A stretch of 64,000 nucleotides of DNA from an uncultured virus (IMG/VR IMGVR_UViG_3300002488_000005) (IMGVR_UViG_3300002488_000005:1-64000); one strand, 5' to 3'. Counted from the first letter of the stretch, positions 1 through 64,000 are shown. Translations and numbers: made by a program. Notes: generated from the letters alone by a model not told the origin.

Positions 1-15
1 ATAGAATAAATTTAC

Positions 16-44
16 TTGACAAATAATATGATATATGTTATAAT
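16..44 (+). promoter_or_regulatory. sigma70-type promoter with extended -10
   Basis: TTGACA (16-21), 17-bp spacer ending in TGn, TATAAT (39-44), upstream of the ATG at 69. Confidence 0.85.
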
Positions 45-68
45 ATATATTATAATAAAGAGAAATAA

Positions 69-872
69 ATGATAAAGAAACATATTGTATTATTTGATAT
101 GGATGGTACTTTAACTGAACCTAGAATGCCATTTCAAAAAAAGTTACTGGGTCCATTAAGAAAATTATCAGCAAATGCTGAAATAGGAATACTCACAGGT
201 TCTGATTTTGACTATTTACATCAACAAATGAACCTAATAATCAGATTTTCTGAGTTGAGATTTGTTACGCACTTGTTGCCATGTAATGGAACAAAACACT
301 ATTACCCTCCAAGACTCCCTGATGACGTTTATAAACTCATTCATGAAATGAATATGGAGACTTTCTTAGGAAAGAATTGTTATAAGCAATTGATAATGTT
401 ATTATCTAGCGGCCAAGAAGAAATGTGTCATTACGATTTCCCACTAACAGGACATTTTATCTCCTGTAGGGGCTCAATGGTTAACTGGTCTCCGGTTGGC
501 AGAAATGCAACTACCGAACAGAGACAGCAGTTTATTGAGTGCGACTTGTCATATTCTCCTTCCCTTAGAGAGCGTGAAATAAACAAACTAAAGTATCGAA
601 TAAATCTTAGGTGTGCTAAAAATGTAACCGTAAAATTAGGAGGCGAAACATCATTTGATATTTATCCTACTGGATGGGACAAGACCTATGCACTAAGGCA
701 CTTTCCTGAGCATATTTGCTGGTTTGTTGGTGATAGATGTGGTCCTAATGGCAATGACAAGGAAATTTATGATCTTTTATCGCAGGAAAACCGTGCATAT
801 TGCACTAAGGACCCCGACAACACAGTTGAAATAATACAAGATATAATCAGGAGAATTGGTAATGGTGAGTGA
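69..872 (+). CDS. HAD-family (eukaryotic PMM2/Sec53-type) phosphomannomutase
   Basis: LFDMDGTLTEPR (DxDGT), RGSMVNWSPVGR, GGETSFDIYPTGWDKTYAL and FVGDR..PNGNDKEIY match eukaryotic-type PMM motifs. Confidence 0.85.
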   Translation: MIKKHIVLFDMDGTLTEPRMPFQKKLLGPLRKLSANAEIGILTGSDFDYLHQQMNLIIRFSELRFVTHLLPCNGTKHYYPPRLPDDVYKLIHEMNMETFLGKNCYKQLIMLLSSGQEEMCHYDFPLTGHFISCRGSMVNWSPVGRNATTEQRQQFIECDLSYSPSLREREINKLKYRINLRCAKNVTVKLGGETSFDIYPTGWDKTYALRHFPEHICWFVGDRCGPNGNDKEIYDLLSQENRAYCTKDPDNTVEIIQDIIRRIGNGE

Positions 873-1236
873 AATCGAAGTCGTCAAAATGATCTCAGAT
901 CTTATTAAGAACGGTATAAGTTTGGATGGTAAAAACATTTTTGAATGCAACCTCTTTATGAAGGACTTGAATCATTTTTTGAACACCGAGACAACCTTGA
1001 GTGCTCACTACTCTGGGGGCAAAATTACTATCGAATCAATTTTTTTTGATCCTCTATTATCTGTTGAGTTAGAAAAAAGCACTCTCCAATGTATTCCAAT
1101 TACTGATGAGGGGTGGATGGATGCTGTCTATGAGATTTTGAAATTTATCCACATCAGGAAAATTGAGGAATTAGAAAAACAACAACAAGCCAAAAAAAAG
1201 GAAGAAGAAAATAACAAAGAGTTTGATTGGATTTAG
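856..1236 (+). CDS. hypothetical protein
   Basis: 126-aa ORF overlapping the PMM end, with AGGAG just upstream. Confidence 0.6.
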   Translation: MVMVSEIEVVKMISDLIKNGISLDGKNIFECNLFMKDLNHFLNTETTLSAHYSGGKITIESIFFDPLLSVELEKSTLQCIPITDEGWMDAVYEILKFIHIRKIEELEKQQQAKKKEEENNKEFDWI

Positions 1237-1312
1237 CACCCATAGCTCAACTGGATAGAGCAACGGCCTTCTAAGCCGTAGGTTTCAGGTTCAAATCCTG
1301 ATGGGTGTACCA
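1236..1312 (+). tRNA. trnR: tRNA-Arg (anticodon UCU)
   Basis: GCACCCA/TGGGTGT acceptor stem, D arm AGCTCAACTGGATAGAGC, anticodon stem ACGGC/GCCGT with loop CTTCTAA, T loop TTCAAAT, encoded CCA. Confidence 0.95.
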
Positions 1313-1403
1313 TTACAACAGAGAAGCCATATGAATGCTTACTTGACACCATCATTGAAGCAGTGTTTGTGATTTCTTCTCTGTTATTTATTTGGAGAGA
1401 ATT

Positions 1404-1727
1404 ATGAAAATATTTTACCTAAGAAGAGAAGAAGATGAAAGCGGAATAAGCGGTACTGGTAGAGTGGCTCAAGGTTTCGTCTTTGATAATGGAAAGGTGG
1501 CAGTGACATGGCTCTCTGAGCACCCTTCTGTTACAATTTATGACAACATTGGAGAAGTTCACGCTATCCATGGCCATGGAGGCAAGACAACAGTAGAGTT
1601 CGAACCAGACTACAAAAGAGCTTGCAATGAACTCAAATCATTTATTGATAATTTTTCTTTACCTGATTTAGCTAAAGACAAACTACCAACAGAGGGCGCT
1701 GCGGCGAAATTGATTTTTAAAAACTAA
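1404..1727 (+). CDS. phage hypothetical protein
   Basis: ATG at 1404 after GGAGAG; contains DESGISGTGRVAQG...IHGHGGKT. Confidence 0.7.
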   Translation: MKIFYLRREEDESGISGTGRVAQGFVFDNGKVAVTWLSEHPSVTIYDNIGEVHAIHGHGGKTTVEFEPDYKRACNELKSFIDNFSLPDLAKDKLPTEGAAAKLIFKN

Positions 1728-1734
1728 TTGATAT

Positions 1735-2235
1735 GTGGAACAAGAATGGTTAAACAGTTACTCATTAAAACTAGATGCTGCTTGGCAACCTCTAGAAATT
1801 ATAAGCACATACAAGGCTTTCAATATGTGTTATTCTGGTAGAGCAAAGATTGTTTCATCGTCCCTAATTGATGGAATAGAGATCCCATCAGTTATTGTTC
1901 TTCATAACTATGTCCGTAGGTTCCCATTTAGATTATCATGTAATCGAAAGAACGTGTTTTGGAGAGATAGCAATCAGTGTCAATATTGCGGCAATATTTT
2001 CAAATTTGATGATCTAACCATGGATCACGTTAAGCCAAAGTCAAAAGGCGGTGCAAAATCATGGGAAAACATTGTTGCATCTTGCAAGGTATGCAATTCC
2101 AAGAAAAGAGATAGAACCCCGAAAGAAGCACAAATGCCTCTAATAAAAAGGCCGCATTCGCCTAGAGTAAGTTTATTAGATCTAAATAGAAACATTCCAA
2201 TTCATAAAGATTGGAGAATTTTTTTCAAGGAGTAA
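1735..2235 (+). CDS. HNH endonuclease
   Basis: RD..QCQYCG, TMDHVKPKSKGG, WENIVASCKVCNSKK. Confidence 0.9.
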   Translation: MEQEWLNSYSLKLDAAWQPLEIISTYKAFNMCYSGRAKIVSSSLIDGIEIPSVIVLHNYVRRFPFRLSCNRKNVFWRDSNQCQYCGNIFKFDDLTMDHVKPKSKGGAKSWENIVASCKVCNSKKRDRTPKEAQMPLIKRPHSPRVSLLDLNRNIPIHKDWRIFFKE

Positions 2236-2237
2236 AA

Positions 2238-2660
2238 ATGAAAAGAGTACCAACAATTGCTGTTAGCGGTGGTTTTGATCCCATCCACAAAGGTCACGTA
2301 CAGATGATCAGGGAGGCTGCTGAATATGGCAATGTCATTGTGTTTTTGAATTCTGATGAGTGGTTAGTAAGAAAAAAAGGATTTAATTTTATGTCCTTTG
2401 AAGAAAGGGCCTACATTGTTGGTAGCATAAAGGGCGTGGCAATTGTGAGCAATGTTGATGACTCCGAAGGCACAGTTTGTTCTGCTCTGCGCAGATTCAA
2501 GCCCGACTATTTTGCAAATGGTGGCGATCGAGTAGCTAAAAATACACCCGAGATGGACACTTGTGAAGAGATTGGCATAACAATGTTGTGGAATGTCGGC
2601 GGAGGAAAGATACAGTCTTCTTCTGATTTAGTTAAGAAAGTAAAAGGAGTGAAGGGATGA
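2238..2660 (+). CDS. cytidylyltransferase-family (HIGH) nucleotidyltransferase, TagD/RfaE-II-like
   Basis: SGGFDPIHKGH, LNSDEWL..KKG, FANGGDR, KIQSSS; AGGAG SD before the ATG at 2238. Confidence 0.85.
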   Translation: MKRVPTIAVSGGFDPIHKGHVQMIREAAEYGNVIVFLNSDEWLVRKKGFNFMSFEERAYIVGSIKGVAIVSNVDDSEGTVCSALRRFKPDYFANGGDRVAKNTPEMDTCEEIGITMLWNVGGGKIQSSSDLVKKVKGVKG

Positions 2661-2911
2661 AAAAAGAATTTGATTTCACAACAATGGAGTTATTGATGCA
2701 AAAGCTAGAGAACGATAATAATCCTGAGTTGAAAAAGGTAGTTAATGATTTGATATTAGGATCTAAAAAAGCCGGTACAATTGGCTTAGACATGAAAGAG
2801 GTTGCTAGTATTTGTACATTGGGCTGGGTAGTCTCCCAGCAGCCGGAGCTAGAATCACTAATGGAGTTTCTGCTTAGTAAGACTGTTCCAAAGGATGAGT
2901 TTTTGAATTAA
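2657..2911 (+). CDS. hypothetical protein
   Basis: 84-aa ORF with ATGA overlap on the previous stop. Confidence 0.65.
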   Translation: MKKEFDFTTMELLMQKLENDNNPELKKVVNDLILGSKKAGTIGLDMKEVASICTLGWVVSQQPELESLMEFLLSKTVPKDEFLN

Positions 2912-2929
2912 AGTGAAATAAAGATAAAG

Positions 2930-2952
2930 GGAGGCTAAAAGCCTCCTTTTTT
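2930..2952 (+). terminator. Rho-independent terminator
   Basis: GGAGGC-TAAAA-GCCTCC hairpin followed by T6. Confidence 0.8.
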
Positions 2953-2953
2953 G

Positions 2954-2960
2954 CTATTTA
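2954..2960 (+). promoter_or_regulatory. putative late promoter motif CTATTTA
   Basis: intergenic, directly after the terminator; the motif recurs before structural genes. Confidence 0.55.
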
Positions 2961-2990
2961 GTAAGTAAAACAAATCTAAGAGGGAAACTA

Positions 2991-5900
2991 ATGAAGCTAT
3001 TATTAGAAAATTGGCGCAACTTTATAAATGAAGAAGCCGCCGCCTTACCAGACAATGCAAAGAAACCGGATCTGCCTGCGATTGTTAAGAAAGGTACTGA
3101 AATTGTCAAACAGCAGCCAAAAAAGCAGCAAAAAGCGGCGCTTGCCCAAATGCTAGATGGTGTCACAATTTCTGATGAAGACAAGAAAAAGGTTGCTGGT
3201 GAAATTGTAGCGAATGTAAACAATGATAATGAAGGAAACGATGACAAGCAAAAAGCACTCAAAGCCTTAGTTGATCAGGCCGGCCAAAAACTGGCGGTTG
3301 TCCCAAGCGATAATAAGGAAAAAGCTGCCCTGACACTTGTAAAGCAAATAAAACAGAAACTTGATCTTGGAGATGAAGAGACAAAAGAAGTCTTAAAAGT
3401 AATTACCGATAAAGGTAATGCTGGTGGTGATGGCGGCGGTGGTGAAGGAAACCCAAATAAAATAGGCGACACACCAGAAGAAGTCCAACAGTTTGAGGCT
3501 GCTTTTGATAAATTCAAAAATAAATTTTATTGCGATATGGAGCCCGGGCTTTCAAGATACGAAAGAAAAAAATCATTAGCCAATTGTCAAGATAAAGGTA
3601 TAGCAATTACAAAAAACCAACAGCATGAGATTATAAAGGATCTTATAGTCTTTATTGAAGGCGAGATTGAAGAAATCAAAGGATCTGGGTATGAAAGGTC
3701 AAAACTAAAAGAACCCAAGGTCACACAAGATAAACCAGAAGTCATCGGCGAACAGAAAATGCCAAGAACAGAGATTGCTGCTTACAAGCAAGATCTAAAA
3801 ATGTTTATAAGGCTAGCCAAAGCCGCAAGCAATAATGAACTGGGAAGCGCACAAAAATTCGCAGGCAAAAGAGCAGGAAAATACTGGATTGAAAGATCTA
3901 AAAAGAAAATGAAACAGATGTTAAAACTGTGTGGAACTTTATATGAAGATCTTCGTGACTTGTCTGGTGCGCTTGGATCTGCCTCTAAAAAGCAAAAACC
4001 AGAACTAAAAGAGATGGCTGATGAAGTTGAAAGAGTCTATGACTCTGTCGTCAACTCATTGGAAGAGATTTTGGGCATTGCCGGTGAACACATGCCGGCA
4101 TCTGAAACTTTGCCTAGAATGGAAAAGGCCCTTGAGGAATTGGAATCAATCTTGAGGTATTTTCCAAAGGGTAGAGTTTTTGGAAAAGGAAAGGCTAATG
4201 CTGAAGACATTCGAGACAAATATGATGAAGCGGTAAAATTGTATTTGGGTGATAACTTTGCTGTTCTTATGAACTTGCCCAATGAAATCCCTCGTGGTGG
4301 TGCAACAGCGATCCAAGGTGCGGCTCAACAAGTCAGAGCATTTGCAGAATTTATTGCAAGGATGTTTGGGCTGGAAATGCCAAAGCAATTTGACGATCCG
4401 GTCGAAACCAAAAAAGTCGAAGTTCCCGGCGTACCAGACGTAGATAAAGCAAAAAAGAAAGTTGAAGGCCCGACTACTAAGGACCCAGATACAGACGGCG
4501 ATGAGGCTACTGGTGATAAGCAATTATTTGAAATAAAAAGTATGCAAGACTGGAGAAACTTTATTAATAAACAAATCGCACTTGATTCTTCAATAAGATC
4601 CGCCGCTGACAAAATTGGTGTCGATCTCGCAGATTCAAAATCTGAAGGGTCAATACAACTCAAGACCCTTATTGCACACTTGATGGTTTTAGGCCACCAA
4701 TCGGCTCAAAAGAAAAAAATTACAGAAGATGTTAACACTGCAAAGGTTCACTTTCAATCCCTATCAGGTGCTTTTGGGTTTGATAAATCTAAATTTACAG
4801 ACTTTTTTGTTGATTTAGAAAGGGCCAAACAGACAGATATTCAAGTTTGGTTCCAAGAGACGCTATCAAAACCAGAAAGCAGACAGGCAGTAGCTCTTCT
4901 TATAAAGGCCCTATCAGATGTGATGAACAAATTTGATGCTCAGTTGAATAAAAGTCTAGCAACCCATATTTTTGCTGGTCGCCTATTCAGAACCGACAAA
5001 GCAAAGCAAGGTGACCAAGACCAAGATCAAACCGATCAAGATCAAGGTGACCAAGACCAAGATCAAACCGATCAAGACCAAGATCAAACCGATCAAGATC
5101 AAGGTGACCAAGACCAAGATCAAACCGATCAAGATCAAGGCGACCAAGATCAAGGTGACCAACAACAAGATCAAGGAGACCAAGATCAAGATCAAGGTGA
5201 CCAACAACAAGGTGATCAAGATCAAACTGATCAAGACCAAGACCAAGGTGACCAACAACAAGACGATCAAGATCAAGGAGACCAAGATCAACAACAAGGC
5301 GATCAAGACCAAACTGATCAAGATGCCGATGAAGACACTAGAAAAATAATGGAAATTATAGGTAACATTCCTCCGTTTACTTCCGACGAAGGAAAAAAAT
5401 TCTCTGATGACACAATAAAAAGAATACAGAAAACAGATGGTTTCAATGATGATATCAAAAACCAACTTGAAAACGGAATTGAAAATCCAAAATCTAACTT
5501 AAGGAGTGGCAAGGCACCGCCATGGACCAAAACTGGTCTGGCAAAAGCCTTTCAGGGAATTGACATTGAACAAATATATCGTGATGCTGTAAAGAATGGC
5601 GAGATAGGCCTCAGGAACAAAAAGGAAACAAACGAATCTGTTGAGAGGCTGTTGCGTGAGTTCAGTGAGAATGCCTATAAACAAGCTCGGGTGATTAGGT
5701 TTCTTTTCACAACAGAAGTTTTTAAAGAACATGATAAGCGTTTTAGAGGCTCCGATCTGGGCTTTATGCTTAAATTCAATGAAAAAGGAAAAGTAGAAAC
5801 AGAAGAAGTATTCAAAACGTGGTTTGCTGTGCGGAAATTTGCACCAATTTGTCGGAAGATTATTTTGGAATATATGTTTTATATATCATATAAATTGTCT

Positions 5901-7139
5901 CTGAAAGATGAGAAGTGGGCCAAAGTAACCAAAAAAGTCGTTGAAATTATGAATAAAGGCAACGTTATGGAATTCACTTTTCCATGGAAAGACCCCGGCG
6001 CCGGTGGAGGACAAACCCAAACTGACCAAGATCAAGAAGACCAAGATCAACCTGATCTAGATCAACAAGATGGAGATGATGGTGAAATAAGCGATGAAGA
6101 GCGAATTCTTATTGGCAAAATTGAAGACACTATAAGTCAAGAATTTCCACAATTATCTGCGGGAGATGATAACGTGGATAAAGACAAAATCAAAAAACAG
6201 GTCATGCAATTAATGGGCCCACAAGTTGTTGATACGGATACGGAAATCAAAGACAAGTTGCCGGCAATTATTGACAAAGAAATCGACGACGTCATAAACC
6301 CAGAACAGGATACCGGAGAAGAGACCGACACCAATGACACTGGTGAAGAAACTGATACCGATGACACTGGTGAAGAAACTGATACCGATGACACTGGTGA
6401 AGAAACTGATACCGATGACACTGGCGAAGAGGACTTGGAACCTTCATATAAGCTAAGTGATGAGGTGAAAGAGTCCGAAGGCTACAACTTGTTGAGAAGC
6501 AGTTGGAAAAGCAACAATAACAAAAAAGGTTTTGATTTTGATGATGACTTGGCCGCTTTTATTGGCTTTGTTGCTCCTCTAAGATATGATAGATTACTAA
6601 AGGAAAAAGTAAAGAAAGGTGACCCATGGCAACAAGTTACTACCAACAACAGTTTCTTTTCTCCAAAACCAGAAGCACAAAAGAAAATTAACAAAGCATA
6701 TCAGGCCTTAGATGCCGAGACTCAAGCAAAAGTAGACAGAATCAGTAAGGCTATGGTGGTGTCAGGAAAGGCACCTGAAATAGGCAAAAAAATTGGAATC
6801 TTAAGGTCTATAATAAAGCAGGAGCCAAAATCAGACGAACAAGAACAAACAACATCTAAAAATTGGGAAGATGTAGTTGATAAGGATGAATGGAACAAGT
6901 CAGAAGATTCAAGAGAATATAGTGTTGCATTGAAAAAACTTAAGAATATTCAAAGAAGACTTGGCAAAGTCAACAAAGACGGACCAGAGTGGAACAAATT
7001 GATCAAGCAACAAAAACAACACAGAGCTTCAGTAAAAAAAATACAATCAAATTGGGGGTTTGAGGACAAAGACGATCTCAAACTTGAGTCGCTAATTAGT
7101 GCTTTGTTGCCACTAGTTAAAGAAATTATGAGAGGATAA
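2991..7139 (+). CDS. large acidic low-complexity protein, possibly a head internal/core protein
   Basis: 1382 aa; N-terminus MKLLLENWRNFINE; D/Q-rich and TGEETDTDD repeats; several I/L-x-E motifs. Confidence 0.75.
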   Translation: MKLLLENWRNFINEEAAALPDNAKKPDLPAIVKKGTEIVKQQPKKQQKAALAQMLDGVTISDEDKKKVAGEIVANVNNDNEGNDDKQKALKALVDQAGQKLAVVPSDNKEKAALTLVKQIKQKLDLGDEETKEVLKVITDKGNAGGDGGGGEGNPNKIGDTPEEVQQFEAAFDKFKNKFYCDMEPGLSRYERKKSLANCQDKGIAITKNQQHEIIKDLIVFIEGEIEEIKGSGYERSKLKEPKVTQDKPEVIGEQKMPRTEIAAYKQDLKMFIRLAKAASNNELGSAQKFAGKRAGKYWIERSKKKMKQMLKLCGTLYEDLRDLSGALGSASKKQKPELKEMADEVERVYDSVVNSLEEILGIAGEHMPASETLPRMEKALEELESILRYFPKGRVFGKGKANAEDIRDKYDEAVKLYLGDNFAVLMNLPNEIPRGGATAIQGAAQQVRAFAEFIARMFGLEMPKQFDDPVETKKVEVPGVPDVDKAKKKVEGPTTKDPDTDGDEATGDKQLFEIKSMQDWRNFINKQIALDSSIRSAADKIGVDLADSKSEGSIQLKTLIAHLMVLGHQSAQKKKITEDVNTAKVHFQSLSGAFGFDKSKFTDFFVDLERAKQTDIQVWFQETLSKPESRQAVALLIKALSDVMNKFDAQLNKSLATHIFAGRLFRTDKAKQGDQDQDQTDQDQGDQDQDQTDQDQDQTDQDQGDQDQDQTDQDQGDQDQGDQQQDQGDQDQDQGDQQQGDQDQTDQDQDQGDQQQDDQDQGDQDQQQGDQDQTDQDADEDTRKIMEIIGNIPPFTSDEGKKFSDDTIKRIQKTDGFNDDIKNQLENGIENPKSNLRSGKAPPWTKTGLAKAFQGIDIEQIYRDAVKNGEIGLRNKKETNESVERLLREFSENAYKQARVIRFLFTTEVFKEHDKRFRGSDLGFMLKFNEKGKVETEEVFKTWFAVRKFAPICRKIILEYMFYISYKLSLKDEKWAKVTKKVVEIMNKGNVMEFTFPWKDPGAGGGQTQTDQDQEDQDQPDLDQQDGDDGEISDEERILIGKIEDTISQEFPQLSAGDDNVDKDKIKKQVMQLMGPQVVDTDTEIKDKLPAIIDKEIDDVINPEQDTGEETDTNDTGEETDTDDTGEETDTDDTGEETDTDDTGEEDLEPSYKLSDEVKESEGYNLLRSSWKSNNNKKGFDFDDDLAAFIGFVAPLRYDRLLKEKVKKGDPWQQVTTNNSFFSPKPEAQKKINKAYQALDAETQAKVDRISKAMVVSGKAPEIGKKIGILRSIIKQEPKSDEQEQTTSKNWEDVVDKDEWNKSEDSREYSVALKKLKNIQRRLGKVNKDGPEWNKLIKQQKQHRASVKKIQSNWGFEDKDDLKLESLISALLPLVKEIMRG
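5007..5324 (+). repeat. degenerate coding tandem repeat (QGDQDQDQTDQD)
   Basis: repeated CAAGAT/CAAGAC/GGTGAC/ACCGAT units. Confidence 0.9.
6307..6430 (+). repeat. 27-bp coding tandem repeat (DTGEETDTD)
   Basis: ATGACACTGGTGAAGAAACTGATACCG three times exactly (6334-6414) plus degenerate flanking copies. Confidence 0.95.
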
Positions 7140-7140
7140 G

Positions 7141-8466
7141 ATGGCTAAGAAAAATTACGTTATTGATACTTCAGTGTTTCTATCAGATGCTGATGCATTG
7201 TTTTCTTTTGGGAACAATGATGTGTTTATTCCCTTGAAAGTTCTTGAAGAGGTCGATAATCACAAAAAACGCCAAGATTCAGTTGGCTTTCACGCAAGAA
7301 AAATAATCAAACATCTTGACGGTCTTCGTGAGAAAGGCTCTCTGGTAAAGGGAATAAGACCAGAACAAGGCAAAGGAATTATTAAGGTCTGCGACCATAA
7401 CTTTGAAGGAATATCCAAGAACTCATTGGACTTGGCAGTGCCAGACCACATTATTTTGTCTGCGGCATTATGTGTTCAAGATAAGTGGCCTAAGCGAAAG
7501 ACCATTGTTGTTTCACGTGATATAAACATGCGTGTCATTGCAAACTCTTTGGGACTTGAATCTGAGGACTACGAAACACTACAGGCCGTTGAAGACGCAG
7601 ATAAATTGTACGATGGGTTCACAGAGATTCTAGTTGATGATCAGATTATTGATCACTTTTATGCTGGTGAAGAAATTATCTTAGACGAGGAGCAGGGAGT
7701 ACAACTCTATCCAAATCAGTTTCTTATGCTTCAATCGTCCGCTAACCCCAAAAAAACTGCACTTTGTCGTTTCAATGCATCTCACTTACCCCTAAAACCA
7801 ACCTTGCAAAAATGGCCTGAAATTAGCTGGGGAATCAAACCTCGCAATAAAGAGCAAGCCTTTGCATTTGACCTGCTTTTTGATGATAATATTCCTCTGG
7901 TGACTCTAATCGGTAAGGCCGGATCAGGAAAAACCCTAATGGCGATCGCTGCTGCAATGGAACAGTGTTTAGGAATGGGACAAAAGAAATATAAAAAGAT
8001 TATAATCTCCAGACCAGTACAGCCTCTCGGAAAGGACATTGGATTCCTTCCGGGCACAATGGAAGAAAAGATGTTGCCTTGGTTAAAGCCGATTCAAGAC
8101 AATCTACAAATGGTTGTTGGTCACGATAGAACTATGCTCCAAGGATTTATGGAGAAAGGTAAACTGGAAGTTGAGGCTCTGACATACATTCGTGGTCGCT
8201 CGATCTCCAACGCTTTTGTTATTATTGACGAAGCCCAGAATCTCACAGCGCACGAGGTCAAGACAATTATCACAAGGATTGGAGACAACACCAAGATTGT
8301 TTTGACTGGAGACGTTGAGCAGATTGATAATATTTACACAAACGAAACAAGCAACGGTTTGGCATTTGCTGTCGAAAAGTTCAAGACATATGACTTGTCT
8401 GGGCACATAACGTTTAAGCGAGGAGAAAGGAGCAAATTAGCAACTTTGGCCTCAAAGATACTATAG
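7141..8466 (+). CDS. phoH: PIN-domain PhoH-family ATPase (PhoH2/YlaK-like)
   Basis: N-terminal PIN (VIDTSVFL, VLEEVD, VSRDINMR), GKAGSGKT, IGFLPG, RGRS, IIDEAQN, GDVEQID. Confidence 0.92.
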   Translation: MAKKNYVIDTSVFLSDADALFSFGNNDVFIPLKVLEEVDNHKKRQDSVGFHARKIIKHLDGLREKGSLVKGIRPEQGKGIIKVCDHNFEGISKNSLDLAVPDHIILSAALCVQDKWPKRKTIVVSRDINMRVIANSLGLESEDYETLQAVEDADKLYDGFTEILVDDQIIDHFYAGEEIILDEEQGVQLYPNQFLMLQSSANPKKTALCRFNASHLPLKPTLQKWPEISWGIKPRNKEQAFAFDLLFDDNIPLVTLIGKAGSGKTLMAIAAAMEQCLGMGQKKYKKIIISRPVQPLGKDIGFLPGTMEEKMLPWLKPIQDNLQMVVGHDRTMLQGFMEKGKLEVEALTYIRGRSISNAFVIIDEAQNLTAHEVKTIITRIGDNTKIVLTGDVEQIDNIYTNETSNGLAFAVEKFKTYDLSGHITFKRGERSKLATLASKIL

Positions 8467-8476
8467 GGGGGGACCA

Positions 8477-9085
8477 ATGCTATTTATATTACTTTTTGCG
8501 CTATTTTCTGCGCTCTATGCACAAGAGCCTGACTATTCTATGGAAATTTCATCTCCACGTGGCATCGTTATTTATGTTGACAAAGAAAGAGATAATCCTG
8601 TTAGCCTGACTCATTTGATTTCTGCAAATGCAAGAACACACAGACACTCAATCAATGATTATTATGCGAGGTGGGAAGGCGTAAACTTCATAAAGAGAGA
8701 GATACAAATATACGATTATAAAAACATCAAATATTTTGATCCGAAATGCGATTACAACAAAGATGCTGTTGGCTGTTCTGTAGAAAATGGACACTGGTCC
8801 CTAACATCCCAAATTGTTCGGGAGGAGATGGAAGCATCGTTTATTCTAAACTTACATGACGAAAGAGGAATAATAATCGGCTCTGCTTCTGTACCGATAT
8901 ATGGAACAATTGAATTCCAGCCAAGATGGAAAAGAACGATTATTGTTGCGGACGGACTTATGGGCCAATCAAAGCAAGAAATATTCGAACAATGGCCCGA
9001 TAAAAAAATTAAGCATCCTCCATATGTTAGATCAAAGGATGTTTCTCAAGCACTGCTTATACTTTTTTCTTCGTTTGATAGATAA
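8477..9085 (+). CDS. exported hypothetical protein
   Basis: N-terminal signal-peptide-like MLFILLFALFSALYA|QE. Confidence 0.65.
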   Translation: MLFILLFALFSALYAQEPDYSMEISSPRGIVIYVDKERDNPVSLTHLISANARTHRHSINDYYARWEGVNFIKREIQIYDYKNIKYFDPKCDYNKDAVGCSVENGHWSLTSQIVREEMEASFILNLHDERGIIIGSASVPIYGTIEFQPRWKRTIIVADGLMGQSKQEIFEQWPDKKIKHPPYVRSKDVSQALLILFSSFDR

Positions 9086-9091
9086 TTTTTC

Positions 9092-9120
9092 TTGACAACT
9101 GCATTGTGGTATGTTATATT
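9092..9120 (+). promoter_or_regulatory. sigma70-type promoter
   Basis: TTGACA, 17 bp ending in TGn, TATATT, in an intergenic gap. Confidence 0.75.
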
Positions 9121-9141
9121 ATATTATAATTGGAGATCAAT

Positions 9142-9813
9142 ATGCAATGGATTCACGAATCAGCCAAAAGATCAAACAGACTGAAGGATCACTATAAAAT
9201 GCACGAGGTAGATATTTTCATTAAAGACCCTCTTCCTGAGAATTATAATCTAGATTTAGTCTTTAAAACATTCAAAAGACTTGTCCCTTCACATTTGATG
9301 TCTGGTATAGACATTATTTATATTGGACAATTTGATGTTTTCAAAAACAAAGAGGTCAATGCGGTGTTTCAAGATGGCGCAATTTATGTTACTAATGAAC
9401 AATCCTCCGAAAAAGACATGATTGATGACATTATTCACGAATTAGCTCACTCTGTTGAAGAAAGGCACACAGAGTTTATTTATGCTGATAGTGAGCTAAA
9501 AAACGAATTCCTTAAGAAAAGAAGAGTGTTACACACTGTGCTGGATGCGTACAATTATAATCCACCCAGTTCTTTGATTAATACTTTTCATTATGAAGAA
9601 GAGATTGATCTTTATTTATATAAAGAGGTGGGCTATGACTCTCTTTGGCAACTGATTGCTAATACGTTTCCAAGTCCATATTCAACCACATCTCTTAGGG
9701 AATATTTTGCGATTGGTTTTGAACATTATTTCATGAAAGATAAGACAAAAATTAAAAAACACTGTCCTGTATTATTTTCAAAACTTGAGGCTTTAGAATT
9801 TATGGAGGACTAA
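9142..9813 (+). CDS. zincin-like metallopeptidase
   Basis: IIHELAH (HExxH) plus downstream REYFAIGF third-ligand motif. Confidence 0.65.
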   Translation: MQWIHESAKRSNRLKDHYKMHEVDIFIKDPLPENYNLDLVFKTFKRLVPSHLMSGIDIIYIGQFDVFKNKEVNAVFQDGAIYVTNEQSSEKDMIDDIIHELAHSVEERHTEFIYADSELKNEFLKKRRVLHTVLDAYNYNPPSSLINTFHYEEEIDLYLYKEVGYDSLWQLIANTFPSPYSTTSLREYFAIGFEHYFMKDKTKIKKHCPVLFSKLEALEFMED

Positions 9814-10580
9814 TGAAGCACATATCTTATTCGGAATTAAAAATTTGGACTGAGTGTCCAAGAAAACACAAATTATTATATATTGATAAACTTAAAGGAT
9901 TTACAGGAAATGAATATACTGCTTTTGGTCGCTCTTTACATGCTCTATGCGAAAACGCTGTACAGGAGCTACTCGAAGAATCAGACTATGATGAGTTCTT
10001 TGATCTCCATTTTGAGAGAGAGTTGGCAGAATTGTCCGAAACAAGAGAAGAACTTGTTGAACAAATGCGAGGACAAGCAAAAATAATTAGTCCTCAAATA
10101 ATTCCTGCATTGAAAGAAACCTTCGGTGACTTCGAGGTTGTATCAGTTGAAGAGAAATTATATGAAAAAATATTGAACTTTTCCCTTGACAATCTTGTCT
10201 TTAAAGGTTATATTGACTTAGTAGTCAAAACTGATGATGGAAAATATCATATTATTGATTGGAAAACATGTTCATGGGGCTGGGATAGGGAAAAACGGTC
10301 TAGCAAAATGATCACATACCAGTTAACCTTGTATAAAAAATTCTTTTGCCAAAAGCACGATATTGATCCAAAAATGGTTGAAACACATTTTGCGCTATTG
10401 AAGCGAACAGCAAAAAAAGATAATGTCGAAATTTTTAGAGTTACATCAGGTCCTAAAAAGACTAGCAACGCAACAGATTTGCTACATAAGTCTCTTATCA
10501 ATATTGATAGAAAATTATATATCAAAAATCGTCTGTCCTGCAAGGGATGCGAATTTTACAAAACAGAACATTGTCCATAA
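9813..10580 (+). CDS. PD-(D/E)xK exonuclease, Cas4/RecB-like
   Basis: ISYSEL..WTECPRK, KGYIDLV, IIDWKT, YQL..Y, C-terminal CKGCEF....CP. Confidence 0.85.
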   Translation: MKHISYSELKIWTECPRKHKLLYIDKLKGFTGNEYTAFGRSLHALCENAVQELLEESDYDEFFDLHFERELAELSETREELVEQMRGQAKIISPQIIPALKETFGDFEVVSVEEKLYEKILNFSLDNLVFKGYIDLVVKTDDGKYHIIDWKTCSWGWDREKRSSKMITYQLTLYKKFFCQKHDIDPKMVETHFALLKRTAKKDNVEIFRVTSGPKKTSNATDLLHKSLINIDRKLYIKNRLSCKGCEFYKTEHCP

Positions 10581-10590
10581 CGGAGTATAA

Positions 10591-11856
10591 ATGACAAAAA
10601 AAATAAAAGTATTAACATTAGGCGACCATCCACTGTCGCCTTCTGGCGTTGGTTCGCAAACGAAATACATTTGCGAAGCACTGCTAAAATCAGGTAAATT
10701 TGAAATTATTTCACTTGGGGGAGCAATCAAGCATTCTAGCTACGAACCGGTTAAAATTGAGCCATATGGCGATGATTGGAGAGTAATACCGATTGACGGA
10801 TATGGAACACCAGAAATGATTAGGTCCGCACTCAGAACAGAAAAACCAGATATTTTGTGGTTCATGACTGACCCTAGATTTTATGAGTGGTTGTGGGTAA
10901 TGGAAAATGAAATCCGTCCATTGGTCCCCATGGTGTATTATCACGTTTGGGATAACTATCCATATCCATATTTCAATAAGAAGTATTATGATTCAAATGA
11001 TGCAATTTTTACTATTTCAAAAGTAACAGATGACATTGTGAAAACAGTATCTCCTACTGTGAGATCTAAATATATTCCACACGCAGTTGATTCAGACATT
11101 TTTAAAACCCTTACTGCTACCGAGAAACAGCAGGTAAGAGAACAACTATTACCAAAAGAAGATTGGGACAAAACAATATTTTTCTGGAATAATAGAAATG
11201 CTCGTCGAAAACAATCTGGTACACTTATTCATTGGTTTGCGGAATGGATTCAAAGCACCAACAACCAAAGTAATGCACAATTGATAATGCACACAGATCC
11301 AGCAGATCCTCATGGTCAAGACCTTAGTCATATTATTGAACATTTGGGTCTTGAAAACAGAGAAGTTCTAATCTCCAAAGACAAAGTAGCACCAGAACAA
11401 TTAGCTACAATGTATGGCATGTCTGACTGTACTATCAATATTTCCGACGCAGAAGGGTTTGGGCTGGCAACACTAGAATCACTATCGTGCGGGGTTCCAA
11501 TTATTGTGAATATGACTGGTGGCCTACAAGAACAGGTCACAGATGGCATTGAATGGTTTGGAATCGGACTCGTACCCACATCAAAGTGTATAATTGGTTC
11601 GCAACAAGTTCCATACATTTACGAAGACAGAACAAGTAAAAAACAGTTCTTCAATGCGCTGAACAAGATAATGGCACTTGGCAATGAAGGTCGCCGTGAA
11701 ATGGGCTTAAAGGGCCGTGAGCATGTTCTCAAGAATTATAACTTTACTGACTTCAATAATTCGTGGGTTGATGCAATGCAAAAGATTTATATCGAAGAAG
11801 GTTCTTGGGAAAATAGAGCCAACTATAGCAAAATTAGATTCAAAGAAGTGGCATGA
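10591..11856 (+). CDS. glycosyltransferase, GT-B fold (GT4-like)
   Basis: SGVG, IPHAVD, NRNARRK, EGFGLATLESLSCGVP. Confidence 0.9.
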   Translation: MTKKIKVLTLGDHPLSPSGVGSQTKYICEALLKSGKFEIISLGGAIKHSSYEPVKIEPYGDDWRVIPIDGYGTPEMIRSALRTEKPDILWFMTDPRFYEWLWVMENEIRPLVPMVYYHVWDNYPYPYFNKKYYDSNDAIFTISKVTDDIVKTVSPTVRSKYIPHAVDSDIFKTLTATEKQQVREQLLPKEDWDKTIFFWNNRNARRKQSGTLIHWFAEWIQSTNNQSNAQLIMHTDPADPHGQDLSHIIEHLGLENREVLISKDKVAPEQLATMYGMSDCTINISDAEGFGLATLESLSCGVPIIVNMTGGLQEQVTDGIEWFGIGLVPTSKCIIGSQQVPYIYEDRTSKKQFFNALNKIMALGNEGRREMGLKGREHVLKNYNFTDFNNSWVDAMQKIYIEEGSWENRANYSKIRFKEVA

Positions 11857-12071
11857 TTGACTATAATGGCAATTTGTGCCATTATCATTTTGTTAACACC
11901 AAGTTTAAAATTGGTGATTTGGTATCCACTGTTTTAGGCGAATATGGAATAATTGTTGATATTGGTGAACACATCAGATATAAATCTGATAACACAGAGT
12001 ACTACCATGTTCTGATTGGGCAACATGTCTATTGTTATTTGTCCTTCGCACTAATAAAAATAAAAAAATAA
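11853..12071 (+). CDS. small SH3/KOW-like protein
   Basis: KFKIGDLV...YGIIV...YHV, the same pattern as the array at 58.8-60.1 kb. Confidence 0.6.
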   Translation: MIDYNGNLCHYHFVNTKFKIGDLVSTVLGEYGIIVDIGEHIRYKSDNTEYYHVLIGQHVYCYLSFALIKIKK

Positions 12072-12080
12072 AAATAATAC

Positions 12081-12109
12081 TTGACAACATCATAAAAACA
12101 TGTTAGAAT
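12081..12109 (+). promoter_or_regulatory. sigma70-type promoter
   Basis: TTGACA, 17 bp ending in TGn, TAGAAT, upstream of 12133. Confidence 0.8.
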
Positions 12110-12132
12110 AATAATAGGAGCTAATAATAGCA

Positions 12133-13344
12133 ATGAAAAAGAAAATTTTTGTAAGGGGGCCGGTTCTGTCCCAAAGCGGTTATGGTGAACAATCCCGTTT
12201 TGCACTAAGAGCACTAAGATCAAGAGAAGACTTATTTGATATTTATATCCAACCGATCAATTGGGGTCAAACTGGGTGGGTTTGGGAGAATGACGAATTC
12301 AGAAATTGGATGGATTCTAAAATCACATTGACGCAAATCCTAATTCAAAAGAAGGAGCTACAACCAGACATTAGTCTACAGGTTACAATTCCAAATGAAT
12401 TCCAGAAAATATGCCCAATTAATATCGGTTACACTGCTGGAATTGAGTCGGACAGGGTTGCACCTGTTTGGCTACAGAAAGGCAATGAAGAGGTTGATAA
12501 AATCTTAGTTGTATCGAACCATGCAAAAACGACATATGAAAGTACGAAAGTGCAAGCTAAAAATAGTCGCACTGGGGAGACTATTCCATATTCACTAAAT
12601 AGGCAAGTTGATGTTGTCTGGGAGACAACACCGACATCTGAACCAGAACCAATTCACGAAATGAAATTGGATTATGATAATAACTTCCTTATTGTTTCGC
12701 AAATGGGTCCAAGGAAAAATTTTGAAAACTCAATAAGGTGGTTCGTCGAAGAGTTTATTGACCAAGAAGTTGGCTTGGTTATCAAGACCAACATCAAAGC
12801 TAATTCCATCACCGACTGGGACCATCTTCAAAAGAGAATGAAGAATATTCTTGCCCCCTATAGTGAGCGTAAATGTAAAGTTTACGTTCTTCATGGTGAT
12901 TTAACTTCCGGTCAAATGACTTGGTTGTATAATCATAACAAGATCAAGGCTCTTGTCAACATCTCACATGGCGAGGGCTTTGGTCTTCCTTTATTTGAAG
13001 CAGCCAGAGAGGGACTACCAGTTGTAACTGTTGGGTGGTCTGGGCAGCTAGATTTTTTACATCATGATGGCAAAGACTACTTCCAGTCTGTTGAGTACAC
13101 AATGCAGCCTATTCAACAACAAGCGGTCTGGGACGGGGTTCTTGATAGAGAGTCAATGTGGGCATATGCCAATCAAGGCAGTTATAAAATGACCCTTCGT
13201 AAAACGCTCAAAAACTGGTCAAAATGCAAAGAAACGGCAGTTGAGCTATCATCTATCATAAAAGACAAATTCAACGAAGAAAAGCTATTTGCGGGCTTCT
13301 GTGAAGCAATCTACAACCCAGATTCGGATATAGTTATTTTATAG
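12133..13344 (+). CDS. glycosyltransferase, GT-B fold (GT4-like)
   Basis: SGYG, PRKN, HGEGFGLPLFEAAREGLPV. Confidence 0.9.
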   Translation: MKKKIFVRGPVLSQSGYGEQSRFALRALRSREDLFDIYIQPINWGQTGWVWENDEFRNWMDSKITLTQILIQKKELQPDISLQVTIPNEFQKICPINIGYTAGIESDRVAPVWLQKGNEEVDKILVVSNHAKTTYESTKVQAKNSRTGETIPYSLNRQVDVVWETTPTSEPEPIHEMKLDYDNNFLIVSQMGPRKNFENSIRWFVEEFIDQEVGLVIKTNIKANSITDWDHLQKRMKNILAPYSERKCKVYVLHGDLTSGQMTWLYNHNKIKALVNISHGEGFGLPLFEAAREGLPVVTVGWSGQLDFLHHDGKDYFQSVEYTMQPIQQQAVWDGVLDRESMWAYANQGSYKMTLRKTLKNWSKCKETAVELSSIIKDKFNEEKLFAGFCEAIYNPDSDIVIL

Positions 13345-13355
13345 GAAGCCAATAA

Positions 13356-14399
13356 ATGAATGAGTTCATAAGATGCAATCTCTTTAGCGATAAAGCATTC
13401 AAAGTGCAAGATAGATTTGTTGTCAAACAAAAAGAACTAGTTCTCGACAGAGAGTTGACAAATGGTAAGTCAAGTTTTAATAAGGCAATAATTGATTATA
13501 AGTGTCAATGGCTAAGGCAAAACGATTGGCAGACAAGGCCAACTTTCATAATACCAATCAGAGATAGTTCTGAATTATTGCAGATAACAATAAAGAATTT
13601 TCAAGAGCACGGCATTGATAAATTATTCAATATAATTGTTGTTGACGATCGTTCAATTGAGGACATCAAGAAAATTACAATCATGAACAATTTATCTTAC
13701 CTGAGAATTGATAATGACAAAGGTTTCAATTTTTCAATGCTAAACAATATACCATGCAAAATTTGCTTTGAATTGGGAGTTGAAACGGTTATTTTCTGGA
13801 ATGCTGATTTGTGGCATGCTAAGAAAGCGTGGTTTTTAGAGTTGCTTGAAAGGCACTACCGGGACAAGTCAGTAGTTTCAGGTAGCAAGTTACTATACCC
13901 ACCAGCATCGATGTCGCTTTGTGGTGAAGACGACACAGCGAATATAAAAGAAAACTTTAAAACAAAATTAGGCGACTGGAGAGAGACAGTTCAATTTGGA
14001 GGAGACGGCTGGATTGCTATTGCCGAAAGAGACAGTATGCTCATTTATACGCCGTGCCACTCGTTACGATTTCAAAAGGCAGATAATCCAAGAGTGAATT
14101 GCGATAGAGGGAGTTTATTTGTAACTGGTGCGCTTCATGTTTGGAATTTAGAGGCTTTTATACAATTGGGAGGCTTTAACCCAACATTGTCTAAAAATTT
14201 TCAAGATAGTGACATTTGTTTGCGCCTATATAAGGGCGGAATCTGTCCCATGTATTATGGTAAAGATATTTTCTTTTATCATGATGAGTCTGCTGTTTTG
14301 AGTAAATATAACAAAAAAGATAAACAATTTCGAAGTGACGAAATCATCTTTTATAAACTATGGGATAAAAAACTACAGGAAATGATTTATGGATTATAG
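13356..14399 (+). CDS. glycosyltransferase family 2
   Basis: FIIPIRD, IIVVDDRS, FNFSMLNN, VTGAL, GGFN, QDSDICLR. Confidence 0.8.
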   Translation: MNEFIRCNLFSDKAFKVQDRFVVKQKELVLDRELTNGKSSFNKAIIDYKCQWLRQNDWQTRPTFIIPIRDSSELLQITIKNFQEHGIDKLFNIIVVDDRSIEDIKKITIMNNLSYLRIDNDKGFNFSMLNNIPCKICFELGVETVIFWNADLWHAKKAWFLELLERHYRDKSVVSGSKLLYPPASMSLCGEDDTANIKENFKTKLGDWRETVQFGGDGWIAIAERDSMLIYTPCHSLRFQKADNPRVNCDRGSLFVTGALHVWNLEAFIQLGGFNPTLSKNFQDSDICLRLYKGGICPMYYGKDIFFYHDESAVLSKYNKKDKQFRSDEIIFYKLWDKKLQEMIYGL

Positions 14400-15381
14400 A
14401 ATATTAGTAACAGGCGGCGCCGGTTTTATAGGACATCAAGTAATTTACAGATTGTTGAAAGATACAGATTATGATGTGGTCACAATTGACCGCTTAGATA
14501 CCTCTGGAAACCTAAACAGGATTCAGGAAGTCTTAGATGTAAACCCGGAATGGAAAAAAAGGTTTAGCTTTCATTGGCATGACTTAAAAGCCCCTATAAA
14601 CGAAACACTTAGAAAACAAATCGGAAAAATAACTCACGTTATACATTTAGCTGCCGGTTCTCACGTTGATCGCTCTATTGAAGATCCAATGTCTTTTGTT
14701 ATGGATAATGTTGTTGGTACGACAAATGCCCTTCTTTATGCAAAAGAGCTAGATGATCTTAAGATGTTTATTAACTTCTCCACCGACGAAGTATTTGGTC
14801 CCGCTCCAGAGGGTGTGGCCTATAAGGAATGGGACAGATATAACAGTGGTAACCCATATTCCGCTTCCAAGGCAGGCGCAGAAGAAATGTGTTTGGCATT
14901 CTGTAACACTTATAAAATGCCCATTGTTACAACGCACACAATGAACGTTTTTGGAATCAGACAACATCCAGAAAAATACATTCCCCTTTTGATACAAAAG
15001 ATTCGTGACGGAGAAACAGTAACAGTTCACTCGAACAAAGAAAAGACAAAAGCCGGATCCAGATTTTACATCAACACAGATGATGTTGCTGACGCTATTT
15101 TGTTTTTACTTGAGAACGCTGTAGTTGGCGACAAATACAACATTGTGGGTGAACAAGAGGTTGATAATTTAGAATTAGCAAACATGGTCTCAAAAATCAT
15201 GAATAAGCCATTGAAATACAAAATGGTTGATTTTCATTCATCAAGGCCGGGACATGACTTGCGCTATGCTCTGTGTGGTGAAAAAATGAAAAGTCTTGGC
15301 TGGACTCCAAAAGTGCCTGTACAAAAAAGGCTAAAGGAGGTTGTTTGTTGGACTCTTGATAATCAAAGGTGGCTAAAGTGA
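14389..15381 (+). CDS. rmlB: dTDP-glucose 4,6-dehydratase
   Basis: VTGGAGFIG, HLAAGSHVDRSI, STDEVFG, PYSASKA, QHPEK, RPGHDLRY. Confidence 0.9.
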   Translation: MDYRILVTGGAGFIGHQVIYRLLKDTDYDVVTIDRLDTSGNLNRIQEVLDVNPEWKKRFSFHWHDLKAPINETLRKQIGKITHVIHLAAGSHVDRSIEDPMSFVMDNVVGTTNALLYAKELDDLKMFINFSTDEVFGPAPEGVAYKEWDRYNSGNPYSASKAGAEEMCLAFCNTYKMPIVTTHTMNVFGIRQHPEKYIPLLIQKIRDGETVTVHSNKEKTKAGSRFYINTDDVADAILFLLENAVVGDKYNIVGEQEVDNLELANMVSKIMNKPLKYKMVDFHSSRPGHDLRYALCGEKMKSLGWTPKVPVQKRLKEVVCWTLDNQRWLK

Positions 15382-16067
15382 AAAATAAAAATGTAGTTTA
15401 TACTGCGATCTATGGCAACAAGGATACACTTAAGGACCCGCTGTATAATAATAGCGACTATGACTATGTTTGCTACACAGACAATAAAGACATAAAATCA
15501 AAAGTTTGGAAAGTTATTTACCATGAACCAATTAGTAAAGATCCTGTTAGGAGTGCAAAAATCTTCAAGGTCAAGCCCCACGAATTTTTGAAAGATTATG
15601 ATCTTAGTATTTGGGTGGATGCAAATTTTTTGATTTGCTCTGATTTGGGCGGATTTACAAGTCGATTTGGGGATCAAGCAAACATCTTAACATTTCAACA
15701 TGACCAAGGCAGGAATTGTATTTATGATGAGGCCAAGGTTGTTACTAGATTCAATAAGGACAACCCAGAAATTGTTAGTGCCCAAATGAAGAAATATAGA
15801 ACAGAACAGTATCCCGAACAAAATGGCTTAACAGCAAATTCTATTTTACTGAGGAGGCACAATAAAACGGATGTTATTGAGCTAATGAATTTTTGGTGGA
15901 ATGAGATTGAAAACCACAGCAGAAGAGACCAGCTAAGTTTTTGCTATAGTAAATGGAAATTGAAGACAAAAATGTTTATGCTAAAGTACCCAAACTACAA
16001 CATAAGATTAAATGAGTGGTTCCGTTGGTTACCGCACAACTACGAATCTCAACCATGGGAGTTATAA
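15378..16067 (+). CDS. DUF616-like glycosyltransferase
   Basis: VVYTAIYG..D, YVCYTD, FKVKPH, SIWVDAN, RNCIYDEA, SRRDQLSF. Confidence 0.8.
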   Translation: MKNKNVVYTAIYGNKDTLKDPLYNNSDYDYVCYTDNKDIKSKVWKVIYHEPISKDPVRSAKIFKVKPHEFLKDYDLSIWVDANFLICSDLGGFTSRFGDQANILTFQHDQGRNCIYDEAKVVTRFNKDNPEIVSAQMKKYRTEQYPEQNGLTANSILLRRHNKTDVIELMNFWWNEIENHSRRDQLSFCYSKWKLKTKMFMLKYPNYNIRLNEWFRWLPHNYESQPWEL

Positions 16068-16780
16068 TGCTACTATCAGTGATAATTTCAACTTATAATA
16101 GAAGCGATGTTTTAAAGAAAAATTTAGACTGTTTTCAAAACCAAACAGATATGCAGTTTGAGATTGTTGTGGGCATAGACGGCTCCACTGACAATACTGT
16201 GGATATGCTAAGAGAATATAAATCTGACTTTGAGATCAGATGGGTTGACTCAAAAGAGACGAATAAATACTGCTTAGCGAAAGTAAGGAATATGGCCCTT
16301 ATTGAAACCAGAGGCACCGGTGTTGTAATTCTAGATGATGATAGCTTTCCAACGCCTGAATTCATCGCAGAGCACAAATCGTCAATTAGGCCGAAGACAC
16401 TGACTGGCGGATATAGAAATTCTTTTGATCCCAAGGATCATTTGCATGCAAAAATGGCAAGATATTTACAATCTTATGGCTCTCTGAAGCCGACAAAAAT
16501 TAGAGAGATTTTAGTTGAAAACAATTGTTCAATGCTAAGAAAAGATTGGATTGGTTGTGGTATGTTCTCTGAAAGGTTTGAGGGCTATGGCGGAACAGGG
16601 CAAGAGTTTTTCTTGAGACTTAAGCACCTAGGGTTCGATTATCAGTTCAATCCACGAGCTATGATTTTTCACCATAAAGAGTTTGAGGGTGACAACGGAC
16701 TAACCAGAGAAATAAAAATGAGACAAGCAGCAGAAATGAAAAAACTAATAAATAAACACGCTTGGAGTTATAATGGTTAA
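16067..16780 (+). CDS. glycosyltransferase family 2
   Basis: SVIISTYNRS, IDGSTDNT, RN.A, LDDD. Confidence 0.85.
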   Translation: MLLSVIISTYNRSDVLKKNLDCFQNQTDMQFEIVVGIDGSTDNTVDMLREYKSDFEIRWVDSKETNKYCLAKVRNMALIETRGTGVVILDDDSFPTPEFIAEHKSSIRPKTLTGGYRNSFDPKDHLHAKMARYLQSYGSLKPTKIREILVENNCSMLRKDWIGCGMFSERFEGYGGTGQEFFLRLKHLGFDYQFNPRAMIFHHKEFEGDNGLTREIKMRQAAEMKKLINKHAWSYNG

Positions 16781-17441
16781 TACAGCAGATTTATTATCAA
16801 CCAGAATAGAGGAAATTGAATTGCCTCCAAAATACCTTGAGTTGTGGAATGGGATCAATTACCCAATCCAAAAAAGAAAAGCATCCAATTTCAGATTAGA
16901 TGAAAACGAAAAAGAAATAATCTTGAACAAACTTTCCAAAAGAGCATTTTTCCTTACAACGATCGCTGAGTATTTCAAAGCAAAAAATATTGTAGAAGTA
17001 GGAACAGCAGAAGGTTGGCAATTCTTTAGCTTCGCTGAATACTGCAAAAATGTTGATGGCAAGGTATGGAGTTGTGACATTGACGACAGAAGAAGCCAAA
17101 AGTACACAAAAGAGTATAAAGACACTGCGACTTTTGTTCTGGGTGACAGTAAAAAATTAGCAGAAGAGATAATTCAAAACGGAACTAAAATTGATTTATT
17201 TTATATCGATGGATCACACGACAGAAATGCTGTATTAAGAGATGTAAGTAACTTGAAGAGCATACAAAACCCAGATTCAACTCCTGTTTGGATTTTTGAT
17301 GATTATGATGAACGTTTTGGGTGTTATCATGACATTTCATTGATATTGAAGTCTGCCCCAAGTTATTTTGTTTATTCGCCCGGCAAGACAGCTAGTGGCA
17401 ACCCAACGCATCAGGCAATTATGAGAGGATTTTTTAGGTGA
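16773..17441 (+). CDS. class I SAM-dependent methyltransferase (Methyltransf_24-like)
   Basis: IVEVGTAEG, SCDID, GDS, IDLFYIDGSH, FDDY. Confidence 0.85.
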   Translation: MVNTADLLSTRIEEIELPPKYLELWNGINYPIQKRKASNFRLDENEKEIILNKLSKRAFFLTTIAEYFKAKNIVEVGTAEGWQFFSFAEYCKNVDGKVWSCDIDDRRSQKYTKEYKDTATFVLGDSKKLAEEIIQNGTKIDLFYIDGSHDRNAVLRDVSNLKSIQNPDSTPVWIFDDYDERFGCYHDISLILKSAPSYFVYSPGKTASGNPTHQAIMRGFFR

Positions 17442-18385
17442 AAATTTTATTTTTTGAAAGAAACCATGGCAATTCTTATTCCTATTATAATGAAATAAGA
17501 AATGCACTTGGACGCATGAACACTGTTTATCAATTTGGAAAATGGTCTCCAATAGGAGGACCGGAAATACATATTAATGATGTATTGAGCCTGTGCCCGC
17601 AAAAGCCGGATATAATTTTGTTTGGATTCGGATGGACAGATTGTTCTGAAAATTACCCCAAGCAAGTCAAAGGTCTCGACGCATGCAAAATCCCAGTCGC
17701 TGTGATCCTAAACAAAGAATATGCAGCATTAGATAAAAAACTTGATTGGATAAAGAAGATGAAACCGGAAGTAGCTTTTTGTGTTCATCATGATTATGAT
17801 GAGTATTCAAAAGTAACTGGTGTTCCGTTTTATCAAATTCCCTTCGCAGTTAATCCAAAAATATTTAAAAAGTATGATAATGAAGAGTATGATTGTGATT
17901 TTGGTTTTTCTGGTGTTATCAGACCAGAGCAAACAGAAGATTGGAGAGCTAAAATTGTCGAGAAGAGCAGCCAATGGTCTGACATTGAGTTTTCATTCTC
18001 GCAGCATCGACATGACTCTCTGGAATCTTACGCCAGAAGACTCAACAGATCAAGAGCATGGCTAAGTACAACAGGTCCAGCAGACCTTGTTGGGACAAGG
18101 TATTACGAAGTTATGGCCTTGGGCACTACTTTGCTCGTGTGCAATAGGTTTGATAGAGTTTACGATGGCCTATTTGAAGAAAATAAGCACTGTGTCATGT
18201 TCAGTTCTATCGAAGAATTAGAAGAAAAGATAAAATACTATTTGAAAAACCCAACAGAGATGAAGACTATTATTGACAATGCTATGAAACACACTTTAGA
18301 GAATCACACTTGGGACCACAGAGCGGAAAAAATCACAAAAATTCTGAAGGATGTGGCCTTTGAAACCAAAACAGGAGAATTGTAA
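17438..18385 (+). CDS. glycosyltransferase (CgeB/Glyco_trans_1_2-like)
   Basis: PFAVNP, FSG, RYYEVMALG, ENHTWDHRA. Confidence 0.8.
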   Translation: MKILFFERNHGNSYSYYNEIRNALGRMNTVYQFGKWSPIGGPEIHINDVLSLCPQKPDIILFGFGWTDCSENYPKQVKGLDACKIPVAVILNKEYAALDKKLDWIKKMKPEVAFCVHHDYDEYSKVTGVPFYQIPFAVNPKIFKKYDNEEYDCDFGFSGVIRPEQTEDWRAKIVEKSSQWSDIEFSFSQHRHDSLESYARRLNRSRAWLSTTGPADLVGTRYYEVMALGTTLLVCNRFDRVYDGLFEENKHCVMFSSIEELEEKIKYYLKNPTEMKTIIDNAMKHTLENHTWDHRAEKITKILKDVAFETKTGEL

Positions 18386-19392
18386 TGAAAAAAGCATTAG
18401 TATGCGGCGCAGGTGGCTTTATTGGTGGTCACTTGGTTAAGTTTCTGAAATCCAAAGGATATTGGGTTCGTGGGGTTGATTTGAAGCAGAACGAATTTCA
18501 AGACATTCATACAATCGCAGATGAGTTTTGTGTAGGCGACTTAAGAGATCCAAAATTTGTTCGTTCTGTCATCGACACAGGCATGGATGAAATTTATCAA
18601 CTAGCAGCCGATATGGGAGGGGCAGGTTTTGTCTTTACTGGTGAGAATGACGCCGATATTATGCACAACTCTGCACTGATTAATTTGAATGTTGCTTATG
18701 AGGCGTGTAAGAAGGGCGTAGGGAGAGTGTTCTATTCATCATCCGCCTGCATGTATCCAGAGCACAATCAGATGGATTCTGATAATCCCAATTGTATCGA
18801 AAGTAGCGCTTACCCTGCAAATCCAGATTCAGAGTATGGCTGGGAAAAACTATTCTCTGAAAGAATGTTTTTATCTTTTATGAGAAATAAAGGCCTTGAG
18901 GTTAGAGTTGCAAGGTTTCATAATATTTTTGGCCCTTACGGAACATGGACAGGTGGACGTGAAAAGGCCCCTGCTGCATTTTGTAGAAAAGTTGCCGAAG
19001 CTCCTGAGGGGAGTTCTGTTGAAATATGGGGTCCCGGAACACAAACTCGTTCGTTTTTGTATGTAGATGAGTGTGTTGAGGCAACGTATAGATTTATGCA
19101 TTCTGATTTTGAAGGACCAGTCAACATTGGCTCTGAAGAGATGATTTCGATGAATGATTTTGCTAAAATGATTATTGAGATAGCCGGAAAAGATCTGTCA
19201 ATTTACAACATTCAAGGAAAGGAATTTGAGGAAAAGTACGGGCACAAGTGCCCTGTTGGCGTGAATGGTAGAAATTCTGATAACGCCCTATACAAAAAGA
19301 TGGTTGGTTGGGTTGTATCTGAGCCTTTGCGTGATGGAATTGTAAAAACCTACAAATGGATTGAAAATGAGGTTAATAAAGATGAAAGCTAA
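18385..19392 (+). CDS. NAD-dependent epimerase, GDP-mannose 3,5-epimerase-like
   Basis: GAGGFIGGH, LAADMGGAGF, YSSSACMYP, YGWEKL, RFHNIFGP..TWTGGREKAPAAFCRK, GRNSDN. Confidence 0.88.
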   Translation: MKKALVCGAGGFIGGHLVKFLKSKGYWVRGVDLKQNEFQDIHTIADEFCVGDLRDPKFVRSVIDTGMDEIYQLAADMGGAGFVFTGENDADIMHNSALINLNVAYEACKKGVGRVFYSSSACMYPEHNQMDSDNPNCIESSAYPANPDSEYGWEKLFSERMFLSFMRNKGLEVRVARFHNIFGPYGTWTGGREKAPAAFCRKVAEAPEGSSVEIWGPGTQTRSFLYVDECVEATYRFMHSDFEGPVNIGSEEMISMNDFAKMIIEIAGKDLSIYNIQGKEFEEKYGHKCPVGVNGRNSDNALYKKMVGWVVSEPLRDGIVKTYKWIENEVNKDES

Positions 19393-20260
19393 GCACAATG
19401 CTTGTATAGCAATTTTAAGTGCAAGAAAAGAAATGTTACCAACTTGTTTGAAAAACTTTTCACTTTATCATCCTTGTGACTATGATCTTTACGTCTATCA
19501 ATTTGGAAACATCTATACAGATGATGATAAAGAGAAGGTTATAAATAGTTATTCCGGAAAAGTTACATTTGTTACAATACATCCTAAAGTCCCCCCTCAC
19601 TTGAGTGAGGTTGATCTATTTTATAATAGAACGTATAACCAGTATGCTCGTTTTGAGTTTCCCAAATCTAGAACAAATTATTTACATATGTGTAATTTTT
19701 TGACTTGGGAGTTGTTTGAAAGGCAAGAGTTGAGTAGTTATGATTATATAATAAGATTTGATGACGACTCTTGGTTCAAAAAGAGCTTTGGTTTTGATGT
19801 CGTCGATAAATTTATAGAAGAAGAGAGTAAAAGAAATGGTGAGTTATTTTGCATTAATTCATATTTTTGGGGAATGAACGAGCAGTTCAACCCAAGACAT
19901 TCTCAAACTAGAGAAAATTTATTTAATTTTGTAAAGTCATATGTTGAATCTAATGAGGTTTGCCCAAAGAGTTCAAGTCTTAGGAGAGCTATTGATGACA
20001 ATGATGAAATTGCTTTCCACAAAATGGGATGGAAGTCAGATTTATCTGTTTGGAAAAACGGCTTTCAATATCATGAAAATTGGATAAATTGGGTTGATCG
20101 CATAAGAAAGCATGGAGGCATCTACAAGCATAGGTGGGGATGTTGCGAACTACATCATCTTTATGGCTACATGTATTATAAGGACGGTGTTCATAACATG
20201 AATCTAAAAGAACAACAACTATATGATGGGCATTTGCCAAATTTTTACATTATAAGATAG
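19382..20260 (+). CDS. GT15 (Kre2/Mnt1/KTR)-like mannosyltransferase
   Basis: YLHMCNF, YDYIIRFDDDS and GGIYKHRWG resemble the YRHMCRF, YDYYWRVE and GGFFYERWGD motifs of GT15. Confidence 0.65.
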   Translation: MKAKHNACIAILSARKEMLPTCLKNFSLYHPCDYDLYVYQFGNIYTDDDKEKVINSYSGKVTFVTIHPKVPPHLSEVDLFYNRTYNQYARFEFPKSRTNYLHMCNFLTWELFERQELSSYDYIIRFDDDSWFKKSFGFDVVDKFIEEESKRNGELFCINSYFWGMNEQFNPRHSQTRENLFNFVKSYVESNEVCPKSSSLRRAIDDNDEIAFHKMGWKSDLSVWKNGFQYHENWINWVDRIRKHGGIYKHRWGCCELHHLYGYMYYKDGVHNMNLKEQQLYDGHLPNFYIIR

Positions 20261-20273
20261 AGGAGATTGAAGA

Positions 20274-21221
20274 ATGAAAATAAATAAATGTTGCGTCATT
20301 GGCGCAAACGGCTTTATAGGATTTGAGATAGTGAATTATTTACTTTCTAAGGGCGATGAGGTGACTTGTTTTGATGTTGACACGAGTAGAAAGGAAGCGC
20401 ATGGTAATTTGAGGTTTGAAAGTTTAGACATTACAAATAGAAAAATGTGCTTTGATAAGTTGAAAAATTTTGACGAAGTTTACAATTGTGCTGGTGTTTT
20501 AGGAACTTCTGAATTGAACGAAATGATTACAACTGCTGTGAAGGTCAATGTCATAGGATGTTTGAATGTTTTTGATGCTTGTAACAATAATAAAATACCG
20601 AGAGTATTTTATCCATCTAAGCCAAACCCTTGGCTCAACACCTACACGATAACAAAAGAAGCATCAGAAAAATTTTCACAAATGTACAATGAAAAGAGCA
20701 ACACTACCAAAATAATTTCTATGAGGTGGTTCAATGCTTTTGGTCCACACCAGCATACACACCCAGTCCGAAAAATAGGCCCCACATTCAGCTTATTGGC
20801 TAAAGAAAGATTGCCAATTGAGATATTTGGTTCCGGCGATAATGTTGTAGACATGATAACCGCAAAAGATATTGCTAAATGGTCTGTCGAAGCAACCAGA
20901 CACAATTTTTGGGAAGAGGTGTATGATCTCGGAAGAGGAGTGCCTGTGACTGTTAAGCAATTTGCAAAAGATATTAATAAAATTTCTGGTAACAAGTCGG
21001 GAGTTAGTTTTGTTAGAATGAGAGAAGGAGAGGATGAAGACACTATTCTAGTCGCAGACATTTCTGAACTAAGAAAGCGATTTGCTGAAAATGGAATTGA
21101 AATGGTATTTGAAGACTATCAAAAAAGTCTGAAAGAGATGTATGATTTTTACGCTTCAATACCAGACACAAAGCGACACGAGATATTATCTTTTCATGGT
21201 TTTGGAGTTTCTAATGGCTAG
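20274..21221 (+). CDS. NAD-dependent epimerase/dehydratase
   Basis: IGANGFIG, YTITK (YxxxK), RWFNAFGP. Confidence 0.85.
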   Translation: MKINKCCVIGANGFIGFEIVNYLLSKGDEVTCFDVDTSRKEAHGNLRFESLDITNRKMCFDKLKNFDEVYNCAGVLGTSELNEMITTAVKVNVIGCLNVFDACNNNKIPRVFYPSKPNPWLNTYTITKEASEKFSQMYNEKSNTTKIISMRWFNAFGPHQHTHPVRKIGPTFSLLAKERLPIEIFGSGDNVVDMITAKDIAKWSVEATRHNFWEEVYDLGRGVPVTVKQFAKDINKISGNKSGVSFVRMREGEDEDTILVADISELRKRFAENGIEMVFEDYQKSLKEMYDFYASIPDTKRHEILSFHGFGVSNG

Positions 21222-22098
21222 ATGTTTAGTAACAGGACATAAGGGATTTATTGGTTCTAGGCTTTATAGGAAACTAAAAGAGGATGGCCATGAAGTATTA
21301 GGTATAGATATAAAGGACGGCCCTTCTAGAGATATTTTGAACTGCTTGAAGGAGGACGTTGATGGGTCTTTTGAATCTTTATTTTGGGATTTCAAACCTG
21401 AATTTATTTTTCATCTGGCTTGTATACCTAGAGTAGCTTATAGTGTTGAAAATCCTGTTCAAACGATGAAAAATAATGTTATTATAACAACATATGTTCT
21501 TAACTTTGCCAAAAAAGTAGGAGCTAAAAGGGTGATTTATTCTGGGTCCTCTTCTGTGGTCGGTAATGGCGACGGCCCTAATAGCCCATATGGACTTCAA
21601 AAGCTAATCTCAGAGATGGAGTGTAAATTATATTCTGATTTATACGATTTGGATACTGTTTCTTTGAGATACTTCAATGTCTATTCTGAAAACCAGACAG
21701 TAGACGGCCCATATGCTACTGCTATTGCAAACTGGATGCATTATATCAGAATTGGCAAGACGCCATTCATCACAGGGACAGGAGAGCAAAGAAGAGATAT
21801 GGCTTATGTTTGGGATGTTGTTGATGCTAACATTTTTGCAATGAAATACAAAAACAAATTCAATGGACAACATTATGATGTGGGGACTGGCGAGAACATC
21901 TCTCTCAATGAAGTAAAGACGATAGTGAAAAAATATCACGATATAGACTTTGTGTATGTAGAGGAAAGAAAAGGCGATGTTTTGTTAACAAAAGCTAACA
22001 TCGAGCCTTTATTACGAATAGGGTGGAAAGCAAAAACTAATTTACAAAGCGGAATTGATAAATGTTTCCGCTTCAAAATAAAAGATAATAGGAGTTAA
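21214..22098 (+). CDS. NAD-dependent epimerase/dehydratase
   Basis: VTGHKGFIGS, HLAC, SPYGLQK, RYFNVY, GTGEQRRD. Confidence 0.88.
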   Translation: MARCLVTGHKGFIGSRLYRKLKEDGHEVLGIDIKDGPSRDILNCLKEDVDGSFESLFWDFKPEFIFHLACIPRVAYSVENPVQTMKNNVIITTYVLNFAKKVGAKRVIYSGSSSVVGNGDGPNSPYGLQKLISEMECKLYSDLYDLDTVSLRYFNVYSENQTVDGPYATAIANWMHYIRIGKTPFITGTGEQRRDMAYVWDVVDANIFAMKYKNKFNGQHYDVGTGENISLNEVKTIVKKYHDIDFVYVEERKGDVLLTKANIEPLLRIGWKAKTNLQSGIDKCFRFKIKDNRS

Positions 22099-22100
22099 GA

Positions 22101-22307
22101 ATGAATTATAAATTATCTAATCAAGCGATTGGGGCTGTGATGATGGCCCTCCAGAAATCATTAATGGAGCAAACTGATATTGTTCCCGTGTTGCAAGAAT
22201 TCAATGTTCAGATAGACGACGCAGGCCAATTGGTAGTGATGAATCCTCCAATGGTAAAAGCACCAGAAACCACGATAGCCACGCCAAGTAAGGTAGTAAC
22301 CAGCTAA
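22101..22307 (+). CDS. hypothetical protein
   Basis: 68-aa ORF with AGGAG SD. Confidence 0.7.
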   Translation: MNYKLSNQAIGAVMMALQKSLMEQTDIVPVLQEFNVQIDDAGQLVVMNPPMVKAPETTIATPSKVVTS

Positions 22308-22564
22308 TGCCTTTTTATATTTATAACTGTAAGGAATGTGACTCAAGTTTTAAAGTTTGGCACGGCATGACTGAAACACAAAAAGAATGTGTGTTATGTG
22401 AAAAGGAAGGTGGACTTGTCCGAGTTCCTCAAATTCCTTCTGTTGTTAGAGCAACTATAGAAGACGAAAAAATTGGTCGATTGACCGAAGAATGTATTGG
22501 CGAAAACCAACAGCTTCTCAGTGAAATGAAAAAAGAAGCAAGGAACCAAATTTATGAAGATTGA
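22307..22564 (+). CDS. FmdB-like zinc-ribbon protein
   Basis: MPFYIYNCKEC...F...CVLC. Confidence 0.75.
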   Translation: MPFYIYNCKECDSSFKVWHGMTETQKECVLCEKEGGLVRVPQIPSVVRATIEDEKIGRLTEECIGENQQLLSEMKKEARNQIYED

Positions 22565-22955
22565 TTTAGCATTTTGGCTAATTATGGCACTTTCTGCGTC
22601 CGTAATTGGCAATATAGTAGCACTTTATTACGTTAGGGTACTCTTGACTAAGCTATTTGATGTGGGCGAAAATTTGGTTGATTTAGTCGATATGATAACT
22701 AGTTATAGGAATCACCTCAAGTCTGTTTACGAAATGGAAATGTTTTATGGAGACGAAACATTGCAATTTTTACTACAACACACAAATAGTCTATCTACAA
22801 TGTTAGAAAGTTTTGAAGAGATTGGCGACATTGTTAGTCCTTTAGTGTTGGAAGAAGGCGAGGGTGAGCAACAAGAGGAAGAAAAAAATAATGCCGAGAA
22901 GACGATCACCGAACAAGATGTATTTTACGGCGGAACACGAACAAGCAATAGTTGA
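22554..22955 (+). CDS. membrane-anchored hypothetical protein
   Basis: hydrophobic N-terminal helix LAFWLIMALSASVIGNIVALYYV. Confidence 0.7.
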   Translation: MKIDLAFWLIMALSASVIGNIVALYYVRVLLTKLFDVGENLVDLVDMITSYRNHLKSVYEMEMFYGDETLQFLLQHTNSLSTMLESFEEIGDIVSPLVLEEGEGEQQEEEKNNAEKTITEQDVFYGGTRTSNS

Positions 22956-23577
22956 TTATTGCAATTCCGCATGTAATAAAGTCAGAACAAGACTGTATGT
23001 TAGATGGATACAGCCAGCATTTGACCAAATGGTTGATAAAATTGTATTCACATACAAGTTTACCACTTTACCTAATATTGATGAACTTAGAAATGAATGT
23101 AAAGTATGGTTAACAACAATTTTAGAAAAATATGACCCCAACAAAGGCTCAAAGGCTTTTTCTTACTTTAGCGTCATTACAAAAAACTGGTTTATTCATC
23201 AGGTTAAAAAGACCACTAAGAGAAACCAAAGAGAGGTTGATTTTGATAAAGCACTCAAAGAAATTGATCCTTCGAAAATAGTATGCCACCAGCCCTACAT
23301 AAAAGACAGAGAAAGGGATGAATTTTGGCAGAAACTGTGGGTCGAAATGGATGGCTGGGGAACTGATGATATGAAAGACAACGAAAGAAAAGTTTACAAA
23401 GCTGTTGTTGAGATAATGAACTCTGTTGAAGATATTGAGATTTTTAACAAAAAAGCCGTTTATCTTTACCTCAGAGAAATTACAGGAATGAACACGAAAC
23501 AAATCGTATGCCAGTTGAATAAGTTTAGAAAAAAATATAAACTTTTCAAGTCTGACTGGAATAACGGGAAAATCTAA
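22891..23577 (+). CDS. phage sigma factor, T4 gp55-like (late transcription)
   Basis: region-2-like KYDPNKGSKAFSYFSVITKNWF; sits directly upstream of the structural module. Confidence 0.7.
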   Translation: MPRRRSPNKMYFTAEHEQAIVDYCNSACNKVRTRLYVRWIQPAFDQMVDKIVFTYKFTTLPNIDELRNECKVWLTTILEKYDPNKGSKAFSYFSVITKNWFIHQVKKTTKRNQREVDFDKALKEIDPSKIVCHQPYIKDRERDEFWQKLWVEMDGWGTDDMKDNERKVYKAVVEIMNSVEDIEIFNKKAVYLYLREITGMNTKQIVCQLNKFRKKYKLFKSDWNNGKI

Positions 23578-23584
23578 GTAAATT

Positions 23585-23591
23585 CTATTTA
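23585..23591 (+). promoter_or_regulatory. putative late promoter motif CTATTTA
   Basis: in the 21-bp gap that opens the structural operon. Confidence 0.55.
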
Positions 23592-23598
23592 TGTTGTT

Positions 23599-23889
23599 AT
23601 GAGTAAAAAACTAAATGAATACATTGACGAGGCGCTCTCTAATATAAGAAATGATAGAGAGATAACCCGTGAACTTTTAGATGATGCGATTAAGTGGCTA
23701 TCAAAAGATGAAGCACGGCATAAAGAAGTTGGCATAGTTATGTCCAAATATGTCGAGACGTTGCAAAGATCGAATGAGCAATTAGTTAAGATTGTGGGAA
23801 TGATGTCGAAGAAAAGCGGTGATGAAGGGCTATCTGCAAAAGACATGGAAGAGATCTACAACGCAATAAGCAATTCGGAGGAAGAGTAA
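23599..23889 (+). CDS. hypothetical helical protein
   Basis: 96-aa ORF coupled to the next gene by a TAATG overlap. Confidence 0.7.
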   Translation: MSKKLNEYIDEALSNIRNDREITRELLDDAIKWLSKDEARHKEVGIVMSKYVETLQRSNEQLVKIVGMMSKKSGDEGLSAKDMEEIYNAISNSEEE

Positions 23890-25259
23890 TGGCCGGATTC
23901 AGAAAAATCCCAGATAGATACACGCCTTTCTTTGATTCAATTGCGGATAAAGAATCTAGAGATGCTCATAGAAGCGACTTAGATGAATATTTCAATCCAA
24001 TAAACGGTATTTTTGGAGGACAATCTGAGTTCGAAGCCATAGTACTTTCCGAAGAATCAGAAGTTACTAATACTGCATCTAACACAACTACTGATTTCAA
24101 ATTTAAGAGATGCTTTGTGAGGATCTTGGGACTTTCTGACAACTTTCTCATAGAGCAGTGTGAACTAGAGAATACCGTGACATCTGATGAGGAGAAAAAA
24201 AAGCTATTTGCTATGATATCTTCTTGTCATCCGATAGCCTACGCAGAGAGGCCATCAACAGAAAACTCCGATCCTCCTAAATTGTCACCGGGTGACATTA
24301 TTGTAGTAAAGTTTGGCGAAGGTCCTTCATATTTAGGTCGGCAGCGTGTGTTGACATACGACCCATTTAGAGTAAATAGAAGAGTTTCTAAGACCAATGA
24401 AAAATGTAAGGGACGTAGTGGCGATTTTATGAACAAGCCATCAGATGGCAATAGTGGAAGATTAGGACCAGTTTCTGATAATGGCGGTGGAAGCCCAGCT
24501 ATAAAGATAGGAGTTCAGCAGAGTGCATACTCTGGCCCAGACTACGAACCAGCTCTGAACGCAGAGTTACCCTACACGCCCAGAAAAAACCAAGGCAAGC
24601 CATATGAGCCAACTACACCAGCTAAAATGATCGACTTTTCTAAAAGAGGGCCCGATTACAATGGCCCTGATGGGGTAGCACAATTTGATTGGCAAGTTGT
24701 CGGTGCTAGTTACCCAACTCACCCTAAAAGAACAATAATTGGCAGATTGTTTGGAGAACAAAGATCAAAAAGCCTGCACGGCGGAACAGATATTTCTGGT
24801 GGGAATGGGATTGGAGAACCTATGTATGCTGTCTTAGACGGCAAGGTTTACAGGGCTAATTGTTGTTCTAAAAGCGCTGGCGGACATGTAATTGTAGTTC
24901 ATAAAGGAAAAAGAAAAGACGGAAAAGACATTGAATTTTTAGTTCATTATATGCATTGTGAAGCTATTTATGTTAAGAAAAACCAAGAAATCAAAAAAGG
25001 ACAACATATTGCAGATCAGGGAAACACGGGCAATTCTTATGGCGCCCATTTACATTTTGAATTGTGGTGGGGCGTTAATTGGTATGACTGGAATGGGCAA
25101 CAAAAATATAGAGTCAATCCAACAGTTGTTTTGGGCTTGCAATATGGCTATGCTGGAAAAGCAAAAAAAGAAGTTGAAGCCGAAGGCGGTGGGGAAAAAT
25201 TGGCAATTGGTAAGGCACATATAGATGGTGCCACTGGAACCACGGTTTCTGGTGGATAA
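23889..25259 (+). CDS. M23-family peptidase, probable baseplate-hub-associated lysin
   Basis: HGGTDI (HxxxD), YMH, GNTGNSYGAHLHFE (HxH); located in the baseplate module. Confidence 0.85.
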   Translation: MAGFRKIPDRYTPFFDSIADKESRDAHRSDLDEYFNPINGIFGGQSEFEAIVLSEESEVTNTASNTTTDFKFKRCFVRILGLSDNFLIEQCELENTVTSDEEKKKLFAMISSCHPIAYAERPSTENSDPPKLSPGDIIVVKFGEGPSYLGRQRVLTYDPFRVNRRVSKTNEKCKGRSGDFMNKPSDGNSGRLGPVSDNGGGSPAIKIGVQQSAYSGPDYEPALNAELPYTPRKNQGKPYEPTTPAKMIDFSKRGPDYNGPDGVAQFDWQVVGASYPTHPKRTIIGRLFGEQRSKSLHGGTDISGGNGIGEPMYAVLDGKVYRANCCSKSAGGHVIVVHKGKRKDGKDIEFLVHYMHCEAIYVKKNQEIKKGQHIADQGNTGNSYGAHLHFELWWGVNWYDWNGQQKYRVNPTVVLGLQYGYAGKAKKEVEAEGGGEKLAIGKAHIDGATGTTVSGG

Positions 25260-25270
25260 ATGGAGTAATA

Positions 25271-26176
25271 ATGTCACATAACAAAGCGTATAACAAAAAA
25301 GATTTTTCACAAGCAAATCTAGAAGACACAGTTCAAAAAATCATTGACCGAGGAATTGAGCCGGGATTATTTTGCACAGATATAGTAGAAGACGTACCTA
25401 CGTTTCGTCAGGCTCAGTGCGAAAAGGTTATAAAAAACTCATATAATTCTTCAATAGTACTAGGAAGGGACAGGAATGAATCTAGAGCATCCGGTGCTGG
25501 TGGCAAAGGCTACACACAGTGCGGTATGATTGATATAGTTGTCGGCAGAGGGGCAACATACTCTGCTAAAAAAAGAAAACAATTGACACCAAAAGACGTA
25601 ATAGGTCCTAGTTTTTCATCTGATGCTGCTAGAATCTATATAACTCAAAAATCCTTGGGAATTGATTCTTATTTTGGATTTGCTAATACAAAAACGGACT
25701 CATTTGGTAAATCTGCTGTCGCTTTGAAAGCAGACCACACAAGAATAATAGCAAGAGAGAGTGTTAGGATCTATTGCGGCGCAGGTGCATTTACACAAAA
25801 GGAAACAAACTCAAATGGCGCAAGTTTAGAAGTTCCGAAAATAGAACTGATAGCCGGAAATGAGGACAAGCTACAACCAGTTGTTTTGGGCGACAACTTG
25901 GTTGAACATTTATCTAACAACCAAGACATGATGCGTGATATGTTGTCGGCATTAGTTACAATTTTTTCACAACTCGCACAAATAAATGGCTTAATGTCTG
26001 TACTTACGCTTGGCACCGGTGGTAACTTTATAAATAACCTTATTGATGATGTTGATGGTTTGGTGGAACAAAGTATGCAAATAATAAATACTTGGCTAGA
26101 AGAAACATCAGCCTTAGATAAATGCTTGTTACCCGGCAATAGATCGATTTTAAGCAACACTGTTTATACAACATGA
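25271..26176 (+). CDS. putative baseplate spike/hub protein
   Basis: beta-rich, with KADHTRIIARESVRI and QPVVLGDNL; lies between the lysin and wedge genes. Confidence 0.5.
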   Translation: MSHNKAYNKKDFSQANLEDTVQKIIDRGIEPGLFCTDIVEDVPTFRQAQCEKVIKNSYNSSIVLGRDRNESRASGAGGKGYTQCGMIDIVVGRGATYSAKKRKQLTPKDVIGPSFSSDAARIYITQKSLGIDSYFGFANTKTDSFGKSAVALKADHTRIIARESVRIYCGAGAFTQKETNSNGASLEVPKIELIAGNEDKLQPVVLGDNLVEHLSNNQDMMRDMLSALVTIFSQLAQINGLMSVLTLGTGGNFINNLIDDVDGLVEQSMQIINTWLEETSALDKCLLPGNRSILSNTVYTT

Positions 26177-26183
26177 GATAATT

Positions 26184-29100
26184 ATGACATCCAAATTTAA
26201 AAAATTTCAAAGAGACGAATGTCAAGAGGAAGTAAAAGAGCCAGTTGACATGTCTAAGTTCTGTCCAACCTGTGTTCCGGATAAAAATTACAAAGAACCC
26301 AGATGGTGGACAACAGAAAAACCTTACCTAAATGCAAAGAAGTGTGAATACTACACCATGGTCTCTATCAACAAGGATGGAGAAATGTTCACACATAGCT
26401 CCATAAAAGAATCAGGAAAGTCTTTTTCGGATGTTTTAGATTCTTATAAAAAAGTTGGAATTCAGTTTTTATTAAATTTTTATAACAAGGTGCCAACAAA
26501 CGAAATAAACGGTCGCCCAATTGAGGATTACGCAACAGCAGCAGATTATCATTTTTATAGTTTTGCGGACAGCACAATGGTTGTGTTAGTAACAATACCA
26601 GCAAATGTTTTTGATTCAATTCCGGAACAGCCAGTTATAGAAACTGAAGAAGACTTGATGACTGAAACAATGACTGTAAAAACAAAATATTTGATTTTGG
26701 TGTTGAAAAAGTTGAAAGCAACACTTTCTGTTTTTAGTAAATTTCAAGCGATGTACTATCAACTAGAAGGTGGAATGGTAGCATATGAACAAACTGGAGA
26801 GCCTTTTTACTTAGAATTTTATCCAAACAGAATTGATATGTTTCTAGATGAATTGGAAAAGATTATTGAATTAAACAATTACTCATATGGGATTATTTCT
26901 GACCCACTGAACGAGGCCTACGAGTTGAAATTTACCTTTGAAGTATCTCAGGCCCTTGGTACATATAAGATCAAAAAAATTCAAGCCAGAAAGAACTTTG
27001 GCCGCAAATTCAAAACACTAAAAAAGGGACTATCAGCTTTTACAAAAGCGCCACCCATGAAAGACGCTACATTAGTTGGTTATATAGCAAATGTAAAAAA
27101 TATTGGCTTGCGAATAGATGCTAAAAAAACTCCTGCTTGGACTGATTTTGTTGAAACTTTTACCTTTCCAAAAGTCATAGCGACTACTAAAGATAACTTT
27201 ATCAAAAAAACTGGTATTAAGTGTGTTGACGATCAAATTTCAAAAGTTATCGGAGGCTTGGATGATTTTTTATTTAATCAGGTAGTAAAGTTTTCTGATG
27301 CTTTGGAATATCAATTGAACAAGGCGAACAAGACTGGCATTGCCACAATCAATTTGGGGCCTGATTCTATCGTAGATTCTAAAACACAACGCAAAATCGA
27401 AAATGAGTTCAGACTCAGTATACCAGAAATCTCTTTAAATGTTGAAAAAGAGAAAAAAACCTATAGAATCAAGAAGCCATTTTGTCTGGCAGACATGTTA
27501 AAAAACAACAAACAAATCTCAGAAGAATTTTTAAAATCAGTTATCAGTAGCTTAAATCCTTGTAAATTTATTGAATTATCTAAAACTGCAATTACTTGCA
27601 TTATGTCTAATTTGGATTTTGAAACGAGTAACAGAGCAATTATGAAAACTTGGTTTTCAAATGCAACGGCTCAAGGTCTGGAAGGCCTTCTTATGGGACT
27701 ACCAGAGCCAGTTAGGCTTCAAATTTCTCAGGAAATTGCCTTAGAGCTTGGCGAAGAGGCCAACTTGGTTCCTACCGAAGAGCCAGACGACAGAGAAGGT
27801 CAGGTTTCTATTGCAAAGTTTTTAATTGATTCTGGGACTACGATTACTGACGCATATGGCGACGCACTCACAGCTAGTGCAATAACTGGTATATCTAGTA
27901 GATCTAATTTGAGCGAGTCGCAAATAATGAAGGTCTATGAAAAGGTGATCATGAAAGTGGCATCAATTCAGGATTTGATGAAATCTATAGAGAACTTGCC
28001 GGGAATGGATTTACTAATGTCAATGACGGGCATCGGTGGCAGTGATTTTCCTGTTACCCACTATATAACACCGCCTATTGATAGTTTTCTGAATTCTTTG
28101 TCTTTTGATATTTGTGGAAAATGGCCATCTGGCTTGAGAATGCCAAAAATTGATTTCAAATTTACTTCGTGGAGTTGGCCTAAGGCTTTAGGTATAATGT
28201 TTATAAAATTTTTGAGACTCAAGATAAAGGACCTCATAATCAATCTGATAGGTTTTGTTGCGGGCAAGATAAAAATTGAACTCCCAACGATACACAGTTT
28301 AGATTGTAACAACGTCAAGGATTTTGCAAAAGCTGCTAGTGATTTACTGACAGATCGTAAAGATCTGAAAGATATTTTGTCTGAGGTTGTTTGCGGAGAG
28401 ATAGACCAAGACAGAGACAAGCAGGAGCTATGTAATAATCTTTTGGGCCAAACTGGGCTTACAACAGATAATGCTATGGCAACACTAGCTTCTACGAACT
28501 ACGATTCTCTAAATAATCCAATTGCAACAATGGATTCGCCATCAAACCAGTTGAGTGACAAGGAGACAGTCGCTAGAGCACAGCAACCATTCATAAAGCT
28601 AACCAAGGCTATCTCCGTTTCTTCTACAAAAAATGAAATGATAAGAGCCATTACATTGCCACCGGAAGAACAAGATTATAATTTTTTCAAAAACTTGTCC
28701 CTAACGATACCAATTGTCGTGCCTGAGTTTGCATCTTCTTTTGACACCGTAGAAAAAGTAGCTGAATTTTTTATCAAATTGTCAAACACGTTAACTTTTG
28801 ACCAGAGACAAGCACTAAGAGACTCTGTAGATCCAACCGAAGAAGATCAGCCGTTAGAAAGCAGCATTTGTCTAACGAGCGAGCAAGTGGAACAGTGGAA
28901 TGCGGAAAGACAAAGAGCTTTTGAAGAGTCCGGACTAAACCCAGATGTAGCAAAAGATTTTGTTGACAAACAGAATGAAAGAATAGCAACTGATTTGGAA
29001 GAGATGTTAGATCTAATTTCAAGATCACCAGAGGACTTATTCAAGGATGCTATTGATAGAGCCCTTGATATTGAAGGAGATGGGTGCGAAAATCCCCAAG

Positions 29101-32100
29101 CAGCTTTTGTCATGAGAGAAACCCCGGCAGAAGAAACTGTCAGTAGTTCTGTCCCGGCTGTATTTGGTAGGCTACAAAAGGCTTTTATCGATGACACTAT
29201 AGAGTGGAATTTCTTTGAAAGACTTGTCGATACGCCCGGAATTCTAAGTCTGATTTTGGCAGACAAAAAAGGTTTTACACTAAATTATCATAATGCTGTT
29301 AATAAAAGCGCCATTCTAAAGTTTTTCTTACCAGACCCCGGAGAAAACCCAGAAACTGTCTCGATCCAGATGCTTAAGTATTTAGAGTCTAACGATGTAG
29401 AGTTTGATGATAATAAAATTATTTTGAACTACAGTAACGAACTTGACGATGATGATCTTTTTGAAAGTAAAATAATTTGCAGAAATGCGAAGAAAGGCTT
29501 GAATTACGGCGTTTCTTGTCGTTCGCCATTTGGAACTAGAAACTTTTTTGTTAACCAGCATACATTTAGTGAGTTTGACAAGCAGTTTATAGCACCAAAG
29601 GGTAGTGAAGATTTTAGAACGATCACAATGCAAAACGTTTTGAACAATAGGTGGCAAAAGTTCAATAATGAAATAAACTTTTCGCAAGTAAACAAGATGT
29701 TGAAATCGATAGATAGACTAATTTTCACCGGNTTGAAATCCTCAATAATGTATACGCAAGATGGTAAAGTTTCCTCTGGTTTTGTTCATTCCGCACCCTT
29801 GCAGGAGATNACAAAGCAAGATTTAGAATATGTTGGCCCAAATGGAGAAGAGTACGATTATGACGAAGAGCAAGCAATTTTAGGAAGGTCATCTACCAAT
29901 AATAAAAGAGTAGTATTCTTAGATCCCAGTATGTATGGTGGTTCTTATAGAAATCCAAAATATTACATCAAGCCGCAAGAGCAGGAAGGGTGGATGAAAA
30001 TTTCTAGATTTTTCCTGCCGGAAGCAAAAGGGGAAAAAAATCAATTTACTTTTTTGAATGTAAGTGATATAGGAAAGTCTATGGACGACACAAGGAACAA
30101 AATAAAATCTGATCCTCGCCTACAAATAGCACCAGATCAACTCGAAGAAGTGCCTTTTGATAGGGTCATATCCCCTTCGAAGCATGCTGCTATAGAAGGA
30201 ACAGTCACAGCAACCATCAGAACTTTTTTGGCTGACTTTTTCATTAGAAGTATGCCGGTTATAAGTAATGTAGCCATAGGACCAGATAATTATGATGATT
30301 GCATGGCTGAATTTATTGTAGAAGAAATGTGCAAGAGTATGCAATCTCAGGAGCATGCACTGAAGTCAGTCTATACAGGCACAGTTTATTGGCTACTATT
30401 CTTAGAACAAGCAGTTCAGATTTTCAATAGAAAATTTGAGGATTTTTCAAAGATCTATAGTGAAAAGAAAGAGAACATGTCTGAAGAAGAAAAGGCACTA
30501 GGCAGAGAGTTGCGAAAATATTCCAGTAGTTTGTTGCAAATTGCCGCTGCCCAAAAATTATTTAACTATGACGACGGAACAGCGCTTGAGTTGCTCAAGG
30601 ATGATTTTGTTTGGAACCTCTCTAGAAATTTGGATAATGAATCGTTGCGTAAAAAGATAAGCCAATTAGAGTTTAGAATCAGAGAATTGGACAGAATAAA
30701 AGATTTTACTGACAAGATAGACGAAGGCACTGAAACTGTTCTAGATTCATATATATCAGCAGTAGAAAAAGCTGAAAAGTTTGTGACAATTTCATCAGAC
30801 AAGGCTAAGTCTATGAATAAAAAATCTATAAATAAATCTGACAAGATAAAAAAAGAACTAAGGATAGAAATAGAAAAAGCTAAAACGCAAATAGAGACCA
30901 ATAAGATCAAAAAAATATATGGCGATGATATCGTTAGGGGATCCTTGATTATTGGGTTTGGTAAGGATTACTGGAAAAACATGAACATAAATTACCAAGA
31001 ATGGAATCGATCTATGAAAAAGATTCCAAACTATTCAACAGACTCTGACAGTTATGGATTTGTGGGAGATGTAAATTTAGGGTTCAAATTTAGTGACTTG
31101 ACGCTCAAGGAAGCAAACTTTGCTAGTAAAATCTTTACAATTAGTTTAGTTGAAAAAGAATGCAAAGATGTGCTTAAATTTTTGGTCAAAGAACAGATCA
31201 AAAATTACTCTAAAGCACTAACAGACGTTGTCAGTCCTTCAATCACAGACATAGGGAAATTTTTCTTGGGATCTTCTAAATCCAATATAATATCACCAGA
31301 GATTGGAACTACTGTTGAAAAATATAATAATATTGTGAGTTGTAGTGATAACCCGGCAACATCCAATCCACTGGACAATATTACGCTATCTGAAGAACAA
31401 ATTCAACAAATAAAAGATAACGGTAATTTCTATTTTGAAAAGTATATAAAAATTACAGAAAAGGGCAAAGGTTCAACCAGAATAATCAGCCCTAAAGCAT
31501 TCAAAAACATTTTGAGAAGCAAGAAGAATGTCGCCGGCAAATATTTATCTGACTTCTTTGGCAATTCGATAATAAATGAAAAAGAGCAGAAAATGATAGG
31601 GTCTGTTGGAGTTAAGTTTGGACTAAGGCTGTGTTATATACCCGGTGAAACTTTTTCTAAAGTGGAAAAAACCACAGACAATCTAGAGATCGCAAAAAAT
31701 CTCAAATCTTTCATTTTCAAGCCTTCTCATGCTGGGCTAGGAGAAAATATTTTTCCCATGTGTTCATACGAGCAGGACCTTATGGACGAACTAATTTCCT
31801 TTTATATAAACTTACCAGATGACAATTGCAATCAAGATTTGAAATGTTACGTAGATAACCTAATGAGATCACCAGATTACGATCTCATCTTCAACAAAAT
31901 TTTCAACATAAAAAGAATACCGTCAGTTCTGTCTGTTTATTCTTATATGAATTTTTTAAGTGCTCTAGGTGTCGATAAAAATGAAAGAGAGGATTCGGAC
32001 GATTCAGAAATAAATAAAAACAATGTAGGAAAGATTTTCAATGATTGTAAAAAAGAACTAAAAACTCTTTTTCTTTCTTCTTATATCAGAAAGGGGTATG

Positions 32101-32303
32101 GGCTTGACGATAAAAATCCAGATAGCCAGATAGAATATAGCAAGGATAGGGTCATGAAGGAAACAATCGATGCTAATACTTTAGCTGATAACATTCCTTG
32201 GTTCTATAAATTGAGAGAATCTATGACAAATCCATTTATTGATGCACTTGGGGTTGTTGCAAGAAACAAGTTTTATAAGTTATTTACATTTTTGATTGAA
32301 TAG
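26184..32303 (+). CDS. very large hypothetical protein, probably virion structural
   Basis: 2039-aa ORF inside the baseplate module. Confidence 0.7.
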   Translation: MTSKFKKFQRDECQEEVKEPVDMSKFCPTCVPDKNYKEPRWWTTEKPYLNAKKCEYYTMVSINKDGEMFTHSSIKESGKSFSDVLDSYKKVGIQFLLNFYNKVPTNEINGRPIEDYATAADYHFYSFADSTMVVLVTIPANVFDSIPEQPVIETEEDLMTETMTVKTKYLILVLKKLKATLSVFSKFQAMYYQLEGGMVAYEQTGEPFYLEFYPNRIDMFLDELEKIIELNNYSYGIISDPLNEAYELKFTFEVSQALGTYKIKKIQARKNFGRKFKTLKKGLSAFTKAPPMKDATLVGYIANVKNIGLRIDAKKTPAWTDFVETFTFPKVIATTKDNFIKKTGIKCVDDQISKVIGGLDDFLFNQVVKFSDALEYQLNKANKTGIATINLGPDSIVDSKTQRKIENEFRLSIPEISLNVEKEKKTYRIKKPFCLADMLKNNKQISEEFLKSVISSLNPCKFIELSKTAITCIMSNLDFETSNRAIMKTWFSNATAQGLEGLLMGLPEPVRLQISQEIALELGEEANLVPTEEPDDREGQVSIAKFLIDSGTTITDAYGDALTASAITGISSRSNLSESQIMKVYEKVIMKVASIQDLMKSIENLPGMDLLMSMTGIGGSDFPVTHYITPPIDSFLNSLSFDICGKWPSGLRMPKIDFKFTSWSWPKALGIMFIKFLRLKIKDLIINLIGFVAGKIKIELPTIHSLDCNNVKDFAKAASDLLTDRKDLKDILSEVVCGEIDQDRDKQELCNNLLGQTGLTTDNAMATLASTNYDSLNNPIATMDSPSNQLSDKETVARAQQPFIKLTKAISVSSTKNEMIRAITLPPEEQDYNFFKNLSLTIPIVVPEFASSFDTVEKVAEFFIKLSNTLTFDQRQALRDSVDPTEEDQPLESSICLTSEQVEQWNAERQRAFEESGLNPDVAKDFVDKQNERIATDLEEMLDLISRSPEDLFKDAIDRALDIEGDGCENPQAAFVMRETPAEETVSSSVPAVFGRLQKAFIDDTIEWNFFERLVDTPGILSLILADKKGFTLNYHNAVNKSAILKFFLPDPGENPETVSIQMLKYLESNDVEFDDNKIILNYSNELDDDDLFESKIICRNAKKGLNYGVSCRSPFGTRNFFVNQHTFSEFDKQFIAPKGSEDFRTITMQNVLNNRWQKFNNEINFSQVNKMLKSIDRLIFTXLKSSIMYTQDGKVSSGFVHSAPLQEXTKQDLEYVGPNGEEYDYDEEQAILGRSSTNNKRVVFLDPSMYGGSYRNPKYYIKPQEQEGWMKISRFFLPEAKGEKNQFTFLNVSDIGKSMDDTRNKIKSDPRLQIAPDQLEEVPFDRVISPSKHAAIEGTVTATIRTFLADFFIRSMPVISNVAIGPDNYDDCMAEFIVEEMCKSMQSQEHALKSVYTGTVYWLLFLEQAVQIFNRKFEDFSKIYSEKKENMSEEEKALGRELRKYSSSLLQIAAAQKLFNYDDGTALELLKDDFVWNLSRNLDNESLRKKISQLEFRIRELDRIKDFTDKIDEGTETVLDSYISAVEKAEKFVTISSDKAKSMNKKSINKSDKIKKELRIEIEKAKTQIETNKIKKIYGDDIVRGSLIIGFGKDYWKNMNINYQEWNRSMKKIPNYSTDSDSYGFVGDVNLGFKFSDLTLKEANFASKIFTISLVEKECKDVLKFLVKEQIKNYSKALTDVVSPSITDIGKFFLGSSKSNIISPEIGTTVEKYNNIVSCSDNPATSNPLDNITLSEEQIQQIKDNGNFYFEKYIKITEKGKGSTRIISPKAFKNILRSKKNVAGKYLSDFFGNSIINEKEQKMIGSVGVKFGLRLCYIPGETFSKVEKTTDNLEIAKNLKSFIFKPSHAGLGENIFPMCSYEQDLMDELISFYINLPDDNCNQDLKCYVDNLMRSPDYDLIFNKIFNIKRIPSVLSVYSYMNFLSALGVDKNEREDSDDSEINKNNVGKIFNDCKKELKTLFLSSYIRKGYGLDDKNPDSQIEYSKDRVMKETIDANTLADNIPWFYKLRESMTNPFIDALGVVARNKFYKLFTFLIE

Positions 32304-32313
32304 GAGACCATCA

Positions 32314-32706
32314 ATGTCAAAAAAAGATTTTTACACTATTAAGTTCCCACTAGAAATTGGGATGGAGGACATAGGTTATCAACAAATTAGTGATTTCAAA
32401 GAATTGGTTGAGTATAACATGAAAAGTACATTGTTGACTTGTCCCGGAGAAATAATCAGCGACCCACAATTTGGCGTTTGTATAAGAAAAGTTCTGTTTG
32501 AAAACCCAAACACTATCTCCAACGCAATGATTTCAGAAGTAATAACAAACCAGATTAGCAAATATATTCCATATATCTCATTACGGGGAGTAAGAATTCT
32601 AAATGAGTACAATGGCCTTTCTATGAGAATTCAAATAAGGTATTCAATTTCAAGCAGCGAAGCAGTAGAAACCTTTGAGTTTTCCGTAGAGTTACCAGAA
32701 ATTTGA
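32314..32706 (+). CDS. baseplate wedge subunit, gp25/GpW-like
   Basis: NMKSTLLTCPGE..SDPQFGV...LFE, ISKYIPYI. Confidence 0.85.
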   Translation: MSKKDFYTIKFPLEIGMEDIGYQQISDFKELVEYNMKSTLLTCPGEIISDPQFGVCIRKVLFENPNTISNAMISEVITNQISKYIPYISLRGVRILNEYNGLSMRIQIRYSISSSEAVETFEFSVELPEI

Positions 32707-32715
32707 ATCTAGAAT

Positions 32716-32722
32716 CTATTTA
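32716..32722 (+). promoter_or_regulatory. putative late promoter motif CTATTTA
   Basis: intergenic, before the gp6-like gene. Confidence 0.55.
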
Positions 32723-32745
32723 TTTTCGATGTTGGAGAACAAGAG

Positions 32746-34545
32746 ATGCCAAATAAAAAAAATGTTAACATAAAATACACCAGTAGAGATTTCGATTCTA
32801 TAAAAGAAGATTTGATTGATCATGCAAAAAGATATTACCCAGACAATTATAAAGACTTTACGACTCCTTCGTTTGGCACAATGATTCTGGACTCCATAGC
32901 ATATGTTGGCGACATCTTATCTTATTATGTCGATTATGGTGTAAACGAGTCTTTTTTAGATACTTCTATTGAATTTGATAATATAAGAAAACATGCTAGA
33001 TCGTTAGGTTACAATTTCCACGGAACACCTTCTTCATTTGGCATTGTATCTCTATTTGTTCTATGCCCAGCCAATACAGACGGAACAGCCCCTGATACAT
33101 CTTATTTGCCAATAATAAAAAAGGGAGCGGCGTTCACCAGCGTAAACGGTGGAAATTACCTATTAACAGAAGATGTAGACATGAGCAGTCCGAAAAACAA
33201 ATTTGTCGCAGCTAGATTCAACAACAGCACAGGTGCCACCACGCACTTCGCAGTAAAGGCCTTGGGGCAAGTGCAATCCGGCATCTTTGAAGTTGTCAAT
33301 ATCGATTTGGTCGATTCTGCATTTGAAAGATTTCGAAAAATCAGAATAGGTGACAACAAAATAACAGAAGTATTTGCAGTGGTTGATTCAAGCGGCAACA
33401 AATATTATGAAGTTGATAATTTATCACAAGAAGTTGTCTTTTTAGAGACAACGAACAAAGATGCCTTTACAGATGGTGTCAGATCAGTTCTAAAGCCCTT
33501 TGTGGCAACTAGAAGATTCACGGTCGAACAAGACGATACAGGAACGTATTTGCAGTTTGGCTACGGGTCAGAAGATGAAGATGATTCTGGTCTTGTAGAT
33601 CCTTCAAAAGTTGCCTTAAAGATGCATGGCAAAAAGCAAATTTCCAACAGTTCGTTTGATCCTGCTAAATTACTATCTACGAATAAGTTTGGTGTTTCAC
33701 CATACAACACTACATTAAAAGTGGTTTACAGGGTCAATAATCCAAACTCGGTCAATGCCCCGTCATTGTCTATAAATCAAGTTTCATATGCTAATTTTAT
33801 TTTCAATAATGAATCTAGTCTGGTAGCCAATAACGTGACTTTTGTGAAAAATTCATTAGAGGTTTCAAATGAGGATCCGCTAACTGGCTTCAACCACGAC
33901 TTGACCAACGAGGAACTAAAAGTAAGAGCAAAATCGTATTATGCCTCACAGAACAGAGCAGTGACTAAGCAAGACTACGAATCTTTGATTTATCAAATGC
34001 CTCCAAAGTTTGGTTCAATAAAGAGAGCAAACATAGTCAACGACCCCTCTTCGACAAATAGAAAAATCTCAGTTTACATAGTTTCTGAGGATAATGACGG
34101 CAAACTAGCAGCAACTGGTGGCGTAGTAAAAAATAACATCAAAAATTGGCTTCAAAAGTATATTCCTATAAATGATTCTGTTGAAATAAAAGATGCTATA
34201 ATTATAAACTATAGTGTAGATTTTGTAGTTCAATATGATAGAAATTACGAACCCGACGAGGTTCTTCTAGCTTGCGTTGATAGGGTAGAAAATTTTGTTA
34301 ATGACTCTTTGTACATTGGCGAACCAATTTATATAACAAAGTTTTATGATATTTTGAATAAAGTTACTGGGGTTGTTGATGTCAAAAAAGTTATGATCAA
34401 AAACAAAACAGGTTCAAATTATAGCAGCGTCTCTCTAGACTTTAACAAAATTGCTTCAAAAGATGGCACTTTTTATAAAGTGCCAAAAAATGTAATTTTA
34501 GAAATGAAATACCCCAAATTTGATATCAAAGGAACAGTAAAATAA
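32746..34545 (+). CDS. baseplate wedge protein, T4 gp6/baseplate J-like
   Basis: YTSRDFDSIKEDL, AYVGDILSYY, ESFLDTS, LQFG, SQNRAVTKQDY. Confidence 0.9.
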   Translation: MPNKKNVNIKYTSRDFDSIKEDLIDHAKRYYPDNYKDFTTPSFGTMILDSIAYVGDILSYYVDYGVNESFLDTSIEFDNIRKHARSLGYNFHGTPSSFGIVSLFVLCPANTDGTAPDTSYLPIIKKGAAFTSVNGGNYLLTEDVDMSSPKNKFVAARFNNSTGATTHFAVKALGQVQSGIFEVVNIDLVDSAFERFRKIRIGDNKITEVFAVVDSSGNKYYEVDNLSQEVVFLETTNKDAFTDGVRSVLKPFVATRRFTVEQDDTGTYLQFGYGSEDEDDSGLVDPSKVALKMHGKKQISNSSFDPAKLLSTNKFGVSPYNTTLKVVYRVNNPNSVNAPSLSINQVSYANFIFNNESSLVANNVTFVKNSLEVSNEDPLTGFNHDLTNEELKVRAKSYYASQNRAVTKQDYESLIYQMPPKFGSIKRANIVNDPSSTNRKISVYIVSEDNDGKLAATGGVVKNNIKNWLQKYIPINDSVEIKDAIIINYSVDFVVQYDRNYEPDEVLLACVDRVENFVNDSLYIGEPIYITKFYDILNKVTGVVDVKKVMIKNKTGSNYSSVSLDFNKIASKDGTFYKVPKNVILEMKYPKFDIKGTVK

Positions 34546-36428
34546 TGGCTATAAAAAGATATACAGCAAATGCAGACAACACAATAACAAATGCTTACAA
34601 AGAAGATTTCAACAATAGAGGAACTGGCTCTAACATGGGCTTTTCTGACATCTTGGAAACTTTTTCGCTTTATGCACATAGAGATTCTTCATCCGCTGAG
34701 TTGTCAAGAATTATGGTACAATTTCCTGTTAGCGATATTAGCTCAGACAGAACATCTGGAAAAATTCCTGCTTCTGGTAGTGTATCGTTCTATCTTAGGA
34801 TGTTCAATGCGGAGCACACAAGAACTCTTCCTGTTGATTATAAACTTACGATCAATGCTATTTCCGCCGAGTGGGAAGAGGGCTATGGGCTTGATATGGC
34901 AAACTATTCTGACTTAACATATGACAAGGTTGGGTCTAACTGGATAAACGCCAACGGAACATCCGCCACCGCCACCGCAACTGTAACTGTTGCCAATGAT
35001 GGATTTATTGAGGCTGGTGACACAATCACTTTGATTGCAACTGATGGAACAGTAGTTGTGGCCACTGCACACGCTACTACTACAACTAGCACTGCTGCAA
35101 CGACTGCGGTGCAATTTGCCCGAAATGGCGGGAGTAATTCCGCTGTTGCCACAGCAATTGCAACAGCTATAAATCATAGTTCATATTTTTCCGCCGCAGC
35201 AGAAGGGGCGGTAGTTACAATAACCCAAGCTGTCGCAGGCCATGGTGGAAACACAGCAGTTACATGCGTCGACGGTGGCGGTGCTGGTCCTTGGTTTACT
35301 AAAACAAACTTTACCGGAGGCAGCGGCAAATGGTCCACAGCAGGAGGTGACTTCTACACAGATGCTAGTTCATCTTTTGAGCAGCGTTTTGAAATTGGGA
35401 CTGAAGACTTAGAAGTTGATGTTACGACATTAGTCGAGCAGTGGGTCAACAGTGGCGGCAATGTTCTGGGTTCAAAAAACAATTACGGAGTTATGGTAAA
35501 GTTGTCTGGTGCCTATGAGGCATCTAGCTCAACTAATTCAATTGGTGCACGAAAATCTTATTATACAAAAAAGTTTTTCGCAAGATCATCAGAATTTTTC
35601 TTTGACAGACCGATATTAGAAGCCAGATGGGACTCCACTAGAAGGGATAACCGAGGAAATTTTTTACTTAGCAGTTCGGCCCTACCAGCAGCAGATAATC
35701 TCAATACGTTGTACATGTATAATTACGTTAGGGGAAAACTAAGAGATATAAGAGGATTGAGCACGCAAGTACCAGTCATGAGGCTTTTTTACTCTTCCGG
35801 TTCAGTACCAGAAGGAACAGCACAATACTTCAGAAACTCAAGCAATGCAATAGTCAGTTACCTTAGTGCCTCTAGGGTATCAACAGGAGTTTACAAAGTT
35901 ATTTTTTCTGCTACTAGTAGCGTTACAACGTCAACTTATCCCAATCTGGTTGATGTTTGGTCGTATAGTGGATCAGAAATACATACCGGGTCGGCTATTT
36001 CTCCAAAGACATATTATATGACAGGCAAAAATCCTGACAGCAAATATGTCATTACAATGCCAAACCTGAAAAAGCAATACATGAACCAGCAAACAGAAAG
36101 ATTTAGACTTTATGTTAGAAATAAAAACTGGTCGCCGAACATTTATACTAAAGCCGTGTCAACACCAGAAAGAATCATGGTTGACACGGCCTCGTATCAG
36201 ATCACAAGAATGAGTGATAACAGGGTTGTTATTCCTTATGGTACATCTTCAACAAACCACACCGTAATGTCTTATGACGTGTCTGGTAATTATTTTGATT
36301 TAGATTTATCTATGCTAGAGTCCGGATACACATATAGAATCAATTATTCATTTTATGAAGATGGAATTGGATCTTATGTGGAGCAACCCTATTCTTTCAA
36401 AATCAGAGTAGTAAAGAATGAGTATTAG
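34545..36428 (+). CDS. virion structural (baseplate/tail) protein with Ala/Thr-rich insert
   Basis: 627 aa, coupled to the gp6-like gene; W-x-E-G-x-G and GGDF motifs. Confidence 0.7.
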   Translation: MAIKRYTANADNTITNAYKEDFNNRGTGSNMGFSDILETFSLYAHRDSSSAELSRIMVQFPVSDISSDRTSGKIPASGSVSFYLRMFNAEHTRTLPVDYKLTINAISAEWEEGYGLDMANYSDLTYDKVGSNWINANGTSATATATVTVANDGFIEAGDTITLIATDGTVVVATAHATTTTSTAATTAVQFARNGGSNSAVATAIATAINHSSYFSAAAEGAVVTITQAVAGHGGNTAVTCVDGGGAGPWFTKTNFTGGSGKWSTAGGDFYTDASSSFEQRFEIGTEDLEVDVTTLVEQWVNSGGNVLGSKNNYGVMVKLSGAYEASSSTNSIGARKSYYTKKFFARSSEFFFDRPILEARWDSTRRDNRGNFLLSSSALPAADNLNTLYMYNYVRGKLRDIRGLSTQVPVMRLFYSSGSVPEGTAQYFRNSSNAIVSYLSASRVSTGVYKVIFSATSSVTTSTYPNLVDVWSYSGSEIHTGSAISPKTYYMTGKNPDSKYVITMPNLKKQYMNQQTERFRLYVRNKNWSPNIYTKAVSTPERIMVDTASYQITRMSDNRVVIPYGTSSTNHTVMSYDVSGNYFDLDLSMLESGYTYRINYSFYEDGIGSYVEQPYSFKIRVVKNEY

Positions 36429-39400
36429 AGATTTATTTAATAAAAAAAGCGTTTCTATTGAAAACGTAGCCACAGGCAGTTCCGACATTGAATCTAAAGA
36501 TTTTGTTTTAACAACAATGAAGAAAAACGAAACCTTTATTCCGAATGTTGATTTTGCGTCAGCATCAAATTTTGCACGCTTCGGGTCAGCCTACGAGTAT
36601 TATACAACTTCAATTAGAAGAGTGTATGATGAATATCCATATGACGGATCTGATAAGGAAAAAGCATTATTTGAATTAAGCTCTTCCTTCTTAGATAAGT
36701 ACATTTTTGACAATCTATATCCAAAGTCGAATGGTTTTGTGACTTTTTCATATGCTACTTTTATGGCATCAGCGTCTCCGGACGCCAATGGGTATGGAAC
36801 ACCCTCAGTCTCTGAAAGAGAGCAAATTTTTATCAGAGGGGGCCTACACACAGCATCTTCTGGTATGGAAGGAAAACCTTTAGTTAAAACGTTTTCTAAT
36901 TCTATAGTCTATGATTCTGATAAAAACAGGACCACAACATTCAAATTGAATCCTAGTTCGGGATTTACTGTTGAGTTCTGGCTGAAAAAGCCAGCATTCA
37001 ATACCTCTAAAACAGAAAGAGAGGTAATTTTTGATTCTTGGAATAACAAGACTGGTAATGACAACGGGCGCTTTAGAATTGTACTGGATGGATCTTCTGC
37101 CGCTGACACTTTTAAATTTGTATTCCGATCCGGATCGCTAGCATCAGGTAAAGGAGTTTATGAAACAACGGTAAGCGATTCAACTGTGACTAACGCATCT
37201 CTTACAACTTGGAAGCATTATGCTTTATCTGTTATATCTGGTTCTGGCGGACTCATAACTAGATTTTATGTAAACGGACTTTTGAATAAAAAAACGACAC
37301 ACAACGCTAATGGAGTGATGTTAGATATAGGCGGACTGATCAACGGCTCTATTGGGTCTCTAGTCGCAGCGACAACTCATCTTAGCCCTTCAAACCAGTA
37401 TGGAGGAAAGCTAAGCGGAAGTCTTGATGATTTCAGATTCTGGAAAACCAGAAGAACATCTGAGCAAATTTATAACAACTATTATACTCACGTTGGCGGC
37501 GGAACAAATACTGACGATGCTAATACATCTTTGGGATTATATTACAAATTCAACGAAGGTATAGTTGGCAATTCTTCATATGATTCGGTTGTTTTAGATT
37601 ATTCTGGTAGGATTGCGAATGGTACGTGGACTGGGTATACTTCTGGCGCTAGAAACGCAGGATCAGCGTTTGTTTTGTCCAGCACTGTCACTTCTGAGCC
37701 TAAAGACCCAATTATAAGAAGCGCACATCCTGAAGTTACTACTCTTCTGACAAACTTACAGACAAGTGGTAGCGCATGGGATGACAAAAATACATCTTTG
37801 CTTTACAATAGGGTGCCTAGCTGGATCAGAGAAGAGGATGAATCTAATAATAAAAATGTTAAATACTTGTTTCAAATTATGGGTAGCTATTTCGATACTT
37901 TGTTTTTGCAAATAAACGAAATCCCAAAACTGAAAGAAAAAAGATTCTATCCTGACACCAACAAACCTTTGCCCTTTACAGAAAGACTACTAAAAGAACG
38001 TGGACTCATAACCACTAAAATTTTATCTAACAATACATTGTTTGAATATTACAATGGCAGAGACAAAAACAAAATTGTTTATGAAAAAGAGATCAACGTA
38101 TTAAAGAATTTGATTTATAACAACATCTATAACAATTTAGATTATATTATGAAAGCTAAAGGGACCGAGTCATCAATCAGAAACATGATGAGGTGCTTTG
38201 GTTTTGATGATGAGATTGTCAAGCTAAACATTTACACAGACAACGGAACTCACTACTTTACAGATAAATCTAGACAAACAACGATTAATAAAAATTACGT
38301 AAACTTCAATACTACAAACACATTCAACTCAACAATTTTTCAAACTTCTTCAACTAATAATACAAACTCTTTTGTCACAGGGTCGAAAGCTGCACTAGAT
38401 GAGCTTTATTCTGCAATGACCGTTGAGGCAAACATAATTGTCCCAGACAAAATAGAAGTACATGAGGACGGATATTTTGGAACTAACTTTTTATCTTCTT
38501 CTATTTTTGGATTACACGAAGCAGGTACAAATGTTGGAGTCTATACGTGGCCATCTTCAGAAATTGCAAATTTTCAAGTTTATCTTTTGAGAGACAGTTT
38601 GGAATCTAAGAATGCTAAATTTGTGTTAACAAATAGATCAAATAGTTTCTTCTTAACATCTAGTCTAATAAGAGATGTATATGAAAATCAAACTTGGAAC
38701 ATCGCCGTAAGAGTGAAACCGCAAAAGTATCCTTTTATTGGCAATGTGGTAAGCACCTCAAATCCGTTATATACTATAGACTTTTACGGTGTAAACCACT
38801 CTTTCAGTGTTGTTGAGAATGAATTTCATGTATCAGAGAGTCTTTCCTATGCCAGTGGTTCCGCTTTCTTAACAAGACCTAAAAGACTTTATATAGGTGC
38901 CCATCGCACAAACTTCACAGGAGCGGTTGCCCAACAGTCAGACCTCAAAATTGGATCGATTGCGTTTTATAATGACTATGTTAGCAACGATGACATCAAG
39001 CAACACAATTTAGATCCTATGAATTATGGTGTAGAAAAATCTATTTCATCTACATCAATGTTTGCCAATGGGGCTACTAATTCTTATAATTCTAAATTTG
39101 ATTCAAACGTGTTGATTTGGAACTTCCAAACGGTCACAGGCTCAGACTCAAGTGGGTTATTTACTGTTGATGATTACTCAAGCGGATCAGCGGCAATTTC
39201 ATCAACATTTCCGGATTATTTGACAAAAGCATATCACAAGGGTAAAGGTTTTTCCTTCCCAACTTCTAACAGTTCGTTTATCAAGAGCGAACTTGTTTAT
39301 GCTAGCAAAAAAGAACTACCAGAAATGGCATATAATTCAGACAGTGTTACTATTGAGACTGATGAAAAGAAGTTTTTTATTAAGGACGATGATGTAAGTG

Positions 39401-42400
39401 ACAACTATTTCTCATTAGAAAAGAGTCTTTATCAAGTTGTTTCTGAAGAAATGCTAAACATGATTTCGTCGGTAAAAGAATTTAGCAATCTTATGGGTAA
39501 AGCAACCGATAGGTACAGAGTTGAATATAAGCGTGTCAATTTTATTAGATCGATGTTTTTCGATAAAGTCGAAGAAGACCTTGATTTTGATTCATTTACT
39601 GAATATTTCAAATGGATAGACAATTCTGTTTCTTATTTCGTTTCTCAATTGTTTCCTGCCTCTGCAAGGCACTCAAAAGACATTTCTGATATAGTTGAAA
39701 GTCATATTTTAGAAAGAAACAAATACCAAAACAAATTTCCGCTACTAACCAGATATCCTTCAACTGAAGGCCAAATCAAAGGAAGTAGCGAAATGAGGTA
39801 TAGCTGGAAAACTGGTCATGCTCCAATTGGCGGAGCCGATGACAAGAATTGTGTCTGGCAAAAGCTCAGAAAAGAAAGAACAGATATAGTTGAAAGAGAG
39901 ACAATAAGACAAGTAATAAACACTGAGTCGACAGGAAGTGGCCCATCCTTGGCCAAGGCTGACCTGACAATTTACAGAGGGTCAGCGTTTGCTCTAAGAA
40001 GGCTATCAAAGCCCTACAGGATCTCTCAAGACTTGGAACCTCCGTTGCATGGTGGTATAAATTATCCACCAAAGAAGAATCGTGACGTTATTTATCACTT
40101 GGCACAAAGGCACGGTGAAAAAGGAAACTACGGGCAGCCACTAAATGTTGTGGTAGCAGGGCCCGGCACTGGCAGTGGCAAAATAACACAAAGGTCATGT
40201 GACGACATACAAGATCCGAATCTAAAGACTAGAGTGTATTTAGATGCATTTGCTGGTAAATATTCAAATGAATCGTACTCGCCCGGTGCAAGAGATGTTG
40301 ATAGTACTTATTCATATCGATTAACCGAATTGGATTTGCCCGTAACAGTAATCTCTAGCTCTGTTAATAGTGGTTACAATTCTCATGTCGTGAATCGTTT
40401 TGATTCTGGGTCTATTGTGACAAACATACACTCAGATACAACCTCTCCAACGAACCATATTCCCATGCAGGGACCTTTTACTGAGACATGGGTAGGTGGA
40501 CACCAACATAGACACATAGCTGTAAATAGGCGAGATTTGAGCCTTATAGACGATGACACTGGAACAGCACCTTTGAACAATTTGGACAACAAATACACAA
40601 GACCTGAAGGCTGGATGTTGCAGTTAGGAGACAAAGACTCACCTCATGATGGCGCAATAGGTATCGTTGGTCCTGATTACGGTGGCCCGTATCCTGATCC
40701 GGCCAGAAAAGTAGCTGTTTTTTATCGAGAAGAGAGAGCAAAACGCCCTGTTAACATCAAAAACATTCGCTACACTACCGGTAGTAGGAATCTTGGTAAC
40801 TTTAGAGAAAATTATGAATTAATTTCCGCTGGCGGTAAAATGCAAAATAATCTTTATCTAAGAAAAAATCCGGATCACAATTTCATTCCACAAACTATTG
40901 GTGATATTTTACCAACGACTACTCATCCTATGACCCTGTTAGCACAAAGTCCAACATCTGTAGGTAATGTTTTTGGCTCTTACTCAAACAATAGACAAGT
41001 AGAGCAAGTAGCTGCTGTGGCTGGTGCAAAGGCTTCTGGATCTATAAAGTTGTTTGGAACTTCTAGTATAAGTCCCTCACACAATGAAAATATAGTTCTC
41101 GGCGCAGGCGGAGGATTTGCGGCAAAGGAGTTTTGGCTTCCAAACGATATTGGTAAAACAACCACCGGAGAAGTTTACTTAATAAGTTCAGGGTCAAGTG
41201 ACACTGACTTGTATAACAGTTTTCGCACACACTTGCAAAATGCTTACACTTCAAGTTACTCTGTTTCTTACACTACATCCCCCGCTGTACTTGGAAGTGC
41301 CATTTACCAAACATCTTCACACAATGTATCTTATCTCACTGCCAGTGTTTCAAACTTCTCAGCGTCCTCGTTTACGTTAGCTGGTTGGTACAAATTTGAT
41401 GGCACACATAGTGGCGATAAGCGTCTTTTTTGGCTGGGGTCGGCAACCGGAAATGGTCGTCACTCATATGCATGGGCAGATCAAGGATTGAGCTATATGC
41501 TACGATTCAGAATTAGCTACACAGATGGCGGAGGAAATCAAAAAGAAACCCAATGGCAACTGAGTGATCTTCCCGGCAAAATGAAGAACACTTGGGCACA
41601 CATAGCCCTCACATGGCAGTCAAGTTCTGCCAATCCTACTTTTCAAAACAAACCAGTCATTTATATAAATGCTATTAGCCAGTCTTGGTCAACAACATGT
41701 GACACATATGCAGGCGGATGCCCATCGACTTGGGGAGGAACATATGTCCCCAATCCCATAAATCAGATTCAATTATTTGGAGATTCCAACGGTTGGAAAG
41801 GGGGAATTGACTCATTTCAGTTCTTCAATAAAGTCCTAACAAGCGCTGAGGTTTTGACACTGTACAACTCTAGAGTTGCACCAAACCATAGCAATCCGGC
41901 AATAGCAATTCCAAGTTCCTCACAGTGTGCTGCGTGGTGGACTATGGGAGATCATGCTAGTGATCCAACACCCGTTCACGGACAGACAACAAACTTAGTC
42001 AATGGTGGCTTGATATACGATGTTATGGGCAACAACAACATTACTGTTAAGCAAGCCACATTACAAGCCCGAAGAATGCATTGGTCGAGCGGTATTCCAC
42101 AAACTGCTTCCTATGCCACATTCAGTCTAACAGCTAGCACCAGCACTGCCAACCAGAATAGAACCATAGTCTTGAGTTCTAGTGCGTGGCACCCGACTAA
42201 AAGAGCTAATTCGTGGTATGGAAGCGATTCTAGCATTACAGGCGGAATAACTCCGATAGCAGCAGTTCCCGGCAATATCAATGCCATTGTTAATTCTTCT
42301 GTGACAAACACTATAATTACATCAAGATTTTCAGCCCCGGGAGGTATTGAGACTTCCCATGGCTATCTGGATGCACATGCAAAGGAATATTCAGTTCATA

Positions 42401-42891
42401 ACTCTTTGAACTATCGCAACTTGACTGTTCGTGGAACAGGTTCCGGTGAAAGTGGTACAATAAGAGTAAACAGTCAAGCGGGACGCAGAGAGGGCCTGAG
42501 AACATCATTGACAAGGCATTGCGGGCGCTTTGGGATTGACTCACAACATGGATCAGTTGCATCTTCTAATTATGAGTCTGAGGCTTCTTTTCACAAGATT
42601 CATCGAAATGTTGGTAGGAGGCCCACCGATACATCAACAATTCCTGTGCCGGTTTTCAACGAAGACCATAATAATGCACATTTTAGCTCACTGTTGCCAA
42701 GGTCAGACTTTCAGTATTCTTGGGTAACTTCTTCATTGGGTAATAATTACTCATATAAAAGTGGAAAGCAGAGAATTTATGGCTACGCACCAACCGACGG
42801 AATTGTCAGTTCATCAGTAAGCATTGGTGGTGAAAGTGGATTTGTCTCCGCAATAAATTTCCCAACCGCATCAGAAATTTTTGGAGTATAG
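36418..42891 (+). CDS. large baseplate/tail protein with LamG-like (concanavalin A) domains
   Basis: FTVEFWLK..WKHYA..FYVNG..LDDFRFW, a second FTLAGW..WAHIALTW..GGIDSFQFFN, and IMKAKGTE (gp7/gpI-like KGT). Confidence 0.75.
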   Translation: MSIRDLFNKKSVSIENVATGSSDIESKDFVLTTMKKNETFIPNVDFASASNFARFGSAYEYYTTSIRRVYDEYPYDGSDKEKALFELSSSFLDKYIFDNLYPKSNGFVTFSYATFMASASPDANGYGTPSVSEREQIFIRGGLHTASSGMEGKPLVKTFSNSIVYDSDKNRTTTFKLNPSSGFTVEFWLKKPAFNTSKTEREVIFDSWNNKTGNDNGRFRIVLDGSSAADTFKFVFRSGSLASGKGVYETTVSDSTVTNASLTTWKHYALSVISGSGGLITRFYVNGLLNKKTTHNANGVMLDIGGLINGSIGSLVAATTHLSPSNQYGGKLSGSLDDFRFWKTRRTSEQIYNNYYTHVGGGTNTDDANTSLGLYYKFNEGIVGNSSYDSVVLDYSGRIANGTWTGYTSGARNAGSAFVLSSTVTSEPKDPIIRSAHPEVTTLLTNLQTSGSAWDDKNTSLLYNRVPSWIREEDESNNKNVKYLFQIMGSYFDTLFLQINEIPKLKEKRFYPDTNKPLPFTERLLKERGLITTKILSNNTLFEYYNGRDKNKIVYEKEINVLKNLIYNNIYNNLDYIMKAKGTESSIRNMMRCFGFDDEIVKLNIYTDNGTHYFTDKSRQTTINKNYVNFNTTNTFNSTIFQTSSTNNTNSFVTGSKAALDELYSAMTVEANIIVPDKIEVHEDGYFGTNFLSSSIFGLHEAGTNVGVYTWPSSEIANFQVYLLRDSLESKNAKFVLTNRSNSFFLTSSLIRDVYENQTWNIAVRVKPQKYPFIGNVVSTSNPLYTIDFYGVNHSFSVVENEFHVSESLSYASGSAFLTRPKRLYIGAHRTNFTGAVAQQSDLKIGSIAFYNDYVSNDDIKQHNLDPMNYGVEKSISSTSMFANGATNSYNSKFDSNVLIWNFQTVTGSDSSGLFTVDDYSSGSAAISSTFPDYLTKAYHKGKGFSFPTSNSSFIKSELVYASKKELPEMAYNSDSVTIETDEKKFFIKDDDVSDNYFSLEKSLYQVVSEEMLNMISSVKEFSNLMGKATDRYRVEYKRVNFIRSMFFDKVEEDLDFDSFTEYFKWIDNSVSYFVSQLFPASARHSKDISDIVESHILERNKYQNKFPLLTRYPSTEGQIKGSSEMRYSWKTGHAPIGGADDKNCVWQKLRKERTDIVERETIRQVINTESTGSGPSLAKADLTIYRGSAFALRRLSKPYRISQDLEPPLHGGINYPPKKNRDVIYHLAQRHGEKGNYGQPLNVVVAGPGTGSGKITQRSCDDIQDPNLKTRVYLDAFAGKYSNESYSPGARDVDSTYSYRLTELDLPVTVISSSVNSGYNSHVVNRFDSGSIVTNIHSDTTSPTNHIPMQGPFTETWVGGHQHRHIAVNRRDLSLIDDDTGTAPLNNLDNKYTRPEGWMLQLGDKDSPHDGAIGIVGPDYGGPYPDPARKVAVFYREERAKRPVNIKNIRYTTGSRNLGNFRENYELISAGGKMQNNLYLRKNPDHNFIPQTIGDILPTTTHPMTLLAQSPTSVGNVFGSYSNNRQVEQVAAVAGAKASGSIKLFGTSSISPSHNENIVLGAGGGFAAKEFWLPNDIGKTTTGEVYLISSGSSDTDLYNSFRTHLQNAYTSSYSVSYTTSPAVLGSAIYQTSSHNVSYLTASVSNFSASSFTLAGWYKFDGTHSGDKRLFWLGSATGNGRHSYAWADQGLSYMLRFRISYTDGGGNQKETQWQLSDLPGKMKNTWAHIALTWQSSSANPTFQNKPVIYINAISQSWSTTCDTYAGGCPSTWGGTYVPNPINQIQLFGDSNGWKGGIDSFQFFNKVLTSAEVLTLYNSRVAPNHSNPAIAIPSSSQCAAWWTMGDHASDPTPVHGQTTNLVNGGLIYDVMGNNNITVKQATLQARRMHWSSGIPQTASYATFSLTASTSTANQNRTIVLSSSAWHPTKRANSWYGSDSSITGGITPIAAVPGNINAIVNSSVTNTIITSRFSAPGGIETSHGYLDAHAKEYSVHNSLNYRNLTVRGTGSGESGTIRVNSQAGRREGLRTSLTRHCGRFGIDSQHGSVASSNYESEASFHKIHRNVGRRPTDTSTIPVPVFNEDHNNAHFSSLLPRSDFQYSWVTSSLGNNYSYKSGKQRIYGYAPTDGIVSSSVSIGGESGFVSAINFPTASEIFGV

Positions 42892-42892
42892 A

Positions 42893-45800
42893 ATGGCGAA
42901 TTATTATTTAGACTTTGTTGGGTTGAACACTCTTATTTACGAACCAAGCACCTATATTGATGCCGATAGTGGCCTTTTTACTGGTACCACGAATGGAGAA
43001 AGAATCACAGATATAAATGGAGCCACCCAAGTGGTGTTCATTTCCCCCATTGACAATGCAAGAGATGGCAGGTACAATCTTGTGGATACTGTCAATTTTA
43101 TAGGCGCTATGGGAGGACTTACGATCTCGCCTATAGGCACATGGCATCACCACGTGACTCATGGCGTGAAAAATTTCAAGTTTCCAAAATCAATTCCTAA
43201 TTCTGCATCATATTTTTGTGCACTAATGCTACACAGGAACGGCCCCTATGGCTATCCAACGTGGAAACAAATCAGAGCTAGTGAGAATCCTCTAAGCAGA
43301 AGGCATGTTAAAGTGAGTGCCTTTACTCATGTTGTTGAGCCGGGCAACTCTATTGTAATTGATGGATCTAATGTAAGGGCAAAGTACGGAGAAATAAAAG
43401 CATACGTAGAAACTCCGGTCACTTTTAGAAATCATCCACTTGTGGTTCGAGGCGCATCAAGAACACAGTCGGAAAAGTCAAGCAAAATTTCAATGGAAAG
43501 ATTTGACATCAAGACTAGCTACTCAAATCGATTGACGTTTTTTAACAACAAAGAGCTAGATAAATATTACGGCAAAACAGAAGATCGTGACAAGGTTTAT
43601 GATAATATAAAAGATTTATATCTAGAAGATGGTCTGAATTCTATCGAATCGCCGATGGATGTTTTTGAGTTTATAAAATACTCCGAGACTGTCTATCCCT
43701 CGCAGATTTATGTCAACAAAAGTTATACAAGACAGAGAAAAAACTTCTCCTTCAATTGGAGAGATGAGAGAAACAACAGAAGACAAATGGGCGTTGATAA
43801 CGGTTTTGGTTCCACCGTATCTCAGAGTGTGTGGCCTTTAGACTGGAATACTGATGGCGACAACCACAGTACTGTGCTTATTCAACTGGGCTACGACCAT
43901 CATGATGGCTCGTCGATTCCCCTAAAAGTAGATGCTGGAATTTTGCAAAATCAATATTCTTCTGGTCACTATACGGTGCATCATTATGTGACATCTTCAG
44001 TGTTAGATACTTTTGTAAGGCCGGCCCCTATCTACAATAGAAAGCATACGATTGAACACTCGGCCTCGGTTGTTTCAAAGAATGGAATGCTAATCGAGGG
44101 CATTAATACTGGTACAACATTTGGCAATATAGGTGCTTTTGACAGCTTTCAGGGTGATGCAAAGTGGCAAGCCGGAGAAATGAGAGGTAGAAATCCATTT
44201 TATGATTCTTATGACGAGTTTGTTCAAGGCGTAAGACAGAAAGGAAAAGGGTATACAATAGTGCCGGAGTTTAGAATAAGTAGCCATGTGAGCGATATAG
44301 TCTCGAAAGGAATAGACACAAAGTTTTCTAACATGTTTGAATTGTCCGGGGCATTGGGTTCTGCTGATTTTAGCGATGAAGATAAATTTTTTGAAATCTA
44401 TTCAACTAGTGACTTCCTTAAACATTTTGAAGTGATTAGAGAAGACCACAAAGACTTTGTTGAACCAAGAAGAATAAAATTAAAATGCAAAGCTGTATTG
44501 AAGTTTTTGCCTTATAATGGTTTTTATCCCGCACAAAGAACAGTGGATATGGCAAAGCAATTTTATTCATCATACAGTAATGCAGTCTTAGGAGCAACAG
44601 GATCTACTTTTGATTATCAACCGTTAGGAAATTCGGCTAAAATCGTCTTTCAAAACTTTTTAGCACCATTATTTGCACCCGGTGTTTTATTCAATTCGAT
44701 AAAGTCTGGTATTGCTTGTGACTATCCTATTGTCACAAACCCAATTTCGGAAGCAAACGACAGGGTTTTGCTAAATCCGGCTGGCCCCAGCTTCGCCGGC
44801 AAATATTATCTCAACACAATAAGCAACACGGTGAATTTGTTTGAAGATAGAATTCCATTTACCGCATTGCTTAGTCCTGAAAGCCATATGGCAGGAAAAT
44901 CTATTGGCTGCAATGAGCCTCATATTTCTAGCAACCTCTCATCATCTGTATTTTGGAATGGCACCGGAGATAATTTGTATAAGCTAATGGCTCACAATTT
45001 TTTGTCTGAAGTGGGTTCATTTTTCTTGCAAGGTCAACAATTTAGCAAAATTTATTCCGCACCATCAGATGATCCATCTGTTGGGCAAGCAAAGTCAGGA
45101 TCAACATATTCTATGAGGGTTTCGATGTACAAAACATCGAACACAGCATCTTTGACGCTAATCAACGGCTCCGATGGTTATTTTGCCGCTCCTCAGTACC
45201 CGTCCGGCTCCGTTGAGAACTTTACAATGTATTCAAGACCAACAGCATTTGGCCCGCCTTCTCAAGCAACATGGCCCGCTACCGGATCTGTCTCTGACAT
45301 GACCGGGTCAGACTCTGCGATTGGCGAGAATCACCCCTATACTCCGCCCTACTATTATGGGCAAGCATGGGCAGATATCAAATTCACAGCAACTGAGACT
45401 AAAAAATACAGCATCGGAGAAATAATCCGTAATTCAACAGTTGAGTATTATAGACATTTAGACAGAAGAACTAATCATTCCAATGCAGACAGGAAAGAAG
45501 AGGCCATTAGAGTAAACAAGCTGTATAATACCAACGCAATGCAGCTAAGTGCATCTCTAGACTTGTTCGCTCAAGGTGAAATAAGAAATGTTGATTTGGT
45601 TGGAGACGGAACATCTCAAGGAGTGAGTGTTGCTGTTAATGCTTCTGGCGAAGAAAAGTCTAGATGGATAATTCAATCTTATTTTGAAACACCTATGTTA
45701 AATTTCAATAGTTATACGTCCACTGGCTCTCTTTATATGCCACCAACAGAAGGCAAACAAGCTGTTCCACGTGGGATGTGGCATCAATATGGGTTTTTGG

Positions 45801-47167
45801 AAACAGACCCAGCTAAGGGCGTGTTCTTGGGAGTGTCTGAAATACCAGAGGACTTTAGAACAAATTTTGTTGGCTCTGCGGCGGAAGAATCCTTAGTCGA
45901 CTTATGCGGATTTAGCAAGGACGTAGTAAGACTAGGTACTCCTGCCACTGCCAAGCAAATTGGAGAAGCGGTAGTTGCAATTCCTTTTGTAGAGCAGAAT
46001 GGTCGTAGAAAGTTTTTCAGATTAGAAAAAGGAGCTGTTTATGGCGCAGCAGCAGATCTAGATATAAACACCAAAAGAGACAACATTGCAAATAGCATAA
46101 TCGACATGGTTGATAAAATGAAAAGGTATGTTATTCCGCCATTCATAGATTTTGTACATAGAAGAGACATTGAACCTTTTGCAATGTACATATTTGAATT
46201 TACAAAAATGCTAGACCAGCAAGATTTAGCAGATATATGGCAGAACTTGCCACCAAAAGATATTGGTCGTTCATTTAGTGAGGCGACAGCCACAATTAGT
46301 CACAACCTATTAGCCTATGAAATGCTTGGTGGTGGAAAGTTGAAAAAGTCCGAAGACGGCCAAGGAAAAGGTAATCCATTCCCAGAAAAAGTTCAATGGC
46401 TTGTATTCAAAGCCAAACAAAGAGGCGAGGCTAATTATTATAATAAAGTCGTGGGATTGGGTAGAAAAACAAAAACAGCAGATTCTAAACCATTGCCTGA
46501 GAGTGATATTGGATCTTCAATATTTAGGCCGCCAAACTATGGAACAGACTTATCTTACAACTGGCCCTATGATTTCTTTTCATTGGTTGAGTTAGCCAAA
46601 TTAGATGTTGATGTCACCATGTCTGATTCCTATGTTCAAGATGATCCGAAATTATTGATAAAACCAATTATAGGAACGCCTACTGAGCCTCCTCCAAGGC
46701 CACCATTGCTTTACACTGGGCCGGTTGGGCCAACTGCTCCAATACAAGAAGACTTCCCTGTTCTTGACGAGCAGAATACACAAGGCGAGAACATGGTAAC
46801 AGGACAAATGATAAATTCTATTGAAGGCGATATGCAACAAATAGAAACAGATTTTACAGATTTGATGCAGGATATGCAAACTATGACCCAAGGAGCGCAA
46901 GCAGGAATGGGCCCAATAAATATACAACAAGTAGCGATGGACTCAGGGCCGGGCAGTTTTATGCCAGATACGCCAATGGATGGGGAACAAGTAGCATCCA
47001 TGACGCAGAATTTTGTCGGCGGACTAACTAACAACATGATGCAACAAGCATCAACGATGCAACAGATGGCTTCAAGCCAATCAACTCAAATGCAACAGGC
47101 AGAATTGCAGGACGTTGGATCACAGTTTACGACAAATTTATTATCTAACATGTTCACAGGATACTAA
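42893..47167 (+). CDS. large virion structural protein with Q/M-rich C-terminal tail
   Basis: ~1424-aa ORF in the tail module; YNWPYDFFSLVEL precedes a low-complexity tail. Confidence 0.7.
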   Translation: MANYYLDFVGLNTLIYEPSTYIDADSGLFTGTTNGERITDINGATQVVFISPIDNARDGRYNLVDTVNFIGAMGGLTISPIGTWHHHVTHGVKNFKFPKSIPNSASYFCALMLHRNGPYGYPTWKQIRASENPLSRRHVKVSAFTHVVEPGNSIVIDGSNVRAKYGEIKAYVETPVTFRNHPLVVRGASRTQSEKSSKISMERFDIKTSYSNRLTFFNNKELDKYYGKTEDRDKVYDNIKDLYLEDGLNSIESPMDVFEFIKYSETVYPSQIYVNKSYTRQRKNFSFNWRDERNNRRQMGVDNGFGSTVSQSVWPLDWNTDGDNHSTVLIQLGYDHHDGSSIPLKVDAGILQNQYSSGHYTVHHYVTSSVLDTFVRPAPIYNRKHTIEHSASVVSKNGMLIEGINTGTTFGNIGAFDSFQGDAKWQAGEMRGRNPFYDSYDEFVQGVRQKGKGYTIVPEFRISSHVSDIVSKGIDTKFSNMFELSGALGSADFSDEDKFFEIYSTSDFLKHFEVIREDHKDFVEPRRIKLKCKAVLKFLPYNGFYPAQRTVDMAKQFYSSYSNAVLGATGSTFDYQPLGNSAKIVFQNFLAPLFAPGVLFNSIKSGIACDYPIVTNPISEANDRVLLNPAGPSFAGKYYLNTISNTVNLFEDRIPFTALLSPESHMAGKSIGCNEPHISSNLSSSVFWNGTGDNLYKLMAHNFLSEVGSFFLQGQQFSKIYSAPSDDPSVGQAKSGSTYSMRVSMYKTSNTASLTLINGSDGYFAAPQYPSGSVENFTMYSRPTAFGPPSQATWPATGSVSDMTGSDSAIGENHPYTPPYYYGQAWADIKFTATETKKYSIGEIIRNSTVEYYRHLDRRTNHSNADRKEEAIRVNKLYNTNAMQLSASLDLFAQGEIRNVDLVGDGTSQGVSVAVNASGEEKSRWIIQSYFETPMLNFNSYTSTGSLYMPPTEGKQAVPRGMWHQYGFLETDPAKGVFLGVSEIPEDFRTNFVGSAAEESLVDLCGFSKDVVRLGTPATAKQIGEAVVAIPFVEQNGRRKFFRLEKGAVYGAAADLDINTKRDNIANSIIDMVDKMKRYVIPPFIDFVHRRDIEPFAMYIFEFTKMLDQQDLADIWQNLPPKDIGRSFSEATATISHNLLAYEMLGGGKLKKSEDGQGKGNPFPEKVQWLVFKAKQRGEANYYNKVVGLGRKTKTADSKPLPESDIGSSIFRPPNYGTDLSYNWPYDFFSLVELAKLDVDVTMSDSYVQDDPKLLIKPIIGTPTEPPPRPPLLYTGPVGPTAPIQEDFPVLDEQNTQGENMVTGQMINSIEGDMQQIETDFTDLMQDMQTMTQGAQAGMGPINIQQVAMDSGPGSFMPDTPMDGEQVASMTQNFVGGLTNNMMQQASTMQQMASSQSTQMQQAELQDVGSQFTTNLLSNMFTGY

Positions 47168-47169
47168 TC

Positions 47170-48099
47170 ATGACTTTCTTTAACAAAAAAGAGGATGTAA
47201 TCAAAATAGAATTGACTCCACACGGCAGGAAGCTATTATCCAAGGGTAAATTGAAACCACAGTATTATGCTTTTTTTGACGACGACATTCTATATGATTC
47301 TGCAAAAGCAGGATTTTCTGAAACAAACACTGAAACAAAAAGCAGAATCCTTTCAGAAACTCCATATCTAAGGCCACAAGTAAGCTATATTGGAGTGGAA
47401 TCAAATATAAGAGACCAAAAACCACAGATTGATAATAAAATGCTAAATATGGTTGGCAGTAATAAAATAGAAGAGAAAAGAACAAATGGGTGGAAAGTAA
47501 CGTTTTTACACAACACTGCATCGTCCATATCTAATAGCTTTGAATCATCTAATTCTCCAACCCTACAGATTCCACAAATAGATTGCAACATAGAGTATAA
47601 AATAAAATTAGAAAATGTGCAACCCAACAATCCAAAGACAAACTACAACTTTTCCAGCATTGGGCAAAGTTTTGGCAACGAGAGTATAACACAAGAACAA
47701 CAACAACTTCTAATTAACATCATCGAGCAAAATGGCTTCAATTTTAACGAAGGGCTTGAGATGGAGGTGCACCTATATGAGGAAGATGAGTCGGCGTACA
47801 AAAAGTTATCCTTTATTGGCGAGAAGGAGATAATAGTTGAAGGCATCATGATTGATGATGAAGACTCCTTCTCTTCTTTGTTCAAGACAGAACAGAGACC
47901 AGAAACGCCTGACATAGTAAGTTATTGGCTTGATATAGCAACCGATAGCACTATTGCGCCTTCTGATATCTGTAGCGGAAGAAAAAAACTTGAGCTAAAT
48001 GATATTTACTTAGATAGTGAAGTAGAGTGTCCGGACGAAGGAGAGCTATATAATATTTATGCAAACACTGCTAAAGAGATCGAGGATTGTGAAGAATGA
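47170..48099 (+). CDS. baseplate/tail protein (N-terminal paralog of 52849)
   Basis: IELTPHGRKLLSKG...FFDDDILY. Confidence 0.65.
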   Translation: MTFFNKKEDVIKIELTPHGRKLLSKGKLKPQYYAFFDDDILYDSAKAGFSETNTETKSRILSETPYLRPQVSYIGVESNIRDQKPQIDNKMLNMVGSNKIEEKRTNGWKVTFLHNTASSISNSFESSNSPTLQIPQIDCNIEYKIKLENVQPNNPKTNYNFSSIGQSFGNESITQEQQQLLINIIEQNGFNFNEGLEMEVHLYEEDESAYKKLSFIGEKEIIVEGIMIDDEDSFSSLFKTEQRPETPDIVSYWLDIATDSTIAPSDICSGRKKLELNDIYLDSEVECPDEGELYNIYANTAKEIEDCEE

Positions 48100-50870
48100 C
48101 AGTAGTAGGAAATGATTTGTTGCCAAATTGTTATGTAAAAAAAATAAATTTACATGATAACAAGATTGAAGTTAAGGCATTCTGTGTCGACTCCAACACA
48201 GAACCAGAATGGTGCAATGATCCGGTAAAGATGAAATATTACAAATTGGTTGTCGTATCGACACAATCAGAGGCTGTTATTTTATCTATGCGTGAAGGTA
48301 TCCTGAAAATGAACAAAAGGCACATTCAAAAGTTAGATGCAAATGCAGTTGTTAAAGTTGTTTCTATGAAGCACATAAAGTCTGAGGTCGTAGATGGTAA
48401 TAAGATTTACCAAATTACAACTTCACATCCTTACGAAAATACCAATAATTTATTTGTTTATGCTGCTGTAGTAGTTGATCCTATTGAGATTGCCGGCGAA
48501 AGATTCGCAGACGTAGAGTTTATTCAGGGCCCCATAGCCTCAGAGATTGTTTTTGAAAACGGCATAATGCAAACAACAACCAGCATTTGGAAATTGCCTA
48601 GTAATGAGCAATGGATTGGGCCAGTGCACCGACATCCAGAAGCAGGATTTATGCAGTTCTCTAGGCACTCTGACAATATTCCACACCAGCCAGTCTCTAG
48701 AGTTTATGTTCCTAATTTGAAACTGAAAGATCTAAGAAAAAAAACAAAAAGAAAAAATAGCATAAAAAAGTTTTCAAATAAGTTAACAGAAGTTTCTGAT
48801 TTATTTCATTCGTTTGGAGATGATGGTGCTAATAAATTTATGTTTTTCGTCAACATGGAGCAAATAATTTATAAAAACACAAAATATGGAACTGTCTTTT
48901 TGGCCCTTGACGATTCATATTCTGACAAATTCATCAATCAAATAAGATTTAGAAATTTATCAATCAACAGAAACAAAATCAAAACATTTAGATTTATTAG
49001 CAACAAAGAAAAGAAAAGAAAAACCGTCGAGACAAAAAGAATTATTACAAATTTTGAAAATATCGAGAGGGAATTCGTTGCTTCATACGGCGGCGAAACA
49101 ATTCAGAGAAGAATCTTTCCCTTTGATAAAAAGTTAATGGCGATAGAATTCCCAGACACAGAATTACAAGAATTATTTGGTAAATATAATTATGATTTTT
49201 CTATGTCGTTTATGGATCCCACCATTGTTGAGGCTAAATCAATTTTGCAAGATGTTTTACAAGCAATGAAATCGATAGACGATTACTTAAAAAGAATAAA
49301 TTTTAGATTGAGAACAAAGGCACTAAAAGATAACCCTCCTAGCAACTGGTTTTCATCTGAGTTGTCTCTCTTTTCAGAAGATATCAGCACTGCTCCATGG
49401 ATTTTCGCTCCAAAAATTTATTCTAAATACAAAAACATGTTTTTTAATGACGGAGAATCAACAGAGGCCACAGAGAACAAAAACTTTTCTCTTATAGAGC
49501 CCAAATCGTTGAACTATGGCTCACTATTGAATTTCAAATCAGAATTGTATAATTTGTACAATTATATTGAAAACGTTTTTGAGATAAAGATTGATAGTAA
49601 GAGTATAAACAATGAATTTTCGTGGCCCAAAAAAACAGCAATGAGCAACATGGTGACTTACACTGCTCATTTTGAAAAAATAATTGAGCCACACTCCCAC
49701 AGAAAGTTTTATTCGTATCTTCAAGACGGCACTGGTGACACATTTTTTAGAAGAATAAATAAAAACCAGATAAACCAAAGAGTACAAATTGAAAATAATA
49801 AATTTTTCAAATCTATGAAAAACGATTCTGACTCCGGTACGTTTGGAGATGTGAACAGCAGTAAAGCATCCTTTTTTACCCCAGTGTCTGTTCGGGGTAA
49901 CAATAAACACTTTTCACTAGAAGATGTCAGAAATGTTGACTTGATAGAGTTCAACAAGTTCTATGATAATATAAAAATCAGAAAAGTTCGAAGCAAAAAG
50001 AGCGTGTTTAGAATAACGCCGTTAGCTTTTGAAATGTTTCCACATCTCTTTGAAACACAAAACGAAGAAGATTACTATGTGGATGCCGAAGACTATTTAG
50101 GTAGTGATTCTAATTTCTTGAATTTTTCTGATGTTGAGGTTGAACAAAAGAAGAAAAAGTTTAGACAGAAAACCAAAAGAAAATTTAGTAATAAAATTTC
50201 CAAAAACAAGACAAGCTCTAGAGACAAAATTTCGATTTATAAAAAGAATAATATTTTTACGAAAAGGCCTATTTCTCGTGCTCCGAAAAGCTCTAGAGGG
50301 GTTCCTCTGATACCAAATCAATTTAGAGCTTTCAATTTTAAATCTTTGAAAATTGCGAAGCCCGTCTTCACTCAAAGAGAAGTAATCGAAGCAGATAATG
50401 ATTTGCTTGTTTCTGTTTATTATTTTTATATTTCTCAATTTGAATATCTGTTGGATTTCAAAGTTAGTTCAAATGGAGTTAAAGATTTGAAGAATCCTAT
50501 TTGGAATGTTGTGACTCACGATATGATAGATAGTTTGTCGAATGGAACATTGTGTAGAATGGTAAGACCAAAAAGCATGGCTACTAATTACGAAATAGAC
50601 GAAAGAGTTGTGCTGCCGTATTCAGATGAGCATTTTATCATGACCAACAGCACTCTCCCTGCGATTGCTCCCGAGGCCACAACATCATCATCATCGCAAA
50701 CAATAAACAATTTCACAACCACAGCAAATGTTGATATGGCCGGCAGTGTAAGCGAATTAATAAAGCAAAATCCTACAACAGAAGAACAAATTTTCTCCTC
50801 AACAGAGACAAAAGAAACAGGACAAACAGCCGCAGCAACTAACTATAACACTGGAACTGGAGGCTACTAA
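48096..50870 (+). CDS. hypothetical structural protein
   Basis: 924-aa ORF coupled to its neighbours; ends GTGGY. Confidence 0.65.
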   Translation: MTVVGNDLLPNCYVKKINLHDNKIEVKAFCVDSNTEPEWCNDPVKMKYYKLVVVSTQSEAVILSMREGILKMNKRHIQKLDANAVVKVVSMKHIKSEVVDGNKIYQITTSHPYENTNNLFVYAAVVVDPIEIAGERFADVEFIQGPIASEIVFENGIMQTTTSIWKLPSNEQWIGPVHRHPEAGFMQFSRHSDNIPHQPVSRVYVPNLKLKDLRKKTKRKNSIKKFSNKLTEVSDLFHSFGDDGANKFMFFVNMEQIIYKNTKYGTVFLALDDSYSDKFINQIRFRNLSINRNKIKTFRFISNKEKKRKTVETKRIITNFENIEREFVASYGGETIQRRIFPFDKKLMAIEFPDTELQELFGKYNYDFSMSFMDPTIVEAKSILQDVLQAMKSIDDYLKRINFRLRTKALKDNPPSNWFSSELSLFSEDISTAPWIFAPKIYSKYKNMFFNDGESTEATENKNFSLIEPKSLNYGSLLNFKSELYNLYNYIENVFEIKIDSKSINNEFSWPKKTAMSNMVTYTAHFEKIIEPHSHRKFYSYLQDGTGDTFFRRINKNQINQRVQIENNKFFKSMKNDSDSGTFGDVNSSKASFFTPVSVRGNNKHFSLEDVRNVDLIEFNKFYDNIKIRKVRSKKSVFRITPLAFEMFPHLFETQNEEDYYVDAEDYLGSDSNFLNFSDVEVEQKKKKFRQKTKRKFSNKISKNKTSSRDKISIYKKNNIFTKRPISRAPKSSRGVPLIPNQFRAFNFKSLKIAKPVFTQREVIEADNDLLVSVYYFYISQFEYLLDFKVSSNGVKDLKNPIWNVVTHDMIDSLSNGTLCRMVRPKSMATNYEIDERVVLPYSDEHFIMTNSTLPAIAPEATTSSSSQTINNFTTTANVDMAGSVSELIKQNPTTEEQIFSSTETKETGQTAAATNYNTGTGGY

Positions 50871-52816
50871 TGAACTTTTCTTTAGAAAGAAAAATAAAAA
50901 GAAATGTCGTAGAGGACTATAAACTAAAACTTTCACAAACAGAAGATGAGCCTAATCTGCTCAATGCACAAATTTTGTCAAAAGAAGCAAAAATAGAATT
51001 CAAGAGCAGAAGTGAAAAAATAAGCTCTTTTAGCGATGTTATACAAGTCAAATTGTCACCAAACATAGACGAAGACACTTTTAATTCTTTGGTCTCTGAC
51101 TTGAACGAGGAACAGTTTACATTTCACAATATGAATTATTCCCTACCAGTAGAAAGTGACTTTTTGATTCCATATGAAGTTCATGGCAAAAGTCCGACAA
51201 TCAAGATAGGCTCTAAGGTCAATTTTTATAATGAACAAATAGAAATAAATAATGAAATAAATGGCACACCGGATAGNATTTACAGACGGGCTGTAGACTT
51301 TGAAACAAAAAAATCGATTGATTTCTTTAGTGCTGCGAATAGAGGCGAAAACAACACGGGCAAAGACATTTTACATGAAAGTATTGATTTTGCCAATATA
51401 AATAGCAACAAGGAACTATACCCTTGTCATTCTGAAATAACAATTTCTAGAAACGAAATAGAGGTATTTAGGCCAATACTAAAAGAATTGAAATTCTATT
51501 CATTGTTTATGAATGAAACGGAAAGAAAAATGAATAGAATTTTGTCATATTCCAATCAAAGAAACGAATCAGAGCAAAATTATCAATTCAATTTGTTAAA
51601 TAATATAATCTCAAGTATGTCCGATGCTGATTTCAATGAACATCTTGTCTCTAGACAAGAATCAAGTACTATCAATTTTATTACAAAACTTGAGGCCTTA
51701 GGAAAACTACAAAAACAGTCATTATATAATTCTAATTATAAAAAACTTGTAGAAACAGGAGCAGTACCAGTTGAAACTATCTTTTATAAAATAACAAAAT
51801 TTGAAGGGTTCCAAACAACAAACCCAGTAAAAAGTTTTATGGTACCGAATTATTCTGACGTGGTTAGTTTTATCGACACAGAGGTCAATTATAATAATAA
51901 TTATACTTATTCTATAAGTGCATACGTTGTTGTTTATGGCGTCACATATTCCTACAACCTCGTTGATCAAAATTATGATTCTAGACAAGCAACTTTTGAG
52001 GTTAGGTCAGAGCCAAATCCTATTGTTACAAAAATTGATTTTATTTCTAAATCAATAACAATCTCAACTAACCCGCCATTATCACCTGACGTCAGATTTA
52101 TTAACGAGTCTAGCAGCACTAACTTAATAAAAATGGCCTTTTTGATGAGAAAGGGGATTGAGAAAAAGTATTTCATAAACTTGTTAGAGCGAGACTCTAT
52201 GCTAGAAATGAAGACAGATCCAGTAGACAATAAAGTAACTTTTGAAAACGCCATCGAGCCACTGACAGTACAGGTTATGCGATTAGACAAGAGGCCAAAA
52301 TCAATTTATGATTTTAAAGACTCTATTGTGACAACAATTACAAAGCAAGATGATGATTCAAGAAATATGGAGCTAATTATTCATAAAGAAAATATTTTTC
52401 CTAATAAAAAATATTATTACATTTTTAGGACGCAAAGCGTGACGGGCATGGTCTCTAATCCATCACCGGTATATGAAGTAGAGTTGATAAAGGATTCTGA
52501 TAAATCTAAAATTTCTGTGTCTATTATAAAAGTTGATATGGTAAAAGATTTTGATCCTACAAGAAAATTTAGGAACATGCTACAAGTCAAGCCTGCATTT
52601 ATTCATACTGTACTTTTAGACAAAAGAGAGGACACATCTACGATGCCTAACAGCAACACAGACCCTCTAAGTTTGTTCAGTCTTGGAAAGGCAGATTATC
52701 CAATTTGGGGTAGAAAATTCAAGATTCGAATCAAGTCAAATGAAAGCGGGAAAATTTTAGATCTAAATCTAAATTTTAGTCTAATAAAGGAGCGAATCAA
52801 AGAAGATTTGTCATAA
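50870..52816 (+). CDS. hypothetical structural protein with FN3-like segments
   Basis: FIDTEVNYNNNYTYSI and PNKKYYYIFR...SNPS. Confidence 0.65.
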   Translation: MNFSLERKIKRNVVEDYKLKLSQTEDEPNLLNAQILSKEAKIEFKSRSEKISSFSDVIQVKLSPNIDEDTFNSLVSDLNEEQFTFHNMNYSLPVESDFLIPYEVHGKSPTIKIGSKVNFYNEQIEINNEINGTPDXIYRRAVDFETKKSIDFFSAANRGENNTGKDILHESIDFANINSNKELYPCHSEITISRNEIEVFRPILKELKFYSLFMNETERKMNRILSYSNQRNESEQNYQFNLLNNIISSMSDADFNEHLVSRQESSTINFITKLEALGKLQKQSLYNSNYKKLVETGAVPVETIFYKITKFEGFQTTNPVKSFMVPNYSDVVSFIDTEVNYNNNYTYSISAYVVVYGVTYSYNLVDQNYDSRQATFEVRSEPNPIVTKIDFISKSITISTNPPLSPDVRFINESSSTNLIKMAFLMRKGIEKKYFINLLERDSMLEMKTDPVDNKVTFENAIEPLTVQVMRLDKRPKSIYDFKDSIVTTITKQDDDSRNMELIIHKENIFPNKKYYYIFRTQSVTGMVSNPSPVYEVELIKDSDKSKISVSIIKVDMVKDFDPTRKFRNMLQVKPAFIHTVLLDKREDTSTMPNSNTDPLSLFSLGKADYPIWGRKFKIRIKSNESGKILDLNLNFSLIKERIKEDLS

Positions 52817-52820
52817 AGAC

Positions 52821-52827
52821 CTATTTA
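52821..52827 (+). promoter_or_regulatory. putative late promoter motif CTATTTA
   Basis: intergenic, before the AAGGAG SD and ATG at 52849. Confidence 0.55.
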
Positions 52828-52848
52828 TAGTGATCAAGGAGATATTAA

Positions 52849-53793
52849 ATGGCTTTTTTAGATAATAGTGGTGATATTATTTTAGATGTTGTACTAACAG
52901 ACCATGGGAGAAAAGTGTTGTCAAAAGGAGATGGCTCTTTTCAAATTACAAAATTTGCAGTTGGAGATGAGGAAATTGATTATACTTTGTATAATACTTC
53001 TCATGCTAGCGGATCTGCTTATTATGATCTAGAAATTCTACAAACACCAGTACTAGAGGCTTTTACTAACAATGCCTCTTCAATGAAGACAAAGCTAATT
53101 TCCATTCAGAATAACAATCTCTTGTATCTACCAGTTCTGAAACTAAATGAAAACTATAATGACACACAAAGAAACACAAAAGGTGTTTATGTCGTGGCAG
53201 TAGATAGAGAGACTGAAGGTACTGACGCTGCTGGTACAATTAAAGCGATCGGTATTGATCAAAATGGAAAACATGTTGTTGGTGTTTTATTCGGAGAATC
53301 TTTTGAAAGCTCAAATAGCATCCGAGTTGATCAGGGAATAGACAGCAGCGAAATTTCTCCGAAGCAATCCTCTTTGATGGACGGATTGATTGAAGATGTT
53401 TACATTTTACAAATTGACAATCGATTAGGGAGAATCGTTGACTTAAATGGAAATAGAATCTCAGAAGATTACATCGACGATGATGATATAGCTTTTTACA
53501 CAGTAGATGCATCAACTGGTTTAGTGGTCAACAACTCCGATGATTCTACTTCTTCAACACAAACAATTTCTGGACCGAGAGGATCCATTTTACAATTCAA
53601 AATAGCAGCCTCGCTTGATTTGAACACTAGCACCTATTTGTTTACAAAGCTAGGTGGAACAGATACGATGCCGAGAAAAAGCGATGGTGCAAATACTAAT
53701 GTTCGAATTATCGATACTCATGTTAGAGTAACAGGAATGGTCACAGGCTACACTTTAGACATTCCTGTTAGATTTGTAAAAACAATTACTTAA
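52849..53793 (+). CDS. baseplate/tail structural protein
   Basis: ILDVVLTDHGRKVLSKG..ITKFAVGDEEIDY, TPVLEAF. Confidence 0.7.
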   Translation: MAFLDNSGDIILDVVLTDHGRKVLSKGDGSFQITKFAVGDEEIDYTLYNTSHASGSAYYDLEILQTPVLEAFTNNASSMKTKLISIQNNNLLYLPVLKLNENYNDTQRNTKGVYVVAVDRETEGTDAAGTIKAIGIDQNGKHVVGVLFGESFESSNSIRVDQGIDSSEISPKQSSLMDGLIEDVYILQIDNRLGRIVDLNGNRISEDYIDDDDIAFYTVDASTGLVVNNSDDSTSSTQTISGPRGSILQFKIAASLDLNTSTYLFTKLGGTDTMPRKSDGANTNVRIIDTHVRVTGMVTGYTLDIPVRFVKTIT

Positions 53794-53808
53794 TAGAGAG
53801 AGAAAAAA

Positions 53809-54924
53809 ATGGCAGATAGCTTTTATAAAACACTAGACGGTGCAATTGATATTGTTGACACAAGGACACTATTACATGAAGCAATACCGTTGACTGGGAC
53901 TATTGTTTCTGGTACTTATGGAACAAACAACATTAAAAATTTTGCTCACGGCATGTTTCAGTCCGTATATGATTATCCTTACCTTAGTTCTTCGGCTAAT
54001 CATATTTTTGACATAACAATTGGAGTAGGTGCTTCCTCAGGTTTGGCTGCTAGCATCACGACCACAAATGGGCAAAAATCAAAGAAGAGAAACATTTACA
54101 ATCAAATGGCACAATTACTAATGGGCTATGACCATACTGGTTCTGTTTTGCAGTTTGATGAAGATGGTAATATTGCTGGTGGCGGCACCAAAATGAACGA
54201 TGTTGTCTTTCTAAACTTTTCACGCCTATTGGTAAAAGACGAGATAAAGAAAGGTTCTTTTTCGTTAGACCTTGGGGTCACTCCGGCATACGCTCCGGGA
54301 TCACATATGGCAAAAAGAATAACAATCTCAGATCAAAGTGGATCTAGTGGCTATCTTGTAAATTCCCCTGCTGGAGAATATGGCATTCTATATGCAACAA
54401 ATAGTTCTGGCGTGACCGCTAATATTTTGAAAGCAAACCAATCATATGCAGTTGGCCATATTTACTATCAAGCAGGGATCGCAGTTATTAGTTCCTCTGT
54501 ATTCTTAAAACAATCAGATGGTGGGATCTTAAATAATAGTCATTATTCACTAAGTATGTCAGGACCATCTACAACATCTGAAAACTTTAAGGCTGTCTTA
54601 ACAGGATCGCAAATTTCAGGAGCAGCAGACAACATTAGGTCAAGAATATACAATATTCAATTCAACAACACAGTTGAGCTTAATTCTACAATTTATTTTT
54701 GCAGAATGAATCATAACGAATTCAATTATTCTACTAACCCAACCTATCTCAACAATAGTAAATTGAGAGTAAAGACAAAGTCTACTGATTCTCCTGTTGC
54801 TTATATAACGACAATTGGTCTTTATAACGATAATAATGAATTGATGGCGGTTGCTAAATTATCTGAACCTCTCAAGAAGGACCCAAGTCAAGAATACACA
54901 ATTAGAGCCCGTTTAGATTATTAG
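53809..54924 (+). CDS. baseplate/tail structural protein
   Basis: FNYSTNPTY, YITTIGLYNDNNELMAVAKLSEPLKK. Confidence 0.7.
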   Translation: MADSFYKTLDGAIDIVDTRTLLHEAIPLTGTIVSGTYGTNNIKNFAHGMFQSVYDYPYLSSSANHIFDITIGVGASSGLAASITTTNGQKSKKRNIYNQMAQLLMGYDHTGSVLQFDEDGNIAGGGTKMNDVVFLNFSRLLVKDEIKKGSFSLDLGVTPAYAPGSHMAKRITISDQSGSSGYLVNSPAGEYGILYATNSSGVTANILKANQSYAVGHIYYQAGIAVISSSVFLKQSDGGILNNSHYSLSMSGPSTTSENFKAVLTGSQISGAADNIRSRIYNIQFNNTVELNSTIYFCRMNHNEFNYSTNPTYLNNSKLRVKTKSTDSPVAYITTIGLYNDNNELMAVAKLSEPLKKDPSQEYTIRARLDY

Positions 54925-54935
54925 ATCTCAATAAA

Positions 54936-54942
54936 CTAATTA
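54936..54942 (+). promoter_or_regulatory. putative late promoter variant CTAATTA
   Basis: intergenic, before the GGAGG SD of 54957. Confidence 0.45.
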
Positions 54943-54956
54943 TTGGGAGGCTATCA

Positions 54957-56114
54957 ATGACATTTTACAAATTTGAAGAAGATGATTTATTTACAAACAC
55001 TATAGAGGCTTATCCGCAATATTCTTTTTATATTCAGAGCGGATCACTTTATGTCGATAATATTCCGAATATTACAAGTTCAACCAATGCTAACATTCTA
55101 AATGTACCGCAGGGCGAGACTTCTTTATATGAAATGAACATAAATCGCTCTAATAACTTTATTCATCCGTTTGTTATAAAGAACAGCAGCCGAGACAGTT
55201 TCAAGAAAATAAAAAAAGAGGTTTACAATTCAAGTCTGACATTTGACGGCCAGACGGCTGCATCATCATACAGGATGTCTGCAAGCCTGTCGAGAGATTA
55301 TTTCAGCACTACGACTAGATCTAGAATTCAAGCACTAAAGAATAACTTCAAACATTACACTTACTTATCACCCCACTATCAGTATTCGTCATCACTTGGC
55401 GATAAAGCAACACAAAACATCAATCTAATCTCCATTCCTTCTATATTGTATGGCTCATCAATAAAAAAAGGCTCTTTATCGCTAAAATACTATATTTCTG
55501 GTAGTCTGGTAGGAGAGCTATCTGACTATAGAAGGAATGGAGATTTAGTTCAAGTTGGGCCTGCTGGTTCTACGGGATCCGGATCAGTGGCTGGTGTTGT
55601 TTTATACAATGAGGGGTTCGTCGCATTAACTGGCAGTTGGTCTCTTGATTCTCATTCTATTGCGTATGACACAACAGGCAACTCAAAGTGGGTACATTTT
55701 GGCTATGGTATCAAAAACAGTTCCGGCGTCAAGCCCACAATCGCCAGTACAACTTTGTCTGCTAGTTTTCTGATGGAATACTCAGGAACTACTCATACAC
55801 AAGTCTTGACAATGATGGCTCATTCGCCTTATGGTGAATTAAATCATTCTAATAATCCGACATTTGTATCATCGTCAAATAAATTCGAAATCACATCGGG
55901 ATCACATCAGTTTGTAGAATCCCCAAAGGTAATAAAGAATGTTGTCTATTCTCAGTTTGCTGATGTGGAGCCGCAATTTAAAAAAGTTGTTTACATTTCA
56001 AAAATAGGACTGTATGACAAAGACAAAAACCTAATTGGTATTGCAAAAGTAGCAACGCCTGTAAGAAAAACTGAGGAGCAATCATATACATTCAAGCTAA
56101 AATTAGACATTTAG
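54957..56114 (+). CDS. baseplate/tail structural protein (paralog of 53809)
   Basis: IKKGSLSL, LNHSNNPTF, YISKIGLYDKDKNLIGIAK. Confidence 0.7.
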   Translation: MTFYKFEEDDLFTNTIEAYPQYSFYIQSGSLYVDNIPNITSSTNANILNVPQGETSLYEMNINRSNNFIHPFVIKNSSRDSFKKIKKEVYNSSLTFDGQTAASSYRMSASLSRDYFSTTTRSRIQALKNNFKHYTYLSPHYQYSSSLGDKATQNINLISIPSILYGSSIKKGSLSLKYYISGSLVGELSDYRRNGDLVQVGPAGSTGSGSVAGVVLYNEGFVALTGSWSLDSHSIAYDTTGNSKWVHFGYGIKNSSGVKPTIASTTLSASFLMEYSGTTHTQVLTMMAHSPYGELNHSNNPTFVSSSNKFEITSGSHQFVESPKVIKNVVYSQFADVEPQFKKVVYISKIGLYDKDKNLIGIAKVATPVRKTEEQSYTFKLKLDI

Positions 56115-56117
56115 TAC

Positions 56118-56146
56118 TTGACAAGTGTATAATTATGTGTTATAAT
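56118..56146 (+). promoter_or_regulatory. sigma70-type promoter
   Basis: TTGACA, 17 bp ending in TGn, TATAAT. Confidence 0.85.
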
Positions 56147-56154
56147 ATAGTATT

Positions 56155-56676
56155 ATGAAAGAAGTTGTTTTAGGATTAGATATCAGTACTAGTAAAGTTG
56201 GTCTTTGTGTAATGGATTATAAATTCAATCTATTAGAGACCACGCTGATCAAGTTAAATACAAAAGAAGCACTAGAAGACAGGTGCCTACACATAGAAGA
56301 GTTTATTAACAATCTTGATTATAACATCAAAGATGTTTATGTCGAGTCTGCTTTTATAGCATTTTCCGGTGGAAAGACATCAGCAGTCACAATGAGCAAG
56401 CTACAGAGATTCAACGGAATGGTTTGCTTTATGATTAGAAAGCTGCTTGGCTTTATGGCAGTTCCATTGTCACCTGCTAAAGCAAGAGGGCTCGTTCATC
56501 TAAAAATAAAGCGTGGAGAAAACACCAAGCTAAGAGTGATTGAGCATGTTGAGCGTGCATTCCCAAAAGACTTTAATTATGAACTAACAAGACATGGAAA
56601 CCCTAAGCCCGGCACCGATGATCGAGCGGATGCAATTGTCATTGCATGGGCTGGCTTAAATCAAAAAAAGACCTAA
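56155..56676 (+). CDS. RuvC-like Holliday junction resolvase
   Basis: VLGLDISTSKVG, VYVES, DDRADAIVIA (RNase H-fold acidic residues). Confidence 0.8.
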   Translation: MKEVVLGLDISTSKVGLCVMDYKFNLLETTLIKLNTKEALEDRCLHIEEFINNLDYNIKDVYVESAFIAFSGGKTSAVTMSKLQRFNGMVCFMIRKLLGFMAVPLSPAKARGLVHLKIKRGENTKLRVIEHVERAFPKDFNYELTRHGNPKPGTDDRADAIVIAWAGLNQKKT

Positions 56677-56679
56677 TTA
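56673..56679 (+). promoter_or_regulatory. putative late promoter variant CTAATTA
   Basis: overlaps the RuvC stop and precedes 56703. Confidence 0.4.
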
Positions 56680-56702
56680 ATGATTGATTGGAGTTATTGA
56701 TT

Positions 56703-57833
56703 ATGAATTTTACATTGGAACAAGTACAACAAATCATTCAAGAGGAACTTGAAGATATTATCGCTGAGGATTGTTGGGATGGATATGAGCGTGTCGAAGG
56801 AACTGCTGAAGGTGCTCCCGGCTCTTGTCGCAAGAAGACTGACGAAAGTATAAACGAAGAGCAGATTGACGAAGCAGAAATTTGCAAGAAAGGAAAAGAT
56901 TGGGTTGATGGTAAGACAATCGGAGGCCAGAAGGTTAGCCGTGGTAAGGATGGAAAGTTCAACAACTGGTCTGCAAGAGCAGCACAAATTGCATCTAAAT
57001 ATTGCAAAGACCCTAACTACGGAAAAGGTAGAGGCAAGGATTCTAAAAAGGAAGGAATCATCAGAGAAGAAGAAGGTGGCCTGAAAAAATGGGAAAGAGA
57101 AAACTGGACTCATTCAGATGGTTCGCCGTGTGGTGCACCCAAAGGAGGAGGCGACGGATCTGATAGTCGCTGCAAGCCAGCATCAAAATGGGCAAAAATG
57201 TCTTCTAAAGAAAAGAAGGCTGATAATGCGAAAAAGAAGCGTGGCACCGATAAAGGCAAGCAATATGTAAAATCTAATTATCCTGTAAAAAACGAATCAC
57301 GTAAAAGGGTTATTGAAGTGCGTATAGTTAAAAAATCAAAATTAAAAGAACAAAAAAATTGTGGCTGTGGTCAAGACCCATGCAAAACATATGGACTCCA
57401 AGAGCAATACATCAGAGAAGAAGAAATGAGCGATAAGGACAGAAAAGAGTTGGAGCAAATTCGAGATAAATTATATGGCGCTTCAAAAGCACATAAAGGC
57501 CAAGCAGATAAACTTGATGGCATATTGAAAGAAGAAGAATTAGAAGAAGCGGTGTATCAAGGAAGAACAGTTACGCTAAACAAGCCAATGCGTGGTGACG
57601 TTAAAAAATTCAAAGTTTATGTCAATTCTGGGAAAAAAGACAAAGATGGTAAAGTAATAGCAAAGAAAGTTAATTTTGGTCACGGTGGAACCTCAGCTAA
57701 AGCCAAAGGCGAAAAGACAATGAAGATTAGAAAAAACAATCCGAAGGCTAGAAAAAACTTTAGAGCCCGTCACGGTTGCGATAATCCGGGACCAAAAACG
57801 AAAGCCAAATATTGGTCTTGCAAAAAGTGGTAA
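56703..57833 (+). CDS. modular basic protein, putative head-packaged polyprotein
   Basis: short K/R/C/W-rich modules separated by acidic I/L-x-E linkers. Confidence 0.7.
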   Translation: MNFTLEQVQQIIQEELEDIIAEDCWDGYERVEGTAEGAPGSCRKKTDESINEEQIDEAEICKKGKDWVDGKTIGGQKVSRGKDGKFNNWSARAAQIASKYCKDPNYGKGRGKDSKKEGIIREEEGGLKKWERENWTHSDGSPCGAPKGGGDGSDSRCKPASKWAKMSSKEKKADNAKKKRGTDKGKQYVKSNYPVKNESRKRVIEVRIVKKSKLKEQKNCGCGQDPCKTYGLQEQYIREEEMSDKDRKELEQIRDKLYGASKAHKGQADKLDGILKEEELEEAVYQGRTVTLNKPMRGDVKKFKVYVNSGKKDKDGKVIAKKVNFGHGGTSAKAKGEKTMKIRKNNPKARKNFRARHGCDNPGPKTKAKYWSCKKW

Positions 57834-57840
57834 AAAATAC

Positions 57841-57868
57841 TTGACAAATTTTTCTAATAGGTTATATT
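57841..57868 (+). promoter_or_regulatory. sigma70-type promoter
   Basis: TTGACA, 16 bp, TATATT, followed by GGAGG and the ATG at 57891. Confidence 0.65.
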
Positions 57869-57890
57869 GATATTAACATCGGAGGTCAAT

Positions 57891-58808
57891 ATGACAATAA
57901 ACTTAGGATATGCATGTATCAACATGACATTACAAAAACAAAAGATCTGCTCTAATCGTGGCATGATCAAGCGCACTTTTAAATCTAAAGGTGTCGCATA
58001 CGCATCAGAGCTAGCACTTATAAACGTGAAGGCTCTCAAAAAGATTATCGAGTGGAATAACACAAACGGCATCAAAGTCTATCGCATGACATCATGCCTG
58101 TTCCCTTGGTTCTCAGAATATGATATTTTTACTTTGCCAGACATTGATGCTATTGCTGATATTTTGTCCGAAGCTGGTGAAATTGCAATGTCTGGCGGTC
58201 AACGTTTATCATTTCACCCCGGTCCCTTCAATTGTCTCGCATCTCCAAGCGACGATGTGGTTCGCAAAACTATCGCAGAACTTGACGCACACTCGACGCA
58301 AATGGATCTTATGGGTTTGCCGGAATCTCCCCAAGCTAAAATCAACATTCATGTCGGTGGTTCATATGGTGAACACGACAAAGCTCTTGCTAGATTCTGT
58401 AACAACTTTGCAAGACTGGCTCCAAACACACAAGCCAGACTCACTGTTGAGAACGATGATCGAGCCTCTCTGTATTCTACTAAAATGCTATACGACGGTG
58501 TGTTTTCTAAAGTTGGTGTTCCAATAGTTTTCGACTCACATCATCATGAACTTGGTCCCCAAGATCTAGATTATCACGATGCGTTTTATCTTGCACGATC
58601 AACGTGGGACAAGATTGGTGTTAAGCAGATTTGTCATCATTCAAACTCTAAGAAAAAGTATGAGGACGAGTCAGTCAGAGCTAGTGCACATTCGGATTGG
58701 TACTATACGCCATTCGAAAACTACAAACAACCAGTCGATGTTGTGCTTGAGTGCAAGATGAAAGAGCAAGCGTTACTAAAATACAAAAAAGATTTTACAT
58801 GCGTGTAG
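57891..58808 (+). CDS. uvsE: UV-damage endonuclease (UvsE/UvdE)
   Basis: LGYACIN, YRMTS.LFP, RLSFHPGPF, INIHVGG, RLTVENDD, FDSHHH, HSD, LECKMKE. Confidence 0.93.
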   Translation: MTINLGYACINMTLQKQKICSNRGMIKRTFKSKGVAYASELALINVKALKKIIEWNNTNGIKVYRMTSCLFPWFSEYDIFTLPDIDAIADILSEAGEIAMSGGQRLSFHPGPFNCLASPSDDVVRKTIAELDAHSTQMDLMGLPESPQAKINIHVGGSYGEHDKALARFCNNFARLAPNTQARLTVENDDRASLYSTKMLYDGVFSKVGVPIVFDSHHHELGPQDLDYHDAFYLARSTWDKIGVKQICHHSNSKKKYEDESVRASAHSDWYYTPFENYKQPVDVVLECKMKEQALLKYKKDFTCV

Positions 58809-58978
58809 GCGATCTTGTTGTTTGGAAGCCTGACCTGCCCTTTCAATTCTCTAGAGATTATGGAATTGTCATTGAGGTTATTGATGGCTTTTTGGTCGGT
58901 GTTTTGTGGCTCGGCTCTACCGAAGTTTATTTAGAGCCAATTAGGTATTTGGAGGTTATTTATGAAGAGGGCAATTAG
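58799..58978 (+). CDS. SH3/KOW-like microprotein, array unit 1
   Basis: MRVGDLV...YGIVIEV...VLW...LEV. Confidence 0.7.
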   Translation: MRVGDLVVWKPDLPFQFSRDYGIVIEVIDGFLVGVLWLGSTEVYLEPIRYLEVIYEEGN

Positions 58979-59174
58979 TTCCATAAAGAAAGGTGCGCTT
59001 GTAAAAAAGAAGTACAATATTGACGAGGTTTTTGGCATCACAACCTCAAATGTCGAATACCATAGTCCAATGAACAGCGGCACAGTTACCGCATATATTT
59101 GGGTTTTATGGGATGATGGTGACCACCACCTTTACAAAGTAGATATGTTGGAGGAAGTAAATGAAAGTAGGTGA
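58962..59174 (+). CDS. SH3/KOW-like microprotein, array unit 2
   Basis: IKKGALV...FGI...WVLW...LEEVNESR; GGAGG SD. Confidence 0.7.
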   Translation: MKRAISSIKKGALVKKKYNIDEVFGITTSNVEYHSPMNSGTVTAYIWVLWDDGDHHLYKVDMLEEVNESR

Positions 59175-59328
59175 TTTAGTAAGAGTAAAAAATACGCCGT
59201 GGGATGATTTAGGAATTATTTTAGAAATAAACGGCAATTTCAAGTGGGCAGAAGTGCATTGGGTAACTTCCGGGTACATCTATGCTTTTTTTGCTGAAGA
59301 CTTGGAGGTAGTAAATGGAAGTGGGTGA
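59161..59328 (+). CDS. SH3/KOW-like microprotein, array unit 3 (55 aa, absent from the ORF track)
   Basis: hand translation MKVGDLVRVKNTPWDDLGIILEINGNFKWAEVHWVTSGYIYAFFAEDLEVVNGSG; GGAGG SD. Confidence 0.8.
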   Translation: MKVGDLVRVKNTPWDDLGIILEINGNFKWAEVHWVTSGYIYAFFAEDLEVVNGSG

Positions 59329-59497
59329 TCTCGTTTGGCTCGATAGGAGACAATTTTATGAGCATGACGAGAACGTTGGTATTATTTTAGAAGTCTTACA
59401 GACTCCTGATGGCAAACTTCTTAAAGTTGCATGGGATAATAATGAGGCTTCATGGTTTCACGAAGACGAATTGGAGGTAATAAGTGAAAATAGGTGA
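59315..59497 (+). CDS. SH3/KOW-like microprotein, array unit 4
   Basis: MEVGDLV...VGIILEV...KVAW...LEVISENR. Confidence 0.8.
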   Translation: MEVGDLVWLDRRQFYEHDENVGIILEVLQTPDGKLLKVAWDNNEASWFHEDELEVISENR

Positions 59498-59660
59498 TTT
59501 GGTTAAACTTAAAACAGGAACTGAGATTTATGGCTTCATTGTTTGTATACAAGAAAATAAATGGATTGGTTCTCGATGCGCCGTTGTCTGGCTACAGGAC
59601 GGATTCCCAAAGAAATGGTATGCATTAGTCGAACTGGAGGTGTTAAATGAAAGTAGGTGA
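59484..59660 (+). CDS. SH3/KOW-like microprotein, array unit 5 (58 aa, GTG start, absent from the ORF track)
   Basis: hand translation MKIGDLVKLKTGTEIYGFIVCIQENKWIGSRCAVVWLQDGFPKKWYALVELEVLNESR. Confidence 0.78.
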   Translation: MKIGDLVKLKTGTEIYGFIVCIQENKWIGSRCAVVWLQDGFPKKWYALVELEVLNESR

Positions 59661-59832
59661 TATAGTTTACATGAGCAAATCGATGCTCGAAATGGGATAC
59701 CCAGAGATGGGAATAGTTGTGGGAATGAAAGGTAAACATTATGTTGTTGGTTTTCCAAATGGATTGGTTCAACCATTTCATCCTAACTGGGTTAGGGCCA
59801 TATCAATCGAAAGGAAGAATAATGGCAAATAA
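59647..59832 (+). CDS. SH3/KOW-like microprotein, array unit 6
   Basis: MKVGDIV...MGIVVG...YVVGF. Confidence 0.75.
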   Translation: MKVGDIVYMSKSMLEMGYPEMGIVVGMKGKHYVVGFPNGLVQPFHPNWVRAISIERKNNGK

Positions 59833-60067
59833 ATTTAAGGTAGGAGATCTTGTGAGGCATGTGCACTGGGATCTGTATGGAATAATTGTGCCAAGTGACA
59901 ATTATTATAACTGGGTAAGAGTGATGTGGACTCGTGGAGATTTGGAAAAGCCACCCCAAGGAATTACTTGGATGATGAAGGAGGAACGAGTTGGTTGGAA
60001 TTCAACACAATTCCCCGTTTGTAAAGTGGCGAAGCATTGGATCAAATTAGTACAAAAGGAGGAATAA
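59822..60067 (+). CDS. SH3/KOW-like microprotein, array unit 7
   Basis: MANKFKVGDLV...YGIIV...RVMW. Confidence 0.7.
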   Translation: MANKFKVGDLVRHVHWDLYGIIVPSDNYYNWVRVMWTRGDLEKPPQGITWMMKEERVGWNSTQFPVCKVAKHWIKLVQKEE

Positions 60068-61005
60068 TGGAAGAAAAAGTTAAAATTTTATCGGAGATCT
60101 TGGGAAGACCCAACACTCCATCGGGCGGTGAGTTGTACTACCATTGTCCTTATTGTAATCATCACAAGAAGAAGTTGGCAGTCAATCTCAAGAAAGGTTG
60201 GCACTGCTGGGTCTGCGACAAACGAGGCAAGAATGCTTATCGCATTGTCCGTAAGTTTGGAACATACCAGCAAAGACAGAAGTGGCTTGAGTTGGAAGGT
60301 CGTCTCGACCTATCAGAATTTGATCAAATCTTTAATGAATTGAATAATCTTGAAGAAGTACAGACAATCTCACTACCAGATGAATTTATATCGCTCTGTA
60401 ACAAACACCTGCCTCGCACATGCAGAAAACCTTTAGAATACTTGGAGAGCAGAGGTATAGGCAAAGATAAGATACTGAGATGGAAAATAGGTTACTGTCC
60501 CGAAGGCCAATATGGAGGCAGAATAATCATACCTTCGTTCAACAATAACGGAGACATTAATTATTTTATTGCAAGATCTTATGTTGGTCACTCATGGAGA
60601 TACCTCAATCCCCCGGCTAAAAAGGACGTTATTTTCAACGAATTGTTTGTAGACTGGGATGAGCCGATCACGTTAGTAGAAGGAGTTTTTGATGCTATAG
60701 CGGCTGGGGAAAATGCTATTCCTGTGCTTGGGTCCACCCTGCGAGACAAAACAAAATTATTTCAGGCGATAGCCCTGAATGACACGCCGGTTTACTTAGC
60801 TTTTGATCAAGACGCTGAAAAAAAGACTGGACAAATTATTAAGAACATGTTATACTATGATATAGAGTTATACAAGATAGATGTAAGTGGCTTTGAGGAC
60901 ATCGCTGAAATGCCACGAAGGGTTTTGGAAACTCGAAGGGAAATGGCGCAAGCCATTGACCATGATGATTATTTTTTAATTGACGAACTTAGGAGGATAA
61001 TGTGA
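60067..61005 (+). CDS. DNA primase (Zn finger + TOPRIM)
   Basis: CPYC...WHCWVC, YLESRGI, RIIIP, RYLNP, LVEGVFDA, FDQDA. Confidence 0.85.
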   Translation: MEEKVKILSEILGRPNTPSGGELYYHCPYCNHHKKKLAVNLKKGWHCWVCDKRGKNAYRIVRKFGTYQQRQKWLELEGRLDLSEFDQIFNELNNLEEVQTISLPDEFISLCNKHLPRTCRKPLEYLESRGIGKDKILRWKIGYCPEGQYGGRIIIPSFNNNGDINYFIARSYVGHSWRYLNPPAKKDVIFNELFVDWDEPITLVEGVFDAIAAGENAIPVLGSTLRDKTKLFQAIALNDTPVYLAFDQDAEKKTGQIIKNMLYYDIELYKIDVSGFEDIAEMPRRVLETRREMAQAIDHDDYFLIDELRRIM

Positions 61006-61199
61006 GTGAGAAAGAGAAAGAATATTTACAAAAAGATTATATTAAACTAAAAAATATATGCCGTGATCTTGTTTGGATGACACACGGAACAACGGATAAA
61101 GAAGAGCATTATGACTTAGTCAAAATGACAATACCAGCAATCAGGGAAGCCCTTGAAATTATGAAGCAACTTATAGAGGAGGAACAATGTATAAGATAG
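61002..61199 (+). CDS. hypothetical protein
   Basis: 65-aa ORF with GTGA overlap and AGGAGG SD. Confidence 0.6.
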   Translation: MSEKEKEYLQKDYIKLKNICRDLVWMTHGTTDKEEHYDLVKMTIPAIREALEIMKQLIEEEQCIR

Positions 61200-64000
61200 C
61201 ACACATAGCAGACACACACATAAGAAACTTGAAGTATCACGATGAGTATAGAATCGCCTTTCGTGATCTTTATGAAAAATTAGCAAGCGACATGCCGGAC
61301 CTTATTGTCCATTGCGGTGACCTTGCACATACAAAGACGCAACTCAGTCCTGAATATTTTCAACTGTGCGCAGAGTTTCTATCGTCTTTAGCCAACATAG
61401 CGCCAACATATGTTATATTGGGTAATCACGATGGCAATCTCAAGAACGACAGTAGGCAAGATGCGATTACGCCTATTGTAAATGCACTGAACCATCCACG
61501 ATTACATTTACTAAAAGATAGTGGTGAAGTTCATATTGGCAATGATTTGGTTCTAAATGTGCTTTCAATCTTTGACCGAGACAATTGGGCCAAACCAACA
61601 AACAAAGAAAAAATTAACATTGCCTTGTATCATGGGGCAATTGCCGGTAGCCAAACCGGTGCAGAATGGACAATGGACCAAGGAGATGACGATGTTTCTA
61701 TTTTTCATGATTTTGATTTTGCGATGCTTGGAGACATCCACAGACAGCAACAGCTAGACCTTGATGGTAGAGTCTGGTACTGTGGTTCAACCACTCAGCA
61801 GAAATTTAGCGAGTCTGCTCGCAAAGGTTATCTTTTGTGGGAAATAAACTCAAAAGACAAGTTTAACGTTTCAAAAAGATTCGTAATAAATCCAAGACCN
61901 TTTATTACAATAAGNCTAACAGATAAAGGTGCGCTACCAGACACTCATGTACCTAGAAATGCAAGACTCAGAATCATCTCTAGAACCAATTTGCCGGCTG
62001 ATAAACTTAGGAAGGCAAGATCAATAGCGGAAATGAAATGGAGCCCTCATTCCGTAACAATGCTCAACGGCAAAGAATCGTCAAAAATGCATGATGAAGG
62101 CTATTATTCGAACTCTGTCTTATCTGAAAATCTAAGAGATATCAGTGTGCAAGAAAAATACATTAAGAACTATTTATCCGACATGGAGCTTGAACCTAGC
62201 GTTTTGGAAAAGGTTCTTGAGCATAACCAGAAATACAATACATTAGCAGAACAAGGGGAGGAAGTTAGTAGAAATGTTATATGGAAAATTAAAAAAGCAG
62301 AATGGGACAATTTGTTCAACTACAGTGAAAAGAATGAAATCGACTTTGCAAAACTCAACGGGCTTGTTGGCATCTTTGGCCGTAATTATTCCGGCAAGTC
62401 TAGTATTATCGACAGCATTTTATTCACGCTGTTTAATGCAACCTCGAAAGGTGAGCGAAAGAACGTACACGTCATAAACCAAAATAAGCAAAAGGCTATT
62501 GGTAAGGTAGAGATTGAGGTTGGAGATAAAACCTACAAAATCTGTAGAAATTTAGAGAAGTATACTAAAAAGTATAAAGGCAAGGAGTCTCAAGAGGCTA
62601 AAGTTGATTTAGATTTTCATCTAGTTTCTGATGATGAAAGCCTGAACGGTACAACAAGGAATGAAACTGATTCCAACATTAGAAAGCACTTTGGGAGCAT
62701 GGAGGACTTTTTGTTAACATCCATGTCTTCCCAGTTAGATTCTTTGTCTTTTGTCAAAGAAGGTTCTACGAAGCGTAAAGAAATTCTCGCTAAGTTTCTG
62801 GATTTGGAAATATTTGATAAAAAGTTCAAGTTGGCCAAAAAGGACGCTGCTGAGTTGCGTGGTGTCGTAAGAAGGCTACAGGATAAAAAGTGGGATAAAG
62901 AGATCCAAAAGAACATAGAGATCTTGGAGGAAATCAAGCACGATCTTGCTAACCAAAATACCAAATGTCAAAAAATAACATCAGAGTGCGACAGTCTTCA
63001 GGCAGAACTTGACATTCTCAATTCCAGAATTGAGAACATACCAGCAGAGCCAATTGACATTGATAAGGTTATTTTAGAAATTAGTAAGATACAGAAACGT
63101 AAGCAGCACCTCAAAGATCAAACTCAAGATTTCAATTTCAAGGTCTGGGAAATGGAAGAGCAGGTTGAATCTAAAAAGAAAGAGTTTGCGGAGATCAATA
63201 TAGGCGAATTACGTCTTAGTAGAGCATCTGCTGATGCTATCGAGCATAAAATCAAAAAGACACGTGAAGCTATATCAAACTGGATTTCGCAAGAAAAGGT
63301 AGCACTAAAAAAGATCAAGATGTTAGATAATCACGAATATGATCCCAACTGCGTGTTCTGTTGTGAAAATAAGTTCGTCAAAGATGCACATGATGCTAAA
63401 TCTTCTTTACCCGATACGTTGGAGAAAATTGCCCATCTACAGCAGCACCAAAGAGATCTACAGGACTCGCTAAATGACCTAGACGTAGAAACAGTAGATA
63501 GCCAAATTGATTTACATGTCAAACTACAGGAAGACATTCACCGCCTAAGCAGAACAATTGAGATGCACAAAATTTCTATTGAAGGCAACAAATCAAAAAT
63601 AAATCTCCTACATAAGGAATACGAAGAGTTGTGTGAAAAGAAAAACCTTTATGAAGAAAATCGAGAAGCAATTGAAAATTTAGAGACATTATCTAGAGAA
63701 AAGAATGCTTTAGAAATGGTAATTCGCAGTAAGCAAAATTCTTATAAAAAGTGCCAAGATAGAATAACTGAGATTCTTGTTGAGAAAGGGTCAACCAAGT
63801 CGACATTGGCTACGTTGCTTGAAAACCGTAAAGAACTAGAGGATGTTGAGAGAGAGTGGATCGCTTATGATTTGTTTTTGCAATGTATGCATGCAAATGG
63901 CATTCCTTACCAAATTATAAAACAAAAACTTCCTTTACTAAATGAAGAGATTGCAAAAATTCTAGAGAACATCGTTGATTTTGAAGTCTTTTTTGAGAGT
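61187..64000 (+). CDS. fused Mre11/SbcD nuclease - Rad50/SbcC ATPase (3' partial)
   Basis: hand translation: AHIADTH, CGDLAH, GNHD, LYHG, GDIH, then in frame GRNYSGKS (Walker A, 62378-62401), coiled coil and CVFC hook (63350-63361); no stop seen. Confidence 0.88.
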   Translation, partial: MYKIAHIADTHIRNLKYHDEYRIAFRDLYEKLASDMPDLIVHCGDLAHTKTQLSPEYFQLCAEFLSSLANIAPTYVILGNHDGNLKNDSRQDAITPIVNALNHPRLHLLKDSGEVHIGNDLVLNVLSIFDRDNWAKPTNKEKINIALYHGAIAGSQTGAEWTMDQGDDDVSIFHDFDFAMLGDIHRQQQLDLDGRVWYCGSTTQQKFSESARKGYLLWEINSKDKFNVSKRFVINPRXFITIXLTDKGALPDTHVPRNARLRIISRTNLPADKLRKARSIAEMKWSPHSVTMLNGKESSKMHDEGYYSNSVLSENLRDISVQEKYIKNYLSDMELEPSVLEKVLEHNQKYNTLAEQGEEVSRNVIWKIKKAEWDNLFNYSEKNEIDFAKLNGLVGIFGRNYSGKSSIIDSILFTLFNATSKGERKNVHVINQNKQKAIGKVEIEVGDKTYKICRNLEKYTKKYKGKESQEAKVDLDFHLVSDDESLNGTTRNETDSNIRKHFGSMEDFLLTSMSSQLDSLSFVKEGSTKRKEILAKFLDLEIFDKKFKLAKKDAAELRGVVRRLQDKKWDKEIQKNIEILEEIKHDLANQNTKCQKITSECDSLQAELDILNSRIENIPAEPIDIDKVILEISKIQKRKQHLKDQTQDFNFKVWEMEEQVESKKKEFAEINIGELRLSRASADAIEHKIKKTREAISNWISQEKVALKKIKMLDNHEYDPNCVFCCENKFVKDAHDAKSSLPDTLEKIAHLQQHQRDLQDSLNDLDVETVDSQIDLHVKLQEDIHRLSRTIEMHKISIEGNKSKINLLHKEYEELCEKKNLYEENREAIENLETLSREKNALEMVIRSKQNSYKKCQDRITEILVEKGSTKSTLATLLENRKELEDVEREWIAYDLFLQCMHANGIPYQIIKQKLPLLNEEIAKILENIVDFEVFFES

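Follow-up and report, generated by a model that had tools for sequence, protein, structure and literature searches.

Between a gene for a UV damage endonuclease (UvdE) and a gene for a DNA primase, the genome of an uncultured virus carries a run of very short, overlapping ORFs. Are these ORFs genes of one family, what is the sequence at which they overlap, and are they gained, lost or exchanged there as whole units? We analysed a stretch of 64,000 nucleotides of this genome (the window; coordinates count from its first letter) and compared it with related loci, protein and structure databases, and metagenome contigs.

A seven-gene array between the UvdE and primase genes

An initial annotation of the window had described seven overlapping ORFs of 55–81 aa with a common skeleton, downstream of a sigma-70 promoter and upstream of genes for a primase and an Mre11-Rad50 fusion. 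All seven ORFs exist as described, u1 and u7 lying inside longer ORFs, and together they form an array of paralogous genes between the UvdE and primase genes. The features of the region are as follows.

57841..57868, + strand: sigma-70-like promoter, TTGACA-16-TATATT, 11/12 positions matching, upstream of the UvdE gene
57891..58808, + strand: UvdE gene, ATG at 57891, GGAGG at 57881; Pfam UvdE E 8.3e-53, phrog_8420 endonuclease 2.6e-43
58799..58978, + strand: u1, 59 aa, cluster A; ATG inside a 75-aa GTG ORF; independent profile 33.1 bits
58962..59174, + strand: u2, 70 aa, cluster E; N-terminal extension and long beta2-beta3 hairpin; independent profile 16.5 bits; absent from relative L002
59161..59328, + strand: u3, 55 aa, cluster B; independent profile 40.9 bits
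59315..59497, + strand: u4, 60 aa, cluster C; independent profile 38.3 bits
59484..59660, + strand: u5, 58 aa, GTG start, cluster D; independent profile 36.0 bits; units J and K in its place in relative L001
59647..59832, + strand: u6, 61 aa, cluster F; W and L-E-V motifs absent; independent profile 22.2 bits
59822..60067, + strand: u7, 81 aa, cluster X; ATG inside a 108-aa ORF; C-terminal extension; independent profile 32.9 bits
60067..61005, + strand: DNA primase gene; phrog_47 DNA primase 9.7e-38
61187..64000, + strand: fusion of an Mre11-type phosphoesterase with a Rad50/SbcC-type ATPase, its ORF continuing beyond the window

Successive units overlap by 17, 14, 14, 14, 14 and 11 nt, with no intergenic DNA between them. 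At the edges of the array the UvdE TAG stop overlaps the u1 start by 10 nt and the u7 stop overlaps the primase ATG by 1 nt, an arrangement by which the primase gene would be translationally linked to the array. Pfam and PHROG matches confirmed the identity of the downstream genes, as they did for UvdE: the best tblastn matches of the primase were phage primases (~33% identical), and the fusion matched Pfam Metallophos (1.7e-13) and SMC_N (1.7e-6) and the SbcC-like phrog_77 (5.2e-37). The promoter-like site at 57841 was also found; three relatives (L001, L002 and L004) have the same hexamers with a spacer that varies, and we regard the site as the putative start of the transcription unit. It was the only strong promoter-like site, and between 56500 and 61500 the + strand showed nothing resembling a terminator.

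The kinship of the units is visible at the protein level. In a seven-way alignment G4, V7, G22 and V35 are invariant, and all seven units matched a family profile built from 524 units of other contigs, with the window's own clade left out, at 16.5–40.9 bits, against at most 7.5 bits for the best of 200 shuffles per unit. The shared skeleton proposed for the units is borne out. Pairwise BLAST similarity is weak: E was below 1e-3 in 5 of 21 pairs, and five pairs, every one involving u2, gave no match. At the DNA level, likeness is confined to the junctions between units (~28–44 nt), the unit copies being less than 40% identical. The bodies of the units have diverged too far for Tandem Repeats Finder, which reported nothing beyond a trivial 19-nt repeat. 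Such genes are overlooked or given a wrong start by gene callers; here two of the seven (u1 and u7) lie within longer ORFs.

Protein family and predicted fold

The family comprised 567 distinct proteins in 161 loci, 684 proteins in a word-indexed search, and 4,328 representatives (50% identity) at E<=1e-3 in a library of 1.84 billion sequences, with 4–21 copies per near-complete genome (5 genomes). The catalogues have little to say about it. Neither Pfam nor PHROGs gave a match above threshold to the seven units, blastn found nothing in GenBank phages that matches the region, and tblastn against the same phages gave no match for u3 and u4 at E<=0.01, nor for u3 even at E<=10. The ESM Atlas held unnamed clusters only, the nearest named entries (DsrB and R67 DHFR) scoring at most 0.87, which is lead level only, and a word search of the open-access literature found no description of the family or its architecture.

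Among catalogued domains, SH3_15, the 'Mind bomb SH3 repeat' (PF18346), and the Mib/Herc2 domains of MIB1 and HERC2 come close and may be related. They share the small barrel and have a similar V-x-W-D-x-G motif, but there the domains are fused in one polypeptide, whereas the units are separate genes that fall below the Pfam cut-off: the gathering score of 24 bits was not reached, none of the seven window units was listed, and SH3_15 appeared at E<=0.1 in only 2 of 43 family members (best 0.011). Searched against PDB sequences, the family profile reached MIB1 at E 7.4e-4 and HERC2 at 1.9e-3, with a best single-domain i-Evalue of 0.16. Its top matches in the 1.84-billion library were proteins with 5–15 tandem copies of the domain, two of which, P0121 (1,319 aa, 15 stretches) and P0122 (636 aa, 9 stretches), matched Pfam SH3_15 at 7.1e-71 and 6.9e-97; such long proteins had profile E-values of 1e-25 to 5e-35, and for the two with 4.9e-35 and 2.7e-27 the score adds up 9–15 weak repeats.

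Structure prediction covered two of the seven units, u2 and u3, both with family alignments. The AF2 model of u3 (pLDDT 93.5) has five strands, and VIA matched it at Z 8.7 (rmsd 1.8, 51 aligned) to DSIF KOW6-7, at 8.7 to the PHF19 Tudor domain and at 8.0 to the NusG KOW domain. The u2 model (pLDDT 86.4) shows the same barrel, with Z 7.6 for the Spt5 KOW and 7.5 for the ERCC6-L2 Tudor domain, and the solved domains matched, of the KOW, Tudor, PWWP and SH3-like classes, are the same for both models. Both units are therefore predicted to form an SH3/KOW/Tudor-like, five-stranded, strongly bent antiparallel barrel, in line with the SH3-like fold proposed initially. KOW (PF00467) had no sequence match among the seven units (E<=1) or 43 family members (E<=0.1), so the resemblance to KOW lies at the level of the fold only.

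Very short ORFs without a Pfam or PHROG match above threshold might be chance frames over a non-coding repeat, or an RNA element. This reading is already contradicted, and we give it practically no weight: once the codons of the overlaps were taken out, pN was lower than pS in all 17 pairs of orthologous units, which shows purifying selection on orthologues; the folds of u2 and u3 were predicted with confidence; homologues number in the thousands; and Rfam gave no match at E<=1.

What the barrels do is a separate matter. Across the family the hydrophobic core and the conserved termini are kept, and loops, length and charge vary freely: outside core and termini the information is 0.2–0.5 bits, insertions fall in two loops, and no surface position is conserved. 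Unit pI ranges from about 4 to 10 (quartiles 4.9, 6.5 and 9.2). The units might be nucleic-acid-binding accessories of replication and recombination, KOW/Tudor/PWWP-like, that act with the primase and Mre11-Rad50 rather than binding host proteins; the array lies directly upstream of the primase gene and appears translationally linked to it, and the best fold matches include NusG/Spt5 KOW domains and a PWWP domain bound to ssDNA. We consider this improbable. Of 566 units, 42% have a pI below 6, there is no conserved surface outside core and termini, matches at Z <=8.7 are generic for this barrel according to the structure-search tool's own note, and elsewhere blocks of units lie far from the primase (in G002, units at 8–22 kb and the primase locus at 101–114 kb). 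To judge from the pattern of variation, the units may instead be diversified accessory binding modules, perhaps directed against components of the host or of its defences and made together with the proteins of DNA metabolism; this is the reading that we favour, though tentatively.

A junction read in two frames

The initial annotation had reported a sequence of about 30 nt shared by five junctions. Four of them do share it strongly, as one family of 44-nt copies spaced 154, 169 and 163 nt apart and 70–80% identical to the reference copy, whereas the junction at 58949 is only a partial copy. The junction copies are listed below.

58949..58978, + strand: partial junction (u1/u2, 17-nt overlap), family D3, 18 nt at 78%; left edge of the 199-bp indel in L002
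59148..59191, + strand: copy 1 (u2/u3), reference copy of family D1; L-E-E-V-N-E-S-R-stop, GGAGG, M-K-V-G-D
59302..59345, + strand: copy 2 (u3/u4), family D1, 73% identical
59471..59514, + strand: copy 3 (u4/u5), family D1, 80% identical; homology with L001 ends at 59514
59634..59677, + strand: copy 4 (u5/u6), family D1, 70% identical; homology resumes at 59647 (L001) and 59632 (L002)
59810..59838, + strand: second junction type (u6/u7), family D2, AAAGGAAGAATAATGG
60055..60083, + strand: second junction type (u7/primase), family D2, 83% identical, AAAGGAGGAATAATGG

The pattern GGAGGTNATNANTGAAANTNGGTGA matches the four strong junctions with at most three mismatches (0.05 matches expected; none of 100 shuffles reached four). 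The second type, AAAGGARGAATAATGG, links u6 to u7 and u7 to the primase gene (29 nt, 83%). In all five junctions we read the start codon directly at 13 nt after the repeat start, as had been claimed, and whole genes are indeed joined by bases that code twice: one short stretch carries the upstream tail (N/S-E-S-R) with its TGA stop, a GGAGG ribosome-binding site within the codons for L-E-V, and M-K-V-G-D of the downstream unit. In u3–u6 this GGAGG stands 6 nt before the ATG or GTG.

The same arrangement recurs across the family. The overlap was exactly 14 nt in 22 of 33 junctions from loci seeded with the primase, and in 245 of 285 junctions of the large locus set, a figure that is biased because that set was seeded with the junction pattern. 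The consensus over 238 junction sequences is TTGGAGGTGATCAGTGAAAGTCGGTGAT. An ATG or GTG followed GGAGG by 6 nt in all 238 unique 14-nt junctions, which is partly circular since units were called at the start codon.

Overlaps of prokaryotic genes are usually 1 or 4 nt and differ from pair to pair. Translational coupling of overlapping neighbours, the subject of a review (PMC12548453), involves a downstream start within the end of the upstream gene and a ribosome-binding site in the upstream coding sequence. The array resembles such genes in that its start codons, and the ribosome-binding sites before them, lie inside the end of the upstream gene; it differs in that one 14-nt overlap sequence is reused across a gene family, where it dictates both how one protein ends and which five residues open the following one. 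The units are joined out of frame, typically over 14 nt, and GGAGG(TGATC) is placed inside codons of the last strand (L-E-V-I). Because stop, GGAGG and next start share the same bases, a ribosome that ends one unit would be placed on the start of the next.

One could suppose instead that the overlaps are recoding sites at which a +1 shift yields a single polyprotein of several SH3 domains, comparable to the long proteins with SH3_15 repeats (P0121 and P0122 among them) that, with their 5–15 tandem copies, are the best profile matches. We hold this to be very improbable, because a start codon stands at the expected place in every unique 14-nt junction and its T is fixed, the number and order of units vary freely, and no slippery sequence was seen in the window junctions.

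How far the two reading frames and the translation signals account for the conservation can be asked at synonymous sites. All 238 junctions have T as the second base of the start codon, even though this position is synonymous in the upstream frame. The glycine of G-D is encoded by GGT in 264 of 284 internal units, compared with 787 of 2535 other glycines, and the third base of this codon doubles as the T of the upstream unit's TGA stop. GTG and ATC in the junction extend the complementarity of the ribosome-binding site. The N-E-S-R ending is found also on unrelated upstream genes when a unit comes next, and it is therefore the downstream gene that dictates the tail. At the Val3/Arg site, GTC occurs 163 times and GTA 30 times, a preference for C over A that is synonymous in both frames and that coding leaves unexplained. 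Concerted evolution of the junctions gave no clear sign, because at four of five free synonymous sites sequences were no more alike within genomes than between them (one site showed an excess). Apart from the Val3/Arg preference, then, coding, stop-codon and ribosome-binding constraints largely explain junction conservation, synonymous sites included. Since there is also little homogenisation within genomes, the 'repeat' appears to be a side effect of coding and of the signals for translation, usable as microhomology, rather than a dedicated recombination element.

Turnover of units among related phages

The initial annotation had predicted gain, loss and reordering of units among relatives. 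Of 80 primase-seeded loci, 9 have the family next to the primase, which in every one of them is at least 82% identical. Relatives with primases 82–95% identical carry 3–11 units in differing order.

Window: A-E-B-C-D-F-X
L001: A-E-B-C-J-K-F
L002: A-B-L-F
L003: 11 units and a second cluster of 3
L004: 3 units
L005: 2+2 units
L006: 3+1 units

The breaks in homology fall at junctions. Between the window and L002, a 199-bp gap runs exactly from one TTGGAGG to the next, removing u2 as a junction-to-junction indel. In the comparison with L001, homology stops at 59514 and begins again with the ATG of u6 (59647), and unit D is replaced by J and K. The slot of u7 is filled by an HNH-like ORF in L001 and by a probably helical ORF of ~65 aa in L002 and L004. 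Across loci, 22 of 26 unit clusters had differing downstream neighbours and 28 of 32 had differing upstream neighbours. Of 155 multi-unit arrays, just one contained the same 60% cluster twice, and local duplications of recent origin are absent. L008, with an identical primase, has an identical array, so turnover was not seen at the shortest distance. These comparisons show that relatives differ by whole-unit gain, loss, replacement and reordering, as predicted.

Metagenome contigs were compared with the array as well. Among contigs of four sequencing runs, those of X1 and X2, runs that possibly contain the source sample, covered the array fully and without differences, and depth spikes at junction bins came from other contigs that share only the junction. 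Candidate joints had sides of only 20–54 nt, so short that the mapping tool itself advises caution, with the intervening part undefined, and we did not count them as deletions; one of these, 58954->59159 in X7 (side 21), mimics the form without u2. In prokaryote genomes the junction pattern occurred in only five contigs, all from MAGs, three of them with arrays and labelled Deltaproteobacteria, Flavobacteriales and Legionellales. These three are probably mis-binned phage contigs, and the host therefore cannot be named from their labels.

We conclude that the locus is probably a translationally chained array of seven diverged SH3/KOW/Tudor-like paralogues whose units are turned over at the junction. 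The units would be free-standing, five-stranded barrels of ~55–80 aa in the UvdE-primase-Mre11/Rad50 block of a large marine tailed phage. Recombination or slippage between junction copies is a likely route of turnover, and selection would keep only those events that leave both neighbouring units intact. Breakpoints at gene boundaries are, however, also expected from selection alone. The family might be real and its junction no recombination substrate, conserved instead by its two frames and by the ribosome-binding site, start and stop; turnover would then come from illegitimate recombination or lateral exchange, with off-boundary events purged. The synonymous biases that known constraints explain, the lack of homogenisation at four of five free sites, the single array with a duplicated cluster and the N-E-S-R tail on unrelated genes are all consistent with this reading. 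We nevertheless judge it unlikely, because the L002 indel is flanked on both sides by the direct repeat TTGGAGG, a signature of exchange between repeats, and the excess of GTC over GTA is left over by coding.

Among known systems, the closest is the PeSL-mediated shuffling of T4-type phages. PeSL (promoter-early stem-loop) cassettes, as described by Arbiol et al. 2010 (PMC2839356), lie in hyperplastic regions of these phages and consist of an intergenic sigma-70 promoter and terminator stem-loop that flank unrelated ORFans; they recur between small, mostly non-essential ORFs, and mini-circles have been shown. The two systems are alike in that a short conserved expression signal recurs between small ORFs and that relatives differ there by insertion, deletion or replacement of whole ORFs, as the 199-bp TTGGAGG indel and the replacement of D by J and K (59514/59647) illustrate in the array. 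They differ in that the array junction is a dual-frame translational overlap without intergenic DNA and links genes of one paralogue family; a PeSL-type promoter and terminator between units is absent, the units overlapping by 11–17 nt. PeSL cassettes are reportedly treated by Comeau et al. 2014 (PMC4122927) as well.

In the 'gene accordions' of poxviruses and the multigene families of ASFV, too, the number of tandem paralogues changes fast between related viruses, an expansion and contraction thought to serve host adaptation that arises by recombination between whole, similar gene copies. The array shares the differing paralogue number, but its copies are less than 40% identical and alike in DNA at the junction only. 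As for integrons, no attC-type inverted repeat follows the units, and the overlaps leave no room for one; the only inverted repeat of at least 14 nt in 58700–60150 is a 15-nt pair (59746/59940). A Pfam scan of the 38 larger ORFs of the window, beyond which the record continues for 14.6 kb, found no integrase family.

The junction could even be the exchange site of a cassette system that needs no recombinase, by which large marine phages re-assort single genes for SH3-like binders, from array to array and from genome to genome, with coupling intact and hold repertoires of 4–21 genes for small inhibitors of variable host or defence proteins. We regard this as rather doubtful; if true, it would be a recombinase-free system comparable in function to an integron or a gene accordion, with a ribosome-binding site and the codons for start and stop as its parts.

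With 4,328 representatives and neither a Pfam nor a named PHROG family, these proteins are among the larger uncatalogued families of marine phages. Their architecture shows how a translation signal read in two frames can double as microhomology for the addition, loss or swap of whole genes without disturbing the expression of neighbours, and the array would be a translational counterpart of the transcriptional PeSL cassettes. If the units bind host or defence components, such arrays would amount to a naturally occurring library of ~6-kDa binding scaffolds, shuffled combinatorially, and would also mark hyperplastic accessory regions in the genomes of uncultured phages.

Layout and setting of the array

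The window covers 64 kb from the start of a linear viral record of 78.6 kb (CheckV completeness 43%) and carries all seven overlapping small ORFs proposed in the initial annotation, each on the plus strand and referred to here as units u1 to u7.

Units of the array and neighboring genes (window positions, strand, product)
58799-58978, +, u1, 59 aa
58962-59174, +, u2, 70 aa
59161-59328, +, u3, 55 aa
59315-59497, +, u4, 60 aa
59484-59660, +, u5, 58 aa
59647-59832, +, u6, 61 aa
59822-60067, +, u7, 81 aa
UvdE endonuclease gene, flanking the array upstream (Pfam E 8.3e-53)
DNA primase gene, flanking the array downstream (phrog_47, 9.7e-38)
61187-64000, downstream of the array, Mre11-Rad50/SbcCD-type fusion (Metallophos+SMC_N) in one ORF, at least 937 aa

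Overlaps between successive units measure 17, 14, 14, 14, 14 and 11 nt. At the ends of the array, the UvdE gene and u1 share 10 nt at the UvdE stop, and the u7 stop shares 1 nt with the ATG of the primase gene. Because all of these genes overlap, the block from UvdE to primase is a single unbroken gene chain. Upstream of UvdE we found a promoter-like TTGACA-16-TATATT (11 of 12 positions matched), whose hexamers are retained with varying spacers in the related IMG/VR loci L001, L002 and L004; within 56500-61500, no terminator-like site was found on the plus strand downstream of it. Immediately upstream of the promoter (56688-57833) lies a 381-aa low-complexity ORF, very rich in lysine, whose PHROG match is limited to the C-terminal 100 residues (phrog_7595, unknown function).

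The ORF at 61187-64000, with Metallophos at residues 3-185 and SMC_N from residue 368 (Rad50/SbcC-type ATPase; phrog_77), is a fusion of both nuclease-subunit genes, an Mre11-type phosphoesterase and a Rad50/SbcC-type ATPase. The window also encodes PhoH and a baseplate wedge subunit and carries a long glycosylation cluster, a gene content that indicates a large, tailed, baseplate-bearing phage; the nearest primases of cultured phages are ~33% identical to that of the window. The sugar-nucleotide/glycosylation genes (10591-22098 and 69-872) form a cluster of unusual size for a phage, with several NAD-dependent epimerases/dehydratases, GT1-, GT2- and GT4-type transferases, a methyltransferase and a phosphomannomutase. 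A 77-aa open frame behind a glycosyltransferase gene there weakly matched the N-terminal half of the unit family profile (11904-11975; E 0.0028, 14.4 bits) and could be a family member that has diverged or been truncated.

Unit turnover among related phages

A primase-seeded scan of IMG/VR gave 321 relatives, from which 80 loci were retained. The unit family was found beside the primase in only 9 of the 80, all with a primase at least 82% identical to that of the window. We clustered the units of the window and its relatives at 45% identity or more.

Order of unit clusters (capital letters) in the window and related loci
Window: A E B C D F X
L008 (primase 100%): profile matches at seven equivalent relative positions with near-identical scores; outside the clustering
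L001 (primase 94%): A E B C J K F, then an HNH-like ORF
L002 (primase 95%): A B L F, then a small ORF
L003 (primase 86%): 11 units, D N O B P Q I R D S T; plus G H M 2 kb upstream
L004: U I C
L005: C E; plus G A upstream
L006/L007: D H V; plus G upstream

The gain, loss and reordering of units foreseen in the initial annotation were borne out: there are 7 units in the window, 4 in L002, 11 + 3 in L003 and 3 in L004, cluster E stands before B-C in the window and behind C in L005, and H moves from one group of units to another. The breakpoints lie in the junctions, the overlaps linking successive units, as had also been proposed. The DNA of the window and L002 aligned to 58948, after which 199 bp are missing in L002, the limits of the gap being exactly the TTGGAGG at 58949 and the TTGGAGG at 59148. 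The window and L001 are colinear over 57835-59514 and, after an unrelated stretch, again from the u6 ATG at 59647. In a larger set of loci seeded with the junction pattern, downstream neighbors differ for 22 of the 26 unit clusters with at least two contexts and upstream neighbors for 28 of 32. One cluster occurs twice in the same array in only 1 of 155 multi-unit arrays, so arrays are built from old, diverged units and not by recent duplication.

At the array-primase slot, which corresponds to the u7 position in the window, L001 (5565-6014) has an ORF of ~146 aa that contains an HNH-type motif (C-x-x-C ... H-H ... C-x-x-C-H), and L002 (5012-5236) and L004 (5817-6014) have a ~65-aa, probably helical ORF. 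This slot is itself a replacement hot spot. The final unit ends in L-E-V-I-N/D-G-R/T-K-D-stop in L003 (5820-6017), L005 (5826-6017), L006 (5835-6017) and L009 (24-209), where it overlaps the primase start by 17 nt, so that the primase N-terminus M-E-E-K is coded within junction-like sequence. In these four loci, the primase gene's own ribosome-binding site serves as the terminal junction of the array.

Homology of the window to L001, L002 and L004 sets in just ahead of the -35 hexamer (57841), at 57833-57835, and the sequence upstream is unrelated or rearranged. This promoter-side recombination boundary (57833-57841) recalls the behavior of the promoter-early stem-loop (PeSL) cassettes of T4-type phages. 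PeSL-mediated modular shuffling is known in T4-type phages (PMC2839356; PMC4122927) and is the nearest described mechanism. In both systems the boundaries are short, reused expression signals; however, the junction of the window is translational and dual-coding and its cargo a single paralogous family, whereas the PeSL, as described there, is a promoter plus terminator with ORFans as cargo. Integron-type features are absent from the array.

Constraints on the junction sequence

A repeat search of the window gave one family, four 44-nt copies at 59148, 59302, 59471 and 59634, and a 25-nt degenerate junction pattern allowing up to 3 mismatches found precisely these four against 0.05 expected. 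Thus, of the five shared junctions initially reported, four hold at this length, but at 58949 the similarity is limited to 18 nt. The u6/u7 and u7/primase junctions are of a second type. The reported dual coding was confirmed: junctions of the main type encode L-E-V-I/V-N/S-E-S/N-R-stop in the upstream frame, and the same bases give M-K-V/I-G-D in the downstream frame. The overlap is exactly 14 nt in 22 of 33 junctions of the unbiased primase-seeded set (window and L001-L006); in overlaps of 23, 29 or 35 nt, the TGA within G-GT-GA-T is lost and the upstream frame reads through.

Synonymous sites were analyzed in 238 unique 14-nt sequences from 245 junctions, collected with a pattern that left wobble positions unconstrained. 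Of 284 internal units, 264 use GGT for the glycine of G-D (787 of 2535 for glycines elsewhere), because its T is the T of the upstream TGA. The Ile codon before the start is ATC in 126 of 184 cases (29% in unit bodies) and the Val codon preceding that Ile is GTG in 84 of 191 (24% in unit bodies). GGAGGTGATC is an extended complement of the 16S rRNA 3' end. Therefore, 'E-V-I' is a translated long Shine-Dalgarno sequence, and the ATC and GTG preferences arise because GGAGGTGATC extends this complementarity. The T of the start codon is invariant despite being a synonymous site of the upstream frame. At the third base of Val3 (junction position +9; L081-L235), GTC outnumbers GTA 163 to 30; since either codon gives Val downstream and Arg upstream, coding does not account for the preference, which may avoid an AGGTGA Shine-Dalgarno-like run right behind the start. 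The window's own junctions have A or G there. Of the junction biases, the three main ones thus have plain reasons and this one is left over.

Excess likeness within genomes over that between genomes was absent at 4 of 5 free junction sites, the exception being the Val -6 wobble (within-genome excess matched by 1 of 1000 permutations). As four of the five sites are not homogenised, the junction is maintained mainly by selection and not by homogenising recombination. It could be argued further that selection for intact neighbors suffices to explain junction-bounded turnover without exchange between junction copies; we consider this unlikely. We favor exchange or slippage between the copies, which would lead to gain, loss and swapping of units; such a 'recombination element' reading can be told apart from simple selective constraint only in part.

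Of 370 units with a family gene next, 287 keep the h-E-h tail motif, against only 61 of 140 without one, so the last strand is part structural element and part translation signal. Unrelated genes preceding a unit often end in N/D-E-S/N-R too, so it is the downstream unit that determines the tail. Successive units would be translated in a coupled manner, via termination-reinitiation or ribosome-binding-site unmasking.

Kinship, predicted fold and spread of the units

Pairwise BLAST among u1-u7 was weak (E<1e-3 in 5 of 21 pairs), with no match in another 5 of 21, all involving u2. An independent profile of 524 units from other contigs, omitting the window's clade and 4 sequences that share 45% identity or more with a window unit, scored u1 to u7 at 33.1, 16.5, 40.9, 38.3, 36.0, 22.2 and 32.9 bits, against at most 7.5 bits for the top of 200 shuffles per unit. 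On sequence grounds, the profile settles that the seven are related. With 7 residues trimmed from the N-terminus and 9 from the C-terminus, the units retained scores of 2.4-22 bits, indicating that most of the signal comes from the termini and that the core adds some.

The proposed shared SH3-like fold was predicted for both units folded (2 of 7). The AlphaFold2 model of u3 (43-unit alignment) is a five-stranded barrel (pLDDT 93.5, pTM 0.77), and u2, the weakest member, gave the same barrel with a longer beta2-beta3 hairpin (pLDDT 86.4). Both models match solved KOW (Spt5/DSIF/NusG) and Tudor (PHF19, SMN, ERCC6-L2) domains, Shuguo PWWP, the Hpy99I N-terminal domain, R67 DHFR, NdhS, YorP and HspQ (top Z 8.7 for u3, 7.6 for u2); a Foldseek search of PDB gave no match at E<=0.001. 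For these models, the scores say generic SH3-like small barrel and are uninformative on function. In BFVD, the top viral structures for u3 are a series of unnamed 50-70-aa proteins, 24-36% identical, with adjacent UniProt accessions (A0A516M7.., A0A516MB..), which suggests at least one deposited viral genome with many family-like genes.

Units are under purifying selection: after dropping the five overlapping codons at either end, pN (0.08-0.40) was below pS (0.30-0.91) in 17 of 17 orthologous pairs. They evolve faster than the primase (pN 0.03-0.11). Across 566 units, information content is high only at M-K-V-G-D-L-V, G18, I19-L21, V32, W34 (u3 numbering) and L-E-V-I-S-E-S-R; remaining positions carry 0.2-0.5 bits, and insertions fall mostly in the beta1-beta2 and beta2-beta3 loops. 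The pI quartiles are 4.9, 6.5 and 9.2. The units are thus a constant scaffold with a surface free to vary, a pattern that many different ligands would fit better than a single common one such as nucleic acid.

The family is large. Viral contigs contain the junction pattern in at least 155 stretches, whereas 596 billion bases of prokaryote genomes contain it in 5, all in MAG contigs, 3 of which carry arrays and have inconsistent taxonomic labels. In all 235 loci plus the window, HMM scans identified 881 units, representing 567 distinct proteins and falling into 457 clusters at 60% identity; the arrays hold 1-11 units. A word-indexed search found 684 family proteins, the best 120 of which had no Pfam domain or name beyond 'hypothetical protein'. 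At E<=1e-3, an exhaustive profile search gave 4,328 representatives. In five near-complete genomes (184-293 kb), there are 16, 15, 4, 21 and 11 matches, grouped in a few blocks. The top matches are long proteins with 5-15 tandem domain copies (Pfam SH3_15, Mind bomb SH3 repeat). Long matches such as P0121 and P0122 have 340-3,386 aa and 3-15 tandem copies, and P0133 also has an N-terminal RING finger. Against PDB sequences, the unit profile matched MIB1 (E 7.4e-4) and HERC2 (E 1.9e-3); no single unit reached the Pfam threshold, and at E<=0.1 at most 2 of 43 members matched any one Pfam family.

A word search of the open-access literature found no description of the unit family or junction. This architecture, neat and widespread, has apparently not been published. 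The array would be expressed early or in the middle period together with the DNA-metabolism genes, and we tentatively regard its units as diversified accessory binders, possibly for counter-defence or host takeover.
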